From: Candidatus Latescibacterota bacterium
Lineage (GTDB): Bacteria > Latescibacterota > UBA2968 > GCA-2709665
Direction of reading: 5' to 3'
Length of the DNA stretch: 64,000 bases
Assembly (NCBI GenBank): GCA_965248435.1
Contig: OZ252100.1
Span: 4,096,001-4,160,000 of the forward strand
Made by a program: the position numbers and the translations under genes. Shown here in pieces: positions 1 through 64,000 of this stretch. Under the pieces are notes generated by a model, which saw only the letters and a program-made list of their open reading frames with translations, was not told where the DNA came from and made no database searches. Positions within the stretch are counted from its first letter, which is position 1. Each line of letters opens with the position of its first letter.

Positions 1-74
1 GCAAAACGATCGCTATATTGGATGACGCTCTTGCTGGAATCCACACGCCTACAGCGAAATAGATAGGAGCAGAC

Positions 75-1010
75 ATGAAACGTGAAGAACTCAAACAGCT
101 TATCGTCGGACCGATCGCCACGGTACCGACGCCGTTTGACGACGAATACGAAGTCGACTACGGTCGCATGGCCGAACTGACGAAGTGGTGGGTGGAGAGC
201 GGGCTGGTGAAGGGGAAGGCGGTGATCAAGGTGTCCGCGGCGATGGGTGAGGGCCCGATGCTGAGCGACGAGGAATGGCCGGAGCTTCTGCGCACGACGG
301 TCGAGGCGGCGGATGACAAGGCGGCCATCGTCTGCGGGCTCCACTACAAAGACACGAAGCGCTCGATCGATGATGCGAAGCAGGCGCAGGACCTGGGGGC
401 GATCGCACTGCAAGTCTGCCCGCCGATCTTCAACCTGCCCTCGCAGGAAGACCTGCTGGACTTCTACAATGATCTGTCTGACGCGATCGACGTCGGGATT
501 TTGGTTTATGTCACGAAGAACATGAACTGCCCGTTCGACATGGGCACATACCGCAGAATGACCGACATCGAGAATATCGTCGCGGTCAAGTGGAGTCCTT
601 CTGCGGGCGAGGACGAGTATGAAGATATCTTCGAGTTCGTCGATACCTGGAACATCATCGACAACAGCCTGAGCGCCGTGCGCTGCCACAAGCTGGGCGG
701 GCGAGGGTATATCAACCACACCTCCGAGATCTATCCGCCTCACGACCTGAAGATCTGGGACCTGATGGAGAACAAGCAGTACGACGAAGCGCAGGCGCTG
801 CTCGACTCGGTGAACATCGAGCTGCGAAAGGTCTTTCAAAGGGTAGATGAGCGGACGGGAGGTCAGGGGATCGTGAAGAAGGGGATGATGGCAGTGATGG
901 GGCGGCCGTGTGGGGTGTCCCGCCCGCCGTCGAAGCCGATCAACGAGGAAGAGTTGGCCCAGCTTCGCGAGGTGCTGAAGGGCGCTGGCTGGCCGGTCCC
1001 GGACGCTTAA
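75..1010 (+). CDS. Dihydrodipicolinate synthase (DapA/NanA) family aldolase/lyase
   Basis: 311 aa; N-terminal TPF motif, GE motif, Schiff-base Lys region IVAVKWS; RBS GGAG upstream. Confidence 0.85.
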   Translation: MKREELKQLIVGPIATVPTPFDDEYEVDYGRMAELTKWWVESGLVKGKAVIKVSAAMGEGPMLSDEEWPELLRTTVEAADDKAAIVCGLHYKDTKRSIDDAKQAQDLGAIALQVCPPIFNLPSQEDLLDFYNDLSDAIDVGILVYVTKNMNCPFDMGTYRRMTDIENIVAVKWSPSAGEDEYEDIFEFVDTWNIIDNSLSAVRCHKLGGRGYINHTSEIYPPHDLKIWDLMENKQYDEAQALLDSVNIELRKVFQRVDERTGGQGIVKKGMMAVMGRPCGVSRPPSKPINEEELAQLREVLKGAGWPVPDA

Positions 1011-1071
1011 AGGAGCTTGCTGAGGGAGGATCATGAGGGGTTGCGTCAACAGGGCGCAGCCCCTTTTGACG
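1011..1071 (+). repeat. Dispersed hairpin element family A, copy 1 (GAGGGARGATC...GGGGTTGCG-loop-CGCAGCCCCTT)
   Basis: Visible similarity to 5944-6030, 8300-8360 and 15626-15730; hairpin followed by Ts, terminator-like. Confidence 0.8.
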
Positions 1072-1081
1072 GGGGCCACAA

Positions 1082-2695
1082 ATGAGCAGTGCGGAACATG
1101 GTCATCAAGAGCAGCGGCTCTCTCACTTTACCATTGAAAGAGCCGCAGACGCAATTATTTGGGTCGACACCGATTTTCGCCTTTTCCGCGTAAACGAGGC
1201 CGCGTGCCAGTTGTTCGGATATTCACGGGATGAGCTACTCTCCATGACAATTTATGACATCCTCGTCGGCTACTCGGCAGAAAGAGGGGCGAGGTACTGG
1301 GGGCGGCTAAAAAAAACACGCAAGCACAACTTCGAAGCCGAGTATCGCAGAAAAGATGGTCGTATTATTCCCGTAGGCGTCACAGGCAACTTTATCGAAT
1401 TCGATGGCAAGGAATACATTTGCAGCTTCGTTCGCGATCACACCGAGCGCAGAAGAACGGCGGAGAAATTAGAGGAAAACAGGCGATTCCTCTTGGATGC
1501 GCAGCGGGTCGCTCATCTCGGTATCTGGGAGTGGGATATTGCCGAAAACGTCGTCACATGGTCCGATGAGCTATACAATATTTATGGTCTGGACCCAGAA
1601 GAATTCGGGGCATCGTATGAAGGTTTCCTGGAACGCGTCCATCCCGATGATCGGGAACGTGTCAATGGTCTGATTGATGGGTCGTATCAAAACCGCACGC
1701 CGCTTGACTTCTATCACCGAATCGTTCGGTCGGATGGCACGATTCGCACGCTTCACGCGCGCGGAGAGGTTACTACGGATGAGGCCAATAATCCTATCCG
1801 GATGGTGGGAACGGGACTGGATGTTACGGAGCTTGTAGAGGCCGAAGAAGAGATTCGCAAGCTGAATGCTGGACTAGAACAGCGTGTGCACGAGCGTACC
1901 GCAGAGCTCGAAACTACGCTTCGCCGGCTCAGAGAGACCCAGAATCAACTGGTGTTGCGGGAGAAAATGGCGTCGCTCGGCAACCTCGTCGCTGGCGTGG
2001 CTCACGAGATCAACAATCCGATGGGGGCGGTCAAGAGCGCCTCGGATGTTTCGAGACGATGTGCCCAACAGCTGAAAGAAATCATTAAGCAGGGAAGCTC
2101 TGCGCAGGCCATCTTAGACAGCAGGCATTTTCAAACGGCGATAAGACTGCTTACGGAAAATGCCGAGATCGCAGTAGAGGGAAGCGATAGGATTGCGAAA
2201 ATCATTCGAAGCCTAAAAACTTTTGCCCGACTGGACGAGTCGGAGCTCGACGAGGCCGACATCCACGAGGGACTCGAGAGCACGCTGACTCTGTTGCAAC
2301 ACGAACTGAAGAACAAGATCGAGGTGATAAGAGACTATGGCGATGTTCAACGGATCAATTGCTACCCTCAGGAGCTGAACCAGGTTTTTATGAATCTTCT
2401 CTCGAACGCGATTCAGGCGATTGAGAAAAAAGGCACAATACGGATCAAGACCTCGACGGACGCGGTGAACGTCTATGTGAAGATCACGGACACGGGAAAT
2501 GGGATCCCGCCCGAGAACCTAGACAAAATCTTCGACCCCGGTTTTACAACCAAGGGAGTCGGTGTCGGAACCGGCCTAGGCTTGTCGATTAGTCATAATA
2601 TCATTCAGAAGCACCAGGGTAAAATAGCTGCGGAAAGTACGGTCGGCGAAGGAACGACGTTCACAATTACTTTGCCGACTGTTCCGAAAACGTAA
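1082..2695 (+). CDS. Cytoplasmic PAS-PAS sensor histidine kinase
   Basis: Two PAS/PAC domains; H-box AHEINNP; N box [11 protein letters not shown]; G boxes DTGNGI and GTGLGL. Confidence 0.92.
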
Positions 2696-2816
2696 TACCC
2701 AAAGTCTTTATAACACCTCGCGGGGAGGCAGCGGCCGGTTAGGCATCGCGGAGGCCTTCGCAGTTCATCCGCAGCCATGCTATGCTGACAAATGATTAAG
2801 GGGGGATTCCAGAAAG

Positions 2817-3239
2817 ATGAAACACGCTATGCGTCTATTCGGACTTTCCGTTGTCTTGACAACGCTGGTTGGTTGCGCGAGCACAGGAAGATTTAGCTCG
2901 ACAAACCTGACGAACGTTGAGTTGTCTCAGAACAATTTTCGTGTTATCGCTTCAAATGTGTATGGAGAGGCATCAGCAGATTACCTGCTTGGATTGAGCT
3001 TTGCTCAGGGCGGGGAAACGCACACTATAGCACTTATACCCCTTGGGGGTGACCGCATGCTTTACAAAGTAGCGTTGGAAAACTTGTGGCGCAACTTCGA
3101 GCAGACACACGGGAACATCGAGGGGCGGAGTCTTGCGTTGGCAAATGTTCGATTCGACTCCGACGCGCAGAACGTGCTTCTTCTTTACACAAAGCCAAAA
3201 ATTTCTGTTCGAGCAGATGTCATTGAGTTTGTCGAGTAA
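2817..3239 (+). CDS. Putative lipoprotein (DUF6567-like)
   Basis: Signal peptide with lipobox LVGC; 140 aa. Confidence 0.7.
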   Translation: MKHAMRLFGLSVVLTTLVGCASTGRFSSTNLTNVELSQNNFRVIASNVYGEASADYLLGLSFAQGGETHTIALIPLGGDRMLYKVALENLWRNFEQTHGNIEGRSLALANVRFDSDAQNVLLLYTKPKISVRADVIEFVE

Positions 3240-3351
3240 CATTGAATACAGTATGTTGTGCTCGCAAACCAAATGATAACCGTGGGGCGGTATCCTGTGA
3301 GAATCAGCTCTGTCTGGGGAATTATACTGACCTGCATAATTCATGTTAGAC
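3234..3351 (+). mobile_element. Integron att-like site (long attC or attI-like) ending GTTAGAC
   Basis: TAAC overlaps the upstream stop codon; GCATAA-5nt-GTTAGAC at the 3' end; about 70 bp shared with 8540-8609. Confidence 0.5.
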
Positions 3352-3402
3352 CGAGAGAAACCTCAACGCCGCTGCTGCTCCAGTTAGAAATGGAGAAACA
3401 CG

Positions 3403-4278
3403 ATGGAAGCAACGCAAGTAGACATCGATCCAAATGAAGAGATCGGTTTCATGAACATCGACGAAACCGGTTTCAGCAAATTCACGTTGGGAAAACAAAT
3501 CCGCCATCTCGAGGTGGAAGGCTATGTTGTTCTGCCGGACGTGCTCGACGCAGAGCTCATGGAGGAGATCAAGGCGGAGATGGCCGATGCACCCATGCAG
3601 ACCAAGGATTACAGCGACGCGCAGACCTACTGCTTGGAACCGCAGTGGCGCAGCCGAGCGCTGGCCAAGTTGATCGCACACCCTCCGGTGATCAAATTCC
3701 TGGAGGTCCTGCTCGGGACGGATATCGTGTTCACCCGGGGGCTTTTTACCCGCACGCTGTCCGGCTCGCCGCCCATCTCTTTGCATACGGACGGCCAGCC
3801 ATTCGGCTCCTCCATCTTCGGATACGAGGGGAGTTCGCCTCGCCTGCTTCGCGTACTTTACTACCTCGACGACCTGACACCCGAGCGAGCTCCGTTCCGT
3901 CTGGTGCCTCGCTCCCACCTGTCCTTTCACGCCGAGGCCAATCCCTACGTGCGCTATAAGTGGCATCCCGGTGAGGTTACCTTGTGTCCGAAGGCCGGCA
4001 CGGCGTTGATCATTCCCATCAATCTGTTCCACGGCACCCATCCCAACAGGGCGCGTTCGCAGCGCACTCTCGTCCAGTACGGTTACCGTCCCTCCTGGGC
4101 CGGGCCGATCAAGCCGATGGACGAGTGGGAGCCGGACCTCGTGGCCGCAGCGCCACCGGAAGCCAGGCGTTTACTGCAGAGTCCAAACACGACCGGCGTG
4201 GAATGGGACCAGCCACACAAACCCAGAGGCATGAAAATGGACGCGCCCGCCCTTAATCCGAAACGATGGGAGCGCTGA
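3403..4278 (+). CDS. Phytanoyl-CoA dioxygenase (PhyH) family Fe(II)/2OG dioxygenase
   Basis: EGYVVL start motif, HTD iron ligands, distal H in FHG. Confidence 0.85.
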   Translation: MEATQVDIDPNEEIGFMNIDETGFSKFTLGKQIRHLEVEGYVVLPDVLDAELMEEIKAEMADAPMQTKDYSDAQTYCLEPQWRSRALAKLIAHPPVIKFLEVLLGTDIVFTRGLFTRTLSGSPPISLHTDGQPFGSSIFGYEGSSPRLLRVLYYLDDLTPERAPFRLVPRSHLSFHAEANPYVRYKWHPGEVTLCPKAGTALIIPINLFHGTHPNRARSQRTLVQYGYRPSWAGPIKPMDEWEPDLVAAAPPEARRLLQSPNTTGVEWDQPHKPRGMKMDAPALNPKRWER

Positions 4279-4288
4279 GGAACGGTCT

Positions 4289-5866
4289 ATGAAGCAAACA
4301 GACTACACTTCACGTGTTCCAAGAACCACGTTCGCTGACACGCTGGAAGAGCAAGAAGCGCAACTGAGGACGAATCCCCTGATCCAACGGTTTGTCGAGT
4401 CACGTAGAAAGATGTCCGCGGATCCCTATCGCCCGATATACCATTACGTCAACCCAGAGAACCGCCTGAACGATCCAAACGGGCTGTGCTTTTGGCAAGG
4501 CCGTTGGCACCTCTTCTACCAGGCGTTTCCGCCGGAAGATTCGCGCCTGCACTGGGGACACGCCGTGAGCGATGATCTGGTCCACTGGCGAGACCTCCCC
4601 TATGCCATTCATCCTGATCCGGAAGAGGGCTGTTGGTCCGGTGCCACGCTGGTTGAAGCGTCCCGAGTGATTGCCATGTATCACGGGAATCAGGCCGGCA
4701 ACATGGTGGCCATATCCAGCGACCCCCTGTTGCTGAACTGGGAGAAGGTGACCGGCCAGCCGGTCATCCCCATCCGCAATCCTGATGGGACCCCTCCTCC
4801 TTACCGAGTATTCGATCCGTGCATCTGGAAGAAGGACGGCACGTACTACTCGCTTTCGGGAGGCACTCTGCCAGACGGACCCGGCGGCAAGATCGTCCGG
4901 GCCAATTTTCTGTTTCGCTCGAGGGATTTGACGAGGTGGGAGTATCTGCACCCGTTTGTTGAGGGCGACCGGTTCACGTTGGTCGGCGATGACGGCGCTT
5001 GTCCGTACTTCTGGCCGATCGGTGACCGTCACATCCTTCTGTTCTTCAGCCACATGAGCGGCGGACAGTACCTGTTGGGCGACTACGACCGGCAGCGCGA
5101 CAAATTCGTCGTCACGAATCACGGCAGGTTCAATTTCGGCTCGTATGACCCGGCCGGCGTACATGCGCCGTCCGCGACACCTGACGGCGAGGGAGGAATC
5201 ATCGTCATCTTCAACATGAATCCCGGCAAGCCCACCGAAGGCTGGAATCAAATCATGACGCTGCCGAGACGCTTGACGCTGATATCAGAAGACGAAGTGG
5301 GGATCGAGCTTGCTGGAGACGTCGCATCGCTGCGCCGCGATCATCAGCATGTCGACGCAATGGGGCTCCCCGCGAATCAGGAAGTGGTCCTTGAGAACAT
5401 CCGCGGCAACGCGATGGAAATCGTCGCGGAAATCGATCCGAAAGGCGCGCCGATCGTCGAAATGAACGTGTTACGATCTCCGAACAAGCAAGAATTCACC
5501 CGCATCGCGTTCTTCAGGGAGCGGGGTTACAAGAACCGGAAACACAGAACGGGTCCTCGATACAGCTTGATTACTGTAGATTCATGCTATTCGTCGCTCT
5601 GTCCGGATGTGGTCTCGCGTGCACCCGAGACGGGCCCGGTTGCCATTGAACCAGACGAGTTTCTTCAGCTACACGTCTTCATTGACCGCAGTGTCGTCGA
5701 GGTATTCGTCAACGGGAAGCAATGCATTGCGGTGCGTGTCTACCCCGACCGCGAGGATAGTGTCGGCGTATCGCTACGCTCCCAAGGCAGCGACGCTGAG
5801 CTCAAATCGTTCGATGCTTGGCAGATGGAGAATATCTATGAGCAAGCGCCCCGGACAGATACATGA
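4289..5866 (+). CDS. Glycoside hydrolase family 32-like protein
   Basis: NDPNG nucleophile motif, WHLFYQ, HWGHAVSDDL, C-terminal VFIDRSVVEVF. Confidence 0.88.
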   Translation: MKQTDYTSRVPRTTFADTLEEQEAQLRTNPLIQRFVESRRKMSADPYRPIYHYVNPENRLNDPNGLCFWQGRWHLFYQAFPPEDSRLHWGHAVSDDLVHWRDLPYAIHPDPEEGCWSGATLVEASRVIAMYHGNQAGNMVAISSDPLLLNWEKVTGQPVIPIRNPDGTPPPYRVFDPCIWKKDGTYYSLSGGTLPDGPGGKIVRANFLFRSRDLTRWEYLHPFVEGDRFTLVGDDGACPYFWPIGDRHILLFFSHMSGGQYLLGDYDRQRDKFVVTNHGRFNFGSYDPAGVHAPSATPDGEGGIIVIFNMNPGKPTEGWNQIMTLPRRLTLISEDEVGIELAGDVASLRRDHQHVDAMGLPANQEVVLENIRGNAMEIVAEIDPKGAPIVEMNVLRSPNKQEFTRIAFFRERGYKNRKHRTGPRYSLITVDSCYSSLCPDVVSRAPETGPVAIEPDEFLQLHVFIDRSVVEVFVNGKQCIAVRVYPDREDSVGVSLRSQGSDAELKSFDAWQMENIYEQAPRTDT

Positions 5867-5867
5867 C

Positions 5868-5926
5868 CTCTGACAAGCAGGATGCAGGAGACGGCTTACA
5901 GCCGCGCCTGATCCGCGACGTTAGGG
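5868..5926 (+). mobile_element. attC-like integron cassette site with a degenerate R'' box
   Basis: CTCTGAC AAGCAGGATGCAG...CTGATCCGCGAC GTTAGGG; typical short attC layout directly after a stop codon. Confidence 0.65.
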
Positions 5927-5943
5927 GGAGGGTCCCCGTCTAG

Positions 5944-6030
5944 AAGTCAAATGGAAGATGTCCGTAGAGGTCCGATTTGCCGAGGGAAGATCAACAGGGG
6001 GTTGCGTCAACACGGCGCAGCCCCTTGTAT
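5944..6030 (+). repeat. Hairpin element family A, copy 2
   Basis: ATGTCCGTAGAGG...GAGGGAAGATCA..GGGGGTTGCG..CGCAGCCCCTT, matches the 15626-15730 copy. Confidence 0.8.
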
Positions 6031-6068
6031 GTATAGAAGTCACGATCCAACCCAGGAGGTAAGTTACT

Positions 6069-6437
6069 ATGACCACTATGTCGCTTCAAAAGTCGGCAGA
6101 ATGGAAGATCGGTCTCCGGACCTACTTCGAGTACCGCGATCTCGGCATCCTAAAGGCCACAAAGGGCAAGGTCCTCGCGCACGTCATCCGTGCCACAGAA
6201 CCCTGCCCTGGTCCCGGTGGCAATCACACGCATGATGTGGAGTTCCAGATGAACTACATCCTGAACGGCTGGACCCGGGTCGAATTCGAGGATGTAGGTG
6301 AGGTCCGCTTCGAGGCCGGTGACGCCTGGCTCCAGGAGCCTAACATGAAACACGAAGTCCTGGAATTCTCCGACGATTTCGAAACGATCGAGATCTGTAT
6401 GCCGGCGGAATTCCCGACCCAGGACGCGCAACGCTGA
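6069..6437 (+). CDS. Cupin domain protein
   Basis: HTHDVEFQMNYILNG and GDAWLQEPNMKH cupin motifs; RBS AGGAGG. Confidence 0.85.
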   Translation: MTTMSLQKSAEWKIGLRTYFEYRDLGILKATKGKVLAHVIRATEPCPGPGGNHTHDVEFQMNYILNGWTRVEFEDVGEVRFEAGDAWLQEPNMKHEVLEFSDDFETIEICMPAEFPTQDAQR

Positions 6438-6445
6438 GGTGACAG

Positions 6446-7213
6446 ATGGGAAGGCTTGATGGCAAGGTAGCGGCGGTGACTGGCGGCGCATCGGGCATTG
6501 GCGAAGCTACGGTTCGGCTCTTCGTGGAAGAGGGCGCAAGGGTGGCCTTTGCAGATCGCGATGGCGCCCGCGGCGCCGAAGTGGCGAAAGAGATCCAGGC
6601 GAGCGGCGGAGAGGTGCTGTTCGTGGAGACCCACGTCGAGCGCGAGGTCGACGCGATCGCCTTCGTCGAGCGTGCGGTAGAACAGTTCGGTCAGCTCAAT
6701 ATCCTTGTCAATAACGCCGCCATCCGTCTCTACCAGGACGTGACCGAAGCCAGCGAGGAGAGCTGGGACACTATTCTGGGGGTGAACGTCAAGGGTTACG
6801 CCTTCTGCGCTAAGGCTGCCATTCCTGCGATGCGCCGCACGGGGAGCGGAAGCATCGTCAACATCGCCTCCAACAATGCGATTGTCGCGGGCGACAACAC
6901 GGTCCAGTACGATACCACGAAGGCGGCGGTCGCCGGCTTGACGCGCGGCATGGCCCGGGCTCACGCGGCCGACGGCATCCGGGTCAATGCGGTGTGTCCG
7001 GGACCGACATTTACGCCCTTTCACGCGCACCGTGCCGACGTGGCCGGGAAGACTCACGAAGAATTCAAGGAAGAATTCGGACAGCCCGTGATGCTCAAGC
7101 GGCCGGGGACACCCCAGGAGATCGCCGCGGGTGTCCTGTTCCTGGCTTCCGACGACGCGTCGTTCGTTACCGGCACCTGCCTGTTTGTGGACGGCGGTCA
7201 GTCGGCTATGTGA
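6446..7213 (+). CDS. Short-chain dehydrogenase/reductase (SDR)
   Basis: TGGASGIG, NNA, YDTTK (YxxxK), IRVNAVCPG. Confidence 0.92.
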   Translation: MGRLDGKVAAVTGGASGIGEATVRLFVEEGARVAFADRDGARGAEVAKEIQASGGEVLFVETHVEREVDAIAFVERAVEQFGQLNILVNNAAIRLYQDVTEASEESWDTILGVNVKGYAFCAKAAIPAMRRTGSGSIVNIASNNAIVAGDNTVQYDTTKAAVAGLTRGMARAHAADGIRVNAVCPGPTFTPFHAHRADVAGKTHEEFKEEFGQPVMLKRPGTPQEIAAGVLFLASDDASFVTGTCLFVDGGQSAM

Positions 7214-7344
7214 GGTCGCTAAAGCGCAAAAGAAAATCGGTAGGACAAGGGAAAGCGGCAGTGGAATAGAAACGGCTTTGTGTTTCGCGCCCAAAATTCC
7301 GCTTCAGAACCCGCCTTTTAGAACGGAGTCCCGGAGACACGATC

Positions 7345-7373
7345 TTGCAATCGCCAAGGGGCTTTACTATACT
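7345..7373 (+). promoter_or_regulatory. Sigma70-type promoter TTGCAA-N17-TATACT
   Basis: Consensus spacing; similar copy at 8420-8448. Confidence 0.6.
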
Positions 7374-7469
7374 CCAGCAGCAGTCATACCGATTATGCTG
7401 ACTCGCAGAATTCATGCCACAAGGGCATTCATCCCCTACGGACAATGCAGTACCTCTTAAACAAAATAT

Positions 7470-7685
7470 ATGAACCCTAAACAAAGTCCAAACCATCGAC
7501 TATATATTGAAGTCCTACGCAAGATGACTCCTGAAAGGAGACTGTTAAAAGCGTTCGAGCTATCTTCTTTCTCCAATCAGCTTTTCGTCCACGGCTTAAG
7601 AAAGAGATATGCCGATGCCTCAGGCGTAGAGTTTGCTGAAATTCTCAAGGATCGTCTGAACAAATGTCACAACAGGAATTATTAA
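7470..7685 (+). CDS. Small protein, putative partner (antitoxin-like) of the downstream nucleotidyltransferase
   Basis: 71 aa basic helical ORF overlapping the next gene; MTPERRLLKAFELS motif. Confidence 0.65.
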   Translation: MNPKQSPNHRLYIEVLRKMTPERRLLKAFELSSFSNQLFVHGLRKRYADASGVEFAEILKDRLNKCHNRNY

Positions 7686-8230
7686 GAAAGGTCATCGAAA
7701 CGCTCGACCGGAGTGGCATCGATTATATGGTCTCCGGATCTGTGGCTTCGAGTTTACAAGGGGAACCCCGATCGACGCATGACATTGATGTTGTAGTTTC
7801 TATTCAAGAAACCGACGTCGAGACACTGGTCGGAGCCTTTCTTCCTCCCACATACTATCTTGATGCAGAATCCATACGAGAAGCGATATCCCGTCGGTCG
7901 ATGTTCAACCTGACAGACGTCTTAGAGGGAGACAAAGCTGACTTTTGGATCTTGACCGATCAACCGTTCGATCAGTCTCGTTTTGCTCGTAAGTATGTAG
8001 AAGACGTGTTGGGTATGAGACTAACAGTATCCAGTCCCGAAGACACGATACTTGCCAAATTGCAGTGGGCATTGAAGTCGGGAGGTAGTGAGAAACAGTT
8101 CATAGATGCCCTTCGCGTCTTTGAAGTTCAACATGGCAACCTGGACCTGGCTTACCTGACTAGATGGACGGTAGATCTCGGGATTGAGGAAATGTGGAAG
8201 CGCCTGCTAGATGAGGCCGAAATCATATAG
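7664..8230 (+). CDS. Pol-beta-superfamily nucleotidyltransferase (AbiEii/DUF6036-like)
   Basis: GSVASSLQGEPRSTHDIDVVV (GS...DxD), SPEDTILAKL. Confidence 0.8.
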   Translation: MSQQELLRKVIETLDRSGIDYMVSGSVASSLQGEPRSTHDIDVVVSIQETDVETLVGAFLPPTYYLDAESIREAISRRSMFNLTDVLEGDKADFWILTDQPFDQSRFARKYVEDVLGMRLTVSSPEDTILAKLQWALKSGGSEKQFIDALRVFEVQHGNLDLAYLTRWTVDLGIEEMWKRLLDEAEII

Positions 8231-8299
8231 ACGGGCAATGGTGTAGTCCCAGCAAAACAGACGCGCTGACGTGACGCGCGCTAAAGTTACTCCGATGGA

Positions 8300-8360
8300 A
8301 GAGGATCAGGGGTTGCGTCAGCACGGCGCAGCCCCTTATGTCTGTCTGGATTGACGACGA
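8300..8360 (+). repeat. Hairpin element family A, copy 3
   Basis: GGATCAGGGGTTGCGTCAGCACGGCGCAGCCCCTT followed by TCTGTCTGGATTGACG, as in copy 4. Confidence 0.8.
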
Positions 8361-8419
8361 GACGCTTGGATGAATGCTGGAGTTGTGCAAATGCCCTCTC
8401 GACGCAAAGGATCGGGATG

Positions 8420-8448
8420 TTGCAGTCGGTAGGACGCTTTGCTATACT
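8420..8448 (+). promoter_or_regulatory. Sigma70-type promoter TTGCAG-N17-TATACT with extended TG
   Basis: Consensus spacing; similar to 7345-7373. Confidence 0.6.
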
Positions 8449-8458
8449 GTAACAATCG

Positions 8459-8609
8459 CCCTAACATCACCCATGGGGACTTTGTCAGATTGTCAAGTCC
8501 ATTTGGGTGTAGGAAGCGTGAGATCACAAAGAGGATGAAACCGTGGGGAGTATCCTGCTAGAATCAGCATTGTTTGGGAGTTATACTGAGCCGCATAACT
8601 CTGTTAGAT
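8459..8609 (+). mobile_element. Integron att-like site (long attC or attI-like) CCCTAAC...GCATAACTCTGTTAGAT
   Basis: CCCTAAC (R''-like) and GTTAGAT (GTTRRRY) boxes; 3' 70 bp similar to 3280-3351. Confidence 0.5.
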
Positions 8610-8734
8610 TGCTTGTTCGGGTAGCTTGATGGGCACGACGTGGCCTTATCCGATTGAATACGCCATCGTCCTGGCGATTGCCGTGGACTGCCTTGCCTTC
8701 TGCGTGCCTGGTGCGATCGTTCTAAACCTGGTTA

Positions 8735-10783
8735 ATGGCGGGACAGGCTATGCCGATTGACGGACTGTTTGAGGAACCTGACGAAATGCGCGAGATCCAA
8801 CCCGGGCTCGGCTTGGATGATCGCACTGGGCTTCGCGTGGTGAGCGCTGGATTCTTAGACGAACAGAAGTTCAACTGGGACCTATTTGATGGTTACGACA
8901 GCCTGAGTGTGCTGACATATTCAGCGAGCATCAAAGCCATCGTCAGGATGCTGGACAAGTATTCGTTCACAAAATTTGAGTGCGTATTTGGATATGAAGG
9001 TGTGCTGCGCGACATAAAGGATATCCTGGCGTTCCAGAAGGTGGTTGTTGGGGATGCGCGCGCCGCGATCATGGGGCTTAAGGACGAGCGATATATTCAC
9101 GTTCTAGAAAAAGTACATGCGGGTAAGGCATGCTTCCGCGTTCTTAGAAAGCACATCGCCCACGCAAAGCTGTATCTGCTATCCAGTGCTGATGGACGTA
9201 CACGTGTAATCATCGGCTCCGCCAACCTGTCTGAAAGGGCCTTTTCAGGAAATCAGTCTGAGACGCTGGTCAAATTTGATGACGATGAGAAGGCGTGGCA
9301 TCACTACAACCGTATGTTCGATGAAATTAGGGACTCGGCCTCTGATGAGATCCCCTTGCCCAAAGACAGTATCTCTAATGCGGAGATCGAGATCTCAGAA
9401 ACCCCAGTAATGGACGACCCGTCGATCACAGTCATTGTTGAGCCCCCCTCGACTGAGGAACTGGAAGTAACAGCACCCGCCCAGGTATTACGCGTAGAAA
9501 GGGTTGCGGCGGTAATTGGACAACGCGTGTCCGGAGCCATTCCACCCATTAAGAACGGTAAGCAACGGATTACTCCCGAGATAAAGAGGGAGATAAGCCG
9601 AATACGCCTCGTCAAGTCGGCCGAGGATGCAGACAGTCGCTATCTCTCCCTAGACAGGACGAATCGTGTAGCTCTGCTGTCGGGCGAGCGATTCCCAATG
9701 GAATGGGATAACGAATCAGTCAGCTCTGATGCGACAATGCTGCTGGATTACTTCAAGAACTATGAGGGCGCATTTGAGGGAAATGTGGCGCGCCTCCAGC
9801 GCGACTACTTTACTCTAATGGCCTGGTTGTATTTCTCGCCGTTCATCTGTGATATGCGCTCACTGGCGCTGCTGCAAGACAGCGATGTCATCCGATATCC
9901 GTCATTTGCGATTATTTTCGGCAAATCCAACTGTGGTAAGACCAGCCTGGTGGATACGCTGATGACATCTATGTTTGGCTATGCCCACACCGTAGAGAAA
10001 GCGAACTTTACTTCACGTCAACTTCGCGGGTTACAACAGGGATACAAGAGATTTCCCGTTGTGTTCGACGACATAGGGCGCAACGCTTTCATTCGCCATG
10101 GTAGAGATTTGATCAAGGACGAGATGCTGCCGCCCGTTAAAGAACACCCGGGTTTCATACTCTCTCTGAATGCGGAGCCGCAGTCGTTCCCCGACGAGGT
10201 GGTGAAACGCAGCATGATGATTTACACGACGACGGCGTTGCCACCACACAACGAGGAGTTGCGCCAGAGACTGCAGAGCAGGATACAGGTGATGCGCCGG
10301 GGGTTAACTGGACATCTCTATCGCCGATACTTGACAGAGGTCATGGATCGTCTCGACAATGAGCGGCTGCCGGAAGATTGGCTGGCGCTGTCGTCAGGTG
10401 TGCTGAGCAGCATCCTCTCAGACGGCAAACGTGGATCACCACCAGGCTGGTGTCGAACCGTAACCTGGTTTGACTACGCCGAGAAGCGGTATGATCGAGT
10501 AAAAGCCCGTCTCGATAACCTACTGAGGGTGTCGGCCTATGCCAAGAGCGAGGGCACTGTGCCCCGCGGATGGAGGATCGAGGCCGACAAGATTATCGTG
10601 TGGGAGCAACGGGATGCGTTCGGCAGACGTGAGTTTGATTGGGAGGACGTGCCTTCTACGCTAGTAGACGAGGAGGCTCGCGGCGGTGGCAGGACGGTGC
10701 TGCATCGAGCCAGTCTAGAGGAGTTCCTTGGTCGATCCTTGCGCCCGATGCGGCGTTGGTGGAAGCCCTGGGAGTCGGTTTAA
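8735..10783 (+). CDS. PLD/HKD-family nuclease domain fused to a P-loop ATPase (candidate defence protein); start may be 8750
   Basis: HAKLY...IIGSANLS PLD motif; Walker A GKSNCGKT; Walker B VVFDD. Confidence 0.8.
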   Translation: MAGQAMPIDGLFEEPDEMREIQPGLGLDDRTGLRVVSAGFLDEQKFNWDLFDGYDSLSVLTYSASIKAIVRMLDKYSFTKFECVFGYEGVLRDIKDILAFQKVVVGDARAAIMGLKDERYIHVLEKVHAGKACFRVLRKHIAHAKLYLLSSADGRTRVIIGSANLSERAFSGNQSETLVKFDDDEKAWHHYNRMFDEIRDSASDEIPLPKDSISNAEIEISETPVMDDPSITVIVEPPSTEELEVTAPAQVLRVERVAAVIGQRVSGAIPPIKNGKQRITPEIKREISRIRLVKSAEDADSRYLSLDRTNRVALLSGERFPMEWDNESVSSDATMLLDYFKNYEGAFEGNVARLQRDYFTLMAWLYFSPFICDMRSLALLQDSDVIRYPSFAIIFGKSNCGKTSLVDTLMTSMFGYAHTVEKANFTSRQLRGLQQGYKRFPVVFDDIGRNAFIRHGRDLIKDEMLPPVKEHPGFILSLNAEPQSFPDEVVKRSMMIYTTTALPPHNEELRQRLQSRIQVMRRGLTGHLYRRYLTEVMDRLDNERLPEDWLALSSGVLSSILSDGKRGSPPGWCRTVTWFDYAEKRYDRVKARLDNLLRVSAYAKSEGTVPRGWRIEADKIIVWEQRDAFGRREFDWEDVPSTLVDEEARGGGRTVLHRASLEEFLGRSLRPMRRWWKPWESV

Positions 10784-10879
10784 CCACTGATTCGTGGATG
10801 TGCCGAGAAGCGGACTCCAGGGGTTCCTTAGACGTGCAATCGAAAAACAATACAGAATGGCATCGCGTAGAAAACAATC

Positions 10880-10919
10880 ACGCCGTCAGAATGGAAACCC
10901 CTGACGGTGTTTTTTGTTT
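10880..10919 (+). terminator. Rho-independent terminator after the PLD-ATPase gene
   Basis: ACGCCGTCAG / CTGACGGTGT stem followed by TTTTTGTTT. Confidence 0.65.
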
Positions 10920-11056
10920 GTCTGTGACGCTCCCACAGAAGCCGCTCCGGCTGTGGCTAGGTGTGGTCGCCGTGATGCTGCAGATAGCAGATCTATAAGG
11001 GGAAGTAGTGAGCGGCTTTGGCCTATAATTCGTCTATGGTTGATTCGCCAGGACAT

Positions 11057-11295
11057 ATGGTTTCTGGAATTCCGCTACTCGAGGCCAAGCTCTATATCCC
11101 ATGTGGCGTCCCGGTCTGGTGTCGCGTCCGAGGCTGATCGAACGCATGCACCAGGGGATCGAGCGCAAGCTGACGCCCGTCTCGGCGCCTGCGCAAGACG
11201 ACGCTGCTGGCTGAATGGCTTACATCTGCCCGGGCCAGCGAGGGGGCCTCAGGATGGGTCTCACTTGATCAGAGCGACAATGACCCCGCTCATAT
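11057..11295 (+). pseudogene. 5' remnant of a MalT-type LuxR ATPase regulator
   Basis: Across frameshifts reads LLEAKLYIP / WRPGLVSRPRLIERMHQGIERKLTPVSAPA / KTTLLAEW / WVSLDQSDNDP; Walker A GFG is missing. Confidence 0.75.
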
Positions 11296-11319
11296 GTCTA
11301 TTCAAAGGAGTGATATTCA

Positions 11320-12135
11320 ATGACCGACACACGCCTGCTAAATATCGTCCGGCCCTGGATCGAAGAACGCATCGGCTTCCCATACTCGGCCATGAGCGAA
11401 GACAGTGTGGTGGTGTTGGCCTCTGACGCAGATACTCTGGACTTGCCTCTCAGAGCGATCAAGGTCAGCGGCAAGGCCGCCCTCGCTGCGCGCCCGGAGT
11501 GGGTCGAAGGACTCAGGACAATTGTGGATGACCTGCCATTAGACCTGCTCTTTTCGGAATTGGGAGCTTGCGACCTCGCGCGCGTCACGCTGCCAGACGG
11601 TGTCGGTATCTGGGGACCTGTGTGGTATTTCTTCGCAGACGAGGCGTGTTGGCAACCGTATGATGATGATCGCCCGGTACACCTTAGCCCTTCAGACCTG
11701 ACCAACGTGGACTACAACCTGTTTTGGCACTGCTCTCCAAACTCGCTTGCCGGATTCGGAATTATTGATGGCGACCGGTTGATTGCCCTGGCGACGGTGT
11801 GGGACTGTGGAGATCCGATGTGGGAGATTGGGATGGACGTAGTACCCGACGCCAAGCTGAGGGGTCTGGGACGCACGGTAGTGAGCGCCGCCACGAGGTG
11901 GATACTGAACCAAGGCAAGTTTGTTCAAGCGTCAACGGCTCCGTTCAACGTGCCGTCCGCGCGAACGCTGCGGTCTGTAGGTTTGCGGCACGTATTCACC
12001 GCCATGAACGGCACAGAAGGAACAATGCAGATTGGGCCGCAGACTCTGGGTCTCCCCTACCCATCGGCCGAAGTGCACAACCTCTATCCTGAGTGGGCGA
12101 TGAACAAGAACATTTTTCCCAAAAGGATGGGCTAA
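11320..12135 (+). CDS. GNAT-family acetyltransferase (C-terminal GNAT domain)
   Basis: EIGMDVVPDAKLRGLG acetyl-CoA motif; NVPSARTLRSVG; RBS AAGGAG. Confidence 0.8.
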   Translation: MTDTRLLNIVRPWIEERIGFPYSAMSEDSVVVLASDADTLDLPLRAIKVSGKAALAARPEWVEGLRTIVDDLPLDLLFSELGACDLARVTLPDGVGIWGPVWYFFADEACWQPYDDDRPVHLSPSDLTNVDYNLFWHCSPNSLAGFGIIDGDRLIALATVWDCGDPMWEIGMDVVPDAKLRGLGRTVVSAATRWILNQGKFVQASTAPFNVPSARTLRSVGLRHVFTAMNGTEGTMQIGPQTLGLPYPSAEVHNLYPEWAMNKNIFPKRMG

Positions 12136-12143
12136 GGTATTCG

Positions 12144-12995
12144 ATGGGTTGTGGCGAGAAAGGCACGCCGATTCGATACGTGAAACCGAGCTTCTCCGAT
12201 GACCTCTTTGTGGGGACTGCTACTCATTATGTCAGTTCAAGGCTGCCCTATCCAGAAGCCTTGAACGACGATCTGCTCGCGCGAGCGGGTGTATCCGGTG
12301 AAGGCATGCTTCTCGATCTGGCCTGTGGTCCGGGAAGAGTGGGCATTCCGCTTTCCTCCTCTTTCAAGGAGGTCTGGGCAATAGACCTCGAGCCGGAGAT
12401 GGTCGAGGTGGGAAAATCTGAGGCTCGGAAGCGGGATGTAACCAATATCGAGTGGTTCGTGGGCAGGGCTGAGGAATTGGAGGCCGACCCGGGATCGTTC
12501 GAGTTGATCACGATTGGAGAAGCGTTCCACCGGCTTGACCAGGAGCGGATCGCCCGACAGGCATTAGTGTGGTTGGAGCCTGGTGGCTGCCTGGCGATCA
12601 TGGGATGCAACAGCATGGTCAAGGGGAAAGAACCCTGGCAGCTCATCGTCGCCGACGTCGCCCGTTCGTGGAAGGACCGCGTGGCTCCGAGTAGTGGCAG
12701 CGCCGGCGGCGAAAGACCTGGCAGTGGGCCCGAACACAACCGCCTCGTTCTTAAGGACATCGGGTTCGAAGATGTCGGCAGCCACGACTTTCCGCACGCT
12801 CGCGAGAGAACCGTCGAGTCGATCATCGGCTGGCTGTTCTCAAGCTCCAGGTTCTCTGAAAGAGTCTGGGGCGACGACGCGAAGGCATTCGAGGCCGAGA
12901 TCAGAACCGCCCTTCTGGACCACGATGATCGCGGGGTCTACGTTGAGCGCGTTCAGTGCGGATATACAATTGGCAGAAGACCGTCATTAGATTGA
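12144..12995 (+). CDS. Class I SAM-dependent methyltransferase (start uncertain)
   Basis: LLDLACGPG motif I, AIDLEPEM, AFH, LEPGG. Confidence 0.85.
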   Translation: MGCGEKGTPIRYVKPSFSDDLFVGTATHYVSSRLPYPEALNDDLLARAGVSGEGMLLDLACGPGRVGIPLSSSFKEVWAIDLEPEMVEVGKSEARKRDVTNIEWFVGRAEELEADPGSFELITIGEAFHRLDQERIARQALVWLEPGGCLAIMGCNSMVKGKEPWQLIVADVARSWKDRVAPSSGSAGGERPGSGPEHNRLVLKDIGFEDVGSHDFPHARERTVESIIGWLFSSSRFSERVWGDDAKAFEAEIRTALLDHDDRGVYVERVQCGYTIGRRPSLD

Positions 12996-13002
12996 ACGTG
13001 AC

Positions 13003-13060
13003 GGCGAACGCATACTGCAGGGGATGCGAGCAAGGTCGCATCCTGAGCTCGGCGGCCGCC
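13003..13060 (+). mobile_element. Degenerate attC-like site
   Basis: GGCGAAC ... GGATGCGA/TCGCATCC stem, CTGAGC box; R' reads GGCCGCC instead of GTTCGCC. Confidence 0.5.
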
Positions 13061-13084
13061 ATGGAATTGGCGAAAAGGAACACA

Positions 13085-13936
13085 ATGGACAACGCAGTGC
13101 GCCGCAACTATCGCACCATCGATGTCCGCCCGATTTCCGGTGCGCTAGGCGCCGAAATCAAGGGCGTGGATATCGCGCGGCCCCTGGAAGATGAAGTCGT
13201 TTCGGAGATCCGTCAGGCCTTCCTCGACCATCTGGTTATCTTCTTCCGCAACCAGGAACTCACTCCGCAGGAGCAACTCGCTTTCGCCCAGTTATTCGGG
13301 CAGCCCATGGAATACCCTCTGATGAAGGGACTGCCGGAATGTCCGTCGATCACGGCGGTGATCAAGCTGGAGCACGAGCAGGTGAACTTCGGCGGCGTCT
13401 GGCATTCTGACACGACTTACCTGGAGCGTCCGCCGATGGCGAGCATGCTCTACGCAGTAGAGATTCCGCCCTACGGTGGCGACACCCTGTTCGCCAACCA
13501 GTACATGGCCTACGAGACGCTATCGGAGGGCCTGAAGAAGACACTCGACGGTCTGGTCGGCGTCAGCATCTCGACGAAGCCCGAGAACGCCAGTACGCGT
13601 GTGCATCGCTTGCGCGACGCGGGCGCGGAACTGAAAGTGCTGAGCGCAGCGCATCCTGTGGTTCGCACGCACCCGGAGACCGGGCGCAAGGCGCTTTACG
13701 TCAACAACGCCCACACAACGCACTTCGAAGGTTGGACCGAGGAGGAGAGCGGGTCTCTGCTCGACTACCTCTTCGAGCACCAGGTCAGACCAGAGTTCAC
13801 CTGCCGCTTCCACTGGGGGCAAGGCTCCCTCGCCCTCTGGGACAATCGCTGCGCTCAGCACAATCCGGTGAATGACTATCAGGGGTTCAAGCGCGTCATG
13901 CATCGTATTACACTGGCCGGCGACGAGCCACGCTAG
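13085..13936 (+). CDS. TauD/TfdA family 2OG-dependent dioxygenase
   Basis: GALGAEI, WHSD, GGDTLFAN, HPVVRTHPETG, WDNRCAQH. Confidence 0.92.
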   Translation: MDNAVRRNYRTIDVRPISGALGAEIKGVDIARPLEDEVVSEIRQAFLDHLVIFFRNQELTPQEQLAFAQLFGQPMEYPLMKGLPECPSITAVIKLEHEQVNFGGVWHSDTTYLERPPMASMLYAVEIPPYGGDTLFANQYMAYETLSEGLKKTLDGLVGVSISTKPENASTRVHRLRDAGAELKVLSAAHPVVRTHPETGRKALYVNNAHTTHFEGWTEEESGSLLDYLFEHQVRPEFTCRFHWGQGSLALWDNRCAQHNPVNDYQGFKRVMHRITLAGDEPR

Positions 13937-13999
13937 GCGCAGGCCAACATTCGGGGACCGGACGATGAAGATGAGGGTTCTGCAAGATCTGCTGTGGCT

Positions 14000-14037
14000 G
14001 CCTAACAAGCGGATGAAACCGACGGGGCAGCTTAGGA
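14000..14037 (+). mobile_element. Truncated attC (left half intact)
   Basis: GCCTAACAAGCGGATGAAACCGACG followed by a short, degenerate CTTAGG. Confidence 0.55.
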
Positions 14038-14060
14038 CATGACGGGAAAGGATTAATCAG

Positions 14061-14496
14061 ATGAACCTTATCATCTTTGGAGCCACCGGTGGCGTAGGTC
14101 GCCATCTTGTCGAATTTGCTCTCGCACAGGGACATGCTGTCACCGCGTTTGCTCGCGATCCAGCAAAGCTCGGCATCGAGCACGCGAACCTAAAGGTTGT
14201 TCAGGGCGATGTGATGGATTTCGCTTCAGTGGAGAAAGCCGTGCAAGGTCAAGAGGCAGTGTTGTCTTCGCTCGGGGCGGGGATGAAAAGCACGATCCGA
14301 TCAGAGGGGTCGCGACATATCATCCGCGCGATGGAGAAGGCGGGGATTCGAGCGCACAGGTGAATACCGACACGGCTTCCCGGTTTCCGATAAGACGATC
14401 AATGCCGAAATCTCGCGCGCCGATGTCGCCGACTTCATGTTGAAGCAGTTGGCGGACGATACTTACCTTCACAAGGCGCCAGGCTTGTCGTACTGA
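14061..14496 (+). pseudogene. NAD(P)H-binding flavin-reductase-like oxidoreductase with an internal deletion and frameshift
   Basis: N-terminus GATGGVG...MEKAGI; C-terminus ERTGEYRHGF...ISRADVADFMLKQL...PGLSY* in another frame; middle part missing. Confidence 0.82.
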
Positions 14497-14522
14497 ACCT
14501 GAACTCATTTTGGCGCGGCGCT

Positions 14523-14581
14523 GCCTAACAAGGCGCTGCAACCGACCGCGATCCGCACTGTGCTGAGCTTGGTCGTTAGCC
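14523..14581 (+). mobile_element. attC integron cassette site (best preserved)
   Basis: GCCTAAC AAGGCGCTGCAACCGAC...GCTGAGCTTGGTC GTTAGCC; all four boxes recognisable. Confidence 0.8.
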
Positions 14582-14611
14582 TGCATTAACACAAGAAAAA
14601 GAGACATTTCC

Positions 14612-15115
14612 ATGTCAACAGAAGCAGTCTTTCCGATTGCATTGATCTTGGCTACATTTCTGTGTTCCCTGGTGGCAGGCTTGCTGTTTGTTTTTGCCAT
14701 AGTGGTGATGCCGGGCATAGGAAGTTTAAATGACCGGGAGTTTATCCGAGCTTTTCAGGTGATAGATGGCGTTATCCAGAATAATCAGCCGATTTTTGTG
14801 TTTGTCTGGGTCGGTTCAGCTGTGGCTTTGGTGGCGTCGGCTGTGCTTGGCATCGGGCAATTGGATGGGGCTGAGCGTCTGCTCATAATCTTCGCCGCAC
14901 TCGCCTATCTTCTCTGCGTCCAATTGCCGACCGTCACTATTAACATACCGCTGAATAACAAACTGCAAACACTGGATGTCGACGCCATGAATGAAACAAC
15001 GCAAAATGCGGCCCGTATAGACTTCGAACCGCGTTGGAACCGATGGAACTCAATCCGGACAGCCGTTGCGAGCCTGGTATCTGCTCTGTTAATAATTCTA
15101 CTATTCAGACTTTGA
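14612..15115 (+). CDS. DUF1772 / anthrone-oxygenase-like membrane protein
   Basis: Four hydrophobic helices; NIPLNN and RWNRWNSIRT motifs. Confidence 0.82.
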   Translation: MSTEAVFPIALILATFLCSLVAGLLFVFAIVVMPGIGSLNDREFIRAFQVIDGVIQNNQPIFVFVWVGSAVALVASAVLGIGQLDGAERLLIIFAALAYLLCVQLPTVTINIPLNNKLQTLDVDAMNETTQNAARIDFEPRWNRWNSIRTAVASLVSALLIILLFRL

Positions 15116-15133
15116 AGACTTCGGTAGTGGACA

Positions 15134-15189
15134 GCAGTAAGGTGCTCCAGCGGACGCGCTAGCTCGCGTCGCTGAGCTTTGCGTTGGGC
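15134..15189 (+). mobile_element. attC-like site with an eroded R'' box
   Basis: GCTCCAGCGGACGCG...CGCGTCGCTGAGCTTTGC GTTGGGC. Confidence 0.65.
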
Positions 15190-15215
15190 ATCACAGAGAA
15201 AGGTGGAGGGAAGTT

Positions 15216-15620
15216 ATGGAATCGGGAACGAATGACCGGCAGTTTAGAGGAACCGCACCCTACTTTATGGTGTGCAATCTAGAGGCGTCATTGGCGTATT
15301 ATCATCAGGCGCTCGGCTTCAACATGCCTGAGCTCTGGGGAGACCCACCCAGGTTTGCGATGCCGTCGCGTGAGGGGTTCACGTTCATGCTTCACCAGGC
15401 CGAAGGGGGGGCAGACGTCAACACCATCCGTGATCAGGGCGGTACCTGGGATGCCTACATCTGGATCAACGACGCAGATTCCCTCTTTTCGAAGTTCCAG
15501 GAAGAAGGAGCCATATTCGAGTATGAACCGTGCATACAAGAGGAGTACGATATGAAGGAGTTCGCGGTTCGTGATCCGGACGGTCATATCATTGCATTCG
15601 GTCAGCATTACGAAGCATGA
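15216..15620 (+). CDS. VOC/glyoxalase/bleomycin-resistance family protein
   Basis: YHQALGF and EFAVRDPDGH motifs. Confidence 0.85.
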   Translation: MESGTNDRQFRGTAPYFMVCNLEASLAYYHQALGFNMPELWGDPPRFAMPSREGFTFMLHQAEGGADVNTIRDQGGTWDAYIWINDADSLFSKFQEEGAIFEYEPCIQEEYDMKEFAVRDPDGHIIAFGQHYEA

Positions 15621-15625
15621 AGGCC

Positions 15626-15730
15626 GAGTCGAATGGGAAATGTCCGTAGAGGAGCTTGTTGAGGGAAGATCACGAGGGGGTTGCGTCGTCGCGGTGCAGC
15701 CCCCTTATTTCTATCCAGGTTGACGGCGTC
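15626..15730 (+). repeat. Hairpin element family A, copy 4 (longest)
   Basis: Shares its 5' part with copies 1 and 2 and the 3' TTGACG segment with copy 3. Confidence 0.8.
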
Positions 15731-15757
15731 TGATTTCAAAATTCCCGGAGTGAATAA

Positions 15758-17500
15758 ATGAAAGTAAGGATTTGGCACAGCGAACTCTTTGTGCCGCTAT
15801 TCATATTCACGGTGCTCTCCGTGCTGTTTTGCCATTCGATCCTCTCGAATCTCACGGCCTGGGGAATTCTGGACTGGGACCAGCATTTCTTTTACCACGC
15901 CGTACCGCGAGAGACGATCGTGCGATACCATCAGTTTCCTCTGTGGAATCCCTATTACTGCGGGGGCAACGTGATGCTAGCGAACATGCAGGCGCGATTT
16001 CTGTCTCCAACTTTCTTATTCCCCTTGCTCTTTGGAACGGTTGTCGGCGTCAAGATTGACATCGTTTTTCACATTATCGTTGGAATGTTCGGGATGTTCC
16101 TTTTGAGTAGACACTTCAGTATGGGGCCAATTTCCAGCACCCTGCCGTCTTTCATCTTTATGCTGAGTGGTATGTATGCATTGCACCTAAAGGTTGGGCA
16201 CACGTGGTTCATGGCGATCGCGTATCTCCCGTACGTCGTATACTTTTACCTTTTGGGACTCGAACGATTTCAGTACAGCATCATCGCGGGGGCATTTGTC
16301 GCGCTGATGATTTTTGAAGGCGGGATTTACGCCGCACCACATTCGATGCTTCTTCTTCTATTTTTTTCAGTTTTGTATGCCCTTTTTTCAGAATTTGGTA
16401 GAGCCGCGCCTCTGAAAGCATTCGGCATTGTTGTCCTGTTTACGGTCCTATTCAGCGCTGTTAAACTGCTTCCCACGATGGAGTTCTTCTTTCAACATCC
16501 AAGATTGATCGAATCGAGCGATTTTATACCTCCAAAATTGTTTTATTACATCTTTTTGTTTCGAACCCAACACGTAACTATCCACGCCGGTCAGCCCTAT
16601 GGGTGGTGGGAATATGGGAGCTACATCGGTTTCATTCCGATGTTGTTGGGCATCATTGGAATTTTGCTCTACTTCCGTCAACAAATTGTCTTGATTTTGG
16701 CTGGCAGCGCATTTTTTCTCCTGGGGGTGGGAGATTTTGGAAGCATGTCACCCTGGCACTGGCTGCATCGCTTGCCGGTCTTCAGCTCCCTTCATGCGCC
16801 TTCGCGGTTTTTTATCGTATTTATTTTCATGCTCTCGATCATGGCAGGGTTTTGCCTTTCAAGATTGGAAGTCTATGCCTTTAAGGGAAGTAACTGGAAA
16901 AAATGGGTCGGTCCGGTCGCTTCCCTGGCTCTGGTCGTTCTAGTGGTATGCGACCTCTTCTTGGTGAACGGCAAAATACTTGCATTCGCTTTTACCGATC
17001 CAGCTCAGTCACCTCAACGCAATGAACAGTTTCGTCAAATCATTGGCCATCGCGATGCGATGTATTCGGCGTTTCTGAGAAACGAAGGAACACTCAAATG
17101 CTATGAGCCGACCCACTTTCCCATCAAAGCAATCCCTTTCGAAACCCCTAATTATAAGGGTGAGGTATTCCTTGACGGCGAGAATGGAAAGGCTGATATC
17201 GAAACCTGGTCACCCAACAAAGTCGTTGTAAATATTGATGTTAATAGGGAATCCCGCCTACTGCTCAACCAAAATTATGCTAAAGGCTGGAAGGCGAGCC
17301 AGAACAGGGAAGTAGAGTCCTACAAAGGCCTGGTCTCCACAAAGGTGACGCCAAAGGATACACAGATTACGTTCTACTATTTGCCAGACAGCTTTATCGT
17401 TGGCACCATTCTTTCATTTTTTGGAATTGGCCTGGCTTTCTTCCTTACACGGTACGCACGGGATTCAAAGATAGGTCCTGAAACGAGAACAGCTGATTGA
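15758..17500 (+). CDS. YfhO-like GT-C polytopic membrane glycosyltransferase
   Basis: FPLWNPY..GG motif, many TM segments, C-terminal NQNYAKGWKA and YYLP; visibly AT-richer than its neighbours. Confidence 0.75.
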   Translation: MKVRIWHSELFVPLFIFTVLSVLFCHSILSNLTAWGILDWDQHFFYHAVPRETIVRYHQFPLWNPYYCGGNVMLANMQARFLSPTFLFPLLFGTVVGVKIDIVFHIIVGMFGMFLLSRHFSMGPISSTLPSFIFMLSGMYALHLKVGHTWFMAIAYLPYVVYFYLLGLERFQYSIIAGAFVALMIFEGGIYAAPHSMLLLLFFSVLYALFSEFGRAAPLKAFGIVVLFTVLFSAVKLLPTMEFFFQHPRLIESSDFIPPKLFYYIFLFRTQHVTIHAGQPYGWWEYGSYIGFIPMLLGIIGILLYFRQQIVLILAGSAFFLLGVGDFGSMSPWHWLHRLPVFSSLHAPSRFFIVFIFMLSIMAGFCLSRLEVYAFKGSNWKKWVGPVASLALVVLVVCDLFLVNGKILAFAFTDPAQSPQRNEQFRQIIGHRDAMYSAFLRNEGTLKCYEPTHFPIKAIPFETPNYKGEVFLDGENGKADIETWSPNKVVVNIDVNRESRLLLNQNYAKGWKASQNREVESYKGLVSTKVTPKDTQITFYYLPDSFIVGTILSFFGIGLAFFLTRYARDSKIGPETRTAD

Positions 17501-17579
17501 CGAGTCATGATTGAACCCCATGGAAACTTTGTGTTTCTAAGATCACGCCTGTATAGCAGGCAAAGGTGGAGCTGATTTT

Positions 17580-18701
17580 ATGGGTCACCCTTCCCGAATC
17601 AACATGGCTGCTTTGAAGCAGGGTATGAAAGCTGAAGGCCTGGATGTCTTGCTGGCCGTATCTCAAGAGAATTTCTTTTACGTTACAGATACGTTATTGC
17701 TGTCACAGAAAATCCTTCCCACCCGACTCTGCATGGCCGTTCTGCCCAGGGATGGACCGCCTGCAGCCCTCGTTTGTTACTGCGAAGAGCTTCAAACACG
17801 GCAGGACTCCTGGATCACTGACATTCATACTTACCTGGAATTTCAGGAAAGCCCTGTGCAGGTCCTGGCCGAATTCCTGAAGGAGCGAGGGTTCGAGGCC
17901 GAGCGCATCGGGATCGAGAAGGAGTTCCTGGCCGCCTGCTACGTTGAGGAGCTGGCCGCCCTGCTGCCGGAGGCGACATGGGTCGGGGCGGATCGCGTGT
18001 TCGACACGGCCCGGGCTATCAAGACCGATACCGAGATCGCGCTTATGACCGAGGCGGCGAGGCTTACGGAGCAGGCGATTCTGGAGACGTTCGAGGAGGC
18101 CAAGCCTGGCGATACAGAGAAGGAGATGGCTGACGTCCTGTGCACTCGCATTCTCAACGCGGGCGCAACCTCGCACTTTATCACCCTTGTCGCAGGGGCA
18201 AATACGGCCATCAATCACCCTTTCCCCGGGTCCAAGCCGCTCGCGCAGGGGGAAATCCTGCGGGTCGATGTCGGGGGCACGTTCAAGGGCTATCAATCTG
18301 ACATGGCCCGGACCGCGGCGATCGGCGCGTCCACGGAGGAGCAAAGATCGACTTACAAGCGTCTGCGGGAGGCGCAGCGAGAGGCTATTGCCGCCGCGCG
18401 GCCGGGGGTGAGGGCGGGTGACCTCTACGGGGTGTGTAAGCGCGCACTCGAACAGGGCGGCCTGTCCATCACCAGCCAGTCGGTCGGCCACGGATTCGGG
18501 ATCGGGCTTCACGAGTTTCCGGTGCTTCACGCCAACGAAAATGCGGAAATCAAACCGGGCATGCTGCTCTGTATCGAGCCGGCGGTAAAGGACTCGAAGG
18601 GATTTCTGTATCACATCGAGGACCTTCTCGTCGTCACGGAGGGGGACCCCGAAATCCTGACAACCGTGATGGATACAGAGGATCTCTTCGTCATCTGTTG
18701 A
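17580..18701 (+). CDS. M24 family Xaa-Pro aminopeptidase/dipeptidase
   Basis: Metal ligands in VDVGG, SDMART, GHGFG, IEP, IED; creatinase-type N-domain. Confidence 0.88.
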   Translation: MGHPSRINMAALKQGMKAEGLDVLLAVSQENFFYVTDTLLLSQKILPTRLCMAVLPRDGPPAALVCYCEELQTRQDSWITDIHTYLEFQESPVQVLAEFLKERGFEAERIGIEKEFLAACYVEELAALLPEATWVGADRVFDTARAIKTDTEIALMTEAARLTEQAILETFEEAKPGDTEKEMADVLCTRILNAGATSHFITLVAGANTAINHPFPGSKPLAQGEILRVDVGGTFKGYQSDMARTAAIGASTEEQRSTYKRLREAQREAIAAARPGVRAGDLYGVCKRALEQGGLSITSQSVGHGFGIGLHEFPVLHANENAEIKPGMLLCIEPAVKDSKGFLYHIEDLLVVTEGDPEILTTVMDTEDLFVIC

Positions 18702-18768
18702 CGACTACACACTCAGAGCATAGTCAGGTCACTGGAGTTTTGACCGTCGAGACCACTAAAGGAGACGT

Positions 18769-20124
18769 TTGAACATGCTTTATCACAGATTGAGGGATCT
18801 CGATGCGCGAGGTGAAACCGTTCAGGTCGGGTTGATCGCCGCCGGAACGTTCGGTACCCAGGTTGTAGCTCAAATGTCCCACGCCGCGGGCATGCGCATT
18901 GCCGCCATCGCCGAACTGGACGCACAAAGGGCTTTGCGTGCCTACGACCTCGGGGGCATCTCGAGTGATCAGGTCGCGACAGCGGAGACGCCCGAAGAGA
19001 TCGACGCTGTCATCGCCTCGGGGCGCCCTGCGGTCGTCGCGAGTGCCCAGGCCCTGATGGAAAGCGGAGTCGACGTCGTCATCGAAGCGACGGGCAATGT
19101 CGAGGCGGGTGCGTCGCACGCTCGCTACGCCATCGCACAGGGAAAACACGTCGTCATGGTTACCGTGGAGGCGGACGTCGTCGTGGGCCATCAACTGGGG
19201 AAACTCGCGGATGATGCCGGCGTGCTCTACAGCGCGGCATACGGCGATGAACCGTCTCTCGCCCTGGAGCTCTGGGACTGGGCCAGTGCCCTCGGTTTTA
19301 GAGTGATTGCCGCGGGCAAGGGCACGCGATTCATGACCGCGTTCAGGAAGGCGAATCCGGATGATGTGCCGAAGTTGTACGGTTTCACCGGCAAGGATTA
19401 CAATGCCCAGATGTTCGGCTCATTCCTCGACGGCACGAAGCACGCCATAGAGATGGCGGCCCTGGCAAATATGAGCGGTCTGGTCCCCGACGTACGCGGC
19501 ATGCACTTCCCGTCCGTCGATCTCAGAGAAATTCCCGATAAGCTCTGCCACCGGGACAAAGGGGGCATTCTCGGGCAGGAGGGCGTCGTCGAAGCGATCA
19601 GCTCCATCGATTCGAACGACGTGGCCGTCGAACGGAGTCTCCGAGGAGGACTCTACTGCGTCGTCGATGGTCAGACGCCTTTCATCATCGAATCCCTGGG
19701 TTCGTACGGCGAGCTCATCGGCCAGTTCATCGGCGAACGCAGCGGCTATTCTATGATCTACAGACCGCAGCACTGGTGCGGACACGAGATGCCCATAACC
19801 ATCGCGCGAATGATGCTGAACAACGAGACCTGCGGGAGGCCGATCGGCCAGTTCGCCGAAGTCGTATCCGCTGCCAAGAAGCCTCTCCCTGCAGGCACAG
19901 TCCTGGACGGCGAAGGCGGCTACTGCGTCTACGAACTGATCGAGAAGGCCGCCCTGGCGAGGGAGGAAAACCTGCTCCCTGTGGGACTCTCTCAGGGCGC
20001 GGTCGTGAGCCGCGACATTCCCGAAGACGGCGTGGTGACCTACGACGATGTAGAACTCCCCGACTCTGAGGTCCTCGAGTTGAGGAGGCTTCAGGACGCG
20101 GTCGTCTCCGAAGCATGCGTGTAA
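18769..20124 (+). CDS. Homoserine-dehydrogenase-like NAD(P) oxidoreductase with a C-terminal SAF domain
   Basis: VVIEATG, GDEP, DGTKHAIEM, LDGEGGY, LLPVGL. Confidence 0.85.
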   Translation: MNMLYHRLRDLDARGETVQVGLIAAGTFGTQVVAQMSHAAGMRIAAIAELDAQRALRAYDLGGISSDQVATAETPEEIDAVIASGRPAVVASAQALMESGVDVVIEATGNVEAGASHARYAIAQGKHVVMVTVEADVVVGHQLGKLADDAGVLYSAAYGDEPSLALELWDWASALGFRVIAAGKGTRFMTAFRKANPDDVPKLYGFTGKDYNAQMFGSFLDGTKHAIEMAALANMSGLVPDVRGMHFPSVDLREIPDKLCHRDKGGILGQEGVVEAISSIDSNDVAVERSLRGGLYCVVDGQTPFIIESLGSYGELIGQFIGERSGYSMIYRPQHWCGHEMPITIARMMLNNETCGRPIGQFAEVVSAAKKPLPAGTVLDGEGGYCVYELIEKAALAREENLLPVGLSQGAVVSRDIPEDGVVTYDDVELPDSEVLELRRLQDAVVSEACV

Positions 20125-20140
20125 GGGAATAGGTTACGAT

Positions 20141-20740
20141 ATGTTCTACAAATCAGACCAACCAGATATCCCGCCGGGGTTGATCAACAGCTGCGATGTT
20201 CCAAGGTCTATATTCTGGGTTACCTCGCAGGATCTCGACGGAATCGTAAACGCCGCCCCTTATAGTTTCTCTGGGGCAGTCGCCTACAGACCCCCACAGG
20301 TCTTTTTTTCCGCCACCGGATTGGGAAGGCGCGGCGGAGAGAAGGACTCCGTGGCCAACGTGAGGGCGACAGGGGAGTTCGTCGTAAACTTCCCCACCTA
20401 CGAAAGTCGCGAACAGATGAACGTAACGAGCGCGAACGTGGATCCGGAGATCGACGAACTGGCGCTCGCGGGACTGGAGAAAGTGGCGTCGACACTCGTA
20501 AAGCCGCCTGGGATCAAGGTATCGCCCATCAGGTTGGAGTGTCGGTTGAGTCAGATCGTGACCCTTTCCGGAGATCACAATACGCTGGTGATTGGAGAGG
20601 TTTTGGGCTACCATATTCAGGACCAATACCTTAAGGATGGTCAGGTCGATTGGGTTGCTTATCGACCGATCGCGAGGATGGGGAGAGCGGATGGGTACAC
20701 CGTGGTGGATGATGTGTTCTTTATGCAGAGGCCGGGATAG
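20141..20740 (+). CDS. Flavin reductase family protein (DIM6/NTAB-like)
   Basis: VPR, NAAPYS, KDSVANVRATGEFVVN, LECRL. Confidence 0.87.
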   Translation: MFYKSDQPDIPPGLINSCDVPRSIFWVTSQDLDGIVNAAPYSFSGAVAYRPPQVFFSATGLGRRGGEKDSVANVRATGEFVVNFPTYESREQMNVTSANVDPEIDELALAGLEKVASTLVKPPGIKVSPIRLECRLSQIVTLSGDHNTLVIGEVLGYHIQDQYLKDGQVDWVAYRPIARMGRADGYTVVDDVFFMQRPG

Positions 20741-20756
20741 GGAAAACCCGTATCTC

Positions 20757-20800
20757 GGACCTAACCCCCCCGGCCCCCCTTCCCTAAAGGGAAGGGGGGA
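20757..20800. repeat. REP-like palindrome GACCTAACCCCC...CCCCTTCCCTAAAGGGAAGGGGG
   Basis: Near-identical to 59661-59703; inverted copies at 58011-58048 and 61467-61533. Confidence 0.8.
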
Positions 20801-20873
20801 GCGGTGAGGATCATCGCGAACTCTCACGCAAGGGAAACGGGAAGTTGATTTCAGCTGCTCAAGCAGGAGGGAA

Positions 20874-21842
20874 ATGAGCCGATCTGAAACCATCCTGAAT
20901 TCGGCGATCGACTCGATCGGTGAAACACCTCTTGTCGAGCTCTCGAGACTCACGAAAGATGTGGATGGCCGGATCCTGGCCAAGATGGAGTACCTGAATC
21001 CGGGACTCTCCAAGAAGGACCGGATCGCGCGTCAGATGATCGAGGACGCCGAGGCAGAGGGTACGCTGAAGCCCGGACAGACGGTCGTCGAGCTGACGAG
21101 CGGAAATACAGGCACTGGACTGGCGATCGTGTGCGGCATAAAGGGCTATCCGTTCGTTGCGGTGATGTCGAAAGGGAACTCGTCGGAACGTTCCCGCATG
21201 ATGCGCGCGCTGGGCGCAGAAGTCGTTCTGGTGGATCAACTTCCGGATTCAAGACCGGGTCAGGTGTCTGGCGAGGATCTGGAGCTTGTCGAGCAGGCGG
21301 CCCAGCGAATCGTCGAAGAACGCGGTGCGTTTCGGGCCGATCAGTTCCGGCTCACAGGTAATGTGCGCGCCCACACCCTGCACACCGGGCCGGAGATTAT
21401 CCGGCAGTCGGCCGGTGCGTTCGATGTTTTCTGCGATTTCGCAGGTTCGGGCGGATCCTTCGCCGGATGCGCCGCCGCGTTCAAGGCGCACAACGCATCG
21501 ATTCAGTGTTTCATCGTCGAGCCGGAGGGGACGGCGATCCTCTCGGGTGAGCCAGTCACACATCCGAATCACCGCATCCAGGGGGGCGGCTACGCCATAG
21601 CCGATCTACCTCTGCTCAGGCCTGAACATATCGACGGCTACGTCACCGTCACGGACGAGGAGGCCCGCCAAACGGCGCGCCGCCTGGCCAAGGAGGAGGG
21701 CATCTTTGCGGGGTTCTCGTCGGGCGCCAATGTTTCAGCGGCACTGGAGCTGCTTCAGACGACCTGCAAGGACAAGACGATCGTCGTGTTGCTGAATGAT
21801 TCCGGGCTGAAGTATTTGAGCACCGACCTGTGGAACGAATAA
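20874..21842 (+). CDS. PLP-dependent cysteine synthase family protein
   Basis: IGETPLV, NPGLSKKDR (PLP Lys), TSGNTG, GFSSGAN, DSGLKYLST. Confidence 0.9.
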   Translation: MSRSETILNSAIDSIGETPLVELSRLTKDVDGRILAKMEYLNPGLSKKDRIARQMIEDAEAEGTLKPGQTVVELTSGNTGTGLAIVCGIKGYPFVAVMSKGNSSERSRMMRALGAEVVLVDQLPDSRPGQVSGEDLELVEQAAQRIVEERGAFRADQFRLTGNVRAHTLHTGPEIIRQSAGAFDVFCDFAGSGGSFAGCAAAFKAHNASIQCFIVEPEGTAILSGEPVTHPNHRIQGGGYAIADLPLLRPEHIDGYVTVTDEEARQTARRLAKEEGIFAGFSSGANVSAALELLQTTCKDKTIVVLLNDSGLKYLSTDLWNE

Positions 21843-21845
21843 ACC

Positions 21846-21875
21846 CGTATCTCGTATTTAGTATCTCGTATCTCG
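21846..21875 (+). repeat. Heptamer tandem repeat (CGTATCT)n
   Basis: About 4 imperfect units directly after the stop codon. Confidence 0.75.
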
Positions 21876-21896
21876 GAGGACTCGTCATCTCACTGG

Positions 21897-21955
21897 GCCC
21901 TCACCCCGCCTTCGCTTCGCTCAGGCACTCCTCTCCCGCACGCAGGAGAGGGGAC
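21897..21955. repeat. REP-like palindrome CCCTCACCCC...CCTCTCC..GGAGAGGG with a nested CCTTCGCTTCGCTCAGG motif
   Basis: Intergenic GC-rich inverted repeat. Confidence 0.6.
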
Positions 21956-22005
21956 TTGTGTCCTTAACACCCGTTCTGAGAAGAACCTTTCCAGCGGAGG
22001 TCCAA

Positions 22006-22665
22006 ATGACAAAATATCTGACTTTCCTCCACACGCTGCCCGCGTTCGTAGATACGTTCAATGGTCTGCTTGAAGCGCGGTCTCTTCCTTTAGATGCGAC
22101 GCACGTTGTGGACGAGAATCTTCTGAGAGACGCCAGAGAAGCGGGCGAGATCACAGATGAGATAGACAGCGCGGTCTCCATCCATATCGGGAAGGCTGCT
22201 GCGGATGGCGCGAAGGTGGTCCTTTGTACATGCTCGACTATTGGTGGTAGTGCCGAGCAGGTTCAACTTCCAGACTGCCGGGTCATCCGTGTCGACCGGC
22301 CGATGGCAGACAAGGCTGTCGAGATCGGCACTGTGATTCTCGTTGCCGCAGCCCTGGAGAGTACGATCGGCCCTACCGGGGAGTTGATTCAAGACTCCGC
22401 GAGACGAGCGGGTAAGCAGGTGAAGATCAGGGAGGTCGTCTGTGAGGGTGCGTGGGATCGATTCGAGCAGGGTGACAACGAGGGGTATCACGAGCGTATC
22501 GCGGAATCCCTGAGGGCGAACGTGGAAGGATGCGATGTGGTTGTGCTCGCGCAGGCTTCGATGGCGGGCGCCGCGAAGCTGTGTGAGGATCTCCCCGTCC
22601 CAGTGCTCAGCAGCCCGGAGTTAGGAATGGCGGCAGCGATCGAAGCGCTGGAAGCTCTGGAGTGA
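22006..22665 (+). CDS. Asp/Glu/hydantoin racemase family protein
   Basis: LCTCSTIG, RVDRPM, VVLAQASMA, PVLSSP; RBS GGAGG. Confidence 0.82.
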   Translation: MTKYLTFLHTLPAFVDTFNGLLEARSLPLDATHVVDENLLRDAREAGEITDEIDSAVSIHIGKAAADGAKVVLCTCSTIGGSAEQVQLPDCRVIRVDRPMADKAVEIGTVILVAAALESTIGPTGELIQDSARRAGKQVKIREVVCEGAWDRFEQGDNEGYHERIAESLRANVEGCDVVVLAQASMAGAAKLCEDLPVPVLSSPELGMAAAIEALEALE

Positions 22666-22677
22666 CTTTTTTCGCGA

Positions 22678-23814
22678 CTAAACAAAGGCCTTGAGCATCG
22701 CGCTGGGGTAGCCCAGATTGATGGCCGCTGAAAGGGCGCCGCTTCTGACGGCAAAGTTGACGTGAAGGGTGACGTCATCAGGTTCGGGCGCGTTGGTTTG
22801 ATGCGGAACCGGAACTGCTGCAAGGGCCCACTGCCAGTTTATGTTTCTGATATCGAACGGGTAGACAGGATTCCATTCGTCGACCAACGCCTGCCCCAAA
22901 TCGCGTATCGAATCCTCTATAGTCTCGGACATGCTCCAGAACTCTTCTATGGATAGACGAGGCACTTCGTTTTTGTCCTCCTGGACCCGGCCCGAGAGAC
23001 TTGACCACAAAGCCATTCCCAGAGACCAGGATAGATCCACTTCCACGCAGCCCTTCGCAGGACTTATCGCGCAACTCCACGTGTAGCGGGGATCCGGTAA
23101 GAATTTGTGGAACTGAGCGTAGCTGCCGACGCGCTGGAACTCCACCGATACTGTCACTCCCCTCCCGAGGTCACGTGTGAGAATCTCTCCGACTCGATCC
23201 GCCAACCGCTTGTGAATCTCCTTCAATCTCCCAGAACGTTTTCGTAGCTTATCGGCAAGATCCTCGTCGGTGAGGTCCTGTGTCCACCACTGGTCCGGCA
23301 GGGACGTGAGGGGTTTCCAGACGTAGACGGCGTTCGAAAATTCGGCCAACACGCGATATCCAGCGGTTTTGAACAGCGCGGAGCAGACCGCGTCGTCGGG
23401 TGGGAGCCGGGCTGCGACTGTGTCCAGCTCAAATTCGCTCAGTTTCTTCTCCAGAACCCGGAGGGTGGATTCCAGGTAGTCTCTCAGCGGGAAGGCGTCG
23501 TAGATCTGGTATCCAGACAGCCAGGCACCCTTGATTCCGTGTTTGCGAAGACCGGTGTCGAACTGTACCTCGCCGACTCGCTGCTGATTGATGCGGTCGA
23601 TAACGAAGTAGGTGTGCTGGTTCCTGGTCGCAAGTCCATCCGGCCAGTATGTATCAAACTCTTTTTCAGCTTTTCGCTCGGCATCTTCAGCCGCGGCGAG
23701 ACCATCTCTGATGAATCCGTCGGCGTAGTCTTGAATGGCCTTTTTACGGAGCTGGCGAAACTCATCCTGATTCATGCTTACTAATTCGACGATGTCAGAA
23801 TCGTGTGTGCTCAT
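22678..23814 (-). CDS. GNAT-like N-terminal domain fused to a FliM middle-domain (CheC-like) homologue
   Basis: N-half like GNAT (ALFKTAGY); C-half IHKRLA...SYAQFHKFLPDP...INLGYP resembles FliM. Confidence 0.6.
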   Translation of the reverse strand: MSTHDSDIVELVSMNQDEFRQLRKKAIQDYADGFIRDGLAAAEDAERKAEKEFDTYWPDGLATRNQHTYFVIDRINQQRVGEVQFDTGLRKHGIKGAWLSGYQIYDAFPLRDYLESTLRVLEKKLSEFELDTVAARLPPDDAVCSALFKTAGYRVLAEFSNAVYVWKPLTSLPDQWWTQDLTDEDLADKLRKRSGRLKEIHKRLADRVGEILTRDLGRGVTVSVEFQRVGSYAQFHKFLPDPRYTWSCAISPAKGCVEVDLSWSLGMALWSSLSGRVQEDKNEVPRLSIEEFWSMSETIEDSIRDLGQALVDEWNPVYPFDIRNINWQWALAAVPVPHQTNAPEPDDVTLHVNFAVRSGALSAAINLGYPSAMLKAFV

Positions 23815-24151
23815 ATTCGATCGATGACCTATGGATTCAACGGTTGCGGGCCCTGTCCGGACGCATTGGGGCAAGAAAGAAGGGCCTGGGCAACAGATCT
23901 GTCAAGTGGTCGCAGACAGGGCGGCGGCCTCTCTCGCCGGCGGTCTGCTTTACGAATGGAACACGGCCTCGCCGTGGGGTTCGTGCTCATCGTCTCCGCG
24001 ATGGCCCTTGTTGTCGCCGGGGTCTTTGTCCGGGATCCGAAGCGTGCAGAGGTTTGATGGTAACGGAAGGCATAGAGGATATCTTCGAGATAACCAACTG
24101 CAAGCGGGAAAACGTCGGTTTAGGCAGGCTCTTGGATGGACAGGTTGTCAA

Positions 24152-24925
24152 ATGATCGCTGATCCTTTCCACGTGATCGCCCACCGAGGGGCCAGCGCCT
24201 ACGCGCCGGAGAATACAATGGCCGCGTTTCGCAAGGCCCTCGAGCTGGGTGTTCCGGAAGTCGAAACGGATGTGAGGTTCACCAAAGACAAGAGACTGGT
24301 CCTTTTTCACGATCGTACGCTCGAGCGCACGACGGACGGCGCGGGCCCGCCGTCTGATCATACTCTGGAGGAACTTAAACAGCTGGACGCGGGCTCCTGG
24401 ATGGATCCTTCTGAGTATGAGGGTTTCGAGTGGAGAGAAAATTATTCGGGCGAGCGGCTGATCACCCTGGAAGAACTTTTGGACGTGTTCGGCGATAGTT
24501 TCGTTTACCACATCGAAATAAAGGATCGAACAGAAGGGCTGGTTGCTGCAGTGATCGACTGTATTCGAAGCCGCGGCCTGATCGATAAGGTCTATATCTA
24601 CATCCTGAATGAGGAAGCACACCTGTTTGAAGCAAAGCAGTTGGAACCGAAGGTTCTTACAGCCCTCGCTCCCAAACGCCAGCTGGAGGAACAGGGCACT
24701 CAAGCCATTGAGGCGGTCGCACGCAGAGGTCACGACATGGTGGTCTTTTCTGCGCTCAATCATCGACGAGAGTTTGTTGACCTTGCGCACCGTCTGAGCA
24801 TCGAGGCACGAAGCTCGGGCATACGAAACCGTGAGGATATGATAGAGGCCGTTGAGATCGGGTGTAACGGGATGACGATCAACTGGCCGGACTGGCTACT
24901 CGACTATCTCGGCGAGCAGAAGTAA
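24152..24925 (+). CDS. Glycerophosphodiester phosphodiesterase family protein
   Basis: IAHRGAS, PENT, ETDV, HDRTLERTT, IEIK. Confidence 0.9.
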   Translation: MIADPFHVIAHRGASAYAPENTMAAFRKALELGVPEVETDVRFTKDKRLVLFHDRTLERTTDGAGPPSDHTLEELKQLDAGSWMDPSEYEGFEWRENYSGERLITLEELLDVFGDSFVYHIEIKDRTEGLVAAVIDCIRSRGLIDKVYIYILNEEAHLFEAKQLEPKVLTALAPKRQLEEQGTQAIEAVARRGHDMVVFSALNHRREFVDLAHRLSIEARSSGIRNREDMIEAVEIGCNGMTINWPDWLLDYLGEQK

Positions 24926-24983
24926 TTTGAGTGGTGAGCATCCGGAGTCGATTCGAATCACGTGTATCTAATAGGAGACGACG

Positions 24984-25832
24984 ATGGATGCTGAGCTTGC
25001 CAGACAGTGGAAGGAGAAGGGGTATCTGGTCGTGCGCGGGGTATATGACGCGGAGCGCACGGCGTTGTTGGGCGATATCTGTGAACGCCTCCTGGCGGAA
25101 TGGCGACGGGAAAATCCCCAGACCGGGTTGCCGGGCGGAGACCGCGATGCGATCGTGATGCGCCATCTGAATCACCCCGCCTATTTCAGCAAGGGGGAAG
25201 CGGGATTTCCCGAGGTGATGGACGCCGTCGCCGACGACAGGGTGCTCGAGATTTGCCGCTCGATCCTGGGGCAGGAGCCGCTGTTTCGCTGCACCAGCCT
25301 CTTTATGAATCCGCTCGACACGAGCGACGACGGCAATTGGCACCGGGATACGCAGCACACGTACCCGGACGAGGAAGAAGAGAAGAAGGTGATCGCCAAC
25401 TCGGGTAGAGAAGGCACTGGCGTGCAATTACAGGTGGCTCTGATATCCAGCGACGCCCTGGAGTACGTGCCGGGGTCGCACAAGAGGTGGGACACGCCGG
25501 AGGAGTACGCCATCCGGCGGGCGGACGGCATGGCCAACAACCGGGCCAACACGATGCCCGGGGCCGTGCGCATCGCCCTGGAGCCGGGGGACGCCGCGGC
25601 GTTCAACTCCCACGGGCTGCACCGCGGGCGTCGCCACACCGACATCCCGCGGCGCACGCTGATGTTGACGTATACCGAGACATCCAGGGAGGTGTTCGAC
25701 AAGTACTCGAATCAGCCCTGGTTCGATACGCCGGGGTATCTGGATGGACTGAAGCCGGAGACGCAGGCGTTCTTCGAGTCGTTCGTGGCTGCATACGGCG
25801 AGCAGTGGGTCCGGAAGGTTGAAGCGAGATAG
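24984..25832 (+). CDS. PhyH family dioxygenase
   Basis: KGYLVV, WHRD, VPGSH, LHRG. Confidence 0.87.
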   Translation: MDAELARQWKEKGYLVVRGVYDAERTALLGDICERLLAEWRRENPQTGLPGGDRDAIVMRHLNHPAYFSKGEAGFPEVMDAVADDRVLEICRSILGQEPLFRCTSLFMNPLDTSDDGNWHRDTQHTYPDEEEEKKVIANSGREGTGVQLQVALISSDALEYVPGSHKRWDTPEEYAIRRADGMANNRANTMPGAVRIALEPGDAAAFNSHGLHRGRRHTDIPRRTLMLTYTETSREVFDKYSNQPWFDTPGYLDGLKPETQAFFESFVAAYGEQWVRKVEAR

Positions 25833-25859
25833 GATATCTCTCGTCCAAGAAGGAGGCTC

Positions 25860-26846
25860 GTGATTTCTGAGAACGGCTGGATGCCCTACTTAAATGAGGC
25901 CGTGAGAGAGATGTTGGAGGCGGTGCGTCACGGTGATCTTCGAGCCGTTCGGGAGATTCTTGATGACGATCCTTCGGCGGCGAATGCGAACTGGGTAGGG
26001 GGCTACTCACTCCCCGATTACCCGAACTTTCAGAACGAATGTGTACCGCTATTCGTGACCTGCCAGGGTGTCTTTGACGGAACGAATCGAAAAGGGAACG
26101 AGTACGAAATCGCCAGGGCCTTGATCGACGCAGGCGCTGATATACACGTCAACGAGGACGCGCTCTTGTCCAGCGCCGCCGCGAGTCTGGGCGCCATGGG
26201 CGTCGCCCGGGCGCTTCTCGAGGCCGGCGCTCCGATCGACGGCCCGCAAGACGGCAGGCGTGAAGAACCTCTGTGCGCTGCACTTTTTTTTGGGTTTACC
26301 GAGTTGAGTGAGTATCTCGCGAGTCAGGGTGCCATGTTGGACATGCGGTTCGCTGCCGGTTTGGGACAGCTCGAGAAAGTGAAAAGCTACTTCAATGACG
26401 ATGGCAGCCTGAAGCCGGGCGCAGGTGAGTTGTCGATGATGTTCTGGGATCTGCACGGTCCAGTCGGGCACGTTGAAAGGACGCGCGAAGTCATTTTGCG
26501 CCAGGCCATGCTGTTCGCGAGCCTGCACGCCCGGCACGACGTGATCGACTACCTGCTGGCACAGGGCGCAGACATCAACGCGTTGGTCCTGGAAACGGAC
26601 GTCGACGCGACCTGTTTGCACCGCGTATGTAGTTACACGCCTGGCAAGACAGACAGTGTTGAAGCCGTCGAGGCGCGGCGGGTACACACCGTGAAGTTCC
26701 TGCTCGACCGCGGTGCCGATGTAACGGTCGTCGATGGAACACACGGGGCCACGGCGGAACAGTGGGCAGAGCGAGCCGGATTCAAAGAAGCTGCGGCCCA
26801 GCTGAGCGAATACGAAACAAAACATCTAAGCGAAAAAGACTCCTAG
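25860..26846 (+). CDS. Ankyrin repeat protein
   Basis: Repeated ALIDAGADIH, LLEAGA, LLAQGADIN, LLDRGADV. Confidence 0.85.
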   Translation: MISENGWMPYLNEAVREMLEAVRHGDLRAVREILDDDPSAANANWVGGYSLPDYPNFQNECVPLFVTCQGVFDGTNRKGNEYEIARALIDAGADIHVNEDALLSSAAASLGAMGVARALLEAGAPIDGPQDGRREEPLCAALFFGFTELSEYLASQGAMLDMRFAAGLGQLEKVKSYFNDDGSLKPGAGELSMMFWDLHGPVGHVERTREVILRQAMLFASLHARHDVIDYLLAQGADINALVLETDVDATCLHRVCSYTPGKTDSVEAVEARRVHTVKFLLDRGADVTVVDGTHGATAEQWAERAGFKEAAAQLSEYETKHLSEKDS

Positions 26847-27620
26847 ATGCTGACCTATGAGCAACGTGAGGCGTTTGACGAGTGTGGATTCGTGCGGATT
26901 TCCGGTGCGTTCACACCTGAACAAGCCGCCGCTATGGAAGAGCAAGTGTGGTCAGTCCTTGCCCGTAAATCCGGGGTGGAGAGGGAGGATTCCTCAACAT
27001 GGGTAACAGGACCCGTCCACCGCCTCCAGCATCTCAGAGGACGTGCAGCATTCAAGGCCATCGGGGGTGACGTCACACGCGCGGTTCTCGATGACCTTCT
27101 CGGCCCCGATCAATGGGAAACACCAAAGCATTGGGGGCAGTTTCTGGTCTCGTTCCCGGAAGCGGGCCGCGTCTGGAATGTGCCGACGGGCTGGCACAGC
27201 GACCATAGCTTTCGGAAGCCAACCGAAACGCTGTTTGGGGCAATGCTGTTCAGCTTTATGGCCGACGTCGCGCCCCGAAGCGGAGGGACCACAGTAATGG
27301 CGGGATCTCATCGGGTGGTCCGGCGATTCGCGGAGACGCACCCCAGCGAGATTCTCGCTAAGAACAGGGAGTGTCGTCTCGCCTTCGAGCACAGCGACCC
27401 ATGGCTAAGCGCGCTTGTGTCCGATGAGGAGGATCCCAACAGGGTGGAGCGGTTCATGGAGAAGGAACACGACCTGGGTGGCATCACGGTGCGCGTGACA
27501 GAGCTCACGGGACAGCCAGGCGATATCATCTTCGGGCACCCGTGGCTGCTGCATGCCGGAGCCCTAAACTGCGGAGTGCACCCAAAGTTCATGCTCGTGC
27601 AGAGGATCAGCAGCAAGTGA
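26847..27620 (+). CDS. PhyH family dioxygenase
   Basis: MLTYEQREAFDECGFV, WHSD, GSH, LLH. Confidence 0.87.
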   Translation: MLTYEQREAFDECGFVRISGAFTPEQAAAMEEQVWSVLARKSGVEREDSSTWVTGPVHRLQHLRGRAAFKAIGGDVTRAVLDDLLGPDQWETPKHWGQFLVSFPEAGRVWNVPTGWHSDHSFRKPTETLFGAMLFSFMADVAPRSGGTTVMAGSHRVVRRFAETHPSEILAKNRECRLAFEHSDPWLSALVSDEEDPNRVERFMEKEHDLGGITVRVTELTGQPGDIIFGHPWLLHAGALNCGVHPKFMLVQRISSK

Positions 27621-27644
27621 TCAACGGTTAAGAAGGAGATAGCG

Positions 27645-28463
27645 ATGGACCTAAGCAACAAGGTCGCGCTGGTGACCGGGGCCGGCAGCGGGATCGGCCG
27701 GGCATCAGCCCTGGCGATGGCGGCAGCGGGGGCTGGCATCGTCGTGAACGACGTGAACGGCGACAGCGCCGCTTCGGTGACGAAAGAGATTCAGGATGCG
27801 GGTGGGCGGGCGCTGGCCAAGGTTGCGAGCGTGGCCGACTACGAGGCCGTGGAGCGAATGGTGAACGAGGCCTCGGAGGAGCTCGGGGCGATCGACATCC
27901 TGGTGAACAACGCCGGGATCTTCATCCGCCACGACGGCGATTTCAGCACGATGCCCCTGGAGACGTGGCACGGTATCCTGGAGGTGAACCTGCACGGCGT
28001 GTTTCACTGCACCCGGGCGGTTCTGCGCCACATGATTCCTCGAAAAGCAGGCGGCAAGATCGTGAACATCAGCTCGATCCTGGCACGGACCGCGCACTTC
28101 GAGGCCTCCTCCTATCACGTGTCGAAGGGGGGCATCGAATCGCTGACCCGCTGCCTGGCCGTGGACCTGGCGCCGCACAAGATCAACGTAAACGCGATCG
28201 GGCCGGGCGGCATCGCGACCGAGGGACTGGGCAGCTCGATGCCCGACGAGGTCATCCAGGCCTACCGCCAGCGCATTCCGTGGGGCGCCCGGGGCCGCCC
28301 GAAGGACATCGGGAACGTGGTGGCCTTTCTGGCTTCGGAAGAGGCGGGCTACATCACGGGACAGGTCGTCTACGTGGACGGGGGCTACCTGGCGGACAGC
28401 ACGCCGGAGGGCATTCAGACCTACGATCATCCTGTTCCGCCGGATGATCCGGACGCGGAGTAG
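27645..28463 (+). CDS. SDR oxidoreductase
   Basis: TGAGSGIG, NNAG, YHVSK. Confidence 0.92.
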   Translation: MDLSNKVALVTGAGSGIGRASALAMAAAGAGIVVNDVNGDSAASVTKEIQDAGGRALAKVASVADYEAVERMVNEASEELGAIDILVNNAGIFIRHDGDFSTMPLETWHGILEVNLHGVFHCTRAVLRHMIPRKAGGKIVNISSILARTAHFEASSYHVSKGGIESLTRCLAVDLAPHKINVNAIGPGGIATEGLGSSMPDEVIQAYRQRIPWGARGRPKDIGNVVAFLASEEAGYITGQVVYVDGGYLADSTPEGIQTYDHPVPPDDPDAE

Positions 28464-28476
28464 AAAACCCCGGGGA

Positions 28477-28509
28477 GATTGCGGATTGCGGATTTGGGAT
28501 TGCGGATTT
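28477..28509 (+). repeat. Heptamer tandem repeat (GATTGCG/GATTTGG)n; second copy at 29856-29882
   Basis: Direct reading. Confidence 0.7.
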
Positions 28510-28522
28510 ACAAGGAGCAGCC

Positions 28523-28894
28523 ATGTCGCACACCCACAGCACGATTCGAGATGGGAAGCGGTTTGTCTGGGATACGGAGAGGCTCTGGTCCTTGTCCGCT
28601 TCGTTTCCCCCATTCGAAATCGAGGTGGATTCGATTCGGGAGCTGGACGCCGATTGCTGGTTCGAGGGGAAAGTGCCGACGTTGAGGGAGGTTGCGAAAC
28701 ACTGCGAGCGGATCAACGCGGCGCCCACCGATCGACCCATCATCCTCAATGATGACGGATCCCTGATGGATGGCGGCCATCGCCTGTGCAGAGCGCTGAT
28801 CAAGGGACGTAAGACGGTCTTGGCCGTTCAGTTTCCTGAGATGCCGGAACCGGATGAGATACGGGAGCTGGAAACAAAAGGGTGTGAAGAATGA
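28523..28894 (+). CDS. Small ParB/sulfiredoxin-like domain protein
   Basis: PIIL...LMDGGHRL motif; RBS AAGGAG. Confidence 0.7.
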   Translation: MSHTHSTIRDGKRFVWDTERLWSLSASFPPFEIEVDSIRELDADCWFEGKVPTLREVAKHCERINAAPTDRPIILNDDGSLMDGGHRLCRALIKGRKTVLAVQFPEMPEPDEIRELETKGCEE

Positions 28895-29268
28895 ACGATT
28901 ACGAGAGGGGATACGCGCAGTTCGCCCAAATGGTGGGTGAAGACAAGATCGAGGGATTGGTCGCCCGATTCAAGTCGGTCTGCCCCGATTTCGAGAAGGA
29001 AGTGGTCTCGGTCATAGGCGGCAGGATCTGGACCCGCGGCGTGATCGACCTGAAGACGAGGTCGTTGTGCAGCATCTGTGTGCTGGCGAGTCTGGGGCGG
29101 GATCAGGCGCTCGGACTGAACTATCGGATGGCGATCAACAATGGGGCCCGGATCGATGAGATCTTCGAAGCGATCTTTCAGGTGGCTGCCTATGCCGGTT
29201 TCCCCGCGGCGTGGGACGCGCTGGTCAAACTGGAAACGGTGTTGAAAGAGATGGATGGGGAGAATTGA
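28891..29268 (+). CDS. Carboxymuconolactone decarboxylase family protein
   Basis: IWTR..IDLKTRSL, AINNG, YAGFPAA; ATGA overlap with the upstream gene. Confidence 0.88.
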   Translation: MNDYERGYAQFAQMVGEDKIEGLVARFKSVCPDFEKEVVSVIGGRIWTRGVIDLKTRSLCSICVLASLGRDQALGLNYRMAINNGARIDEIFEAIFQVAAYAGFPAAWDALVKLETVLKEMDGEN

Positions 29269-29304
29269 TCGCGGACGATTCTGATCCAAGAGATACATGA
29301 AAGC

Positions 29305-29347
29305 GACCCCGTCCTGATCCAATTCGATCAGAACGGGGTTTTTGTTT
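29305..29347 (+). terminator. Hairpin family B (CCCCGTCCTGA-loop-TCAGRRCGGGG-T-tract), copy 1
   Basis: Similar copies at 41648, 42650, 42801, 43684 and 44605. Confidence 0.75.
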
Positions 29348-29422
29348 CTGACACGCGAATGGGCGCCGTCCTTCCGGACAACGCCCATTGCAACTCACAA
29401 ATGTCTTTACGATGGCAGCTGG

Positions 29423-29623
29423 TTATCGCCTCGTTACATTCTGAGCCTGGAGCCCCTTGGGGCCCTGAGCGATCTCGAATTCAACCTGATCGCCATCTGC
29501 CAACGACTTGAATCCATCGCCCGAGATTGCGGAAAAATGAACAAACACATCTTCACCACCATCATGCTCGATAAACCCGAAGCCCTTGCTGTCGTTAAAC
29601 CACTTCACGGTTCCTTCTGGCAA
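29423..29623 (-). CDS. cspA: Cold-shock protein
   Basis: GTVKWFN, KGFGFI (RNP1), VFVHF (RNP2). Confidence 0.95.
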
Positions 29624-29686
29624 CTGTCTTCACCACCTTCCTACTTTTAACTCTGTACCACACCCAGACAAGGACGATAGAGCATG

Positions 29687-29722
29687 AAAAAAGGCAAGAA
29701 TCGAAACCTTCTGATCCTTGCC
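29687..29722 (-). terminator. Intrinsic terminator within the csp 5' leader (copy 1)
   Basis: Minus strand GGCAAGGATC-loop-GATTCTTGCC-TTTTTT, between the promoter and the ATG. Confidence 0.65.
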
Positions 29723-29787
29723 ACACCGTTCTTTCTCAGGTCGAATGTACAGGACACAGAAACTATAAACCTTTCGCTTCAGGGGAC

Positions 29788-29816
29788 AAGATATAGTATT
29801 CAAGGCCGGATGTCAA
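29788..29816 (-). promoter_or_regulatory. csp promoter TTGACA-N17-TATCTT
   Basis: Consensus -35 and spacing; equivalent site upstream of the paralogue. Confidence 0.7.
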
Positions 29817-29963
29817 GGTCCAGGGTCGAAAAGATGATAAGGCGTGGTTCAATCTCGGATTGCGGATTTGGGATTGAGGAATGAAAGGCAAAACGCGAAT
29901 GGGCGCCGTCCTGTTCGGATGACGCCCATTACAACTCATAAGTGTCTTTACGATGGCCGCTGG

Positions 29964-30164
29964 TTATCGCCTCGTTACATTCTGAGCCTGGAGCCCCTTG
30001 GGGCCCTGAGCGATCTCGAATTCAACTTGATCGCCCTCTGCCAAAGACTTGAATCCGTCTCCCTGGATCGCGGAAAAATGAACGAATACGTCCTCGCCCC
30101 CGTCCTGCTCGATAAATCCGAAGCCCTTGCTGTCGTTAAACCACTTCACTGTTCCTTCTGGCAA
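29964..30164 (-). CDS. cspA: Cold-shock protein (tandem paralogue)
   Basis: Differs from copy 1 at only 3 residues. Confidence 0.95.
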
Positions 30165-30228
30165 CTGTCTTCACCACCTTTCTACGTTTACCTCTGCAGT
30201 TGCGCCCCAGATAAGGACGATGGGAAAT

Positions 30229-30265
30229 AAAAAAAGGCAAGAATCGAAACCGTCTGATCCTTGCC
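30229..30265 (-). terminator. Intrinsic terminator within the csp 5' leader (copy 2)
   Basis: Same stem as copy 1, followed by T7. Confidence 0.65.
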
Positions 30266-30343
30266 ATAGCGTCTCTCCCAAACCGTCTTCTCTCAGGTCG
30301 ATCGTACAGGATACAGAATCTACCACTTTTCAATTCAATGAAT

Positions 30344-30372
30344 AAGATAACCTATTCATTTCGGGAAGTCAA
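30344..30372 (-). promoter_or_regulatory. csp promoter TTGACT-N17-TATCTT
   Basis: Boxes conserved between paralogues although the spacer differs. Confidence 0.7.
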
Positions 30373-30466
30373 GTGCCAGAATCAGCCCTTCTGATCGGGA
30401 GTTCATCCTCAGAAACGGTGCCAGTCGGGAGGTTTTTCACTATTACAGGGATCCCTTCGGGCCCAA

Positions 30467-31240
30467 TTACTTGGCCGTCCAGCCGCCGTCTACGGCCATC
30501 GCGTGTCCGGTCACGAAGGAGGCGGCGTCCGAGCAGAGCCAGACCACGGCTTCGGCGATCTCCTCCGGCTCGGCGACCCGGCCGATCGGTTCGAAGGCGT
30601 CGATTCTGGCTTTCCGCTCGGCCTCCGGCAATTTGAATAGCGTGATGTTGGGGGTGCGGGTAAAGCCGGGGCAGACGGCGTTGACGCGGATGCCCTGGCG
30701 GGCGTTCTCGAGGGCGGCGGTCTTGGTAAGGCCTACGACGCCGTGTTTGCTCGCGACGTAGCCAGCCCAGTTCTCTACGCCGACCAGACCGGCGACCGAG
30801 GAATTGTTGACGATGCTGCCGCCACCCTGGGCCAGCATTTGGGGAATCTCGTACTTCATACACAGCCAGACTCCCTTGAGGTTGACGGCCATGATCCGGT
30901 CCCAGTTGGCTTCGGGATAGTCGGTGATGGGCGTCAGGGCTCCGCGGTGGGCGTTGAGGTCTCCGGCGTTGTTGAATCCGCAGTCCAGCCGGCCCCACTT
31001 CTCGACCGTGCGGGCGACCATGACCTCGACCTGGTCGGCCTTCGAAACGTCCGTCTGGACGAAGAGGGCCTGGCTCCCGGCGTCTTCGACCATTTGCGCG
31101 GTCTCCTCGCCGCCGGCTACGTCGATGTCGGCGACGGAGACAAGGGCGCCCTCACGGGCGAAAGTCAGCGCGGCGGCCCGTCCGATGCCGGAACCCCCAC
31201 CCGTGATCACGACGACTTTACCTTCCAGATGAGCCGGCAC
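30467..31240 (-). CDS. SDR oxidoreductase
   Basis: TGGGSGIG, NNAG, YVASKHG. Confidence 0.92.
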   Translation of the reverse strand: MPAHLEGKVVVITGGGSGIGRAAALTFAREGALVSVADIDVAGGEETAQMVEDAGSQALFVQTDVSKADQVEVMVARTVEKWGRLDCGFNNAGDLNAHRGALTPITDYPEANWDRIMAVNLKGVWLCMKYEIPQMLAQGGGSIVNNSSVAGLVGVENWAGYVASKHGVVGLTKTAALENARQGIRVNAVCPGFTRTPNITLFKLPEAERKARIDAFEPIGRVAEPEEIAEAVVWLCSDAASFVTGHAMAVDGGWTAK

Positions 31241-31249
31241 GTGGCTTCC

Positions 31250-31657
31250 TCACTTACGGTTACGTTTCCGAATGACGAGCTTGAGTCCAGACCAGGTCTC
31301 GTCCACCGCGCAGACTTTCACGTCGACCAGGCCGAGCGGCAGCGCGAGCTCTCGGATCGTGTCCTCCGTGACATCGGATTCTACGCGTGATGATTTCTTC
31401 GGCCAGGAGACCCAGATCATGCCGTCCTGCCTGATCTGCGACATGCAGCTCCGGAGCTGCTTCGAGAGTTCCGAGCGCGACTTCGTGAAGAGGTGAAAGA
31501 GGTCGATCTCATCGCGGAATCGGGTGGAGATCGATGTCTCATCCGGCAGGGGGCCCAGAAGCGCCGGGTAGTTCTTCGGCGCGTTCTTCGCCTTGATTCG
31601 GAAGCCCGGTTTGATCCCGAGTTTCACTGCCAGTGGTGTTCCTGAATAGCCCGCCAC
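31250..31657 (-). CDS. DUF3052 family protein
   Basis: MAGYSGTPLAVKLGIK, WVSWPKK, GLVDVKVCAVDETWSGLK. Confidence 0.85.
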   Translation of the reverse strand: MAGYSGTPLAVKLGIKPGFRIKAKNAPKNYPALLGPLPDETSISTRFRDEIDLFHLFTKSRSELSKQLRSCMSQIRQDGMIWVSWPKKSSRVESDVTEDTIRELALPLGLVDVKVCAVDETWSGLKLVIRKRNRK

Positions 31658-31669
31658 TTCACTCCTCTC

Positions 31670-32773
31670 TCAGTCGATTTCCCTCATCCGGCAGCAGCGC
31701 ACGTAGGTGACGTGCTCTTCGGTCACGTAGTAGGCCACGGCGATCGTCCCGTCCGACAGCTGGGTGACCGACGGCGTCCCGAAGGTGAAGAAGTGATAGG
31801 CATCGAGCGCGTCTTCGACCTGGTCCCTCCGTTTGGCGAGCACGGGCGCGCTGCGCACCGTGGCCGGCTCGACGCCCCAGAGCTCGACGTGATCCGCTTC
31901 GGCAAAGTGCCCGCCGCCGTCCTCCGACAGCGCCGCGCGGATCCCCATAGGCTCACGGCGGTGATTGGTGACGGCGATGACCCTGCCGCTCCGAAGACCG
32001 GATACATCAGTCACCTGCCCCCAGAACCCCGTGTCCTGAGGCTCCGTCCAGGTCTCGCCGCCGTCCGAGGACCACGCCGAGTGGACGTTGACTCCCTGAT
32101 CGTTCTGCATGTCGTGCGTCCAGTAGACAGCGAGCAGGCGGCCGTCCTCCAGCAGGGTAATGCGCATGTCGAAGAAGTAGCGCCCGCCTTTCGGCTCGTG
32201 CACCCTCCGCCACCTCTCCCAGGTTCGGCCGCCGTCGGTCGAGCGCGTGAGCAGGGAAGACCAGTCGGGCATTCGATCGCCTTTTCCTTCGTCGCCCCAT
32301 TCGCCTGGCGACACGACCGTGCCGTCCGCCAGGGTTACCAGGTTGCCGCCGCACCCGACCCGGTCGAAGGGCGCGGCGTCGACGCTCGAGAACGGAGACC
32401 AGGTGTCACCGACGTCGGAGGAACGAGTGACGAGCAGGCTCGAGGCTTCCCTGACTGCGGACAGGATGCGTACCCAGGCCAGGACGTCGCCCTCCCGGGT
32501 GAGACCAAACACTCCGGGCACGTGATAGCCCTCGGCGGCGCCTGCCGGCTCGGGCAGCGGTCCGGCCGGCTGCCAGGTGGCGCCGCCGTCGGTCGAGCGG
32601 TGGACGTTCACGACGCCGTCGTCGCTCTCCCGGGCCGTTCCGTGGCGGCAGGCACAGAGCAGCGAGTCGTCCGGCAGGGCCAGGATGGCGGGGAAGGCGA
32701 CGTATTCGCTGAAACGATTGGGGTGCGGATTGCGATAGACAGTGCTGTGTCCCAGGATTTCGAGCTTTGGCAT
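31670..32773 (-). CDS. BNR/Asp-box repeat sialidase-like protein (start MPKLEIL)
   Basis: Several SxDGGxTW Asp boxes; AFP motif; the ORF-track N-terminal extension crosses REP DNA. Confidence 0.85.
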   Translation of the reverse strand: MPKLEILGHSTVYRNPHPNRFSEYVAFPAILALPDDSLLCACRHGTARESDDGVVNVHRSTDGGATWQPAGPLPEPAGAAEGYHVPGVFGLTREGDVLAWVRILSAVREASSLLVTRSSDVGDTWSPFSSVDAAPFDRVGCGGNLVTLADGTVVSPGEWGDEGKGDRMPDWSSLLTRSTDGGRTWERWRRVHEPKGGRYFFDMRITLLEDGRLLAVYWTHDMQNDQGVNVHSAWSSDGGETWTEPQDTGFWGQVTDVSGLRSGRVIAVTNHRREPMGIRAALSEDGGGHFAEADHVELWGVEPATVRSAPVLAKRRDQVEDALDAYHFFTFGTPSVTQLSDGTIAVAYYVTEEHVTYVRCCRMREID

Positions 32774-32899
32774 CCGTCTGAATCCCTCTACTTCTGTTCG
32801 CTGACCCGGTCTCTCACGAGCCTGTATGATAGGACCAACTTCGCCTTGTGCCAAGCGATCCGCGACCCCAGAGTCCCCCCAGGCATAGTTCCTGGCCGG

Positions 32900-33070
32900 T
32901 CCCCTCCTTGGAGGGGACTTAGGGGTGGGTCTGATGAGAGAGATACTCAATATAATTGAAGGCCAAAGAAGGCTTGCCAAGAAGCAGGGCATCTGGAATT
33001 GGGTCACCGAAAACCCATTGTGACCTACCCCGCCCCGGCTTTGCCGGGACACCCCTCCCGGGAGGGGATT
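32900..33070. repeat. Pair of REP-like palindromes (CCCCTCC..GGAGGGG)
   Basis: 32900-32931 and 33022-33070, oppositely oriented. Confidence 0.6.
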
Positions 33071-33378
33071 CTTGTGATCATTCCTTCACTAGATGCGAGA
33101 TACGGATTCACTCACCGCGGAGGCGCGTCACAGCGTGCGCAGGGCGCCCTTGCGTGTCGCGTGATGCATAGACAGAAGATCGCCGTGACTCCCATCGTAT
33201 CGCGCGGATCGGATCTGCCCCGGCGAATCGACCTCGTATAAACGCTTAACCCTTCCCGGCCAAGCTGGGCGCCTTCCAGGCCTCTTCAAATCCCGGTAGA
33301 TCGAGCTCGCCGTGTCCACACCCGAGACCGGGTTCAGCAAGCATAATATATACCAAGCCGTTGGGTTTTATGGCATTT

Positions 33379-33412
33379 AGACCAATTTTCCAGACGTCTG
33401 GAAAATTGGTCT
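33379..33412. repeat. Perfect 34-bp palindrome AGACCAATTTTCCAGACGTCTGGAAAATTGGTCT
   Basis: Direct reading. Confidence 0.9.
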
Positions 33413-33523
33413 GGCCCACTGCCGTGCCCTGCTCAAGCTGCCGAGCGGAACGCGCGGGGGTTTGCGAAACGGCGACGCGCGCGCGGGATTTTGTCGTAGA
33501 GGCGCTGCAGGGCCTGTCCACCC

Positions 33524-33570
33524 TTGATGCGTAATCACCAAATCATTACCATGGCCACAGGACGTTAGCC
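33524..33570 (+). promoter_or_regulatory. Promoter TTGATG-N17-TACCAT followed by GTTAGCC (att core-like)
   Basis: Heads the plus-strand gene block 33647-40431. Confidence 0.4.
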
Positions 33571-33646
33571 GAAATTTCACCACTACCCGAGAAAAACAGA
33601 CCGCACGCAAAAGGACCGCCCTCTATCTGGTCGTGGAGAGATCGCT

Positions 33647-34426
33647 GTGACAGGCGTCCAGGAAATCGCTGCAAGTCGCCGAAGTCTACTCTCTGAACTT
33701 TTCGCCCGTCACAAACGGCACCGCGTCCCCATCGATGCCGTTTTTGATTTTCCTTTTGGCAAAGCCTTTGCGGATTCTGCGACCGATCCTGAAGTCGCGA
33801 TGCTGCGTTTGGGTGTATTTACGTATCTTGGTGGAAACCCGGATCACACAGCCGTTCGAGATCTGCTCGAGGGTCTGTCTCAAACGGCGATCATCCCCGA
33901 AACAGAGGCCTGGGCGGACGCTATTGTGCGGGTTCTTGGAAAAAGAGTAGAAAGACGAGATAGATGGGGCTTCTCCCACGAGGAATTGGACATAGATCAC
34001 CTGCGCATCCTCAGTCAAAAGATTCCCAAAGAGTATGAAATCCACGCGATATCTGACAATCGAGAATTGGCTGGAAAATTGGCTCGAAAAGGTGGGGGAG
34101 GGACAGTTTACACACCTGAACAGTTCATGGAGCATTGCATTGGTTTCTGCGCCCTTTCAGGACCCGATCTTGTAAGAGATCTTGTTGCAGCCGCTCTATC
34201 CGCAATGAACTCTAAGAGGGCAATTGAAATCACGATTGGCACAGACAAACCACATCGACGCAAAGGGCTGGCAACTGCTGTAGGCGCGTCACTGATTGCG
34301 TATTGCTTGGAGAAGGGAATTGAACCGCACTGGAACGCTGCGAGTCAGGCATCGGCGAGGCTTGCGGAAAAACTCGGTTATGTTCAGAATGATTTCTTCC
34401 ATCCCTATTTCCTTGGGGGCGAATAG
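33647..34426 (+). CDS. GNAT acetyltransferase
   Basis: IEITIGTDKPHRRKGLAT, PHWNA, SARLAEKLGY. Confidence 0.85.
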   Translation: MTGVQEIAASRRSLLSELFARHKRHRVPIDAVFDFPFGKAFADSATDPEVAMLRLGVFTYLGGNPDHTAVRDLLEGLSQTAIIPETEAWADAIVRVLGKRVERRDRWGFSHEELDIDHLRILSQKIPKEYEIHAISDNRELAGKLARKGGGGTVYTPEQFMEHCIGFCALSGPDLVRDLVAAALSAMNSKRAIEITIGTDKPHRRKGLATAVGASLIAYCLEKGIEPHWNAASQASARLAEKLGYVQNDFFHPYFLGGE

Positions 34427-34607
34427 CGGAGCACCCCCCAAACAGGAGGAGAAGGGGAAATGAAATCCGAGAGTACGGATTCGGGAGGAAACGGGCGGGC
34501 TGAGGGACGAATGATTCGACCGCCGGGGACGGTTACGGGACCCAAGTGGGCGGAGATATAGCGCATTTTTTCTGTTCAATCACAGTTGGCCAGCTGTGGA
34601 GGTAGCA

Positions 34608-34955
34608 ATGAATCGCATCGAAGGCATCAGCCCGATTCTAAACGTATCAGATATGAAGCGAAGTCTTCGATTTTACGTCGATCTATTGGGTTTTGAAAAC
34701 GCGGAATGGGGCGACGAAAATTTCACCGGTGTTTCACGAGATGGCTTCACGATACTTCTGTGCAAGAGTGGCCAGGGCCAACCCGGCACATGGATATATA
34801 TTGGTATTGAAAATGCCCGGCAAGTATACGAGGACCTCTCCTCCAAAGGTGTGACGATCCTTATGGAGCCGACCAACAGGCCCTGGGCGCTTGAAGTAAA
34901 TGTTGAAGATCCGGACGGTCATGTATTGCGTTTTGGATCTGAACCAGAAGAATGA
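34608..34955 (+). CDS. VOC/bleomycin-resistance family protein
   Basis: FYVDLLGF, EDPDGHVLRFG. Confidence 0.88.
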   Translation: MNRIEGISPILNVSDMKRSLRFYVDLLGFENAEWGDENFTGVSRDGFTILLCKSGQGQPGTWIYIGIENARQVYEDLSSKGVTILMEPTNRPWALEVNVEDPDGHVLRFGSEPEE

Positions 34956-34988
34956 AAGAAGTGTAATGCAACTGAACAGGTAGAGGAA

Positions 34989-35624
34989 TTGGACGCTCTC
35001 TCCTCAGCGCCACTGCTCGAAAACCAGATCGAACAGGCTGGTGATTTGTTCGCGCGTGCCTTTCAAGATGACCCGCTGAACGTCTACGCGCTGCCCGACG
35101 CACGCGAACGCGAACGTTTGAATCCGACTTACTTCTCGGCATTCGTAAGGTATGGCCATCTCGCCGGGGAGGTGTGGGCGACGGAGGGCAGTCTCGACGG
35201 GGTTGCGGTCTGGATCCCGCCGAATAACGGTGTCCAGATACCACCGGATCTGGCGGACCGGGCTGGCATCAGCGCCCTTCCGTCGATCCTTGGCGTCGAG
35301 GCAGTCGACCGCAAGAGGGAGGTGTTCGACCATCTGGACAGACTTCACGAGCGGGATGCCGAGGATCCACACTGGTACCTGATGTTCATAGGTGTGGAGC
35401 CGAATCGGCAGCGGCAGGGCGTCGGGAGCGCACTCTTACGGCCGGTACTGTCTCGTGCCGACTCGGATGGAAGACCCTGCTACCTCGAGACCTTTCAACC
35501 GACGAACGTTCCCTTCTACCTGAAGCACGGGTTTGAGATCGTCGTCAGAGATGTCGAACCGCAGAGCGGCATCCGGTTCTGGACGTTTCGGCGCGAGCCC
35601 GGAATAGATACACGTAAGCGATAG
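34989..35624 (+). CDS. GNAT acetyltransferase (puromycin N-acetyltransferase-like)
   Basis: AFQDDP, HWYLMFIGVEP..QRQGVG, YLET, NVPFYLKHGF. Confidence 0.87.
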   Translation: MDALSSAPLLENQIEQAGDLFARAFQDDPLNVYALPDARERERLNPTYFSAFVRYGHLAGEVWATEGSLDGVAVWIPPNNGVQIPPDLADRAGISALPSILGVEAVDRKREVFDHLDRLHERDAEDPHWYLMFIGVEPNRQRQGVGSALLRPVLSRADSDGRPCYLETFQPTNVPFYLKHGFEIVVRDVEPQSGIRFWTFRREPGIDTRKR

Positions 35625-35643
35625 ATTCAGTAAAGGATTCAAG

Positions 35644-37086
35644 ATGTCTTTAGAGCGCGATGACTTATCCCGTGTCGGTGGGATGTTGAAAACGCGCGAA
35701 GCCCGCGTGCTCACGTGGTCGCTTGGTGCACGGCTGGCTTTCTTCGCCATCTTCCTTGTGCTGTTGCTCCTGTATCTCCTCGGCTTAATTAGACCAGGTA
35801 TTGTCGCTGAGACCGACGTAGACGCGATCGCTTCGCTTTCTATCCTAGCTGTGGCAAGCTGCATCATTTCTTTGGGGTGTGTGCTCGCGAAACGCGAGCG
35901 GCATCTTCTCGCCGTCGGCATCGGCTCTGTCCTGCTCGATTTGGTCATGCTTGCCTTGCTACCGTTCATTTGGTACAAAGCTATGGACCTGCCTGATGGT
36001 TCTCCCGCTTTCCTCATGAAGAACGAGTTGGTTACGATCGGCATGGTCATGATAGCCGTCAACAGCTTGACGCTGAGGCCGATGTATCCAGCGATGATGG
36101 CCGCGGGTGTGATCGCAATTCATCTCGCGATCATGCAGTGGGTGCTCGGCGACCCACGGGTTACCGTCACGTCGCAATTCAGCGAGCATTTCTACACCTC
36201 CGCCGTAAATCCTGGCATCTTTGTTGTCCGTATGGTAATTCTGGCAATGGTCGGCGGAGCTCTGGCTTTCCTGGCGTGGTTCGCCAGGCGGCTGATCCAG
36301 GACGGGGTAGCGCTTGAAGTCTCCAACTTCGAGATCAAGGAACAGCAGGCACATCTCATCCATGAGGGCAAGATGGCCGCGGTGAGCGGACTGGTAGCGG
36401 GTGTTGCACATGAAGTCAACAATCCGCTCGGCGCGGTAAGGAGCAGTCTGGAGACTTCGCAAATAGGCGCTTCAAAGCTTGCAGGGGAATTGGCAGCTTC
36501 TTCACCTGGGTCAAAGATCGACAAGATCCTTAAGGTCATGAAGGACAGCAACAGAGTTGCACTCCAGGCCGTTGAAAGAATTTCTAATCTGGTTCGCTCG
36601 CTGAGGGATTTTTCCCGCCTCGACGAGGCCGAGGTTCAGCTTACTGATCTTCATGCAGATCTGGACACCGCCCTGTCGCTCATCGAGCCAGACGTAAAGG
36701 GAAAAGTGGAGGTCCTCAAGCAATATAGAGACATCCCTCAGATCAAGTGCAGGCCCAAGGAACTCAATCAAGTGTTCATGACGATCCTCCTCAACGCATT
36801 CGAGGCCATGGACGGAGCGGGAACGCTTCGTATCAGCACCGAAGCCGTTGATGGCCACATTGCAATCGAGATTTCGGACTCCGGGCCAGGGATACCGGAT
36901 GATCTACTGTCCAATCTGTTTGAAATCGGGTTTGCTGCCAGCAAGGGCAGGATATCGATGGGGCTGGGATTGCCCGTGGCACACAGGGTTGTAAAGCATC
37001 ACAACGGGGAACTATCGGTTCAGAGCATATTGGACCAGGGTACGTCTTTTAAGATATCATTGCCACTGAATGAGCTACCAGATTAG
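35644..37086 (+). CDS. Membrane-bound sensor histidine kinase
   Basis: About 6 TM helices; AHEVNNP; DSGPGI; MGLGL. Confidence 0.88.
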   Translation: MSLERDDLSRVGGMLKTREARVLTWSLGARLAFFAIFLVLLLLYLLGLIRPGIVAETDVDAIASLSILAVASCIISLGCVLAKRERHLLAVGIGSVLLDLVMLALLPFIWYKAMDLPDGSPAFLMKNELVTIGMVMIAVNSLTLRPMYPAMMAAGVIAIHLAIMQWVLGDPRVTVTSQFSEHFYTSAVNPGIFVVRMVILAMVGGALAFLAWFARRLIQDGVALEVSNFEIKEQQAHLIHEGKMAAVSGLVAGVAHEVNNPLGAVRSSLETSQIGASKLAGELAASSPGSKIDKILKVMKDSNRVALQAVERISNLVRSLRDFSRLDEAEVQLTDLHADLDTALSLIEPDVKGKVEVLKQYRDIPQIKCRPKELNQVFMTILLNAFEAMDGAGTLRISTEAVDGHIAIEISDSGPGIPDDLLSNLFEIGFAASKGRISMGLGLPVAHRVVKHHNGELSVQSILDQGTSFKISLPLNELPD

Positions 37087-37230
37087 TCCGTAAGCGCGCC
37101 CGCCATATGTACGGTCAAAGACGTTCAGACAGGCAAAACAACCAAACAGGATGAGTTATTCCGTTTTGGTAGAGTAAGGTGTTTACGAGCGTGCTGGCAA
37201 GAGACCAAACTGATACACGGGGCTGCGACT

Positions 37231-38259
37231 TTGTATAACATGCGAATGTGTGCCGGTCTGCTGGTGCTGCTCTTCCTGGCCCCTTTCGAACTGAAGGGGG
37301 AATCATTCCTCTTTGAATCCGCCAGGGTAAGCGTATGGCGCGCTCCGAGCTCCGGTTTCAGGGGTGCCCAGGAGATCAACGTCACCGCACTCAGGCTCGA
37401 GGGAAAAACCGTTGTTATCGACCCGGGGGTCGAGCGCTGGCGGGACGACCTTCTTTCAGTCTTTCCAGTCATAGACGAGATATGGATCACGCACGCGCAC
37501 CCCGACCACGCGGCCCTTTCGGGGATCCTCCAGGAAAAGTCAGGATCCAGGATCCTGTGCTCGGCCCAGGGCAAGGCGATTCTCGAGAATCCACGAGCCT
37601 TCCTGAAAGGAGAATTCGATGCCGCGGGCCCGCTCAAGGGAGATATATTTCCCTGGTATCTCAGGCCGTTCTCGCAGGCAGCGCTCAAGTTCGCATATGG
37701 GCCCTGGCCGCCCGCGAGCGTGGATGAGACATTCGATTCTGACGGAATGGTCCGCTATGGCGTGACGGTCCGGCATCTTCCCGGGCATACTGACGGATCT
37801 GTCGGCTTCTCTCTTCTTGAAGAGGGAAAGCGGGTGCTGGTCATCGGTGATTTATTTCAGCAGCGCGCCGTCGGCGACTTTGTTCTATCCATAAACCTCC
37901 CACGCGCAGATCTGGATAAGGCCCTCCGGTCGCTCGAGGAAATAAAGTCCTGGGGACCTGACATCACCATCCCCGCTCATGGAGCGCTGATGGAAGGGGC
38001 TGGCTTCATCTCGGATGGCATCGACCATACCATCTCGAAGTACAAGGCGTACCGAGAGAAGGTACGCGCCTTTCTTGTAGAAAGGGGTCGTCTGCCTTCG
38101 CTCGCATCCATTGCGCGTGAAGTCCCGTTCGAATGGCCTGACTCATACAATCCCGGCTTTACTCAGAAGCGATCGCTCGTCTTTGCCGTCTTGAAATCTC
38201 TCAGGAGAGAGGGGAGTCTGCCATCCCAGATCGCCGGGCGGATCTCCGTTCATCCATAG
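37231..38259 (+). CDS. MBL-fold metallo-hydrolase, possibly exported (start may be 37240)
   Basis: THAHPDH, PGHT, IGD, PAHG. Confidence 0.85.
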   Translation: MYNMRMCAGLLVLLFLAPFELKGESFLFESARVSVWRAPSSGFRGAQEINVTALRLEGKTVVIDPGVERWRDDLLSVFPVIDEIWITHAHPDHAALSGILQEKSGSRILCSAQGKAILENPRAFLKGEFDAAGPLKGDIFPWYLRPFSQAALKFAYGPWPPASVDETFDSDGMVRYGVTVRHLPGHTDGSVGFSLLEEGKRVLVIGDLFQQRAVGDFVLSINLPRADLDKALRSLEEIKSWGPDITIPAHGALMEGAGFISDGIDHTISKYKAYREKVRAFLVERGRLPSLASIAREVPFEWPDSYNPGFTQKRSLVFAVLKSLRREGSLPSQIAGRISVHP

Positions 38260-38325
38260 GCCGGGATCTGGGCTAAGCACCAAGAGGCGGTCAAGGTAAT
38301 TCGCCTAACCGGAAGGAGGACACTT

Positions 38326-38826
38326 ATGGCTTCAGAAGTCCTGGGACAGGACATGCTGAAGGTCGTGGTGAGCATAGCGCTCGGGATGCTCACCTACGGG
38401 CTGATCGCGCGATGGTATGTCATGCCGGCGCTGGCGACCCTTTCCCGCAACGATGCGCTGATCCCGCTCGTGCTTCCGCACGCGTTTCGGTATATCGGGC
38501 TGGCTTTTCTGATTCCTGGTGTCGTTTCAGCCGACGTGACGCACGATTTCGCGGTGCCGGCAGCCTATGGCGACCTTCTGGCGTCAGTTTTGGCGCTGCT
38601 CGCGGCTGTCGCACTCAAGTCGAGATGGTCGATCGCAGTTCCGGCAGTCTGGATCTTCAACCTTGAAGGAACTCTGGACGCGCTGTATGCCGTGTCACAG
38701 GGCGTCCAGCACGTGGATGCAGGCCAACTGGGCGGCGTGATCTTTATCCCTCTCCTGATCGTCCCGGCTCTGTTCGTGACCCACATTATGATCTTTCAGA
38801 TTCTGCTGAGGAGACCCGCGTCTTGA
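38326..38826 (+). CDS. Uncharacterised membrane protein
   Basis: About 5 TM; HAFRYIG, PAAYGDL, FNLEG; RBS AAGGAGG. Confidence 0.75.
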   Translation: MASEVLGQDMLKVVVSIALGMLTYGLIARWYVMPALATLSRNDALIPLVLPHAFRYIGLAFLIPGVVSADVTHDFAVPAAYGDLLASVLALLAAVALKSRWSIAVPAVWIFNLEGTLDALYAVSQGVQHVDAGQLGGVIFIPLLIVPALFVTHIMIFQILLRRPAS

Positions 38827-38865
38827 AACGCTGCTGGTGTGAGGGATGACGCATAACGCGGCAGG

Positions 38866-39291
38866 ATGAATATGAAGAGGCCGCCTCTACAGAGGATGCT
38901 CGAATTTGGGCTCTACGTTGACTACGTTGAGCGTGCGGCGGACTTCTACGCCCGCGTCTTTGGGTTTCGAGCTCTGATGTTGAATGAGCGGATTGGCGTG
39001 CTTGACGTGGAGGGTAAGCAGATCCTGCTCCTCTTCAAGCATGGGGCGTCGACCGAGCCGATGAAAGTGCCGGGGGGTGTGATACCGCCGCACGACGGCG
39101 AGGGGACGTCGCACATCGCGTTCGCCATCCAGGAGCGTGACGTCAGCCACTGGGAGGGCTGGCTGAGGGAGCAGGCGCTGGAGATCGAGAGCAAGGTGGC
39201 GTGGGAGGAGGGAGGCCAGAGCCTATATTTCCGGGACCTGGATGGGCATTTGCTAGAGCTCGCAACTCCCGGTGTTTGGGAGACCTACTGA
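38866..39291 (+). CDS. VOC/glyoxalase family protein
   Basis: PPHDG, HIAF, SLYFRDLDGHLLELATPG. Confidence 0.88.
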   Translation: MNMKRPPLQRMLEFGLYVDYVERAADFYARVFGFRALMLNERIGVLDVEGKQILLLFKHGASTEPMKVPGGVIPPHDGEGTSHIAFAIQERDVSHWEGWLREQALEIESKVAWEEGGQSLYFRDLDGHLLELATPGVWETY

Positions 39292-39417
39292 ACTAGCAAG
39301 GCCAACTAGGTGAACTCATGAAGGCATACGTGGTCCGCAATGCGGGTCCACCGGGCGTACTGGAATTTACAGGAGTAACGAATTTTGTTTTCTTAAATCA
39401 TACCCGGAGGAATCAAA

Positions 39418-40431
39418 ATGAGCGAACAGCCAACACCAGAGAAAATCATGCAGGTTGGCCTGGGTTTTTGGGGTTCCAGAACACTACTGAGTGCCGTGGA
39501 GATGGGACTCTTTACCGAACTGGCCAGGCAAGGCGAAGATCTAAACGGACTTCAGCATCGGCTAGGATTGCATCCACGCTCCGCACGTGACTTCTTGGAT
39601 GCTTTGGTTGCAATGGGATTCCTAAGAAGAGTCGATGGGAAGTATCAGAATACGCCGGAAACAGATCTGTTTCTGGACAAGCAGAAACCCTCATACATAG
39701 GTGGAATGTTAGAGATGTCCAGTCACCGGCTCTTCGGGTTTTGGAATCATCTCACCGAAGCACTGCGCACCGGAGAGCCACAGAATGAGGCGAAGGGTGG
39801 GGGCGATTCCTTTTTTGCCACCTTGTACGCGGATCCAGATCGGCTTAAGGGATTCTTGGCGGCAATGACGGGTATCAGCCACGGGGCCAATCTTGCCATT
39901 GCTGGGAAGTTTTCCTGGAGCGACTATAAGACTTTTGCGGATGTGGGGACCGCACAGGGAGATCTTGGTGTTCAGGTTGCCCTCACGCACTCTCATTTGT
40001 CAGGTATCGGACTCGATCTACCTGGGGTAGCGCCCATTTTCGAGGAGTATGTCGAACAAAATGGTCTTTCGGAGCGTTTGCAGTTTGCCGCAGCCGATTT
40101 TTTCAAAGATTCTCTACCCCCGGTCGATGTCATCATGATGGGGCACATTCTTCACGATTGGAATCTGGAAGAGAAGAAGCTCCTCATCCAGAAGGCCTTC
40201 GACGCTATACCGGAAGGTGGCGCCTTCATTGTGTATGAGTCCATCATTGACGATGATCGATCTCAAAACGCCTTTGGACTTCTGATGAGTCTGAATATGC
40301 TCATCGAGACACCCGGTGGTTTTGATTATACGGGGGCCGACTGCGCGGGCTGGATGAAGGAAATTGGATTCCAAAAAACCTGGGTTGAACCTTTGGTAGG
40401 ACCGGACTCTATGGTCATAGGAGTCAAATAG
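39418..40431 (+). CDS. O-methyltransferase (dimerisation domain + methyltransf_2)
   Basis: [24 protein letters not shown]. Confidence 0.9.
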
Positions 40432-40543
40432 TCAGCGTTTCAATTTCAGGTCATTCAGCGAAGCAAGGATCTTGTCGTGCGACCGCACGCAGGATCAGCA
40501 AGACCACGCCTTTTATAAGACTTTGTGTTTTATGGGCTTATAA

Positions 40544-40569
40544 TAAATTTCTACACGCGTAGAAATTTA
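40544..40569. repeat. Palindrome TAAATTTCTAC-ACGC-GTAGAAATTTA
   Basis: 11-bp arms; upstream context similar to that of the 33379 palindrome. Confidence 0.85.
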
Positions 40570-40713
40570 GGCTGGACGACCGGTACCAGCCGGATCTGTT
40601 CTACCTGCTGGAGAACAGGACAGTGAGGTGGTGCTCAGGGAGGGCCGGTTTCTGAACCGCGAGCTCGTGGAGGCGGGATCGGCCAGGCGAGTTTGGGAGC
40701 CCCACTTACACAC

Positions 40714-40742
40714 TTGACCTGCAATCATCGAATCGGTAAACT
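40714..40742 (+). promoter_or_regulatory. Promoter TTGACC-N17-TAAACT (paralogous TTGACG-N17-TACTCT at 41719-41747)
   Basis: Conserved upstream of both PhyH duplicates. Confidence 0.6.
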
Positions 40743-40789
40743 TCAGCGATAAAGAATCCGAAAGCAGGGCCCGAAAGAGGAGAACTCCC

Positions 40790-41614
40790 ATGCTAACAGA
40801 CCTGGAAGTCGGACAGTTCCGCGCCTTCGGCTATGTCGTCCTGAAGGACTGCCTGGATGTGGACGAGCTGCAGGGAGTTCAGGACGCGTTCGACCGCGTA
40901 ACCGAGCGTGCGCCGGACTTTGAAGAGTTCGGCCCGTCCGGGACCCGGAGGTCGACATCGTTTATGGAAGAGGAGGGGGCGCTGGCGGCGCTGATCGAAC
41001 ACCCGAAGATCATGGAGGCGATGCGGGACATCGACGGGACCGAGTTCCTCTACATAGGCAACGGCGACCTGACGGCGAACATGGATGAGGTCTACTGGCA
41101 CACCGACGGCTGCCCCAGCATGCAGCCGATGACGGTGAAGACCGTCTTCTACCTCAGTGGGACGCCCGACGGCGAGGGGGCGCTGAACATCATCCCGGGG
41201 AGCTTTCACCCCGATTTCAGCGCCGCGCTCTACCGGTCGTATGCGCCGCTCGGGGAGGAGTACCGCAGGCGATCGCACAATCCGGATCCGAGCACCCGGG
41301 AGAACGTTCCCGGCATGGTCCAGGTCCTCGCGAACCCGTGCGACGTGGTGATCTGGGACAACCGGATGTGGCATTCGGCCTGGAAGCGGCGGGATGGGAA
41401 GCCGCGGCGGAATATCTTCTTCAGCTACGTGCGCGACCCGCTGGATGACCCGATCCGCGGGCGGGAGGCCCGGGAGCACATAGACAGATACCGTTCGGGC
41501 CCGAGCCGCCGATTCGTCTACAGCAAGAAATTGATGGAGGAAGGCGGCCCCGCGCGTGAGATGATGGCGAAGCGGCTGGAGGAGCTGGGGGTTGAAAACG
41601 TGCGGGAAGGATAA
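40790..41614 (+). CDS. PhyH family dioxygenase
   Basis: FGYVVL, WHTD, IPGS, MWH. Confidence 0.87.
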   Translation: MLTDLEVGQFRAFGYVVLKDCLDVDELQGVQDAFDRVTERAPDFEEFGPSGTRRSTSFMEEEGALAALIEHPKIMEAMRDIDGTEFLYIGNGDLTANMDEVYWHTDGCPSMQPMTVKTVFYLSGTPDGEGALNIIPGSFHPDFSAALYRSYAPLGEEYRRRSHNPDPSTRENVPGMVQVLANPCDVVIWDNRMWHSAWKRRDGKPRRNIFFSYVRDPLDDPIRGREAREHIDRYRSGPSRRFVYSKKLMEEGGPAREMMAKRLEELGVENVREG

Positions 41615-41647
41615 ACCAGACCTAAAAGACGTCACCCAAACAGAGAA

Positions 41648-41690
41648 GACCCCGTCCTGATTCAGCGAGATCAGGGCGGGTTCTTATTTG
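41648..41690 (+). terminator. Hairpin family B, copy 2
   Basis: CCCGTCCTGAT/ATCAGGGCGGG followed by a T-rich tail. Confidence 0.75.
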
Positions 41691-41793
41691 GTGGGACGGG
41701 GAAGCGCTATGTACTCACTTGACGTGTCATCACTAAATCGTTACTCTTCAGCGAAGGAAGGCGAGAAGCAGTACCAAAGAGAGGGCAAATCCA

Positions 41794-42614
41794 ATGTTGA
41801 ATGACCTGGAAGTCGGACAGTTCCGCGCCTTCGGCTATGTCGTCCTAAAGGACTGCCTGGATGCGGACGAGCTGCAGGAAGTTCAGGAGGCGTTCGACCG
41901 CGTAACCGAGCGCGCACCGGACTTTGACAACTTCGGCCCGTCCGGGACCCGGAGGTCGATATCGTTCACGGAAGAGGAGGAGGTGCTGGGGGCGCTGATC
42001 GAACAGCCCAGGATCATGGAGGCGATGCGGGACATCGACGGGACCGAGTTCCTCTACATAGGCAACGCCGACCTGACGGCGAACATGGATGAGGTCTACT
42101 GGCACACCGACGGCAACCCCAGCATGCAGCCCATGACGGTGAAGACCGTGTTCTACCTCAGTGGGACGCCCGACGGCGAGGGGGCGCTGAACATCATCCC
42201 GGGGAGCTTTCACCCCGATTTCAGCGCCGCGCTCTACCGGTCCTACGCGCCGCTCGGGGAGGAGTACCGCAGGCGATCACACCGTCCGGATTCGAACACC
42301 CGGGAAAACGTTCCCGGCGTGGTCCAGGTCCTCGCGAACCCGGGCGACGTGGTGATCTGGGACAACCGGCTGTGGCATTCCGCGTGGAAGCGCAAGGACG
42401 GGAAGCCGCGGCGGAATATCTTCTACAACTATGTGCGGGACCCGCTGGGTGACCCGGTTCGCGGGCGCGAGGTGCGGGAGCACGTGGCGTATTACCGTTC
42501 GGACCCTCACCGTTCGTCTACAGCAAAAAGATGATGGAGGCCGGCGGCCCCGCGCGCGGGAAGATGGCGGCACGGCTGGAGTCGCTGGGCGTGGAAAACG
42601 TGCGAGAGGGATAA
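41794..42614 (+). pseudogene. PhyH tandem duplicate frameshifted near 42510 (truncated product ends at 42534)
   Basis: Net 4-nt loss relative to copy 1; the homologous tail FVYSKKMMEAGGP...VENVREG* continues in another frame to 42614. Confidence 0.8.
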
Positions 42615-42649
42615 ACGGCGCATCCACAGTGACGTCGCACAAATGAAGA

Positions 42650-42692
42650 GGCCCCGTCCTGACTAAGAGAATCAGGGCGGGGCTTTTGTTTG
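42650..42692 (+). terminator. Hairpin family B, copy 3
   Basis: GCCCCGTCCTGA/TCAGGGCGGGGC TTTTGTTT. Confidence 0.75.
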
Positions 42693-42800
42693 GGATCGTG
42701 CTGGCAGGAAGATTGCAGGTCTAGTGGGGCATAGCCGATAGCTCGGGGGGATCATACTCAAGAGGATCTAACCAGACAAAAAAAGTCACGCCAACGAAGA

Positions 42801-42843
42801 GACCCCGTCCTGATGCACTCGAATCAAGGCGGGGTTTCTTCTT
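42801..42843 (+). terminator. Hairpin family B, copy 4 (no intact gene upstream)
   Basis: Preceded by AACCAGAC...GTCAC, like the 3' flank of PhyH copy 1. Confidence 0.7.
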
Positions 42844-43032
42844 GCAACTCTCAAGGGGTCGGGGCAACGGATGAACGCCCCGTTCAAAACACAGCATCGG
42901 TTTGAACAGGATGAATGGAGACATTAGTGCTTCCGAAAGACAGAATGACCTCTCTCGTCTACTGTGGCGCAATATCTTACAAGAACAAAACGGCCAACGG
43001 CATGAGAATTGCGAATCTGGAGGACCCAGCCC

Positions 43033-43061
43033 TTGACTTGTAACTAATAAATGGTTATATT
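43033..43061 (+). promoter_or_regulatory. TA promoter TTGACT-N17-TATATT with an overlapping TAAC-N9-GTTA inverted repeat
   Basis: Consensus boxes immediately before ATG 43066. Confidence 0.65.
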
Positions 43062-43065
43062 AGAG

Positions 43066-43329
43066 ATGTATGAGGTTGTAATCAAGCGGAAAATCCTCAG
43101 GAATATTCAGAGATTACCTATTCCGATCCAGAGGAGATTGGCGAACCTGGTCGAAGACTTACGGGACGGAGGACCATTTAGAAAAGACTGGCCCAACTAT
43201 GGAAAACTCGGAACGGATGACTATCACTGCCACCTTGCTCATAGGTGGGTGGCTTGTTGGTATTGTGAAAGCAACTCAAACATAATTGAGATGTATTATG
43301 CAGGCAGTCGTGAAGACGCCCCGTATTGA
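43066..43329 (+). CDS. RelE/HigB-like type II toxin
   Basis: 87 aa, basic; YHCHL and YYAGSREDAPY terminus; toxin-first order. Confidence 0.75.
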   Translation: MYEVVIKRKILRNIQRLPIPIQRRLANLVEDLRDGGPFRKDWPNYGKLGTDDYHCHLAHRWVACWYCESNSNIIEMYYAGSREDAPY

Positions 43330-43660
43330 GATCCACATCAAAGGAGATATTCCCAAGAAGCTCCTTTCTGTGCTTGAACAGGAATATGGGCAACAGGTCC
43401 AATTCATCGATGACGAAGAGACCGTGGATATCTTTCAGACCGATTGGTACCGACAAACAAAATCAAAGATGACGCCGGGCGACAACTTGAAGATCTACCG
43501 CACCAACAACGAATTGACGCAGGCGCGGTTGGGTGAGATGCTTGGGGGGCTACCGCGCCAGCACATTTCGAACATGGAGGCGGGCGCGAGATCTATCAGT
43601 TTGAAGATGGCACGGAAACTGTCAGAGATATTCAAGGTTTCGCCTGAGAAGTTCATCTAG
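43298..43660 (+). CDS. XRE-family HTH antitoxin (HigA-like)
   Basis: LTQARLGEMLG..RQHISNMEAGARSIS HTH; overlaps the toxin gene. Confidence 0.85.
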   Translation: MQAVVKTPRIEIHIKGDIPKKLLSVLEQEYGQQVQFIDDEETVDIFQTDWYRQTKSKMTPGDNLKIYRTNNELTQARLGEMLGGLPRQHISNMEAGARSISLKMARKLSEIFKVSPEKFI

Positions 43661-43683
43661 AATAGACACAGACTCAAGATCTC

Positions 43684-43726
43684 GCCCCGTCCTGATCCAC
43701 TCGAATCAGGGCGGGGTTTCTTGTTT
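43684..43726 (+). terminator. Hairpin family B, copy 5
   Basis: Loop nearly identical to copy 4. Confidence 0.75.
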
Positions 43727-43890
43727 GGCCACAACCTTCGAACGCCGGTGTTGTGTGGTTGTGGGAACGGAATGTATATTGGAATATTGCTTTGCTGACG
43801 ATGTCAGCTGGAATGTCCCGAATTGTTCGAATCGCGCCCGAGCAGGATAACTCGGGGTGGGTCACCACTTCAGTCAAAGGAGGTACAACC

Positions 43891-44553
43891 GTGGCAGATG
43901 AAAAACGTGTGGCTGGGTATGACGATCCGGTTCAGGAGCCTGAAGAACTCATCCTGAAGACGCTTGAGTACCGGATGCCTTTTAATTACCGGAATGTGAC
44001 GGTCCATCGTCAATATCATGGTGGGGAGGTACACGGCGTCGAGCTCTTCCCCATCAATACAGATACGAAAGGGAGTTCCGGTCTGCCGCCGGAATTCATC
44101 GAAGTCGAGGAACAGCACCCGATCGTCCGCGTGGCCGTCATCGGCAGCGCGTGCACCCCGCCCGGATGGATTCAAATCGAGGCTGACCCGGTGGAAGGCT
44201 TTAGGGGGGAGAGAGAGAGCCCTGAAGTCATGCCGGTTCGCTTTCGCGCAGACAATCTCTGGGGCATGCACTTCAGGTATGACAGCTGGAAGGCCAAGGG
44301 CAGCAGCCAGATCGACCCCGTCAAGGGAGCAGAACATTACCCCGATTCACTCCCTGGTGGCACCAAACCCAAGCTGATCAGCCGCGAGCTGCCCCTCACG
44401 GGGATGAGCTGCGCGATTTTCGAGATTCCGCCATCTGACCGCGTCCGGATTACGGGGGGAGGCCAGATTCCCGCGTGGACGGCCGACAACTTTCCCGACG
44501 ATGTTCACTATTCGTTCCGCATGATTCGTACTACGCTCTCCGTTAAAGCATAG
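43891..44553 (+). CDS. Hypothetical protein
   Basis: Strong RBS AAAGGAGG before GTG; 220 aa; no motif recognised. Confidence 0.65.
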   Translation: MADEKRVAGYDDPVQEPEELILKTLEYRMPFNYRNVTVHRQYHGGEVHGVELFPINTDTKGSSGLPPEFIEVEEQHPIVRVAVIGSACTPPGWIQIEADPVEGFRGERESPEVMPVRFRADNLWGMHFRYDSWKAKGSSQIDPVKGAEHYPDSLPGGTKPKLISRELPLTGMSCAIFEIPPSDRVRITGGGQIPAWTADNFPDDVHYSFRMIRTTLSVKA

Positions 44554-44604
44554 CCCGGAGCTGGCGCCGGGTGAAATGCGAATGTGGGCGTCACTCAACA
44601 ATAC

Positions 44605-44646
44605 GCCCCGTCCTGACAGCAAGAAGTCGGGACGGGGTTTTTGTTT
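44605..44646 (+). terminator. Hairpin family B, copy 6
   Basis: CCCCGTCCTGAC/GTCGGGACGGGG TTTTTGTTT. Confidence 0.75.
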
Positions 44647-44828
44647 GGAGGTCGCGAGAGGTCAGGAGACCGTTGGAAATTCCGTTCACATCGCGGCGTC
44701 TCATTGATCGGGATGATTCGGAAGGACCGACGTGAATCTCGAAGCTCGTGATGGCTGATTCTTTGCCTCGCTTTACCCGGGCGTAGCGGAAGGCCTCATC
44801 GAAATCACTCGGGATTCTGGCAAGGAGG

Positions 44829-45461
44829 TTGCTGACTACCCACGGCATGGGTAGACCTGCGACCGGAGGTGGAGCGTTGAATGATCTCGGTGACGTCCAG
44901 GGTGAGATCGGTTTCCATCACGTGAGTCTCTATGAAGGTGATCGGACGATCCTGGAAGATGTGCATCTGACGATTCCGGCTCACTCCACTGTTGCAATCG
45001 TCGGAAAAAGGGCCTCCGGGAAGGTCGCACTGACCAGGCTGATACAAAGGTTTCGTGATCCGTGCGAGGGAACCATCACGATCGACGGCGCTGACGTCAG
45101 AACGATCTGCCTCGAGTACCTGAGGCAGATCGTTTGCACGGAGACGCTGAAAGGCGGTTCATTCCAGGGGAGTGTTTCGCACGGTTTGAAGTTGAACACA
45201 CCGATCTTGATTCTCGAAGAAGCGGTCGCCGAGCTGGACTCTCGATCTGAATTTTACATTCAGGAGATGTTGAAGCGGATGACACGGGGGAGAACGGCGT
45301 TGATGATCGCGCGCCGGCCCTCCACGATCCGATCGGCCGATGAGGTAATCGTTCTGGAAGCGGGAAAGATGGTGGAGCAGGGGCCTCCACAGCTTCTCGA
45401 GGCGCTTGGAGGGAGCTTTGCGGACCTGATGGGCGAACTCGATGGTTCAGTTGTCGCGTAA
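44829..45461 (+). pseudogene. Degenerate ABC-exporter ATP-binding domain remnant
   Basis: Altered Walker A GKRASGKV, signature region absent, altered Walker B ILEE, IARR instead of IAHR, no TM domain. Confidence 0.65.
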
Positions 45462-45796
45462 TTCATCATCGGTGAAATAGAGTTCATTTCCGTCCGGGTC
45501 GGCTACGACCATGACCTTCATTCCCCATTGTGTAAACGACACTTCAGCGCCTGAAGACCTGAACTCGTCCTCTAACCCATTTACTCGACCCGAATCGAGG
45601 GACATAAAGATCCGCCCCTTTCCCGATTTCTGGACATCCTTGTTCAAGATGAGTTCTAAACCCTCTCGATCGACCTGCGCTGCACCATCTTCGTGCTTCC
45701 ACTCTCTGAAAACCCCAGTCGTTCGTAAAAATCGATCGACTTCTCGACATCATCCACGAAGAAGACCGTCCTGTGGTACCAAAGCGAACTTCCCAC
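45447..45796 (-). pseudogene. VOC family gene with one frameshift near 45703
   Basis: RBS AGGAGG, GTG start; RTVFFVDDVEKSIDFYERLGF, then WKHEDG...DPDGNELYF in another frame. Confidence 0.75.
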
Positions 45797-45830
45797 GCGT
45801 TGTCCTCCTGTGAGTGATTCGACGGTTTTG

Positions 45831-45853
45831 CGAGATACGAGATACGAGATACG
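45831..45853 (+). repeat. (CGAGATA)n heptamer repeat; also at 46617-46654
   Basis: Direct reading. Confidence 0.8.
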
Positions 45854-45854
45854 C

Positions 45855-46565
45855 TTAGGATGCGGCCGCGGCGGGCGACTCGAAGCCCTCTTCGTATATC
45901 CTCCAGGCCAGAAGCAGATTCAGGCAGATGGAGATGGGCACGACGATGCTCGGCGCCAGGATCATCGGGAACTCGAACATGAATTCGAAGCCCGGTTCGT
46001 TCATCCAGTGATTCATGCCGACAATCAGCGGCAGGAGGATGATGGCGGCGCCGAGCAGGTTCCAGATCGCGAGGAAGCGCCGGCCCACGGCATCCCTCAC
46101 CATCATCCACGCGAGGACGAGGGCGGATATGCCGTAGAGAAAGTCCGGGATGCCGACCACGAACACGAACTTGGACGTGACCTCGCCGCGGAACCCTTTC
46201 ATCACGCCGCCGATCGCCCCGATGCGCAGGGCCTGGAAAAGGACCAGCCAGTGCCACGGCGTGTACGCGGCGATGCCGCGCAGACCGCTTCGGAGCGGCC
46301 GCGAAACGACCAGGCCGACGACCAGCAGGACGATTGCCACGTTGGCCTGCCACAGCAGCGGGATCCGCTCCATCAACGCGACGTGCATCCCTTTGATCCC
46401 CATCACGAACGCGACCACCGTCCAGGCGAAAAACGCCAGCAGCAGGGCATAGACGTTGATCGCTTCCGCGAGGCTGATCGACTGATTCCGCTTCGCCCTG
46501 TGGGTGATCCAAATACAGAAGGCGAAGTTGATCAGGACGAAGATCGGAACGATCGAGAATTTCAT
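45855..46565 (-). CDS. Uncharacterised membrane protein
   Basis: 6-7 TM; QALRIG, WNLLG, FPM..APSIVVP; RBS AAGGAGG. Confidence 0.75.
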   Translation of the reverse strand: MKFSIVPIFVLINFAFCIWITHRAKRNQSISLAEAINVYALLLAFFAWTVVAFVMGIKGMHVALMERIPLLWQANVAIVLLVVGLVVSRPLRSGLRGIAAYTPWHWLVLFQALRIGAIGGVMKGFRGEVTSKFVFVVGIPDFLYGISALVLAWMMVRDAVGRRFLAIWNLLGAAIILLPLIVGMNHWMNEPGFEFMFEFPMILAPSIVVPISICLNLLLAWRIYEEGFESPAAAAS

Positions 46566-46658
46566 AGTGAACGCCTCCTTTTGCGTCCTTCACACCGTAT
46601 CAACAAAATTTATCCGACGAGATACGCTTAACGAGATACGAGATACGAGATACGCTCT

Positions 46659-47450
46659 TTACCAGATCGTCCAGCCGCCGTCGACGACGAGGTTGTGACC
46701 GGTGATCCAGTCTCCGGCCTTCGAGGCGAGGAGACCCACGGCCCCCTTCAGGTGCTCCGGCCTGCCGTGGACCTGGAGCGCGTTGAGCAGTCGGTAGCGC
46801 TCGGCCTGTTTCGGGTCCATATCCGGCTTCAGGATCTGTCCGGGGCTGATGCAGTTGGCCGTGATGCCGTGCGAGCCGAGCTCGGCGGCGAGCGCGCGCG
46901 TGAGGTTGATGACGGCGCCCTTCGCGGCCTGGTAGGGGGGACCCGACCGGGGTTTCATGTCCAGGCCTTCGTACATCCGGAGGTCGGCCGTCGTAAACCC
47001 GTGGATCGAACCGATCGTGATGATCTTGCCGGATCGCTGGGGGATCATCACGCGGGCCGCGGCCTGGGCGCACATGTAGATGCTCTTGACGTTCGTCTCC
47101 CATGTCAGCGTGAACTCTTCGATCGAGGCGTCCGGGATGTAGGTGGTCGTGGCGCTTCCGCCGGCGTTGCAGACGACGATGTCCAGCTGACCTTTTTGGG
47201 CGACGACGGTGTCGATCAGGGCATCGACCTGGGCTTCGTCGGTGACGTCGCAGCCGAGTCCGGTGCAGTCGATCCCGGCCTCCTGCAGCTCGCCGGCGAC
47301 CTGTTCGCAGAGGGCCTTACGCCGGCTCGCGATGTACACGACGGCGCCAAGCTCACCGAGAGCGGTGGCCATGGCCGTGCCGAGATGGGTGCCCCCGCCG
47401 GTGACGATGGCGACTTTGCCTGTTAGGTCGAAGAGTTCCTGGACAGTCAT
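46659..47450 (-). CDS. SDR oxidoreductase (gluconate 5-dehydrogenase-like)
   Basis: LFDLTGKVAIVTGG, CNAG, YQAAK. Confidence 0.9.
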   Translation of the reverse strand: MTVQELFDLTGKVAIVTGGGTHLGTAMATALGELGAVVYIASRRKALCEQVAGELQEAGIDCTGLGCDVTDEAQVDALIDTVVAQKGQLDIVVCNAGGSATTTYIPDASIEEFTLTWETNVKSIYMCAQAAARVMIPQRSGKIITIGSIHGFTTADLRMYEGLDMKPRSGPPYQAAKGAVINLTRALAAELGSHGITANCISPGQILKPDMDPKQAERYRLLNALQVHGRPEHLKGAVGLLASKAGDWITGHNLVVDGGWTIW

Positions 47451-47537
47451 CTATTACCTCCACAAAAGATACGAGGTCTCACCGCGGAGGCGCAGAGAAC
47501 GCGGAGAGAGAATCGAATGATGAATATCGAAGCCGAT

Positions 47538-47741
47538 CCCGGTCCCTCGATACACCCGTGAGCCTTTTCCTAGGTGAAAACTGTTTATCTCACGGAGCGG
47601 GCACTCGGGAACTCGGGACTTCCGTATCAGGTGTTGAGCATAACGAATCAGTGTTGAATCACCCAGAGGCAAAACCCCCGAATCCCCGAGTGCGGCGCTG
47701 AGGAGGGTTCTGAATCACGCGCCGTGTATCGAGGGGTCGGG
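47538..47741. repeat. About 200-bp long inverted-repeat element (paired REP-like units or structured RNA)
   Basis: CCCTCGATACAC/GTGTATCGAGGG and GCACTCGGG/CCCGAGTGC long-range pairings. Confidence 0.65.
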
Positions 47742-47759
47742 CCCCAGGGAGCAGGCACG

Positions 47760-47792
47760 AAAAAGCACCTGCGAATATAATACACAGGTGCC
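47760..47792 (-). terminator. Terminator of the ligD-ku-TPR operon
   Basis: Minus strand GCACCTG-loop-CAGGTGC TTTTT. Confidence 0.65.
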
Positions 47793-47821
47793 AACTCACC
47801 TTGCCCAATGACTTGCCGACG

Positions 47822-48433
47822 CTATCCCTGGGTGGCCAGTGTCTGCTTCAGTCCGCTCAACAGGTCAACGACTTTGTCGATCTCCTCCTTCGGCGCCATG
47901 TCCCTGTATCTCGTGAAGGCTTCGACGGCGCGGCCGAACTCTTCGTTCAGGGCGTGGACCAGGCCCAGGTTGAACTGGGTGTTCGGATATCCGGGATGGA
48001 TCTCCGCCGCGATTTCGTAGTGCACGCGCGCGAGCGCGAGGTCACCCGTCTCGAAGTACTGGTTTGCGAGGTTGTAGTGGGTTTCGAAGTGGCGGGGGTT
48101 GGCCTTCAGGGATTTGGTGAAGCAGTCGAAGGCCTTGGCCGTCCTGCCCTGCTGGGATTCCAGGATGCCCAGGTTGCAGAAGGCATCGGCCACGCAGTCC
48201 CCTTCTGAGATCGCGGTCAAGTAGGCGTCGGCGGCCTTCGGGTCTCCCCGCTCGTCAAGCAGCAGGGCCTCCTCGAAGCGCCCGATCGTTCTGGGAAGTT
48301 CGAGGACATTTCCAGACGACGTGGAGAAGAGGTCGAGCTGATCGGGATCGAAACGCTTCCGCTTGCGCTTCTTGACACGCTTGAACCCGAACTTGGCCGG
48401 GGGCTTTCCCGGAAAGGCGATCACATTGGCCAC
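47822..48433 (-). CDS. TPR protein with a basic N-terminus and a QLDLF motif
   Basis: TPR units AFCNLG, THYNLA, QFNLG; 32 bp downstream of ku. Confidence 0.85.
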   Translation of the reverse strand: MANVIAFPGKPPAKFGFKRVKKRKRKRFDPDQLDLFSTSSGNVLELPRTIGRFEEALLLDERGDPKAADAYLTAISEGDCVADAFCNLGILESQQGRTAKAFDCFTKSLKANPRHFETHYNLANQYFETGDLALARVHYEIAAEIHPGYPNTQFNLGLVHALNEEFGRAVEAFTRYRDMAPKEEIDKVVDLLSGLKQTLATQG

Positions 48434-48465
48434 ACTCTTTTACCTCAGGACGAAGTCGTGTAACC

Positions 48466-49347
48466 TCAGGCGGCTTTTCGCTTTTTGGCCTTGGCCGTGG
48501 TCTTGGTCTTCTTCGCCTTCTTGGCCTTCTTCGTTTGGGCTCGGGCCTTTCCGGTGGCCTTCTTCATCGGCTTCCGATCGGCCTTGGCCTGCTCGATGCT
48601 GTCCTTGAGGGCGGTCATAATGTCCACGACCGGTGCGAGCTCCTCGGCGACGGTCACGATTTCCCTGCCCTCGACCTTGGCCTCCACCATCTCCTTCACG
48701 GCCTGTCGGTAGTTGTCCTTCAGCTCGATCTTGTCCAGGGATGTGGACATCGAGTCGACGAGACTCTGGGCCATCTTCAGCTGTTGGGCGTCCGCCGCTT
48801 CACCGTCCAGTTGAGGTACGTCGGCGATGTTTCGCACCATCTCGGGCGTGCGGAGCTTGTAAAGGATCAGTCCGTTTTCCTCCGGGCCGATCATGACGAT
48901 CTCTTCCCGGTCTCGGAGCACGACCTTGCCGATGCCCAGCTTTCCGCTCTGTCTCAGGGCCTCGCCGAGGAGGGCATAGGCCTTCGCCGCGACGTCGCCG
49001 TCGGGCCCGGCGAAATAGGGGGTCTCATACAGGGTCGGGTGGACTTCCGAGGCGTCCACGAACCCCTCGATCTCGATGATCTTCGTGCTTTTGAGTTTGA
49101 TCTTTTCGAGGTCTTCCGCTTCGACGATCACGAACTGCTCCGGCTCGTACTGGTAGCCCTTGACGATCTCCTCCTTGTCGAGCACCTTGCTGCACTTCTT
49201 ACACTTCTTGTCATATCCGATCGGACCGTTGCACTCCTTGTGCAGCTGGTTGAATCGGATGGTCTGGGCTGTGTCCACGGCGTTGTAGATGCGGATGGGG
49301 ATCGTGACCAGGGAGAAACGGATGTGGCCTTTCCAGATTGCTCGCAT
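48466..49347 (-). CDS. ku: NHEJ DNA end-binding protein Ku
   Basis: MRAIWKGHIRFSLVTIP, IVKGYQY, Lys-rich C-terminal tail. Confidence 0.95.
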   Translation of the reverse strand: MRAIWKGHIRFSLVTIPIRIYNAVDTAQTIRFNQLHKECNGPIGYDKKCKKCSKVLDKEEIVKGYQYEPEQFVIVEAEDLEKIKLKSTKIIEIEGFVDASEVHPTLYETPYFAGPDGDVAAKAYALLGEALRQSGKLGIGKVVLRDREEIVMIGPEENGLILYKLRTPEMVRNIADVPQLDGEAADAQQLKMAQSLVDSMSTSLDKIELKDNYRQAVKEMVEAKVEGREIVTVAEELAPVVDIMTALKDSIEQAKADRKPMKKATGKARAQTKKAKKAKKTKTTAKAKKRKAA

Positions 49348-49386
49348 GCTTTACCTCCGCGTCGGGTCTGGGTGTGACGTTTCGAT

Positions 49387-51714
49387 TCAGGCCGTCAGAT
49401 CGGGACGGAGCCGCACGAAGACCGGCTCGCGCAGCGTCCCGTTGGGTGTGAACGAGGCGTACTGGACCTCGCACAGCAGTTCAGGTTTCAGCCATGTCGT
49501 CTGGGCGTCGTCGACCGGTCTTTCCTTCACGGGACGTTTTCCCGGGGGGACCTTCTTGAGTTCTTTCAGCACGGTCTTGAGCATCCGATCGTCGAAGCCG
49601 GTCCCGACCTTGCCCAGATACTTCAGCCCGTCCCCGTTCCCCTGTGCAAGATGCAGCGCCCCGAATCCGGACCGGCGATCTCCCTTGCCTTCCGTGTAGC
49701 CGATGATCATACACTCGGTCGTCTGCCTGGCCTTTACCTTGAGCCACGAAGCGGACCGCCTGCCGGGCAGGTAATGACTGTCGGACTGTTTGGCCATGAT
49801 GCCCTCGAGGCCCATCTTCTTGGCCGCCTCGAAGAGGTCATTCCCTTCGTCCACGGCCTCGCTGACGCGATAGGTCTCGTTCCTGCGGACGGCATCGGTC
49901 ATCCACTCGCGCCGCACCGTCAGGGGTTCGCTGACGATGGGCCGCCCGTCCAGGTAGAGGCAGTCGAACAGGTAGCAGACGGCGGGGTGCTTTGCGCTCG
50001 CGCGCGTAATCGCGCCCTCGCTCGTGGGATGGAGGCGGCCCACCGCGTGATGGAAGATCGGCCGGCCGCCTTCCTCGAGGCAGACGATCTCGGCGTCGAA
50101 AAGCGCGGAGGAGGCCCTGAAGGCCTGCTCGGGAATCAGCAGCTCCGGGAAGTATTTGGTGATGTCCCGCTGGCTGCGGCTTCTGATCCTCATTTCCCCT
50201 TCGTCGATCGCGATCATGGCCCGTATGCCGTCCCACTTGACTTCATACAGATATTCGGGTCCATCAGGCGGCTCGTCCTGGGTCTCCGCCAGCATGGGAT
50301 CGATCGGCTCGACGAGCCAGTCCACCTGAAGCGGATCGACGCGCTCCAGCAGACATTCCTTGTTCCGGGTGTTGATCAGCCGGTATTCACCGGTGACGCC
50401 CTCACCGTAGAGCCGAAAATAGAAACTGTCTTTCTTCTGCTTCGTGATTTCGTAGGTCCCGTGTCCGAAGATCCACATCCGGCCGCCGCCGTACTGGCCT
50501 TTCGGGATCGTGCCGTCGAAGGCGAGGTATTCGATCGGGTGGTCTTCCACGGAGACTGCCAGGCGCTTGATTCCCGGCCGGGGGGGGAGCCCCTTCGGAA
50601 CGGCCCACGACCTCAGTGCGCCCTCGTGTTCGAGCCGCAGGTCGTAGTGGAGCCTGGAGGCGTGATGGCGATGGATGACGAACGCATTTCCATCTCCCCC
50701 GATCTCGGCAGGAACGGGCTCGGGTGTCTTGCCGAAGTTCCGCTTCTGTCTGTACGCCTCGAGGTCCTCGGGTGACTTGAAGGTCGGGGACGGCCCGACC
50801 TGCCTCCTGGACTTTTTCGTCTGCTTCCGCTCGGTGTGGAGGTCCACGGCGTAGGCGTTGAATCCTTCCCAGGCATCCCCCTCAGAGCGAACGTGGTCCC
50901 TAACGGTGCGGATGTTGAAGACCTTCGGGTCGTCGACGCCGCTCAACTGCTCCCACTGGAGCGGCATCGAGATCGGGGCCGACACGGCGCCTCGAACGCT
51001 GTAGGGTGAAACGATCGTCTGGTAGTGACGGTTCCGGTAGATGTCGACGAGCACCTTTCCGCCACGTGCGTCTTTCTTGATGCGGAGGGTGGTCGACGAC
51101 CCGTGCGCGTCCACGAACGGCCGGGCGACATCCGCGGCGGCATCCGCGACCTGATCGAAGCTCCACCTGGGCTGGATCGGGCAGAGGATGTGCACGCCCT
51201 TTCGGCCGGTCGTCTTGACGAAGGGATGGTATCCGAACCCTTCGACGTGTTCCTTGAGGTCGATGGCCAGGCCGACCACTTCCTCGAATGGGAAATCTTC
51301 CGGGGGATCCAGGTCGAAGACGACGTAGTCCGGCTTGTCGTAGTGCGGCTTGTGAGAGTGCATCTGGTGCAGTTCAAGACAGGCCAGGTTTGCGACCCAG
51401 ACGAGGGTGGCCTCTTCGGAGGCGAGGATGTAGTCGATCTTGTCTTCTTCACCCAGTGCGACGTGCTGAACCCACTCGGGGGCCCAGTCCGGCCGGTTTT
51501 TCTGAAAGAATCGCCCACCCGTGATCCCATCCGGGTAGCGGACGAAGGAAAGGGGCCGGCCGTAGAGGTGCGAGAGGATCGTCGGCGCGATTTCCAGATA
51601 GTACTCGATGAGCTCGGCTTTGAGAAACCCGTCTCCGGGGAAGAGGACCTTATTCAGGTTCGAAAGCTCGATTTTGCGCTTTCCGACACTGGCTAATTGT
51701 GACGTTCTGGCCAT
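49387..51714 (-). CDS. ligD: NHEJ DNA ligase D (polymerase - phosphoesterase - ligase)
   Basis: RYPDGI, FDLDP, KTTGRKGVH (POL); HYDLRLE, SWAVPKG (PE); EVKWDG, EGIMAK, WLKVK (LIG). Confidence 0.95.
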   Translation of the reverse strand: MARTSQLASVGKRKIELSNLNKVLFPGDGFLKAELIEYYLEIAPTILSHLYGRPLSFVRYPDGITGGRFFQKNRPDWAPEWVQHVALGEEDKIDYILASEEATLVWVANLACLELHQMHSHKPHYDKPDYVVFDLDPPEDFPFEEVVGLAIDLKEHVEGFGYHPFVKTTGRKGVHILCPIQPRWSFDQVADAAADVARPFVDAHGSSTTLRIKKDARGGKVLVDIYRNRHYQTIVSPYSVRGAVSAPISMPLQWEQLSGVDDPKVFNIRTVRDHVRSEGDAWEGFNAYAVDLHTERKQTKKSRRQVGPSPTFKSPEDLEAYRQKRNFGKTPEPVPAEIGGDGNAFVIHRHHASRLHYDLRLEHEGALRSWAVPKGLPPRPGIKRLAVSVEDHPIEYLAFDGTIPKGQYGGGRMWIFGHGTYEITKQKKDSFYFRLYGEGVTGEYRLINTRNKECLLERVDPLQVDWLVEPIDPMLAETQDEPPDGPEYLYEVKWDGIRAMIAIDEGEMRIRSRSQRDITKYFPELLIPEQAFRASSALFDAEIVCLEEGGRPIFHHAVGRLHPTSEGAITRASAKHPAVCYLFDCLYLDGRPIVSEPLTVRREWMTDAVRRNETYRVSEAVDEGNDLFEAAKKMGLEGIMAKQSDSHYLPGRRSASWLKVKARQTTECMIIGYTEGKGDRRSGFGALHLAQGNGDGLKYLGKVGTGFDDRMLKTVLKELKKVPPGKRPVKERPVDDAQTTWLKPELLCEVQYASFTPNGTLREPVFVRLRPDLTA

Positions 51715-51794
51715 CGACCGTCCTTGCCGATCTCGGTTCCCGGGCCGACCCGAGGGTGGCTTCCGGACCCCGATTCTGGTGCTAAGATTCGCTG

Positions 51795-51839
51795 TTATAA
51801 GGTCTTATAAAGATAAGAACTGCCGTCTTGCGTTGTCAA
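51795..51839 (-). promoter_or_regulatory. ligD promoter TTGACA-N18-TATCTT with an adjacent palindrome TTATAAG-GT-CTTATAA
   Basis: Direct reading of the minus strand. Confidence 0.5.
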
Positions 51840-51972
51840 CGGACAAATTCCGAATCAGTTGCATCTATTTGGCCAATGCGTTATATTATAAGCCGTTTAG
51901 GCACGGCATTTGCCTTTTCAGAGGGGAAAAGACGGGGGCAACCCCAGCGACACCATCTTCAGAGGAAGACCC

Positions 51973-52242
51973 ATGGGAGCGATGTTTTCAGGGCTGTTTG
52001 CTGTCCTTTGCCTGTTTGCGGTGATTGTTGCCAAATATTTGACTTCGGCGAAACTCCAGAGTTGGCGCCAGCGGGTAATTGAGTCCGAAAATGAGGCTCG
52101 AAAGGCCAGGGGCAGGGTGAAAGCGGCCGAGAACGAGAAGGGCGTGGCAAGCCGCGGGGTGAACACCCAGGAGCGGAAGAAGAAGACACTGGAGCGGCAA
52201 ATCGACAAATTCAGAAAGGAACTCGCCGAGCTGAAGAGTTAG
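51973..52242 (+). CDS. Small protein with an N-terminal TM helix and a coiled coil
   Basis: 89 aa; RBS GAGGA; followed by a terminator. Confidence 0.6.
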   Translation: MGAMFSGLFAVLCLFAVIVAKYLTSAKLQSWRQRVIESENEARKARGRVKAAENEKGVASRGVNTQERKKKTLERQIDKFRKELAELKS

Positions 52243-52267
52243 CCTTTCAGCGACGCTGTGATATGAA

Positions 52268-52301
52268 GAGGCCCCCTGGTTTTCCAGGCGGGCTTTTTTT
52301 T
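52268..52301 (+). terminator. Rho-independent terminator
   Basis: GCCC(C)CCTGG/CCAGGCGGGC followed by T8. Confidence 0.7.
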
Positions 52302-52588
52302 GTCCTTGCACGATGCACCGGGGGCGGGTGATGATGGGGAATTCAGCCACCTCGTGACAGATTTCCGACAGCTCTGTCGCCGTCCGGCAGCATTCGAGGC
52401 TGCGACAGAGGGCCGACGATAGGGATGGACGAATTTAAGGACCCTATAAACATCATCTTGTGGGCGGACATTTCAGATCGCCCGCGGGGCGGTGTATGAT
52501 GGCACACGTTGTGCATTGATAAGGATCTCGGAGAAGCACGCCGTCCAGGTCCGATCGCGAATCTCGTTCTAACGTGGGGGAGCGACAG

Positions 52589-52960
52589 ATGAAGATTCTC
52601 CTTGCAGAGGATGATCCGACGATCCGTAAGCTTTATGGCGAGGTGCTCGAGAGCTGCGGCCACGCCGTGATCACGGCGCGCGACGGCCGGGAGGCACTGA
52701 CGCGGATTGCGGAAGGGGAGTGTGATCTGGTGGTGATGGACCTCCATATGCCCAACATGAACGGGTTTGAGGCCCTCGGGGAGATGAAGCGGCAGGGGTC
52801 GAACCTGCCGGTGATCGTCATCTCGGGGTTCTATCCTGAGGATGTGATGGCGGAGCAGTTCCAGGATCTGGGACTGGAGATCAAGGAGGTGCTCAAGAAG
52901 CCTGTCAAGATCACGGACATTTCAAATGCGATTCACCGCGTCACCGTGGGGATGAGCTGA
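52589..52960 (+). CDS. Single-domain response regulator (receiver)
   Basis: AEDD, MDLHMP, ISG, KP. Confidence 0.9.
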   Translation: MKILLAEDDPTIRKLYGEVLESCGHAVITARDGREALTRIAEGECDLVVMDLHMPNMNGFEALGEMKRQGSNLPVIVISGFYPEDVMAEQFQDLGLEIKEVLKKPVKITDISNAIHRVTVGMS

Positions 52961-52997
52961 GGCTCCGCGGCGCAGAGCGGCAGGGCGGGAAAACGAA

Positions 52998-53369
52998 ATG
53001 GCCACCATCCTGATTATCGACGACGACGAACCGGTGAGGCTCGTGATTCGTGAGATCCTCGAAAAGGCAGGGCACCAGGTCATCGAGGCAGAGGACGGTG
53101 TTGTGGGCTTGAGGGTCTACCGCGAGCGGCTCCCGGACCTGGTGACGACGAACATCCTGATGCCGGAGAAAGATGGGATCGAAACGATCAAGGAGCTGAA
53201 ACAAGAATTCCCGAACGTGAAGATCATCGCGATTTCAGGCGCTGACGTCTCCGGCGTCTTCGGCTTTCTTTCCCTGGCCAGAGAACTCGGCGCCGAGCGC
53301 GCTTTGGTAAAGCCCTTCCACAAACAGGAGATCCTGGAGGCGGTAGAGGAACTCCTAGAAGAGACGTAG
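52998..53369 (+). CDS. Single-domain receiver lacking the phosphoacceptor Asp
   Basis: IDDD, PDLVTTNILMP (D to N), ISG, KPF. Confidence 0.85.
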   Translation: MATILIIDDDEPVRLVIREILEKAGHQVIEAEDGVVGLRVYRERLPDLVTTNILMPEKDGIETIKELKQEFPNVKIIAISGADVSGVFGFLSLARELGAERALVKPFHKQEILEAVEELLEET

Positions 53370-53419
53370 GACTCAGTCTCGAGTTTCTTGTTTCTTGTTT
53401 CGAGTTGACAGCAAACATT

Positions 53420-53452
53420 AAAACCCCCTTTCCAACAGGAAAGGGGGTTTTT
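53420..53452. terminator. Bidirectional terminator
   Basis: AAAACCCCCTTTCC-AACA-GGAAAGGGGGTTTT between convergent genes. Confidence 0.8.
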
Positions 53453-53601
53453 CGTGGTCCGTGAAATCAAATTCAGATCGAGGGACAACAGTCCAGAGCA
53501 GAATCAATCCTGGTTGCTTTTCCCGTGTGGATTCTCTGCGATCCCTGCTTTCGCAGGGACATGCCTCTGCGTCTCTGCGGTGAGATTTCTCATTTTATCA
53601 T

Positions 53602-54462
53602 TCAGTCTTTTATGGCGAGCAATTCACGCAGGTGTTCTGCCGCGAGGCGCACGGCCTCCCGGTCGTCGCAGCGGTTGCGGTCGCTGCCGTCGAGTTCCCT
53701 GCCTTCGAAGACGATCGATATGTTCCCGTTGAAATCGACCGCCCTCAGGATCTGCAGGACACGTTTGTAGTCGATCCACTCTTCCCAGCCCTGGTCGATC
53801 TTGTAGATCTTGGCCCGAACACACGTGGCATACGGGGCGGTCTGTTCCATGTACTTGTAGATGTCGACGCTCGGATCGAAACTCCCGTCGCGCGGCTGTG
53901 CGCCGATCGACCCCAGCCATTGCCCCGTGTCCATGATGTGGGTGAAGTTCTCACGGTCCACATCGCCGAGGATCTGCAGGACGTCGTCGCCGGTCATCGC
54001 CAGGCTCTTGTTGTCGTGGTTCTGCAGCCCGACGACCATGCCTTTCTTGGCCGCGAAATCCGAGACCTCCTGGAATCGGCGGATCATCGGGGGATAGAAG
54101 GCGTCTCGATTCTCCAGGGCGACGAGACCCCCTCCCGCGAAGACGCGGATCATGTCCGCCCCCAGGAAGGCGGCCACATCCACGGCCTCCATGGCCTCCG
54201 CGAGGCGCGTTTTGCCGTCCTCTTCGGACGCGGCGAAGTGGCCGAGGTATCCGACGTAGCCGATGGGCAGGCCGTACTTCAGACAGAGCATCCTGAAGAG
54301 GAGGAGATAGTCCGGATCTTTCGAGAGAAACCCCCGGTCCATCTCCAGATCGATCACGTCGAGCTTCAGCTCGTAAGCGATGCGGGCGAAGGTGTCGAGG
54401 TCGACGTAGCGATCTCGATCCTCTGTATCGCGATGGGTGTGCTGCCAACCCAGCTTGATCAT
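53602..54462 (-). CDS. Sugar phosphate isomerase/epimerase (xylose-isomerase-like TIM barrel)
   Basis: IRVFAG, LQNH, MDTGQW, IVFEG. Confidence 0.82.
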   Translation of the reverse strand: MIKLGWQHTHRDTEDRDRYVDLDTFARIAYELKLDVIDLEMDRGFLSKDPDYLLLFRMLCLKYGLPIGYVGYLGHFAASEEDGKTRLAEAMEAVDVAAFLGADMIRVFAGGGLVALENRDAFYPPMIRRFQEVSDFAAKKGMVVGLQNHDNKSLAMTGDDVLQILGDVDRENFTHIMDTGQWLGSIGAQPRDGSFDPSVDIYKYMEQTAPYATCVRAKIYKIDQGWEEWIDYKRVLQILRAVDFNGNISIVFEGRELDGSDRNRCDDREAVRLAAEHLRELLAIKD

Positions 54463-54536
54463 CGCGTATCTCGTATTTCGTGCCAGGTTCTTCGGGAATC
54501 GGAAAACAGAGCAGTGAGAAGAAGCGAGTGCTGGGG

Positions 54537-54620
54537 AAATGGAGTAATGGAGTAATGGAGTAATGGGGAGACAGTGCTAAGATTCTGGTTTTCCCAATAC
54601 TCCAGTACTGCAATACTCCA
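54537..54620. repeat. Octamer repeat (AATGGAGT)n with an inverted degenerate (TACTCCAR)n block
   Basis: Direct reading. Confidence 0.7.
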
Positions 54621-54638
54621 GAATCACAGAAATGCCCA

Positions 54639-56225
54639 CTATTGGTAACGAATAAGCAACTCGAGACCGACGAGGTCGACCGGGCCGGTGCGGCCTGAGG
54701 GGCGCGGGCCGAGAGTGAGCTCGACCTGGTTTTCGCCCAGGGACAGGTTCGGTTCCACGAGGAGGTCGGTAAAGAGCGTGAACAGTAGGAATTCAAGACC
54801 ATGGATCCGTTCCGGCAGGCCCTTCCACTGTCCGGGCGGATCGGGCACTACAGGTGTAGGATTTCGCACTTCGCTGCCGTTCAGCTTGACGCTTACCTCG
54901 TCCTGATAGGGGTCGAAGTCGGTGAGCGACAGGCGGAGTCGGATCTCCTTGAGTGAGCCGTCTGACGCGGCATTCTTGACGTCGTCGCCGATGATGAGTT
55001 TCGCCGAGCTGGACTTGCCCTCCTCCAGCCGGACCGGAAGGAGACCCGGCACCGAGCCGTTTCGCATGGTCGGTGACTGCGTGGAGTGGTTCATCACGAA
55101 ATGCTTGTCCTTCCCGGCGAGGAGTTTGGGGTCTCCCATCTCTCTCATGACCTGGTCGCATCGGGGGAACCTGAAGTTCATGGTGTAGAGGCCGTCCGCG
55201 CCACAGCTGTAGTAGTAGGTCGCCAGCGCCCGGTCACGCTCCAGCCCGCGTTGACGGTACATGCACGGGTAGACGGGCACATCGTAGCAGTGTGCCAGCT
55301 CAACCCATTCGGTCACGGGGACGGCATAGTCATTCAGAGAACCGCCTACGACGAGGATGTCGATCAGGCCCTCCTTCAACCAGGTCTCCACGTCCAGGCC
55401 CATCCTCAGGTTGATCTCCGGCGAATCGAAGGCCCGGGGGACGAGCAGCAGGGGTCGGCCTCGATCGGACTCGATCTCTGTCATGCGACTGCGGGTTTTG
55501 CGCATAAAGTCGGTCATCATGTCGACGTGCCGCTGTTCGACCGGCTTGTGATCCAGGGTCGGTTTGAACAGGATAGGCCAGCGCCAGAAGTCCAGCTCCA
55601 TCCCGTCCACGTCGTAGCCGGTGCAGACCTCTTCGATTACGGCCAGCCGGAGGTCGCGAACGGCCTGGTGCTCGAAGTCGAGAGCGGACCAGCAGCTATA
55701 CCGCAGCTCGTGTTGATTGCCGCGCAGCCGCTCGCCCCTTTCGCCCAGGCAGAAATGCATGTGTTCGCGCTTCCACTTGCTGTAGGCGCTCTGCCTCCAG
55801 GAGTCCTGGATCATGTTCATTCGGAGGCTGGCGAAGACCTCCCTGCCCTGGGCATGGCTGTATTCCACGACGATTCTCAACGGGTCGGTTCCCGCGTCAA
55901 GAAACGTCTTCATGTTGTGCCAGAACTGGCCTAGAAGCTTCAGATCCTGCTTCGGGGCGCCGGGATAGGGCACCTGGCCCAGCATCTCGCCCACCTTGCT
56001 GTCATAGGCGTACTGCTCGATGCCTGCGAAACTCCACGAGATGGTGTCCACCTCAGGGATCCTGACCCCGTAGGCGATGGGATCGGACATGAGACCTTCC
56101 GGCGTGTTGGCAGGGTGTTCGACACCGTCCGGGTCCGTGCCCGTCTTCCCGTGAAGGTTGCCGGTGTCGTCGTTCATGATGATGCGGCGACGCCTCTTAA
56201 TGGCTTGTTGTCTATCGATGCCCAC
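54639..56225 (-). CDS. GHL10/DUF187-like TIM-barrel glycoside hydrolase, paralogue 1
   Basis: RRIIMNDD, SLRMN, LDF, DGMELDFWRWP. Confidence 0.75.
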   Translation of the reverse strand: MGIDRQQAIKRRRRIIMNDDTGNLHGKTGTDPDGVEHPANTPEGLMSDPIAYGVRIPEVDTISWSFAGIEQYAYDSKVGEMLGQVPYPGAPKQDLKLLGQFWHNMKTFLDAGTDPLRIVVEYSHAQGREVFASLRMNMIQDSWRQSAYSKWKREHMHFCLGERGERLRGNQHELRYSCWSALDFEHQAVRDLRLAVIEEVCTGYDVDGMELDFWRWPILFKPTLDHKPVEQRHVDMMTDFMRKTRSRMTEIESDRGRPLLLVPRAFDSPEINLRMGLDVETWLKEGLIDILVVGGSLNDYAVPVTEWVELAHCYDVPVYPCMYRQRGLERDRALATYYYSCGADGLYTMNFRFPRCDQVMREMGDPKLLAGKDKHFVMNHSTQSPTMRNGSVPGLLPVRLEEGKSSSAKLIIGDDVKNAASDGSLKEIRLRLSLTDFDPYQDEVSVKLNGSEVRNPTPVVPDPPGQWKGLPERIHGLEFLLFTLFTDLLVEPNLSLGENQVELTLGPRPSGRTGPVDLVGLELLIRYQ

Positions 56226-56273
56226 TGCGTCCTCTTTGATCGAGATGCGGCACCGCCGCGTCTCTACTGGTTG

Positions 56274-57860
56274 TTATTGATATCTGATGAATAATTCGAG
56301 GCCGACGAGGTCGACAGGGCCGGTCATGCCGGAAGCGCGTGGTCCCAGGGTGAGCTCGACTGGGTTTTCACCGAGGGTCAGGTTCGGTTCGACCAGGAGG
56401 TCGGTAAAGACCGTGAACACAAGGTATTCCATACCGCGTATTCGTTCAACCAACCCGTCCCACTCTCTGGGCCGATCGGGTCTTACTTGCGTAGGATTTC
56501 GTAGCTCATTGTCGTTCAGCTTCACGCTCAGCTCGTCCTGATGGGGATCGAAGTCGGTGAGGGAGAGGCGGAGTCGGATCTCCTTGAGCGAGCCGTCCGC
56601 CGCGGCCTTCTTGACGTCGTCGCCGATGATGAGCTTCGCGGAGCTGGACTTGCCCTCCTCCAGCCGGACGGGGAGGAGGCCCGGAACGGAGCCGTTCAAC
56701 ATGACCAGAGACCGCGTGGAGTGGTTCATCACGAAATGCTTGTCCTTACCGGCGAGGAGCTGGGGGTCTCCCATCTCTCTCATTGCTTGGTCGCAATGGG
56801 GGAATCTGAGGTTGAAGGTGTAGATGCCGTCCGGGCCACAGCTGTGGTAGTAATTCGCCAGTGCCCGGTCCCTCTCCAGCCCCCGCTGACGGTACATGCA
56901 CGGATAGATCTGCGTATCGTACCTGTGGGCTAGCTCGACCCAGTCTTTTACAGGAAGGGCGTAGTCGTTGAAGGAGCCACTCACGACGAGGATATCGACC
57001 AGGCCCTCCTTCAGCCAGCCCTCCACGTCCAGGCCCATCCTCAGGTTGATTTCGGGAGAGTCGAAGACCCGGGGGACCAGCATGAGGGGTTTGCCCTTCT
57101 CCGACTCGATCTCCAGCATCCGGCTTCGGGCCTTGCGCATAAAGTCGGTCATCATGTCGATGTGCTGCTGTTCGACCGGCTTGTGATCCAGTGTTGGCTT
57201 GAACAGGATCGGCCAGCGCCAGAAGTCCAGCTCGATGCCATCCACGTCGTAGTTGGAACAGACCTCTTCGACGATGGCGAGCCTTCGCTCTCGAACCTCG
57301 TTGTGTGCGAAGTCCAGCGCGGACCAGCAGTGGGTTAACAGCGCGTTGTGGTCACCGTTCACCCGCGAGCCTCGTTCGCCCAGGCAGAGATGCATGTTCT
57401 CGCGCTTCCACTTGCTGTAGGTGCTCGGTCTCCAGGAGTCCTGGATCATGTTCATGCGGAGGCTGCCGAAGACCTCCCGGTCGTGCTCGCGGCAGTATTC
57501 GACGACAGTCTGCAGCGGATCGGTGCCCCGGTCCAGGAACGACTTGATGTTGTGCCCGATCGTCGCGATATGCTCGATGTCCTGTTTGGGCGCTCCGGGA
57601 TACGGCTCCATGCCGGCGATCTCGGCGATCTTGGTGTTGTAGTCGACCTGCTCGATGCGGGTGAAGCTCCAGGAGACGGTGTCGATCTCGGGGATCCGGA
57701 CGGCGAAGGAGAGGGGATCGGCCAGAAGCCCCTCGGGGGTGTCGGTGGTATGCTCCACGCCGTCCGCGTCGACGGCCGTCTTCGCGGGGAGCGTCCCGGA
57801 GTCGTCGTTCATGATGATACGGCGACGCCGCTTTCTGGCTTTTTCCCTATCGATGCTCAT
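56274..57860 (-). CDS. GHL10/DUF187-like hydrolase, paralogue 2
   Basis: Same motifs; closest to paralogue 1. Confidence 0.75.
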   Translation of the reverse strand: MSIDREKARKRRRRIIMNDDSGTLPAKTAVDADGVEHTTDTPEGLLADPLSFAVRIPEIDTVSWSFTRIEQVDYNTKIAEIAGMEPYPGAPKQDIEHIATIGHNIKSFLDRGTDPLQTVVEYCREHDREVFGSLRMNMIQDSWRPSTYSKWKRENMHLCLGERGSRVNGDHNALLTHCWSALDFAHNEVRERRLAIVEEVCSNYDVDGIELDFWRWPILFKPTLDHKPVEQQHIDMMTDFMRKARSRMLEIESEKGKPLMLVPRVFDSPEINLRMGLDVEGWLKEGLVDILVVSGSFNDYALPVKDWVELAHRYDTQIYPCMYRQRGLERDRALANYYHSCGPDGIYTFNLRFPHCDQAMREMGDPQLLAGKDKHFVMNHSTRSLVMLNGSVPGLLPVRLEEGKSSSAKLIIGDDVKKAAADGSLKEIRLRLSLTDFDPHQDELSVKLNDNELRNPTQVRPDRPREWDGLVERIRGMEYLVFTVFTDLLVEPNLTLGENPVELTLGPRASGMTGPVDLVGLELFIRYQ

Positions 57861-57886
57861 TGCGTAATTCTCCTTGCGATTTCGTG

Positions 57887-58048
57887 GACCCCTCCCTCGG
57901 TCCCTCCCCTAAAGGGGAGGGAAGGTAGATGCGGTCCTTGTGGCCAAAACGAAGTCCTGACCTTGCGCTTGGGCGGTGAATCGTAGAGAAATGAGTTAAT
58001 CACTTGTGTTCGTTCCCCCCTTCCCTTTAGGGAAGGGGGGTTAGGTCT
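57887..58048. repeat. Composite intergenic REP cluster, repeated at 61377-61533
   Basis: CCCTCCCCTAAAGGGGAGGG...GCCAAAACGAAGTCCT...CCCCTTCCC..GGGAAG shared. Confidence 0.8.
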
Positions 58049-58059
58049 GCAATCGGCAT

Positions 58060-59631
58060 CTACTGGTAACGAATGAACAGCTCCAGCCCAACGAGGTCCA
58101 CCGTGCCGGTGAGGCCGGAGGGGCGTGAGCCGAGTGTAAGCTCGACCTGGTTTTCGCCCTTCCTTACGGTCGGTTCCATACGGATGTCGGAGTAGAGGGT
58201 GAAGACCTTGAATTGCAGACTGCGGATGTTCTCCTCTATACCCTGCCACTCCCGACCCCTTCTGTGCGCGAAGGGATCTTCGGGCTGCACAGTCAGAGGG
58301 TTTTTCAATCGGCGGTTGTTGAGCGTGACCGCGAGCTCGTCCTGACGCGGGTCGAAGTTCGTGAGGGAGAGACGGAGGTTGAGCTCTGAGAGGCTGTCTT
58401 CATCGGCGGCTTTCTCTACGTCGTCGCCGATCAGGAGTTTCGCCGCGGCCGGGCTCCCTTCTACCAGCCGGACTGGAAGCAAGCCGGGTGCGGCGCCGTT
58501 CTGAAGGCAGGTGGAGGTGATCGAGTGGTTCATCACGTATTGCTTCGGCTCGCGCGAGATGGTTTCCGCATCTCCGAGTGTTCGAAGGAAATCGAGGTCC
58601 TTTGGGAGCCGGAGGTTGAAGGTGTAGATGCCGTCCGCGCCGCAGCTCCAGTAGTAGGCCGCGACGGCCAGGTCGTGCTCCAGGCCGTTCCTGCCGTAGA
58701 GGCAGGCATACAGCGGCACGTCGTGTTTGTGGGCGAGCTCGACCCAGTCCGAGACGGGGAAGGAGAAGTGGTTGAAGCTCCCCCCGACGACAAGGATATC
58801 GAGCAGGCCCTCTTCGAGCCAGGTCTCGACGTCCAGGCCCATCCTCCGGTTGATCTCGAGCGTGTCGAAGACACGCGGTGCGAGGATGAGGGGCCGGTCC
58901 CGCCCGGCATCGATCTCCATCATCCGTGCGCGGGTCTTTCGCATGAAGTCGGTCGTCAGGTCGATGTGACGCTGTTCGACCGGCTCCCGGTTCAGCGTCG
59001 GCTTGTAGAGGATCGGCCAGCGCCAGAAGTCCAGCTCCATCCCGTCGACTTCATACCGGCTGCAGATGTCGTCGATCATCGCGAAACGGTAGTCGCGCAC
59101 CGCTTCGTGCTCCCAGTCGAGCGCGGACCAGCAGAGGCGAAGGTCTTTGTTGTCGCTGTTCTCCCAGTCGCCCCTTTTGCCCAGACAGTATTCGGGGTGC
59201 TCGCGCTTGAACCGGGAGGCGAAGTAGGGCCTGAACGAGTCCTGGATCATGTTCATGCGGCAGCTCGCGAAGACCTCCCGGCCGACGCCGTGACCCCAGT
59301 CGCAGATAAACTTGATCGGGTCCGTCCCCCTTTCCATCATCGCTCTGATGATGGTCCGCTCCGTTTTCCAGGTCTTCTGGTCCGCCACCGGCATGTTCGG
59401 CGCAGGCTCTTCGCCGGCGATGTGATCGACCCTCGTGTCGTAGAGCAGGTGGTCCGCGCCGACGATGAAACTCCACCAGATGCTGTCCGTCTGGGTGTCC
59501 AGGATGTGGCCGAGCCGGGCCTCCAGAAAGCCCTGCTCGGTCACCGCTTCCGGCTCCCACAAAACGCAGCCGTCGTCGTTAACGATGACGCGTCTGGGGC
59601 GATGTATGGCTTTTTGTCTATCGATACTCAC
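58060..59631 (-). CDS. GHL10/DUF187-like hydrolase, paralogue 3
   Basis: Same motifs. Confidence 0.75.
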   Translation of the reverse strand: MSIDRQKAIHRPRRVIVNDDGCVLWEPEAVTEQGFLEARLGHILDTQTDSIWWSFIVGADHLLYDTRVDHIAGEEPAPNMPVADQKTWKTERTIIRAMMERGTDPIKFICDWGHGVGREVFASCRMNMIQDSFRPYFASRFKREHPEYCLGKRGDWENSDNKDLRLCWSALDWEHEAVRDYRFAMIDDICSRYEVDGMELDFWRWPILYKPTLNREPVEQRHIDLTTDFMRKTRARMMEIDAGRDRPLILAPRVFDTLEINRRMGLDVETWLEEGLLDILVVGGSFNHFSFPVSDWVELAHKHDVPLYACLYGRNGLEHDLAVAAYYWSCGADGIYTFNLRLPKDLDFLRTLGDAETISREPKQYVMNHSITSTCLQNGAAPGLLPVRLVEGSPAAAKLLIGDDVEKAADEDSLSELNLRLSLTNFDPRQDELAVTLNNRRLKNPLTVQPEDPFAHRRGREWQGIEENIRSLQFKVFTLYSDIRMEPTVRKGENQVELTLGSRPSGLTGTVDLVGLELFIRYQ

Positions 59632-59660
59632 TGTGTGATCCTCCTCGCGTTATGGTGGAT

Positions 59661-59703
59661 CGGACCTAACCCCCCGCCCCCCTTCCCTAAAGGGAAGGGG
59701 GAG
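59661..59703. repeat. REP-like palindrome (same family as 20757-20800)
   Basis: GGACCTAACCCCCC..CCCCCTTCCCTAAAGGGAAGGGGG. Confidence 0.8.
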
Positions 59704-59757
59704 AAGAGGTAGGATGCATCACCGTAGGGGCACGGCGTGCCGTGCCCGGATCTAGCG

Positions 59758-61329
59758 TCATTGATAGCGAATGAATAACTCAAGGCCCACGAGGTCGACC
59801 GGTTCTTCGAGGCCGGAAGCGCGCGGTCCGAGGGTGAGCTCGACCTGGTTTTCACCCTTCGTCACGGTCGGTTCCATTCGGATGTCGGCGTAGAGCGTGA
59901 AGACCTTGAATTGCAAACTGCAGATGCTGCCCTCGATGCCCTGCCACTCCCGACCCCTTCTGTGCGCGAATGGATCTTCGGGCTGAACCGTCAGGGGGCG
60001 CTTCAAATGGCGGCCGTTGAGCGTGACGGCCAGCTCGTCCTGGTCCGGATCGAAGTTCGTGAGGGAGAGACGAAGGTTGAGCTCTGAGAGGCTGTCTTCA
60101 TCGGCGGCCTTCTCTGCGTCGTCGCCGACCAGGAGCCTTGCGGATGCCGGGCTGCCTTCTTCCAGGCGCACTGGAAGAAGGCCGGGTGCGGCGCCGTTCT
60201 GGAGGCAGGTGCCGGTGTTCGAGTGGTTCATCACATAGCGCTTCGGCTTGTGCGAGATCTTTTCGGCATCTCCGAGTTCGTGGATGAAGTCGAGGTCCCG
60301 CGGGAACCTGAGGTTGAAGGTGTAGATGCCGTCCGCGCCGCAGCTCCAGTAGTAGGACGCGACGGCCAGGTCGTGCTCCAGGCCGTTCCTTCCATAGAGA
60401 CATGCATACAGCGGCACGTCGTGCTTGTGTGCGAGCTCGACCCAGTCCGAGACGGGGAAGGAGAAGTGGTTGTAGCTCCCGCCGATGACTAAGATGTCGA
60501 GCAGGCCCTCTTCGAGCCAGGTCTCTACGTCCAGGCCCATCCTCCGGTTGATCTCGAGGGTATCGAAGACTCGCGGAGCGAGGATCAGGGGTTGGTCACG
60601 CTCGGCATCGATCTCCATCATCCGCTTGCGGGTCTTTCGCATGAAGTCGGTCATCATGTCGATGTGCTTCTGCTCGACGGGGTCGTGATACATCGTCGGT
60701 TTGAACAGGATGGGCCAGCGCCAGAAGTCCAGCTCCATACCGTCTACCGGGTAGCCGCTGCAGATCTCGTCGATCAGCGCGAAACGTTGGTCGCGCACCG
60801 CCTCGTGTTCCCAGTCGAGTGCGGACCAGCAGAGCTGCTCGTCTGGATTGTCGCTGTTCTCTCCCATCCCGCGCTCGCCCAGGCAGTACTCGGGGTGATC
60901 GCGCTTCCACTGCGTGTTGAAGTTGGGCCGCCAGGAGTCCTGGACCATGTTCATTCTGAAACTGGCGAACACCTCGCGACCGACGCCGTGGCCCCAGTCG
61001 CAGATGAACTTCAGGGGGTCCGTTCCCCTGTCAATGAAGGACTTGATGTTGTTCCATACCGTCGCCCACCCTTCCAGGTCCTTCCTGGGGGAGCCGGGGA
61101 CCGGGATCTTGCCCGCGACATCGCCCACCTTCGTGTCGTATCCCAGGCAGTCTGAGTTCATGATGAAGCTCCACCAGATGCTGTCTATCTGGCTGTCCAG
61201 GATGTGGCCGAAACAGGCATCGAGAAACCCCGCCTCGGTGTGGGCGTTCGGGTCTTGCAGTTCGTAGGCGTCGTCGTTCAGGATGATGCGGCGACGTTTG
61301 TGGATGGCTTCTTGTCTGTTGATGCTCAT
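59758..61329 (-). CDS. GHL10/DUF187-like hydrolase, paralogue 4
   Basis: Same motifs. Confidence 0.75.
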   Translation of the reverse strand: MSINRQEAIHKRRRIILNDDAYELQDPNAHTEAGFLDACFGHILDSQIDSIWWSFIMNSDCLGYDTKVGDVAGKIPVPGSPRKDLEGWATVWNNIKSFIDRGTDPLKFICDWGHGVGREVFASFRMNMVQDSWRPNFNTQWKRDHPEYCLGERGMGENSDNPDEQLCWSALDWEHEAVRDQRFALIDEICSGYPVDGMELDFWRWPILFKPTMYHDPVEQKHIDMMTDFMRKTRKRMMEIDAERDQPLILAPRVFDTLEINRRMGLDVETWLEEGLLDILVIGGSYNHFSFPVSDWVELAHKHDVPLYACLYGRNGLEHDLAVASYYWSCGADGIYTFNLRFPRDLDFIHELGDAEKISHKPKRYVMNHSNTGTCLQNGAAPGLLPVRLEEGSPASARLLVGDDAEKAADEDSLSELNLRLSLTNFDPDQDELAVTLNGRHLKRPLTVQPEDPFAHRRGREWQGIEGSICSLQFKVFTLYADIRMEPTVTKGENQVELTLGPRASGLEEPVDLVGLELFIRYQ

Positions 61330-61532
61330 TGCATGGTCCCCCTTGTGATTACGTCGTTCGTCGTTCGTGAATCGTAGACCCCTTCCTCGGTCCCTCCCCT
61401 AAAGGGGAGGGAAGATAGTTGCAATCCTCGATGCCAAAACGAAGTCCTATTGTTTCACGTATACTCGTTCCCCCCTTCCCTTAGGGAAGCATGTCCCGAG
61501 CCAGACGAGGGAGGGGGCCAGGGGGGTTAGGT

Positions 61533-63110
61533 CTATTGATAGCGTACCCACAACTCCAGACCGGAGAGGTCGACCGGGCCGGTGAGGCCGGAGGCCCGAT
61601 CACCCAGGGTCAGCTCGACCTTGTTCTCACCCTTTTCCATGAAGGGTTCCAGTTTCACGTCTGTGTATAGCGTAAAGACCTGGTACTCCACGCTTCGGAG
61701 GCTGTGACCTCCCCACTCGCTCGAGCTCACCCCTTTTTGTCTCTCCGCCCAGGGGTTTTCTGGGGTCACGGGCTGTGGGTGCTTCAGTTCACGGCCGTTG
61801 AGCTTCACGGCGAGCGTGTCCTGCCGGGGGTCGAAGTTGGTCAGGGAGAGACGGAGTTTGAGCAGGGCCAGCGCGTCGTCGGCAGCGGCCTTCTGCACGT
61901 CGTCTCCGATGATGAGTGCTGCCGACTTCGGTGATCCTTTTTCCAGACGCACCGGCAGGATGCCCGGCGCGCATCCGTTGCCGAGGCAGCCTCCAACGTA
62001 GCTGGGATTCATGACATAGTGCTTGTCTCTTCGCGCGATCAGATCGGGGTCTCCGATCTCCTTGATCGGTTCGAGGTGCCCGGGGAGTCTGAGGTTGAAG
62101 GTATAGATGCCGTCGGCACCGCAGTTGAAGAAGTGGGAACAGACGGCGCGGTCGAACTCCACTCCGGTGGAGCGGTAGAGGCAGGGGTAGAGCGGCACGT
62201 CATACTTGTGGGCCAGTTTGGCCCAATCGGCGACGGGGATGGTGTAGTAGGTGTAGTGACCGCCCACCGCGAGGACGTCCAGGAGCCCCTCTTTCAGCCA
62301 GGTCTCCACGTCCAGGCCCATTCGGAGGTTGATCTCCAGCGTGTCGAAGACCCGGGGCGCGATCACGATGGGACGTCCCCGTTCGGCCTCGATCTCCGTC
62401 ACGCGCTCACGGGTCTTGCGCATGAAGTCCGTCATCATGTCGATGTGCTTCTGCTCAGCGGGCTGTTGATACATCGTCGGTTTGAACAGGATGGGCCAGC
62501 GCCAGAAGTCAAGCTCCATCCCGTCGACGTCGTATCGGCTGCAGATGTCGTCGATAATCGCGAGGCGCTGGTCCCGCACGGCCTGGTGTTCCCAGTCGAG
62601 CGCGGACCAGCAGGTGCGCTCGTCGTCATTGTCGCTGTTCGTCCCCATCCCGCGCTCGCCCAGACAGTACTCGGGGTGCTCGCGTTTGAACCGGGAGGCG
62701 AAGTAGGGCCTCCAGGAGTCCTGGATCATGTTCATGCGGAAGCTCGCGAAGACCTCCCTGCCGACCCCGTGACCCCAGTCCGTGACGAACTTGAGGGGGT
62801 CCGTCCCTCTTTCCATCATGGTCTTGATCGTGTTCCACATCGCGCCCCAGGTCTTCTGGTCCGCCTTCGGCATTCCCGGGACCTGAACCTTGCCGGCGAT
62901 TTCGTCTACCCTCGTGTCGTAGAGGAGGTTGTCCGCGCCGACGATGAAACTCCACCAGATGCTGTCCACCTGCGTATCCAGGATGTGGCCGAGTCGGCTG
63001 TCCAGAAACGCTTCCTCGGTATACGTGTTCGGGTCGAACAGGACGCCGCCATCGTCGTTGAAAATGATGCGGCGTTTCCTGTGGATGGCTTTATGTCTAT
63101 CGATGCTCAC
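61533..63110 (-). CDS. GHL10/DUF187-like hydrolase, paralogue 5 (GTG start, MSIDRHKAI)
   Basis: Same motifs; RBS AAGGAGG. Confidence 0.75.
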   Translation of the reverse strand: MSIDRHKAIHRKRRIIFNDDGGVLFDPNTYTEEAFLDSRLGHILDTQVDSIWWSFIVGADNLLYDTRVDEIAGKVQVPGMPKADQKTWGAMWNTIKTMMERGTDPLKFVTDWGHGVGREVFASFRMNMIQDSWRPYFASRFKREHPEYCLGERGMGTNSDNDDERTCWSALDWEHQAVRDQRLAIIDDICSRYDVDGMELDFWRWPILFKPTMYQQPAEQKHIDMMTDFMRKTRERVTEIEAERGRPIVIAPRVFDTLEINLRMGLDVETWLKEGLLDVLAVGGHYTYYTIPVADWAKLAHKYDVPLYPCLYRSTGVEFDRAVCSHFFNCGADGIYTFNLRLPGHLEPIKEIGDPDLIARRDKHYVMNPSYVGGCLGNGCAPGILPVRLEKGSPKSAALIIGDDVQKAAADDALALLKLRLSLTNFDPRQDTLAVKLNGRELKHPQPVTPENPWAERQKGVSSSEWGGHSLRSVEYQVFTLYTDVKLEPFMEKGENKVELTLGDRASGLTGPVDLSGLELWVRYQ

Positions 63111-63130
63111 TTCGTTACCCTCCTTAGAAA

Positions 63131-63231
63131 CGGTTTCGAGTTTCGGGTTTCGAGTTGAAGACAAAACAGTAAGCGAGTTCAAAGCTCATTCGATATGAAC
63201 TAGAAACTAGAGACTGGAAACCAGAAACTAT
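63131..63231. repeat. Heptamer repeats (GTTTCGR)n and opposing (AAACYAG)n; related tract at 53378-53407
   Basis: Direct reading. Confidence 0.65.
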
Positions 63232-64000
63232 TGATAGCTGATAAACAGCTCTAGGCCTACGATGTCGACCGGGCCCGTCAGGCCGGAAGCGCGCGGACGC
63301 AGGGAGACTTCGACGCTGTTTTCGCCGACTTCCAGGTTCGGCTCGATCGGAACGTCTGTGTAGAGCGTGAAGACCGCGAATTCCACGCTTCGGATTCCCT
63401 CTTCGAGCCAGTCGTGCGTGTCCTTGCCCCGTTTGGCCCAGGGGTTCTCGGGCCGCACCTGCTGGGGGTGCCTGAGCTCGCGGCCGTTGAGCTTCACGGC
63501 GAGCGTGTCCTGGCGGGGATCGAAGTTCGTCAGGGAGAGGCGAAGTCTGATCAGAGACAGCGCGTCGTCGGCCGCGGCCTTCCGCACGTCGTCCCCGATG
63601 ATAAGCTTCGCCGTCTCCGGCGTTCCTTCGGTCAGCCGCACCGGCAGGAGGCCCGGCGCGCACCCGATACCGAGGGCGCCTCCTTCGTAGCTGGGATTCA
63701 TGACGTAGTGCTTGTCTCTTCGCGCGATCAGATCGGGGTCTCCGATCTCCTTGATCGGTTCGAGGTGCTCGGGAAGCCTCAGGTTGAAGGAGTAGATGCC
63801 GTCGGCACCGGAGTTGAAGAAGTGGGAGGCGACGGCCCTGTCGAATTCCACACCGGTGGATCGATACAGACACGGGTAGAAGGGCACGTCGTACTTGTGA
63901 GCCAGCTCAGCCCATTCGGAGACCGGGATGGAGTAGTAGGTGTAATGGCCGCCCACGATGAGGAGGTCGAGGAGCCCCTCTTCCAGCCAGGTCTCCACGT
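63228..64000 (-). CDS. GHL10/DUF187-like hydrolase, paralogue 6 (5' part outside the window)
   Basis: C-terminal half closely similar to paralogue 5. Confidence 0.75.
   Translation of the reverse strand, partial: VETWLEEGLLDLLIVGGHYTYYSIPVSEWAELAHKYDVPFYPCLYRSTGVEFDRAVASHFFNSGADGIYSFNLRLPEHLEPIKEIGDPDLIARRDKHYVMNPSYEGGALGIGCAPGLLPVRLTEGTPETAKLIIGDDVRKAAADDALSLIRLRLSLTNFDPRQDTLAVKLNGRELRHPQQVRPENPWAKRGKDTHDWLEEGIRSVEFAVFTLYTDVPIEPNLEVGENSVEVSLRPRASGLTGPVDIVGLELFISYQ

What the first reader, a model, noticed from the sequence alone, without database searches (positions are those of the whole stretch)
8735..10833. Stand-alone PLD-nuclease / P-loop ATPase fusion in a cassette position: candidate single-gene defence system
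Seen: a 682-aa protein with an N-terminal HxK...GSxN PLD motif and C-terminal Walker A/B. No DNA methyltransferase is adjacent. It lies downstream of a promoter and an att-like GTTAGAT core. Its stop codon overlaps GTTTAAC, which is followed by a degenerate CTTAGAC, as in a gene cassette. Established: PLD nucleases (BfiI/NgoFVII-like) and nuclease-NTPase fusions are common anti-phage effectors, and integron cassettes can carry defence genes. Inference: an ATP-regulated nuclease that I cannot assign to a named system.
Basis: partly seen in the sequence, partly recalled or inferred. Interest (0 to 1): 0.75.

Follow-up and report, generated by a model that had tools for sequence, protein, structure and literature searches.

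The report
PLD nuclease fused to ring-helicase ATPase
A lone, horizontally acquired gene fuses a restriction-enzyme-type DNA-cutting domain to an ATP motor that resembles the replication helicases of mobile elements; it is most likely a one-gene, ATP-driven defence nuclease of a widespread family that has not been tested, and it is not an integron cassette.

Summary
The ORF is real: 8735..10783 (+), 682 aa, with a probable start at 8750 giving 677 aa. Both motif sets are present and fully conserved. H143, K145, S162, N164, G396, G401, K402, N479 and R492 are invariant in 58 of 58 aligned homologues.

A confident AlphaFold model shows two modules. Residues 34-208 form a single-HKD PLD nuclease (Nuc, NgoAVII, BfiI). 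Residues 300-677 form an AAA+ helicase module closest to SCCmec Cch and SaPIbov1 Rep, then MCM. The PLD domain is predicted to homodimerise through its HKD motifs.

The family is large, carries the Pfam label Aq_aa27 and is under purifying selection. It is patchy among relatives. The window's copy sits inside a Chloroflexota clade although the genome is kin to Latescibacterota, so it was acquired laterally.

No PADLOC system matches at full length, and no DNA methyltransferase is nearby. Defence neighbours occur in some lineages (a Type I RM island, CBASS), but most loci, this one included, are metabolic. Enrichment against a distal control was not significant.

The integron reading fails: the core motifs occur at chance frequency and the genome has no IntI.

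Best reading: a stand-alone ATP-driven restriction-like nuclease, a new variant of the SauUSI/END kind. The scan noted this family before on other DNA.

The parts
8735..10783 (+). ORF of the PLD-nuclease/AAA+ helicase fusion (682 aa including the stop codon; probable true start at ATG 8750, giving 677 aa)
   Evidence: the 677-aa public call P0002 is; M6 is conserved in at least 90% of 58 sequences
8834..9358 (+). N-terminal single-HKD PLD nuclease domain (residues 34-208)
   Evidence: Pfam RE_NgoFVII and PLDc_2 score above their cut-offs. VIA-align: Nuc Z 12.3, NgoAVII R-protein Z 12.2-12.3, NucT Z 11.8, BfiI Z 9.7-9.8
9161..9226 (+). HKD catalytic motif, H143-x-K145 ... G161-S162-x-N164
   Evidence: H, K, S and N are invariant in 58 of 58 sequences. 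The motif lies in the predicted dimer interface
9359..9634 (+). Variable linker region (residues 209-300)
   Evidence: Lowest mean pairwise identity in the family, 0.16; pLDDT dips at 243-246 and 293-299
9635..10510 (+). AAA+ helicase-type ATPase module (residues 301-592)
   Evidence: SaPIbov1 Rep 8tch Z 13.7, SCCmec Cch 5dgk Z 13.6, MCM about Z 10, Foldseek hits to SV40/JCV large T
9920..9943 (+). Walker A, GKSNCGKT (residues 396-403)
   Evidence: G396, G401 and K402 are invariant in 58 of 58; the sequence was read
10058..10072 (+). Walker B, VVFDD (residues 442-446)
   Evidence: D446 is conserved in 57 of 58 and D445 in 52 of 58
10169..10210 (+). Sensor-1 N479 and arginine finger R492
   Evidence: Both are invariant in 58 of 58. 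The assignment as sensor-1 and arginine finger is inferred from their position in the AAA+ fold
10511..10780 (+). C-terminal domain (residues 593-682), variable in sequence
   Evidence: Mean pairwise identity 0.21. It is covered by the Cch and SaPI Rep alignments up to residues 673-677. No hit when searched alone in the Atlas
10879..10920 (+). Terminator-like hairpin followed by a T-run, ending a one-gene unit
   Evidence: The fold and the sequence. The simple scan listed this hairpin only on the - strand
8288..8335 (+). One copy of a locally repeated hairpin element, about 400 nt upstream of the gene; not shown to belong to it

Best explanation
The gene encodes a self-contained, ATP-dependent DNA endonuclease of restriction type that protects its host against incoming DNA such as phage or plasmid.

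Shown:
- It has an N-terminal single-HKD PLD nuclease domain of the NgoFVII/BfiI/Nuc type with all catalytic residues intact.
- It has a C-terminal AAA+ helicase module of the Cch/SaPI-Rep/MCM type with intact Walker A, Walker B, sensor-1 asparagine and arginine finger.
- The gene is monocistronic, laterally acquired and under purifying selection.

Inferred mechanism:
- The ATPase module oligomerises on DNA as its ring-forming relatives do, and uses ATP to load or translocate.
- Two PLD domains from neighbouring subunits pair to build one active site, as in Nuc and BfiI.
- That site cuts DNA without metal ions through a phosphohistidine intermediate.
- The variable linker (residues 209-300) and the C-terminal domain (593-682) are the likeliest determinants of which DNA is attacked.
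- No cognate methyltransferase is present. Self/non-self discrimination is therefore probably either modification-dependent (Type IV-like) or based on DNA structures typical of invading replicons.
For: Anatomy:
- Pfam PLD families score above their cut-offs, and PF27394 Aq_aa27 is precomputed for the window's own protein.
- The AlphaFold model has mean pLDDT 86.9.
- PLD fold matches: Nuc, NgoAVII and NucT at Z 11.8-12.3.
- Helicase module matches: Cch Z 13.4-13.6 and SaPIbov1 Rep Z 12.7-13.7. These came from a Foldseek-dependent search and from an independent search.
- SauUSI, an ATP-dependent PLD restriction enzyme, is recovered by Foldseek at E 5.2e-4 and by VIA-align at Z 12.2-13.2, though with rmsd about 16 A, so the match is domain-wise only.
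- BrxL, an MCM-type AAA+ protein of BREX defence, matches at Z 8.2.
- Catalytic residues are invariant in 58 of 58 sequences down to 22% identity.
- PLD homodimer prediction: score 0.81 against a best control of 0.01. That mark was reached by 20 of 30 proteins solved as pairs and by 1 of 23 solved as single chains. The runs agree in at least 97% of contacts and the partner's pLDDT is at least 78. The interface includes residues 140-146, 159-163 and 174-182. Nuc-type dimers are already solved, so this pass shows likeness to them.

Accessory, mobile character:
- There is 1 copy in the genome.
- 22 of 41 related genomes have a match, and the same-genus genome G001 has none.
- The window's copy lies in a supported clade (SH-aLRT 97) of 18 rows, the other 17 all Chloroflexota. 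The genome's order-level kin carry Latescibacterota titles.
- GC is 0.51-0.52 across 8001-10000, against 0.58-0.61 in the flanking DNA.
- dN/dS is 0.07-0.17 in 13 pairs.

Defence context in some lineages:
- In the Latescibacterota genus g6 the gene sits between SoFic or a Schlafen-like gene and hsdM of a Type I RM island. That slot is empty in G040.
- CBASS cyclase and E1-E2 genes lie directly upstream in L047 and L068.
- 29 of 80 loci, or 11 of 33 context groups, have a defence-type PADLOC hit within 2 genes.
- On Acetobacteraceae plasmids the gene lies among toxin-antitoxin modules, and those plasmids carry a separate RepA.

Precedent:
- Single-gene PLD defence nucleases with swappable C-terminal domains, and PLD-motor enzymes, are described in passages read in PMC12191111 and in bioRxiv 10.64898/2026.09.23.753747.
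Against: - No member of this family has been tested, as far as my literature searches show.
- No PADLOC model matches at full length.
- 51 of 80 loci, the window included, have no defence-type neighbour within 2 genes. The window's neighbours are metabolic genes.
- The rate of defence-type hits among proximal neighbour clusters is 21 of 215. Among clusters at least 6 kb away it is 8 of 148. Fisher p = 0.17, so enrichment is not demonstrated.
- The labels 'specific' and 'generic' were assigned by me. Four proximal hits were dropped as generic, and four distal ones.
- The closest structural relatives of the ATPase are replication helicases of mobile elements, not known defence motors.
- How self DNA would be spared is unknown.
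Confidence: 0.55

Rival explanations
1. It is the restriction subunit of a modification-dependent-on-self system. It would cut unmodified DNA and rely on a methyltransferase encoded elsewhere or nearby, so it is not truly autonomous.
For: In the Latescibacterota genus g6 the gene abuts hsdM. In the Acidimicrobiia group a Type II methyltransferase lies 2-4 genes away in L086, L094 and L100. BfiI and NgoAVII PLD enzymes work with cognate methyltransferases (passage in PMC12191111).
Against: Most loci have no DNA methyltransferase within 2 genes, and the window has none among 20 flanking ORFs. The hsdM next to the g6 copies belongs to a complete Type I system that is also present without the gene in G040.
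Confidence: 0.15
2. It is a replication or mobility protein of a selfish element. The PLD domain would nick DNA through a covalent phosphohistidine link and the helicase would unwind it, analogous to HUH-helicase Rep proteins.
For: The ATPase module is closest to the SaPIbov1 Rep and SCCmec Cch replication helicases. The gene appears as a lone unit in very different contexts and phyla. DNA similarity to relatives stops within about 10 bp of the ORF ends (8724-10788).
Against: There is a single copy in the genome. No conserved non-coding ends or target duplications were seen at the filled versus empty site. It is found in 0 of 50,697 phage records and in only 12 of 72,556 plasmid records, all of 57-246 kb; the one inspected record that shows a replication gene (H6) has its own RepA. 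There is no integrase next to it in the window.
Confidence: 0.08
3. It is a housekeeping DNA repair or replication-restart enzyme.
For: It is under purifying selection, has intact helicase-type motifs and has metabolic neighbours.
Against: It was not found in the same-genus genome or in 19 of 41 relatives. Broken copies occur in G003 and G033. The tree shows cross-phylum placement, and GC is atypical.
Confidence: 0.05
4. It is an integron gene cassette flanked by attC-type sites, as the first reader read its position.
For: The genes of the first ~45 kb of the window are co-oriented on the + strand. The strings GTTAGAT, GTTTAAC and CTTAGAC exist. A local hairpin repeat occurs 4 times in intergenic gaps.
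Against: The core motif occurs at chance frequency, 83 observed against 83.5 expected. No integron integrase scores above the cut-off in the genome. The putative attC does not fold better than shuffles. The hairpin repeat lacks the attC core motifs, and the segments it bounds hold several genes.
Confidence: 0.03

Closest known systems
[quoted passage not shown]
   Same: [quoted passage not shown] The PLD domain matches structurally. SauUSI acts as a dimer that cuts after ATP-driven translocation (abstract of PMC7913695; passages).
   Different: The motor of SauUSI is an SF2 helicase; here it is an AAA+ module of Cch/MCM type. No SRA-like target-recognition domain was detected. The overall superposition is poor (rmsd about 16 A), so the likeness is domain-wise only.
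END nucleases and the BfiI/NgoAVII/NgoFVII PLD restriction enzymes
   Same: An N-terminal BfiI/NgoAVII-like PLD nuclease with an HxK motif. END is a one-gene defence with an exchangeable C-terminal domain (passages of PMC12191111).
   Different: The C-terminal part here is an ATPase, not an EndoIII-like, EVE or B3-like DNA-binding domain. BfiI and NgoAVII have cognate methyltransferases; this gene has none.
SCCmec Cch and SaPIbov1 Rep self-loading helicases (PDB 5dgk, 8tch)
   Same: These are the best structural matches for residues 300-677: Z 13.4-13.7, with 216-311 residues aligned.
   Different: Sequence identity is only 11-13%. Their N-terminal origin-binding region is replaced here by a nuclease. 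They act in element replication, and the elements they belong to are absent around this gene.
BrxL (BREX) and MANTIS MtsD
   Same: BrxL shows that an MCM-type AAA+ protein can serve phage defence (Z 8.2; passage of PMC12839542). MtsD couples a PLD nuclease to an ATPase in a defence system.
   Different: BrxL has no nuclease and works within the multi-gene BREX system. MtsD uses an SF2 motor and needs MtsABC.

Membership tests
PLD (HKD) nuclease superfamily, NgoFVII/BfiI-type domain (PF09565, PF13091) | HxK ... GSxN catalytic motif | tested here: met
   H143, K145, S162 and N164 are invariant in 58 of 58 sequences
PLD (HKD) nuclease superfamily, NgoFVII/BfiI-type domain (PF09565, PF13091) | Profile score above the curated cut-off | tested here: met
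   RE_NgoFVII 32.8 against 23.8 bits; PLDc_2 31.0 against 27 bits
PLD (HKD) nuclease superfamily, NgoFVII/BfiI-type domain (PF09565, PF13091) | PLD fold | tested here: met
   Nuc Z 12.3 (rmsd 3.2, 132 aligned); NgoAVII Z 12.2-12.3; NucT Z 11.8
PLD (HKD) nuclease superfamily, NgoFVII/BfiI-type domain (PF09565, PF13091) | A single-HKD protein forms its active site by homodimerisation | tested here: met
   Prediction only: score 0.81 against a best control of 0.01, with the HKD residues in the interface. Similar dimers are already solved, so this shows likeness rather than binding
BfiI/NgoFVII-type Type IIS restriction enzymes | C-terminal B3-like DNA-binding domain and a cognate methyltransferase | tested here: not met
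   The C-terminal part is an AAA+ module. There is no DNA methyltransferase among 20 flanking ORFs
Pfam PF27394 (Aq_aa27 P-loop NTPase) | Match to the family model | tested here: met
   Precomputed for the window's own protein P0002 and for all 120 listed homologues; named. The local Pfam copy lacks this model
AAA+ ring helicases of the Cch/SaPI-Rep/MCM/SF3 kind | Walker A, Walker B, sensor-1 Asn and arginine finger in an AAA+ fold | tested here: met
   G396, G401, K402, D446, N479 and R492 are conserved. Cch Z 13.4-13.6, Rep Z 12.7-13.7, MCM about Z 10. Pfam RNA_helicase scores only 18.9 bits, below its 21.5 cut-off
AAA+ ring helicases of the Cch/SaPI-Rep/MCM/SF3 kind | Hexamer formation and DNA unwinding | not testable with these tools
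   A hexamer exceeds the size limit of the complex predictor; activity needs biochemistry
SauUSI-like Type IV restriction enzymes | SF2 helicase motor and a modified-base-binding target-recognition domain | tested here: not met
   The motor is AAA+, not SF2. No SRA, EVE or PUA family appears in Pfam at E <= 1
Named anti-phage systems in PADLOC-DB v2.0.0 | Full-length match to a system protein | tested here: not met
   Local hits only: ZacB residues 143-199, PLD_Helicase 115-212, mad8 384-535, GajA P-loop
Integron gene cassette | attC site with paired R''/R' cores in a folded hairpin, and an integron integrase | tested here: not met
   Core motif at chance frequency; fold z -1.33; best IntI-model hit 104 bits against a 265 cut-off. 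No attC covariance model was available

The most novel reading that the evidence does not exclude
The protein may not be a defence enzyme at all. It could be the sole gene of a new kind of selfish DNA unit, in which a PLD nuclease takes the place of the HUH domain of Rep proteins. The PLD domain would nick DNA through a covalent phosphohistidine link, and the attached Cch/Rep-like helicase would then drive copying or homing of the gene into new sites. This would explain why an ORF-sized unit turns up alone in unrelated contexts across at least five phyla by record title.
Probability: 0.06. Interest if true: 0.85.

Novelty: new variant of a known kind. Interest (0 to 1): 0.5.

Why it matters
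Enzymes that couple a PLD nuclease to an ATP motor are a proven defence design: SauUSI, MANTIS MtsD and the single-gene END nucleases. All characterised motors of that design are SF2 helicases.

Here the motor is a ring-helicase-type AAA+ module whose nearest solved relatives replicate staphylococcal mobile islands. If it defends, it would show that a replication-helicase module was recruited as the engine of a one-gene restriction enzyme. It would also add a compact, widespread system to the defence catalogue (867 clusters at 50% identity, in both Bacteria and Archaea).

The gene is small and monocistronic, and it has clear catalytic residues to mutate, so the question can be tested directly.

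Tried and rejected
- Integron cassette reading: rejected.
- Rfam over the window at gathering thresholds, and over 900-15800 at E <= 0.5: nothing.
- Sequence search of the PDB with the 58-sequence family profile: only a marginal NucT hit, E 0.055.
- PHROGs and NCBIfam: no significant hit to the protein.
- Synteny with the same-genus genome G001: only the cupin+SDR pair (6046-7210) is shared, so the insertion borders in this genome could not be set.
- Filled versus empty site in genus g6: the unit that differs is ORF-sized (2121 bp in L077 against 361 bp in G040). There is no remnant of the gene and no visible target duplication.
- Flanking DNA: no similarity to any of 80 related loci outside 8724-10788.
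- C-terminal domain searched alone in the protein Atlas: no usable hit.
- Expression: no RNA holder was listed among public runs. Four DNA runs from one study hold the stretch.
- Literature searches for the family name or the architecture found nothing on this family.
- The first attempt at search for related loci, with the 58-sequence alignment, failed for lack of a conserved stretch. It was repeated with a 12-sequence alignment.
- Hairpin repeat: a metagenome scan found one unrelated 1-kb contig.
Full report
**Observation.** The + strand carries one uninterrupted ORF from 8735 to 10783, encoding 682 aa. The public gene call for the identical protein is 677 aa (P0002), and the methionine at position 6 is conserved in at least 90% of 58 homologues. 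The real start is therefore probably ATG 8750.

The PLD motif is H143-A-K145 followed by G161-S162-A-N164, with E176. Walker A is GKSNCGKT at residues 396-403 and Walker B is VVFDD at 442-446. Pfam places residues 127-199 in RE_NgoFVII (32.8 bits, cut-off 23.8) and in PLDc_2 (31.0 bits, cut-off 27). The P-loop region gives only a sub-threshold RNA_helicase match (18.9 bits, cut-off 21.5).

**The cassette claim.** The strings GTTAGAT (8603-8609), GTTTAAC (10778-10784, over the stop codon) and CTTAGAC (10827-10833) exist. However, the integron core pattern GTTRRRY occurs 83 times in the window against 83.5 +/- 8.6 in shuffles. The segment downstream of the stop folds no better than shuffled sequence (z -1.33). 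Its one strong hairpin, at about 10879-10907, is followed by TTTTTTGTTTG, which is an ordinary terminator-like structure.

In the whole 5.67-Mb assembly, the integron-integrase model finds nothing above 104 bits against a cut-off of 265. Those hits are multi-copy tyrosine recombinases located elsewhere. Promoter-like sites in the region are no more frequent than chance, 6 against 3.5 +/- 1.9. The positional part of the finding is therefore not supported.

**Anatomy.** I built a 58-sequence alignment of full-length homologues, down to 22% identity to the query. In it, H143, K145, S162, N164, E176, G396, G401, K402, P441, N479, R492 and D548 are invariant, and D446 is conserved in 57 of 58.

AlphaFold2 run on that alignment gave a confident model, with mean pLDDT 86.9 and pTM 0.69. 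Three structure searches agree with one another:
- Foldseek against the PDB.
- VIA-align on Foldseek's list.
- VIA-align against 48,161 representative chains, independent of Foldseek.

Residues 34-208 form a PLD nuclease fold:
- Nuc: Z 12.3, rmsd 3.2, 132 residues aligned.
- NgoAVII R-protein: Z 12.2-12.3.
- NucT: Z 11.8.
- Zucchini: Z 10.5.
- BfiI: Z 9.7-9.8.

Residues 300-677 match the self-loading replicative helicases of staphylococcal mobile islands best:
- SCCmec Cch (5dgk): Z 13.4-13.6, 251-311 residues aligned.
- SaPIbov1 Rep (8tch): Z 12.7-13.7, 216-302 residues aligned.
- MCM proteins: Z about 10.
- Viral SF3 helicases, by Foldseek: SV40 and JCV large T at E 3e-4 to 7e-4.
- Viral SF3 helicases, by VIA-align: papillomavirus E1 Z 8.4 and vaccinia D5 Z 8.3.
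- BrxL of BREX: Z 8.2.

N479 and R492 sit where the sensor-1 residue and the arginine finger are expected in this fold; this assignment is an inference.

The linker (residues 209-300) and the C-terminal domain (593-682) are the most variable parts of the family, with mean pairwise identity 0.16 and 0.21. The PLD domain and the ATPase core are both at 0.33.

A protein with a single HKD motif must pair to form an active site; this is established knowledge for Nuc and BfiI. The complex predictor supports a homodimer of residues 30-215:
- Score 0.81 against a best control of 0.01.
- That mark was reached by 20 of 30 proteins solved as pairs and by 1 of 23 solved as single chains.
- The runs agree in at least 97% of contacts, and the partner's pLDDT is at least 78.
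- Residues 140-146, 159-163 and 174-182 lie in the interface.

Similar dimers are already solved, so this result shows likeness to them and does not prove binding.

**The family.**
- The word-indexed search found 1248 proteins at E <= 1e-3 among 8000 scored candidates. The 120 listed are all full length (611-720 aa) at 71-100% identity, and all carry the precomputed Pfam family PF27394.
- The exhaustive search of 50%-identity representatives found 867 hits at E <= 1e-3, 555 at <= 1e-10 and 237 at <= 1e-30. Full-length members reach down to 26% identity.
- The protein Atlas names PF27394 'Aq_aa27' P-loop NTPase. It shows clusters with the same architecture in Pseudomonadota, Chloroflexota, Bacillota and Methanobacteriota, some with an added HTH_3 domain.
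- NCBI names for members include 'NgoFVII family restriction endonuclease' and 'phospholipase D family protein'.
- No PADLOC v2.0.0 model matches at full length. The best hit is the PLD motif of ZacB, 1.8e-7 over residues 143-199.
- NCBIfam and PHROGs give nothing significant.
- The family profile finds no solved structure by sequence.
- Literature searches on the family name and on the architecture found no paper about it.

**Accessory and horizontally moving.**
- The genome has one copy.
- Among 41 genomes (own plus 40 relatives), 22 have a match. The same-genus genome has none. Genus g3 has 7 of 15, at about 40% identity. Genus g6 has 14 of 16, at 58-67%. Two genomes carry broken copies.
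- The window's protein is nevertheless 80-86% identical to Chloroflexota/Dehalococcoidia proteins.
- In a maximum-likelihood tree of 80 rows it falls in a supported clade (SH-aLRT 97) of 18 rows, of which the other 17 are Chloroflexota. This clade is apart from the 13-row Latescibacterota clade.
- GC is 0.51-0.52 across 8001-10000, against 0.58-0.61 on either side.
- The scan of one genome per species found 378 stretches that encode a relative. The 80 kept come from Chloroflexota, Latescibacterota, Acidimicrobiia, a Longimicrobiales genome and a gammaproteobacterial genome.
- dN/dS is 0.13-0.15 for the window against six close relatives, and 0.07-0.17 in seven other pairs. The gene is therefore maintained by selection.

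**Context.** No neighbouring gene is conserved across the family, so the gene stands alone.

In the window it follows an overlapping pair of small ORFs: 7470-7685 (71 aa) and 7664-8230 (188 aa). The second gives weak, sub-threshold nucleotidyltransferase hits. The gene precedes a GNAT-like gene, a UbiE/MenG-like methyltransferase and a TauD dioxygenase. None of these hits a PADLOC model apart from a partial generic SAM-domain match.

In Latescibacterota genus g6 the homologue lies in a variable slot of a Type I RM island. The slot sits between SoFic or a Schlafen/AlbA_2 gene and hsdM. DUF1016, a zeta-like kinase, hsdS, and sometimes a SIR2-TPR gene or a 1480-aa gene are nearby. In G040 that slot is empty. 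The difference between L077 and G040 is an ORF-sized piece, 2121 bp against 361 bp, with no remnant of the gene and no visible duplication.

In L047 and L068 a CBASS cyclase and an E1-E2 gene lie directly upstream, and a serine recombinase lies downstream of L068.

**Counting defence neighbours.** I called ORFs in the window and in the 80 fetched loci. I dropped L083 because no ORF there clustered with the family. I clustered all neighbours and scanned one representative of each of the 215 clusters found within 2 genes, at E <= 1e-12.
- 25 representatives had a hit. I set aside 4 as generic: a partial SAM-methyltransferase match, an oxidoreductase, an ABC ATPase and a cysteine desulfurase.
- With the remaining 21, 29 of 80 loci have a defence-type neighbour. 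Grouped by shared neighbours, that is 11 of 33 context groups.
- As a control I scanned 148 randomly drawn clusters lying at least 6 kb from the gene in the same loci. 12 had a hit, and I counted 8 as defence-type after setting aside 4 as generic by the same judgement.
- The contrast is 21 of 215 against 8 of 148, Fisher p = 0.17. Counting all hits it is 25 of 215 against 12 of 148, p = 0.30.

The association with defence genes is real in particular lineages but is not shown for the family as a whole. The control is conservative, because defence islands can exceed 6 kb.

**Plasmids and phages.**
- 12 of 72,556 plasmid records hold a relative at 24-31% identity. All are plasmids of 57-246 kb.
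- In the two records I inspected, the gene sits among toxin-antitoxin modules near the relaxase. One of them has its own RepA.
- 0 of 50,697 phage records hold a relative.

**How it most likely works.** The following are shown: the two catalytic modules, their conservation, the one-gene organisation and the lateral spread.

The rest is inferred:
- By analogy with ring-forming Cch, Rep and MCM relatives, the ATPase oligomerises on DNA and uses ATP to load or move.
- PLD domains of adjacent subunits pair and cut DNA without metal through a phosphohistidine intermediate.
- The variable linker and C-terminal domain set the target.
- With no methyltransferase at hand, the enzyme either needs modified DNA, as SauUSI and the END nucleases do, or recognises structures of invading replicons.

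Precedents were read in passages. PLD nucleases with exchangeable C-terminal sensors form one-gene defences (PMC12191111). PLD-motor effectors occur in MANTIS, and SauUSI is an autonomous dimer (bioRxiv 10.64898/2026.09.23.753747). BrxL carries an MCM-family AAA+ domain in BREX (PMC12839542). For PMC7913695 I saw only the listing and the start of the abstract.

**Rivals.**
1. A restriction subunit that depends on a methyltransferase elsewhere. This is suggested by hsdM next to the g6 copies and by Type II methyltransferases 2-4 genes away in some Acidimicrobiia. Most loci lack one.
2. A replication or mobility protein of a selfish unit. This is suggested by the Rep/Cch likeness and by the ORF-sized, context-free spread. 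Against it stand the single copy, the lack of conserved ends, the absence from phage records and the absence from small plasmids.
3. A housekeeping repair enzyme, which the patchiness and the tree contradict.
4. An integron cassette, refuted above.

**Novelty and verdict.** The gene belongs to a catalogued but experimentally untouched family. Its design, a PLD nuclease plus an NTP motor in one gene, is a known kind. The motor type is new for that kind. I tested the architecture and the closest relatives independently here. Interest is moderate: the idea is easy to test and would add a compact system to the defence catalogue, but the principle is not surprising.

Noticed in passing
window 1037-1063, 5998-6024, 8309-8335, 15677-15703 (extended copies 1016-1063, 5977-6024, 8288-8335, 15656-15703): A hairpin element (GGGGTTGCG stem, 9-nt loop, CGCAGCCCC, preceded by GA[GA]GATCA) occurs 4 times, always on the + strand and always in the gap after a gene end. 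These are the only copies in the 5.67-Mb genome. None was found in 40 relatives at up to 2 mismatches, and one unrelated 1-kb contig turned up in the metagenome scan. There is no Rfam match. It may mark the borders of laterally acquired segments, or it may be a shared terminator or leader. It remains unexplained.
   Followed up: partly
window 7470-7685 and 7664-8230 (+): An overlapping pair of small ORFs (71 aa and 188 aa) lies just upstream, in the same low-GC stretch (0.50 for 7001-8000). The 188-aa protein gives only weak, sub-threshold hits to nucleotidyltransferase families (Aminoglyc_resit 4.2e-4, DUF6036 9.2e-4) and nothing in NCBIfam or PADLOC. It could be a toxin-antitoxin-like module that arrived together with the nuclease gene.
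   Followed up: partly
window 1-45000: Nearly all long ORFs of the first ~45 kb lie on the + strand and encode unrelated metabolic enzymes, with GC varying between 0.47 and 0.65. Only the cupin+SDR pair (6046-7210) is shared with the same-genus genome. The region looks like a patchwork of acquired genes.
   Followed up: partly
window 29307-29347, 41650-41690, 42646-42695, 42803-42843, 43685-43725, 44606-44646: A second family of terminator-like hairpins (CCCCGTCCTGA ... TCAGGGCGGGG followed by a T-run) is repeated after several genes. There are also two pairs of roughly 300-nt direct repeats at 90% identity (29375/29916 and 40762/41766), which indicate tandemly duplicated small genes.
   Followed up: no
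own genome, G000:C1 1448949, 2072264, 3850047, 4651479, 4843728, 5171594: Six near-identical copies of a 314-aa tyrosine recombinase gene (104 bits to the integron-integrase model, far below its cut-off) are scattered over the chromosome. They are probably a multi-copy mobile element.
   Followed up: no
L015 1829-6268 (also L013, L060, L073, L075): A 1480-aa protein with no Pfam or PADLOC hit occupies the same variable slot of the Latescibacterota Type I RM island, between the Fic gene and the Schlafen-like gene. It is a candidate unknown defence gene.
   Followed up: no
G027:C1:1411188-1411301, G031:C184:654-767, G033:C29:11700-11807: Short fragments equivalent to residues 58-96 of the protein, each with one in-frame TGA, occur in three Latescibacterota genomes. 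In G027 the fragment lies about 1.5 kb from the intact copy. They are probably remnants of earlier copies in the same slot.
   Followed up: no

Follow-up and report, generated by a model that had tools for sequence, protein, structure and literature searches.

A TPR protein gene linked to ku and ligD in bacteria of many phyla: a candidate adaptor between end joining and the sliding clamp

Textbooks present bacterial NHEJ as the minimal form of end joining, made of Ku plus LigD, and abstracts on NHEJ from 2021-2026 still describe two components. The locus described here lies in a 64,000-nucleotide window (the whole stretch of DNA that was analysed) from a Candidatus Latescibacterota bacterium. 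It resembles the two-component systems of Mycobacterium, Bacillus and Pseudomonas, in which a Ku homodimer works with LigD, in that ku and the gene of a three-domain LigD are adjacent and co-oriented. It differs from them in a third conserved gene after ku and in its Ku, which has a tail motif of its own and is 30-37% identical to the other Bacteroidota Ku clade. Ku-binding motifs are carried in eukaryotes by XLF, PAXX and APLF. The third gene product is like these scaffolds in being a putative non-catalytic Ku partner whose disordered tail holds a short peptide of basic and hydrophobic character, and unlike them in domain architecture, with no relation in sequence or fold (PDB searches gave TPR proteins only). 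No paper that links bacterial NHEJ to a TPR partner or to the clamp turned up in a literature search, and among the clamp partners of a 2024 review NHEJ, end joining and LigD have 0 mentions. The bacterial end-joining pathway probably has a third partner in these bacteria of many phyla.

According to the ORF list, the three genes are all on the minus strand in the order ligD, ku, TPR gene (Table 1), with gaps of 39 bp between ligD and ku (49348-49386) and 32 bp between ku and the TPR gene (48434-48465); the co-orientation and both gaps reported by the earlier, sequence-only reading were confirmed from the ORF coordinates. Its terminator after the TPR gene was also recovered, as a terminator-like hairpin and U-run 3' of the TPR stop codon, in an 81-nt stretch of -29.3 kcal/mol (z = -2.56), a stability equalled by 2 of 200 shuffles. 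A simple terminator scan passed over this 10-bp hairpin because its loop is 9 nt long; the same scan gave a weaker terminator-type site at 47801-47786. The promoter-like site was the sole sigma-70-like match in positions 47400-52300 (10 of 12 positions; shuffle mean 0.7). Flanking genes encode an SDR oxidoreductase, response regulators, a xylose-isomerase-like TIM-barrel protein (Pfam AP_endonuc_2) and similar ordinary functions. Cargo of a mobile element was considered and rejected, with no plasmid match, no tRNA in the window and these ordinary flanks.

Table 1. Positions of the cassette genes, of the parts of the TPR protein and of the putative transcription signals in the window.
Feature	Position	Strand	Basis or remark
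Promoter-like site, TTGACA-18 nt-TATCTT	51810..51839	(-)	About 95 bp 5' of ligD; consensus match only
ligD, 775 aa	49387..51714	(-)	ORF and Pfam/NCBIfam
ku, 293 aa	48466..49347	(-)	ORF and Pfam/NCBIfam
TPR gene, 203 aa, GTG start, third cassette gene	47822..48433	(-)	ORF, Pfam, homologues, synteny
N-terminal tail, residues 1-51	48281..48433	(-)	Predicted disordered; net charge +9
Basic tract KRVKKRKRKR, residues 18-27, presumed DNA-binding element	48353..48382	(-)	Sequence, homologue alignment
QLDLF (CAG CTC GAC CTC TTC), residues 32-36, candidate beta-clamp-binding motif	48326..48340	(-)	Sequence, homologue alignment
TPR domain, residues 52-202, nine helices, net charge -10	47828..48280	(-)	AF2, Pfam, fold search
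Terminator-like hairpin, 10-bp stem, 9-nt loop, then UUUUU	about 47760..47792	(-)	Sequence and folding

LigD presented the domain order Prim-Pol polymerase, 3'-phosphoesterase and ATP-dependent ligase, every domain scoring above its Pfam cut-off (E-values of 2.7e-79 for PF21686, 9.3e-33 for PF13298, 1.3e-35 for PF01068 and 4e-25 for PF04679), and the whole protein matched the LigD model TIGR02776 of NCBIfam with 473 bits (cut-off 373). Ku belonged to the bacterial family by TIGR02772 (273.4 bits, cut-off 150) and by PF02735 (2e-46, 158.7 bits, cut-off 25). Its C-terminal arm is rich in lysine and bears a clade-specific K-P-M-K-K-A-T-G. In other bacteria, the basic C-terminal arm of Ku is described as binding DNA and LigD (PMC9638933).

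The TPR protein gave 1273 matches at E<=1e-3, and the description of the family is drawn from the best 120 of them, which are 168-225 aa long, 54-100% identical and carry generic names only. Linkage of its homologues to ku, on which the sequence-only reading depended, was found. The 80 best related genome loci span, by their titles, about ten phylum-level groups; 77 of them have ku directly upstream in the same orientation and 50 have LigD upstream, and in the three without an adjacent ku, Ku was elsewhere in the genome or at a contig end. In the window's own phylum Ku was present in 24 of 168 genomes, with the TPR gene adjoining it in 20 of the 24 and located elsewhere in two more genomes; one relative, G037 (91% complete), had an intact TPR gene and no Ku was found in it. 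Within the Bacteroidota sample, the gene followed all eight Ku that were 54-72% identical to the window Ku, and none of the 22 that were 30-37% identical. In at least 481 species-level genomes, the third gene is in this way tied firmly to a single Ku clade. All 80 best loci came from metagenome bins or uncultured organisms, and this origin may be the reason why the gene went unnoticed.

That the TPR gene is linked in function to Ku is nearly certain. TPR proteins abound (32 matches in this genome alone) and the annotation is generic throughout, as would be expected if a generic TPR protein stood beside ku by chance with no role in end joining. Such a passenger is very unlikely given the adjacency in 77 of the 80 loci across so many groups, the exact tracking of the Ku clade in the Bacteroidota sample and the evolutionary history that the gene shares with ku and ligD, the pairwise distances of Ku, TPR protein and LigD being correlated (r = 0.73-0.80). 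The Ku tail motif PMx[KR]A followed the same division, as it was present in 75 of 76 TPR-linked Ku and, in the Bacteroidota sample, in 8/8 TPR-linked Ku vs. 0/16 others. Because related sequences are not independent, both this motif and the distance correlation could merely mark one clade. Fusions of the TPR protein to Ku, LigD or DnaN were searched for among longer proteins with the tail and none was found (weak evidence by the rating of the tool); in a whole-library profile search every match at E<=1e-10 was at most 280 aa long, and the long proteins that matched, weakly and in part, were three of 490, 1061, and 1259 aa.

The GTG start of the TPR gene was backed by homologues that align from their own Met1. 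The protein is a member of the TPR repeat family (TPR_1 of Pfam, 64 bits vs. a cut-off of 27.8), with about 4.5 repeats of canonical 34-residue helix pairs filling the C-terminal domain. The AF2 model had pLDDT <50 at residues 1-13 and 24-46 and a block of pLDDT 81-97 across 51-200. Charge is divided between the two parts in homologues as well, with median net values of +7 in the tail and -10 in the TPR domain. Compared with designed CTPR proteins of consensus type and the OGT TPR superhelix, the fold is alike (TM 0.54-0.65 on the query, rmsd 2.2-3.5, 122-157 columns; best 16 rows), whereas the domain of the window protein is short, strongly acidic and joined to a conserved tail. Sequence and fold matches to the TPR domain in Pfam and PDB were to generic TPR and OGT-TPR only. 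A protein atlas and Foldseek against PDB likewise returned only generic TPR proteins or names and nothing resembling the tail, and the best-scoring stretches in the PDB sequence search all began at residue 61 or later, with no match to the tail. NCBIfam held no dedicated model, all its matches being far below cut-offs.

The sequence-only reading had noticed a very basic tract followed by QLDLF ahead of the repeats, and both elements were verified at the residues given in Table 1. Most of the best 120 homologues have K or R at columns 21-25. The pentapeptide was kept as well, as 114 of the 120 fitted Q[LMA]x[LM][FL], with Q in 119, L in 118 and F in 116; column entropies along it were 0.07, 0.51, 1.81, 0.14, and 0.28, and those of its flanks 2.0-3.5. 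The six degenerate forms were QSKLF, QSDQF, QLNFF, ELDLV, QLDLS, and QLDLI; in a set of 40 loci, four lacked a clean motif, and one locus (L057) had the motif deleted. One QLxLF by itself is no rarity in a proteome: 14 cases of Q[LM][SDNE]LF were seen vs. 6.1 expected by composition among 4650 crude ORFs of this genome, and the chance of this pattern in one 50-residue tail is about 2e-4.

QLDLF fits the clamp-motif consensus Q-phi-x-[L/M]-[F/L], and it lies where the model has pLDDT <50, which would give it the disordered context typical of clamp clients. A published dissection of the clamp motif describes positions 1, 4, and 5 as fixed, position 2 as tolerant and position 3 as free, QLxLF as the form of highest affinity, and the motif of Hda as sitting in a disordered N-terminus (PMC11139829); the tolerance across the TPR family equals this pattern position by position. 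The commonest form in the family, QLNLF, is given as the motif of UmuC (PMC3716654). The window protein thus resembles clamp clients (the N-terminal tail of Hda, UmuC, Pol II with QLGLF, and Pol IV) in consensus, disordered segment and position tolerance, and differs from them in being a TPR scaffold rather than an enzyme, with a candidate motif known from sequence. In each of the two Y-family polymerase homologues of the genome, a QLSLW or QLGLF lies about 40 residues before the C-terminus, and the genome's own DnaN was identified at L126:1501-2670. From the fit of the motif, its conservation and its predicted disordered context, we infer that the TPR protein may bind the beta-clamp.

An NHEJ scaffold with no clamp link would read the same tail otherwise, the basic tract and the LDLF after it being docking peptides for Ku or LigD, much like the Ku-binding motifs of eukaryotic XLF, PAXX and APLF, and the TPR domain binding a second partner or self-associating so that two end complexes are bridged. 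The ku synteny applies equally to such a scaffold, and three more conserved islands in the tail besides QLxLF (F7; K14-G16-F17-R19-V20; L46-P47) would suit several partners. We regard it as rather unlikely in view of the match to the clamp motif at each position and the same type of motif in both Y-family polymerase homologues; moreover, bacterial Ku is not known to have the domains to which the eukaryotic Ku-binding motifs bind. Within Ku itself no clamp-type motif was found in the 30 Ku checked from both clades.

In a variant clade of the family, a MerR_1 HTH takes the position of the basic tract (above cut-off in 6 of 6 scanned), and the Q, L and F of the motif are retained in 7 of 7. At least 409 metagenome loci had this variant form in a scan that used an alignment of three sequences, and it adjoined Ku in only 20 of 41 loci with room upstream, about half. 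In the model of the variant, motif residues 92-96 run from the end of a helix (82-93) into a linker between two folded domains (pLDDT <50 at residues 94-97 and 99-107). Because the variant puts a MerR HTH at the place of the basic tract and keeps QLxLF, the comparison suggests that the basic tract binds DNA.

The variant also resembles HTH-plus-TPR and MerR regulators in having its HTH ahead of a TPR domain. RNPP regulators are HTH-plus-TPR sensors, and a transcription regulator of the operon working like them would account for the order of domains in the variant clade. We give it a slight chance, as the main family, with the window protein, has no more than a disordered basic tract (no HTH family by Pfam, and a tail disordered by AF2), the TPR gene is the last of the operon and the conserved QLxLF would be left unexplained. 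In addition, the MerR part of the variant is without the long dimerisation helix, its HTH ending at residue 93 of the model and being followed by the disordered linker.

Co-folding of the Ku dimer with the TPR protein gave an ipSAE of 0.49 (0.60, 0.49, and 0.48 in the three runs; 0.00 for the best of three controls), which is weak by the calibration of the tool, a weak pass being more often wrong than right unless the prior is high. Of 80 solved complexes 58 attained the mark, as did 2 of 110 mismatched pairs; at values of 0.60 or lower it was attained by only 7 of the 80 solved complexes and by both of the passing mismatches. The runs shared at least 52% of contacts, with partner pLDDT of at least 70. 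This weak pass against controls at 0.00 would also suit the scaffold devoid of a clamp link, and because the co-fold gave no interface, the tail is possibly what contacts Ku.

The same result would agree with a regulator of Ku, in which the acidic TPR domain masks the basic C-terminal arm and keeps Ku off DNA or aids its release, whether or not QLxLF may bind the clamp. The median charge of -10 in the TPR domain and the lysine-rich Ku arm with its conserved clade-specific motif point the same way. This has a small chance of being correct, since a pure inhibitor has no obvious need of a conserved DNA-binding element, be it the basic tract or the MerR HTH.

We put at about even the chances that the 203-aa protein is an NHEJ adaptor whose acidic TPR domain holds Ku and whose basic tail reaches DNA and the beta-clamp. 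The sequence-only reading had proposed an accessory adaptor that binds DNA and couples Ku/LigD to the beta-clamp; the linkage to ku and the conservation of the motif bore it out in part, and the clamp link is one that we infer from sequence. As an adaptor, the protein would be the dedicated accessory subunit of one NHEJ cassette subtype, composed of ligD (Pol-PE-Lig order), ku and the TPR gene, that would move between phyla as a unit. Its TPR domain would dock on Ku, perhaps at the K-P-M-x-K-A-x-G of the basic arm, the basic tract would lie on DNA and QLxLF would enter the hydrophobic pocket of the DnaN sliding clamp, so that the Ku/LigD end-joining complex would be tethered to a clamp on the same DNA. 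Such a tether could promote fill-in or ligation, steer NHEJ towards DNA marked by a clamp, or allow the replisome to handle Ku rings that stay behind on repaired DNA. It is conceivable, though somewhat less likely than not, that a large group of bacteria, most of them uncultured, joins DNA ends with a three-part machine, in which the TPR adaptor physically couples the Ku ring, and by way of the ring also LigD, to the sliding clamp of replication.

If the protein is an adaptor, the minimal model of Ku plus LigD fails for these bacteria, and they would have an independently invented functional counterpart of XLF, PAXX and APLF. Should the QLxLF tail bind DnaN, NHEJ would become one of the clamp-coordinated pathways, among which it is currently unlisted, and clamp coupling would be the first link of bacterial NHEJ to the replisome hub. 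It would also offer an answer to how the cell deals with Ku rings that are trapped on repaired DNA and to how the weak polymerase and ligase steps of LigD get help. As to the neighbours of the cassette, DUF72 genes adjoin ligD; the clamp motif was looked for in these and was absent, and another DUF72 copy elsewhere in the genome has it.

The ligD, ku and TPR genes were located on the minus strand where the sequence-only reading had placed them, separated by 39 bp (ligD/ku) and 32 bp (ku/TPR gene) as computed from the coordinates. LigD scored above the NCBIfam cut-off for TIGR02776 (473 bits, cut-off 373), and every NCBIfam match of the TPR protein was far under its cut-off. The basic tract and the QLDLF motif reported for the N-terminus of this protein were both present, and folding recovered the proposed terminator as a 10-bp stem followed by UUUUU, 3' of the TPR stop codon (-29.3 kcal/mol, z = -2.56). 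A sigma-70-like site about 95 bp upstream of ligD was the sole match in the region scanned. As judged from the sequence, the three genes have the layout of one operon. Upstream of ligD lies a divergent 110-aa ORF with no Pfam match, whose C-terminal half is charged, repetitive and, by eye, coiled coil-like.

Coordinates of the features discussed, in the window unless placed on contig C1 of the window's own genome (G000)
Feature	Position	Strand	Description
ligD	49387-51714	minus	ORF, 775 aa; Prim-Pol, 3'-phosphoesterase, ligase and OB domains (Pfam, NCBIfam)
ku	48466-49347	minus	ORF, 293 aa; bacterial Ku, TIGR02772 273 bits vs 150
TPR gene	47822-48433	minus	ORF, 203 aa, GTG start; TPR repeats only (Pfam)
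Basic tract KRVKKRKRKR	residues 18-27 of TPR protein	minus	translated sequence
QLDLF	48340-48326, residues 32-36 of TPR protein	minus	translated sequence
Ku arm	48466-48570		carries K-P-M-x-K-A-x-G
Ku residues about 35-52	49190-49245		putative metal-binding site
Divergent ORF	51910-52242	plus	110 aa
Y-family polymerase homologues	C1:3275581-3276786; C1:670237-671433	plus; minus	QLSLW and QLGLF
DUF72 protein (L238)	C1:4814563-4815375	minus	outside the window; PF01904, 1.5e-47
RadC-like JAB-domain protein (L239)	C1:1198636-1199166	minus	clamp-type motif at N-terminus
QQLSLF transposases	C1:4240298-4241662; C1:5353929-5355293; C1:3033898-3035214; C1:5341159-5342241		four copies

A word-indexed search with the TPR protein returned 1273 relatives at E ≤ 1e-3; the best 120 were 168-225 aa long and 54-100% identical to the query (coverage 82-100%), with generic names throughout. 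Scanning at one genome per species gave at least 481 TPR loci, and the synteny of the best 80 was scored by tblastn with the window proteins. All of these 80 came from metagenome bins or uncultured organisms, with titles of Latescibacterota (nearest, 77% identical), Ignavibacteria, Bacteroidota, Nitrospirota, Verrucomicrobiota, KSB1, Calditrichota, Krumholzibacteriia, Chloroflexota, Deferribacteres and deltaproteobacterial groups. The adjacency to ku that the sequence-only reading had proposed to check among homologues was borne out: in 77 of these best 80 loci ku precedes the TPR gene on the same strand (median gap of 126 bp between Ku alignment end and TPR start; ≤500 bp in 71/77). LigD was found upstream on the same strand in 50/80, and nine loci in which 3.5 kb or more of sequence precedes ku had no LigD, so that ku and the TPR gene form the tighter pair. 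The three loci without adjacent ku were explained by a contig edge (L051, whose contig begins 135 bp before the TPR gene and whose Ku is at the end of another contig of the same genome) or by a Ku elsewhere in the respective genomes (L081 and L100). The TPR gene is almost certainly a dedicated part of the NHEJ cassette, and that it is a passenger beside ku is scarcely credible. Two other genes recurred near ligD in these loci (L029, L032, L034, L036, L040 and others): DUF72 (14/80) and Abhydrolase_11 (PF20408; 11/80). In two Ignavibacteriales loci (L022, L023) ku and the TPR gene are separated by a type I phosphodiesterase/nucleotide pyrophosphatase gene (PF01663, by a scan of L023), and in L069 a DinB_2 gene adjoins ku.

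Among the window's genome and 40 relatives, family-level TPR matches were confined to G000, G001 and G037; Ku was encoded by G000 and G001, and G008 contained a fragment of it. The sole case against the link between the TPR gene and Ku is G037 (91% complete, 370 contigs), where an intact TPR gene lies beside a ~50-aa LigD fragment and Ku was not found. In a whole-phylum sample Ku was present in 24/168 genomes and was followed by the TPR gene in 20 of the 24; in the remaining four, the TPR gene was elsewhere (two), the locus was decayed (one) or a contig edge intervened (one). Bacteroidota were sampled evenly (301 genomes, 34 with Ku), and the 30 best-scoring Ku loci were examined: the TPR gene followed all eight Ku that were 54-72% identical to the window Ku, and within 1.5-kb flanks it followed none of the 22 at 30-37% identity. 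Thus, the TPR gene marks one subtype of NHEJ cassette. Across 77 loci, Ku identity to the window Ku was 58-86%, the maximum belonging to a same-genus relative and other phyla reaching 75%, whereas DnaN of same-family and same-order relatives was only 62-68% identical; given these values and the patchy occurrence of the cassette inside the phylum, the subtype looks horizontally mobile. Pairwise distances of Ku, TPR protein and LigD correlated (r = 0.73-0.80), which shows shared history, not contact. Decayed cassettes comprised L003 (G037), L103 (G008), L123 (G086; Ku lacking its first ~90 residues and abutting a shortened ligase domain) and L030 and L034, where the Ku ORF is cut short to 217 and 132 aa, respectively.

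The AlphaFold2 model of the TPR protein, built with 40 of 120 homologues, presented a nine-helix TPR domain at residues 52-202 (block pLDDT 81-97 over residues 51-200) preceded by a tail, residues 1-51, with pLDDT below 50 at residues 1-13 and 24-46. In sequence and fold searches of the PDB the tail matched nothing, and all matches of the domain were to TPR proteins of the consensus type or to the OGT superhelix. Median net charge over 118 homologues was +7 for the tail and -10 for the domain (window protein: +9 and -10). In the alignment of 120 homologues, the tail displayed conserved islands on a variable background: F7; K14, G16-F17 and R19-V20; a K/R run at 21-25; QLxLF at 32-36; and L46-P47. 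When 1.84 billion representative proteins were searched with a tail-only profile, 127 matched at E ≤ 1e-3, 74 of them at E ≤ 1e-10; nearly all were ~200-aa family members or fragments, which makes the tail a specific feature of this protein family.

Conservation of QLxLF among homologues, on which the sequence-only reading depended, was confirmed, 114/120 fitting Q[LMA]x[LM][FL]; the other six read QSKLF, QSDQF, QLNFF, ELDLV, QLDLS and QLDLI. Counts out of 120 at motif positions 1, 2, 4 and 5 were Q 119, L 110 (M 7), L 118 and F 116, and position 3 held N, D or S (entropies of positions 1-5: 0.07, 0.51, 1.81, 0.14 and 0.28; flanking columns 2.0-3.5). QxxLF was kept in 36/40 genome loci and the motif was deleted in L057. 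As described in a 2024 clamp review (PMC11139829), the canonical motif for binding the beta-clamp DnaN is Q-phi-x-[L/M]-[F/L], with QLxLF as the form of highest affinity and QLDLF as the strongest consensus peptide; the glutamine is important, the second position tolerant, the third free and the last demanding, and the motif of the TPR family follows the same tolerance pattern by position. The same review places the clamp motif of Hda in a disordered N-terminus and names DNA ligase as a clamp partner; NHEJ and LigD were absent from it in a term search. The commonest form in the family, QLNLF (63/120), is that given for E. coli UmuC (PMC3716654), and the two Y-family polymerase homologues of G000 have QLSLW and QLGLF, each ~40 residues short of the C-terminus. 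A single QLxLF is of little weight, since Q[LM][SDNE]LF was found 14 times in G000 (4650 crude ORFs) vs. 6.1 expected; what counts is how the motif is conserved and where it lies. It appears unlikely that the protein is a scaffold for Ku and LigD only.

Similar motifs were seen elsewhere in G000. A DUF72 protein ends in ...QEQLDLF, a position typical, on sequence, of a clamp-binding motif; the DUF72 copies beside ligD in the 14/80 cassette loci were without this tail. A RadC-like JAB-domain protein starts with MSYRKGEQLELF, which places a clamp-type motif at its N-terminus, and four DDE_Tnp_1_4 transposase copies (one Pfam-scanned) share an internal QQLSLF.

Nine of 14 fetched tail-profile matches belonged to a variant, ~240-290 aa at full length, with a MerR-type HTH at the position of the basic tract (6/6 scanned above the PF13411 cut-off); one of them, the 213-aa P0234, has lost its resemblance to the family in the C-terminal part. 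Motif residues Q, L and F were invariant in 7/7 variant proteins. At least 409 metagenome loci encoded the variant, and in 78 of the best 80 homology to the window TPR protein begins exactly at the motif Q. For one variant, the AlphaFold2 model has a linker (pLDDT below 50 at residues 94-97 and 99-107) between the HTH (22-93) and the TPR domain (112-273); the motif (92-96) begins in the last residues of helix 82-93 and extends into this linker. The presence of a folded DNA-binding domain in its place suggests that the basic tract binds DNA. That the TPR protein regulates transcription is a reading we regard as very improbable. The link of the variant to ku is looser than that of the main family, Ku being upstream in 20 of 41 loci with room and unrelated neighbours in the other 21; in one variant locus (L159) the gene adjoins a DinB_2 gene.

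Two Ku chains and the TPR protein were co-folded with separate alignments. The ipSAE was 0.49 (runs 0.60, 0.49 and 0.48) and that of the best of three controls 0.00; runs shared at least 52% of contacts, with partner pLDDT of at least 70. In the calibration the mark was reached by 58/80 solved complexes and 2/110 mismatched pairs, only seven of those 80 complexes and both passing mismatches doing so at ≤0.60. By this score the predicted contact is weakly supported, and because synteny made the prior high we take the co-fold as modest support. The basic C-terminal arm of Ku contains K-P-M-x-K-A-x-G in 75/76 TPR-linked Ku, in two Latescibacterota Ku with the TPR gene elsewhere in the genome and, in the Bacteroidota sample, in 8/8 TPR-linked and 0/16 other Ku with complete tails. 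It is a candidate docking site for the TPR protein, or may be only a clade marker, since the carrier Ku form one clade. That the TPR protein regulates Ku by masking this basic arm seems to us rather improbable. The best-supported mechanism, to which we give an even chance, is a full adaptor in which the TPR domain would sit on Ku, the basic tract would lie on DNA and QLxLF would insert in the DnaN pocket.

Full-text literature searches, which covered main articles, returned nothing that connects either NHEJ protein, LigD or Ku, with the clamp or a TPR partner. A 2020 NHEJ survey of 5,973 genomes considered only ku-ligD proximity, and its main text contained no mention of TPR in a term search (PMC7719229); in a 2021 LigD review (PMC8656161), likewise, neither the clamp nor TPR nor accessory proteins came up in a term search.

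In the TPR-linked Ku clade, K-P-M-x-K-A-x-G follows a helix, DIMxALKxSIExAK. Ku linked to the MerR variant contained PMx[KR]A in 25/34 cases, and seven of the other nine had a QQMIKATG-like sequence. Near the other end of Ku, three residues within LHKE.NGPIGYDKKCKKC, H36, C49 and C52, were (nearly) invariant among 30 cassette Ku and may form a small metal-binding site; the window Ku has C39 in addition.
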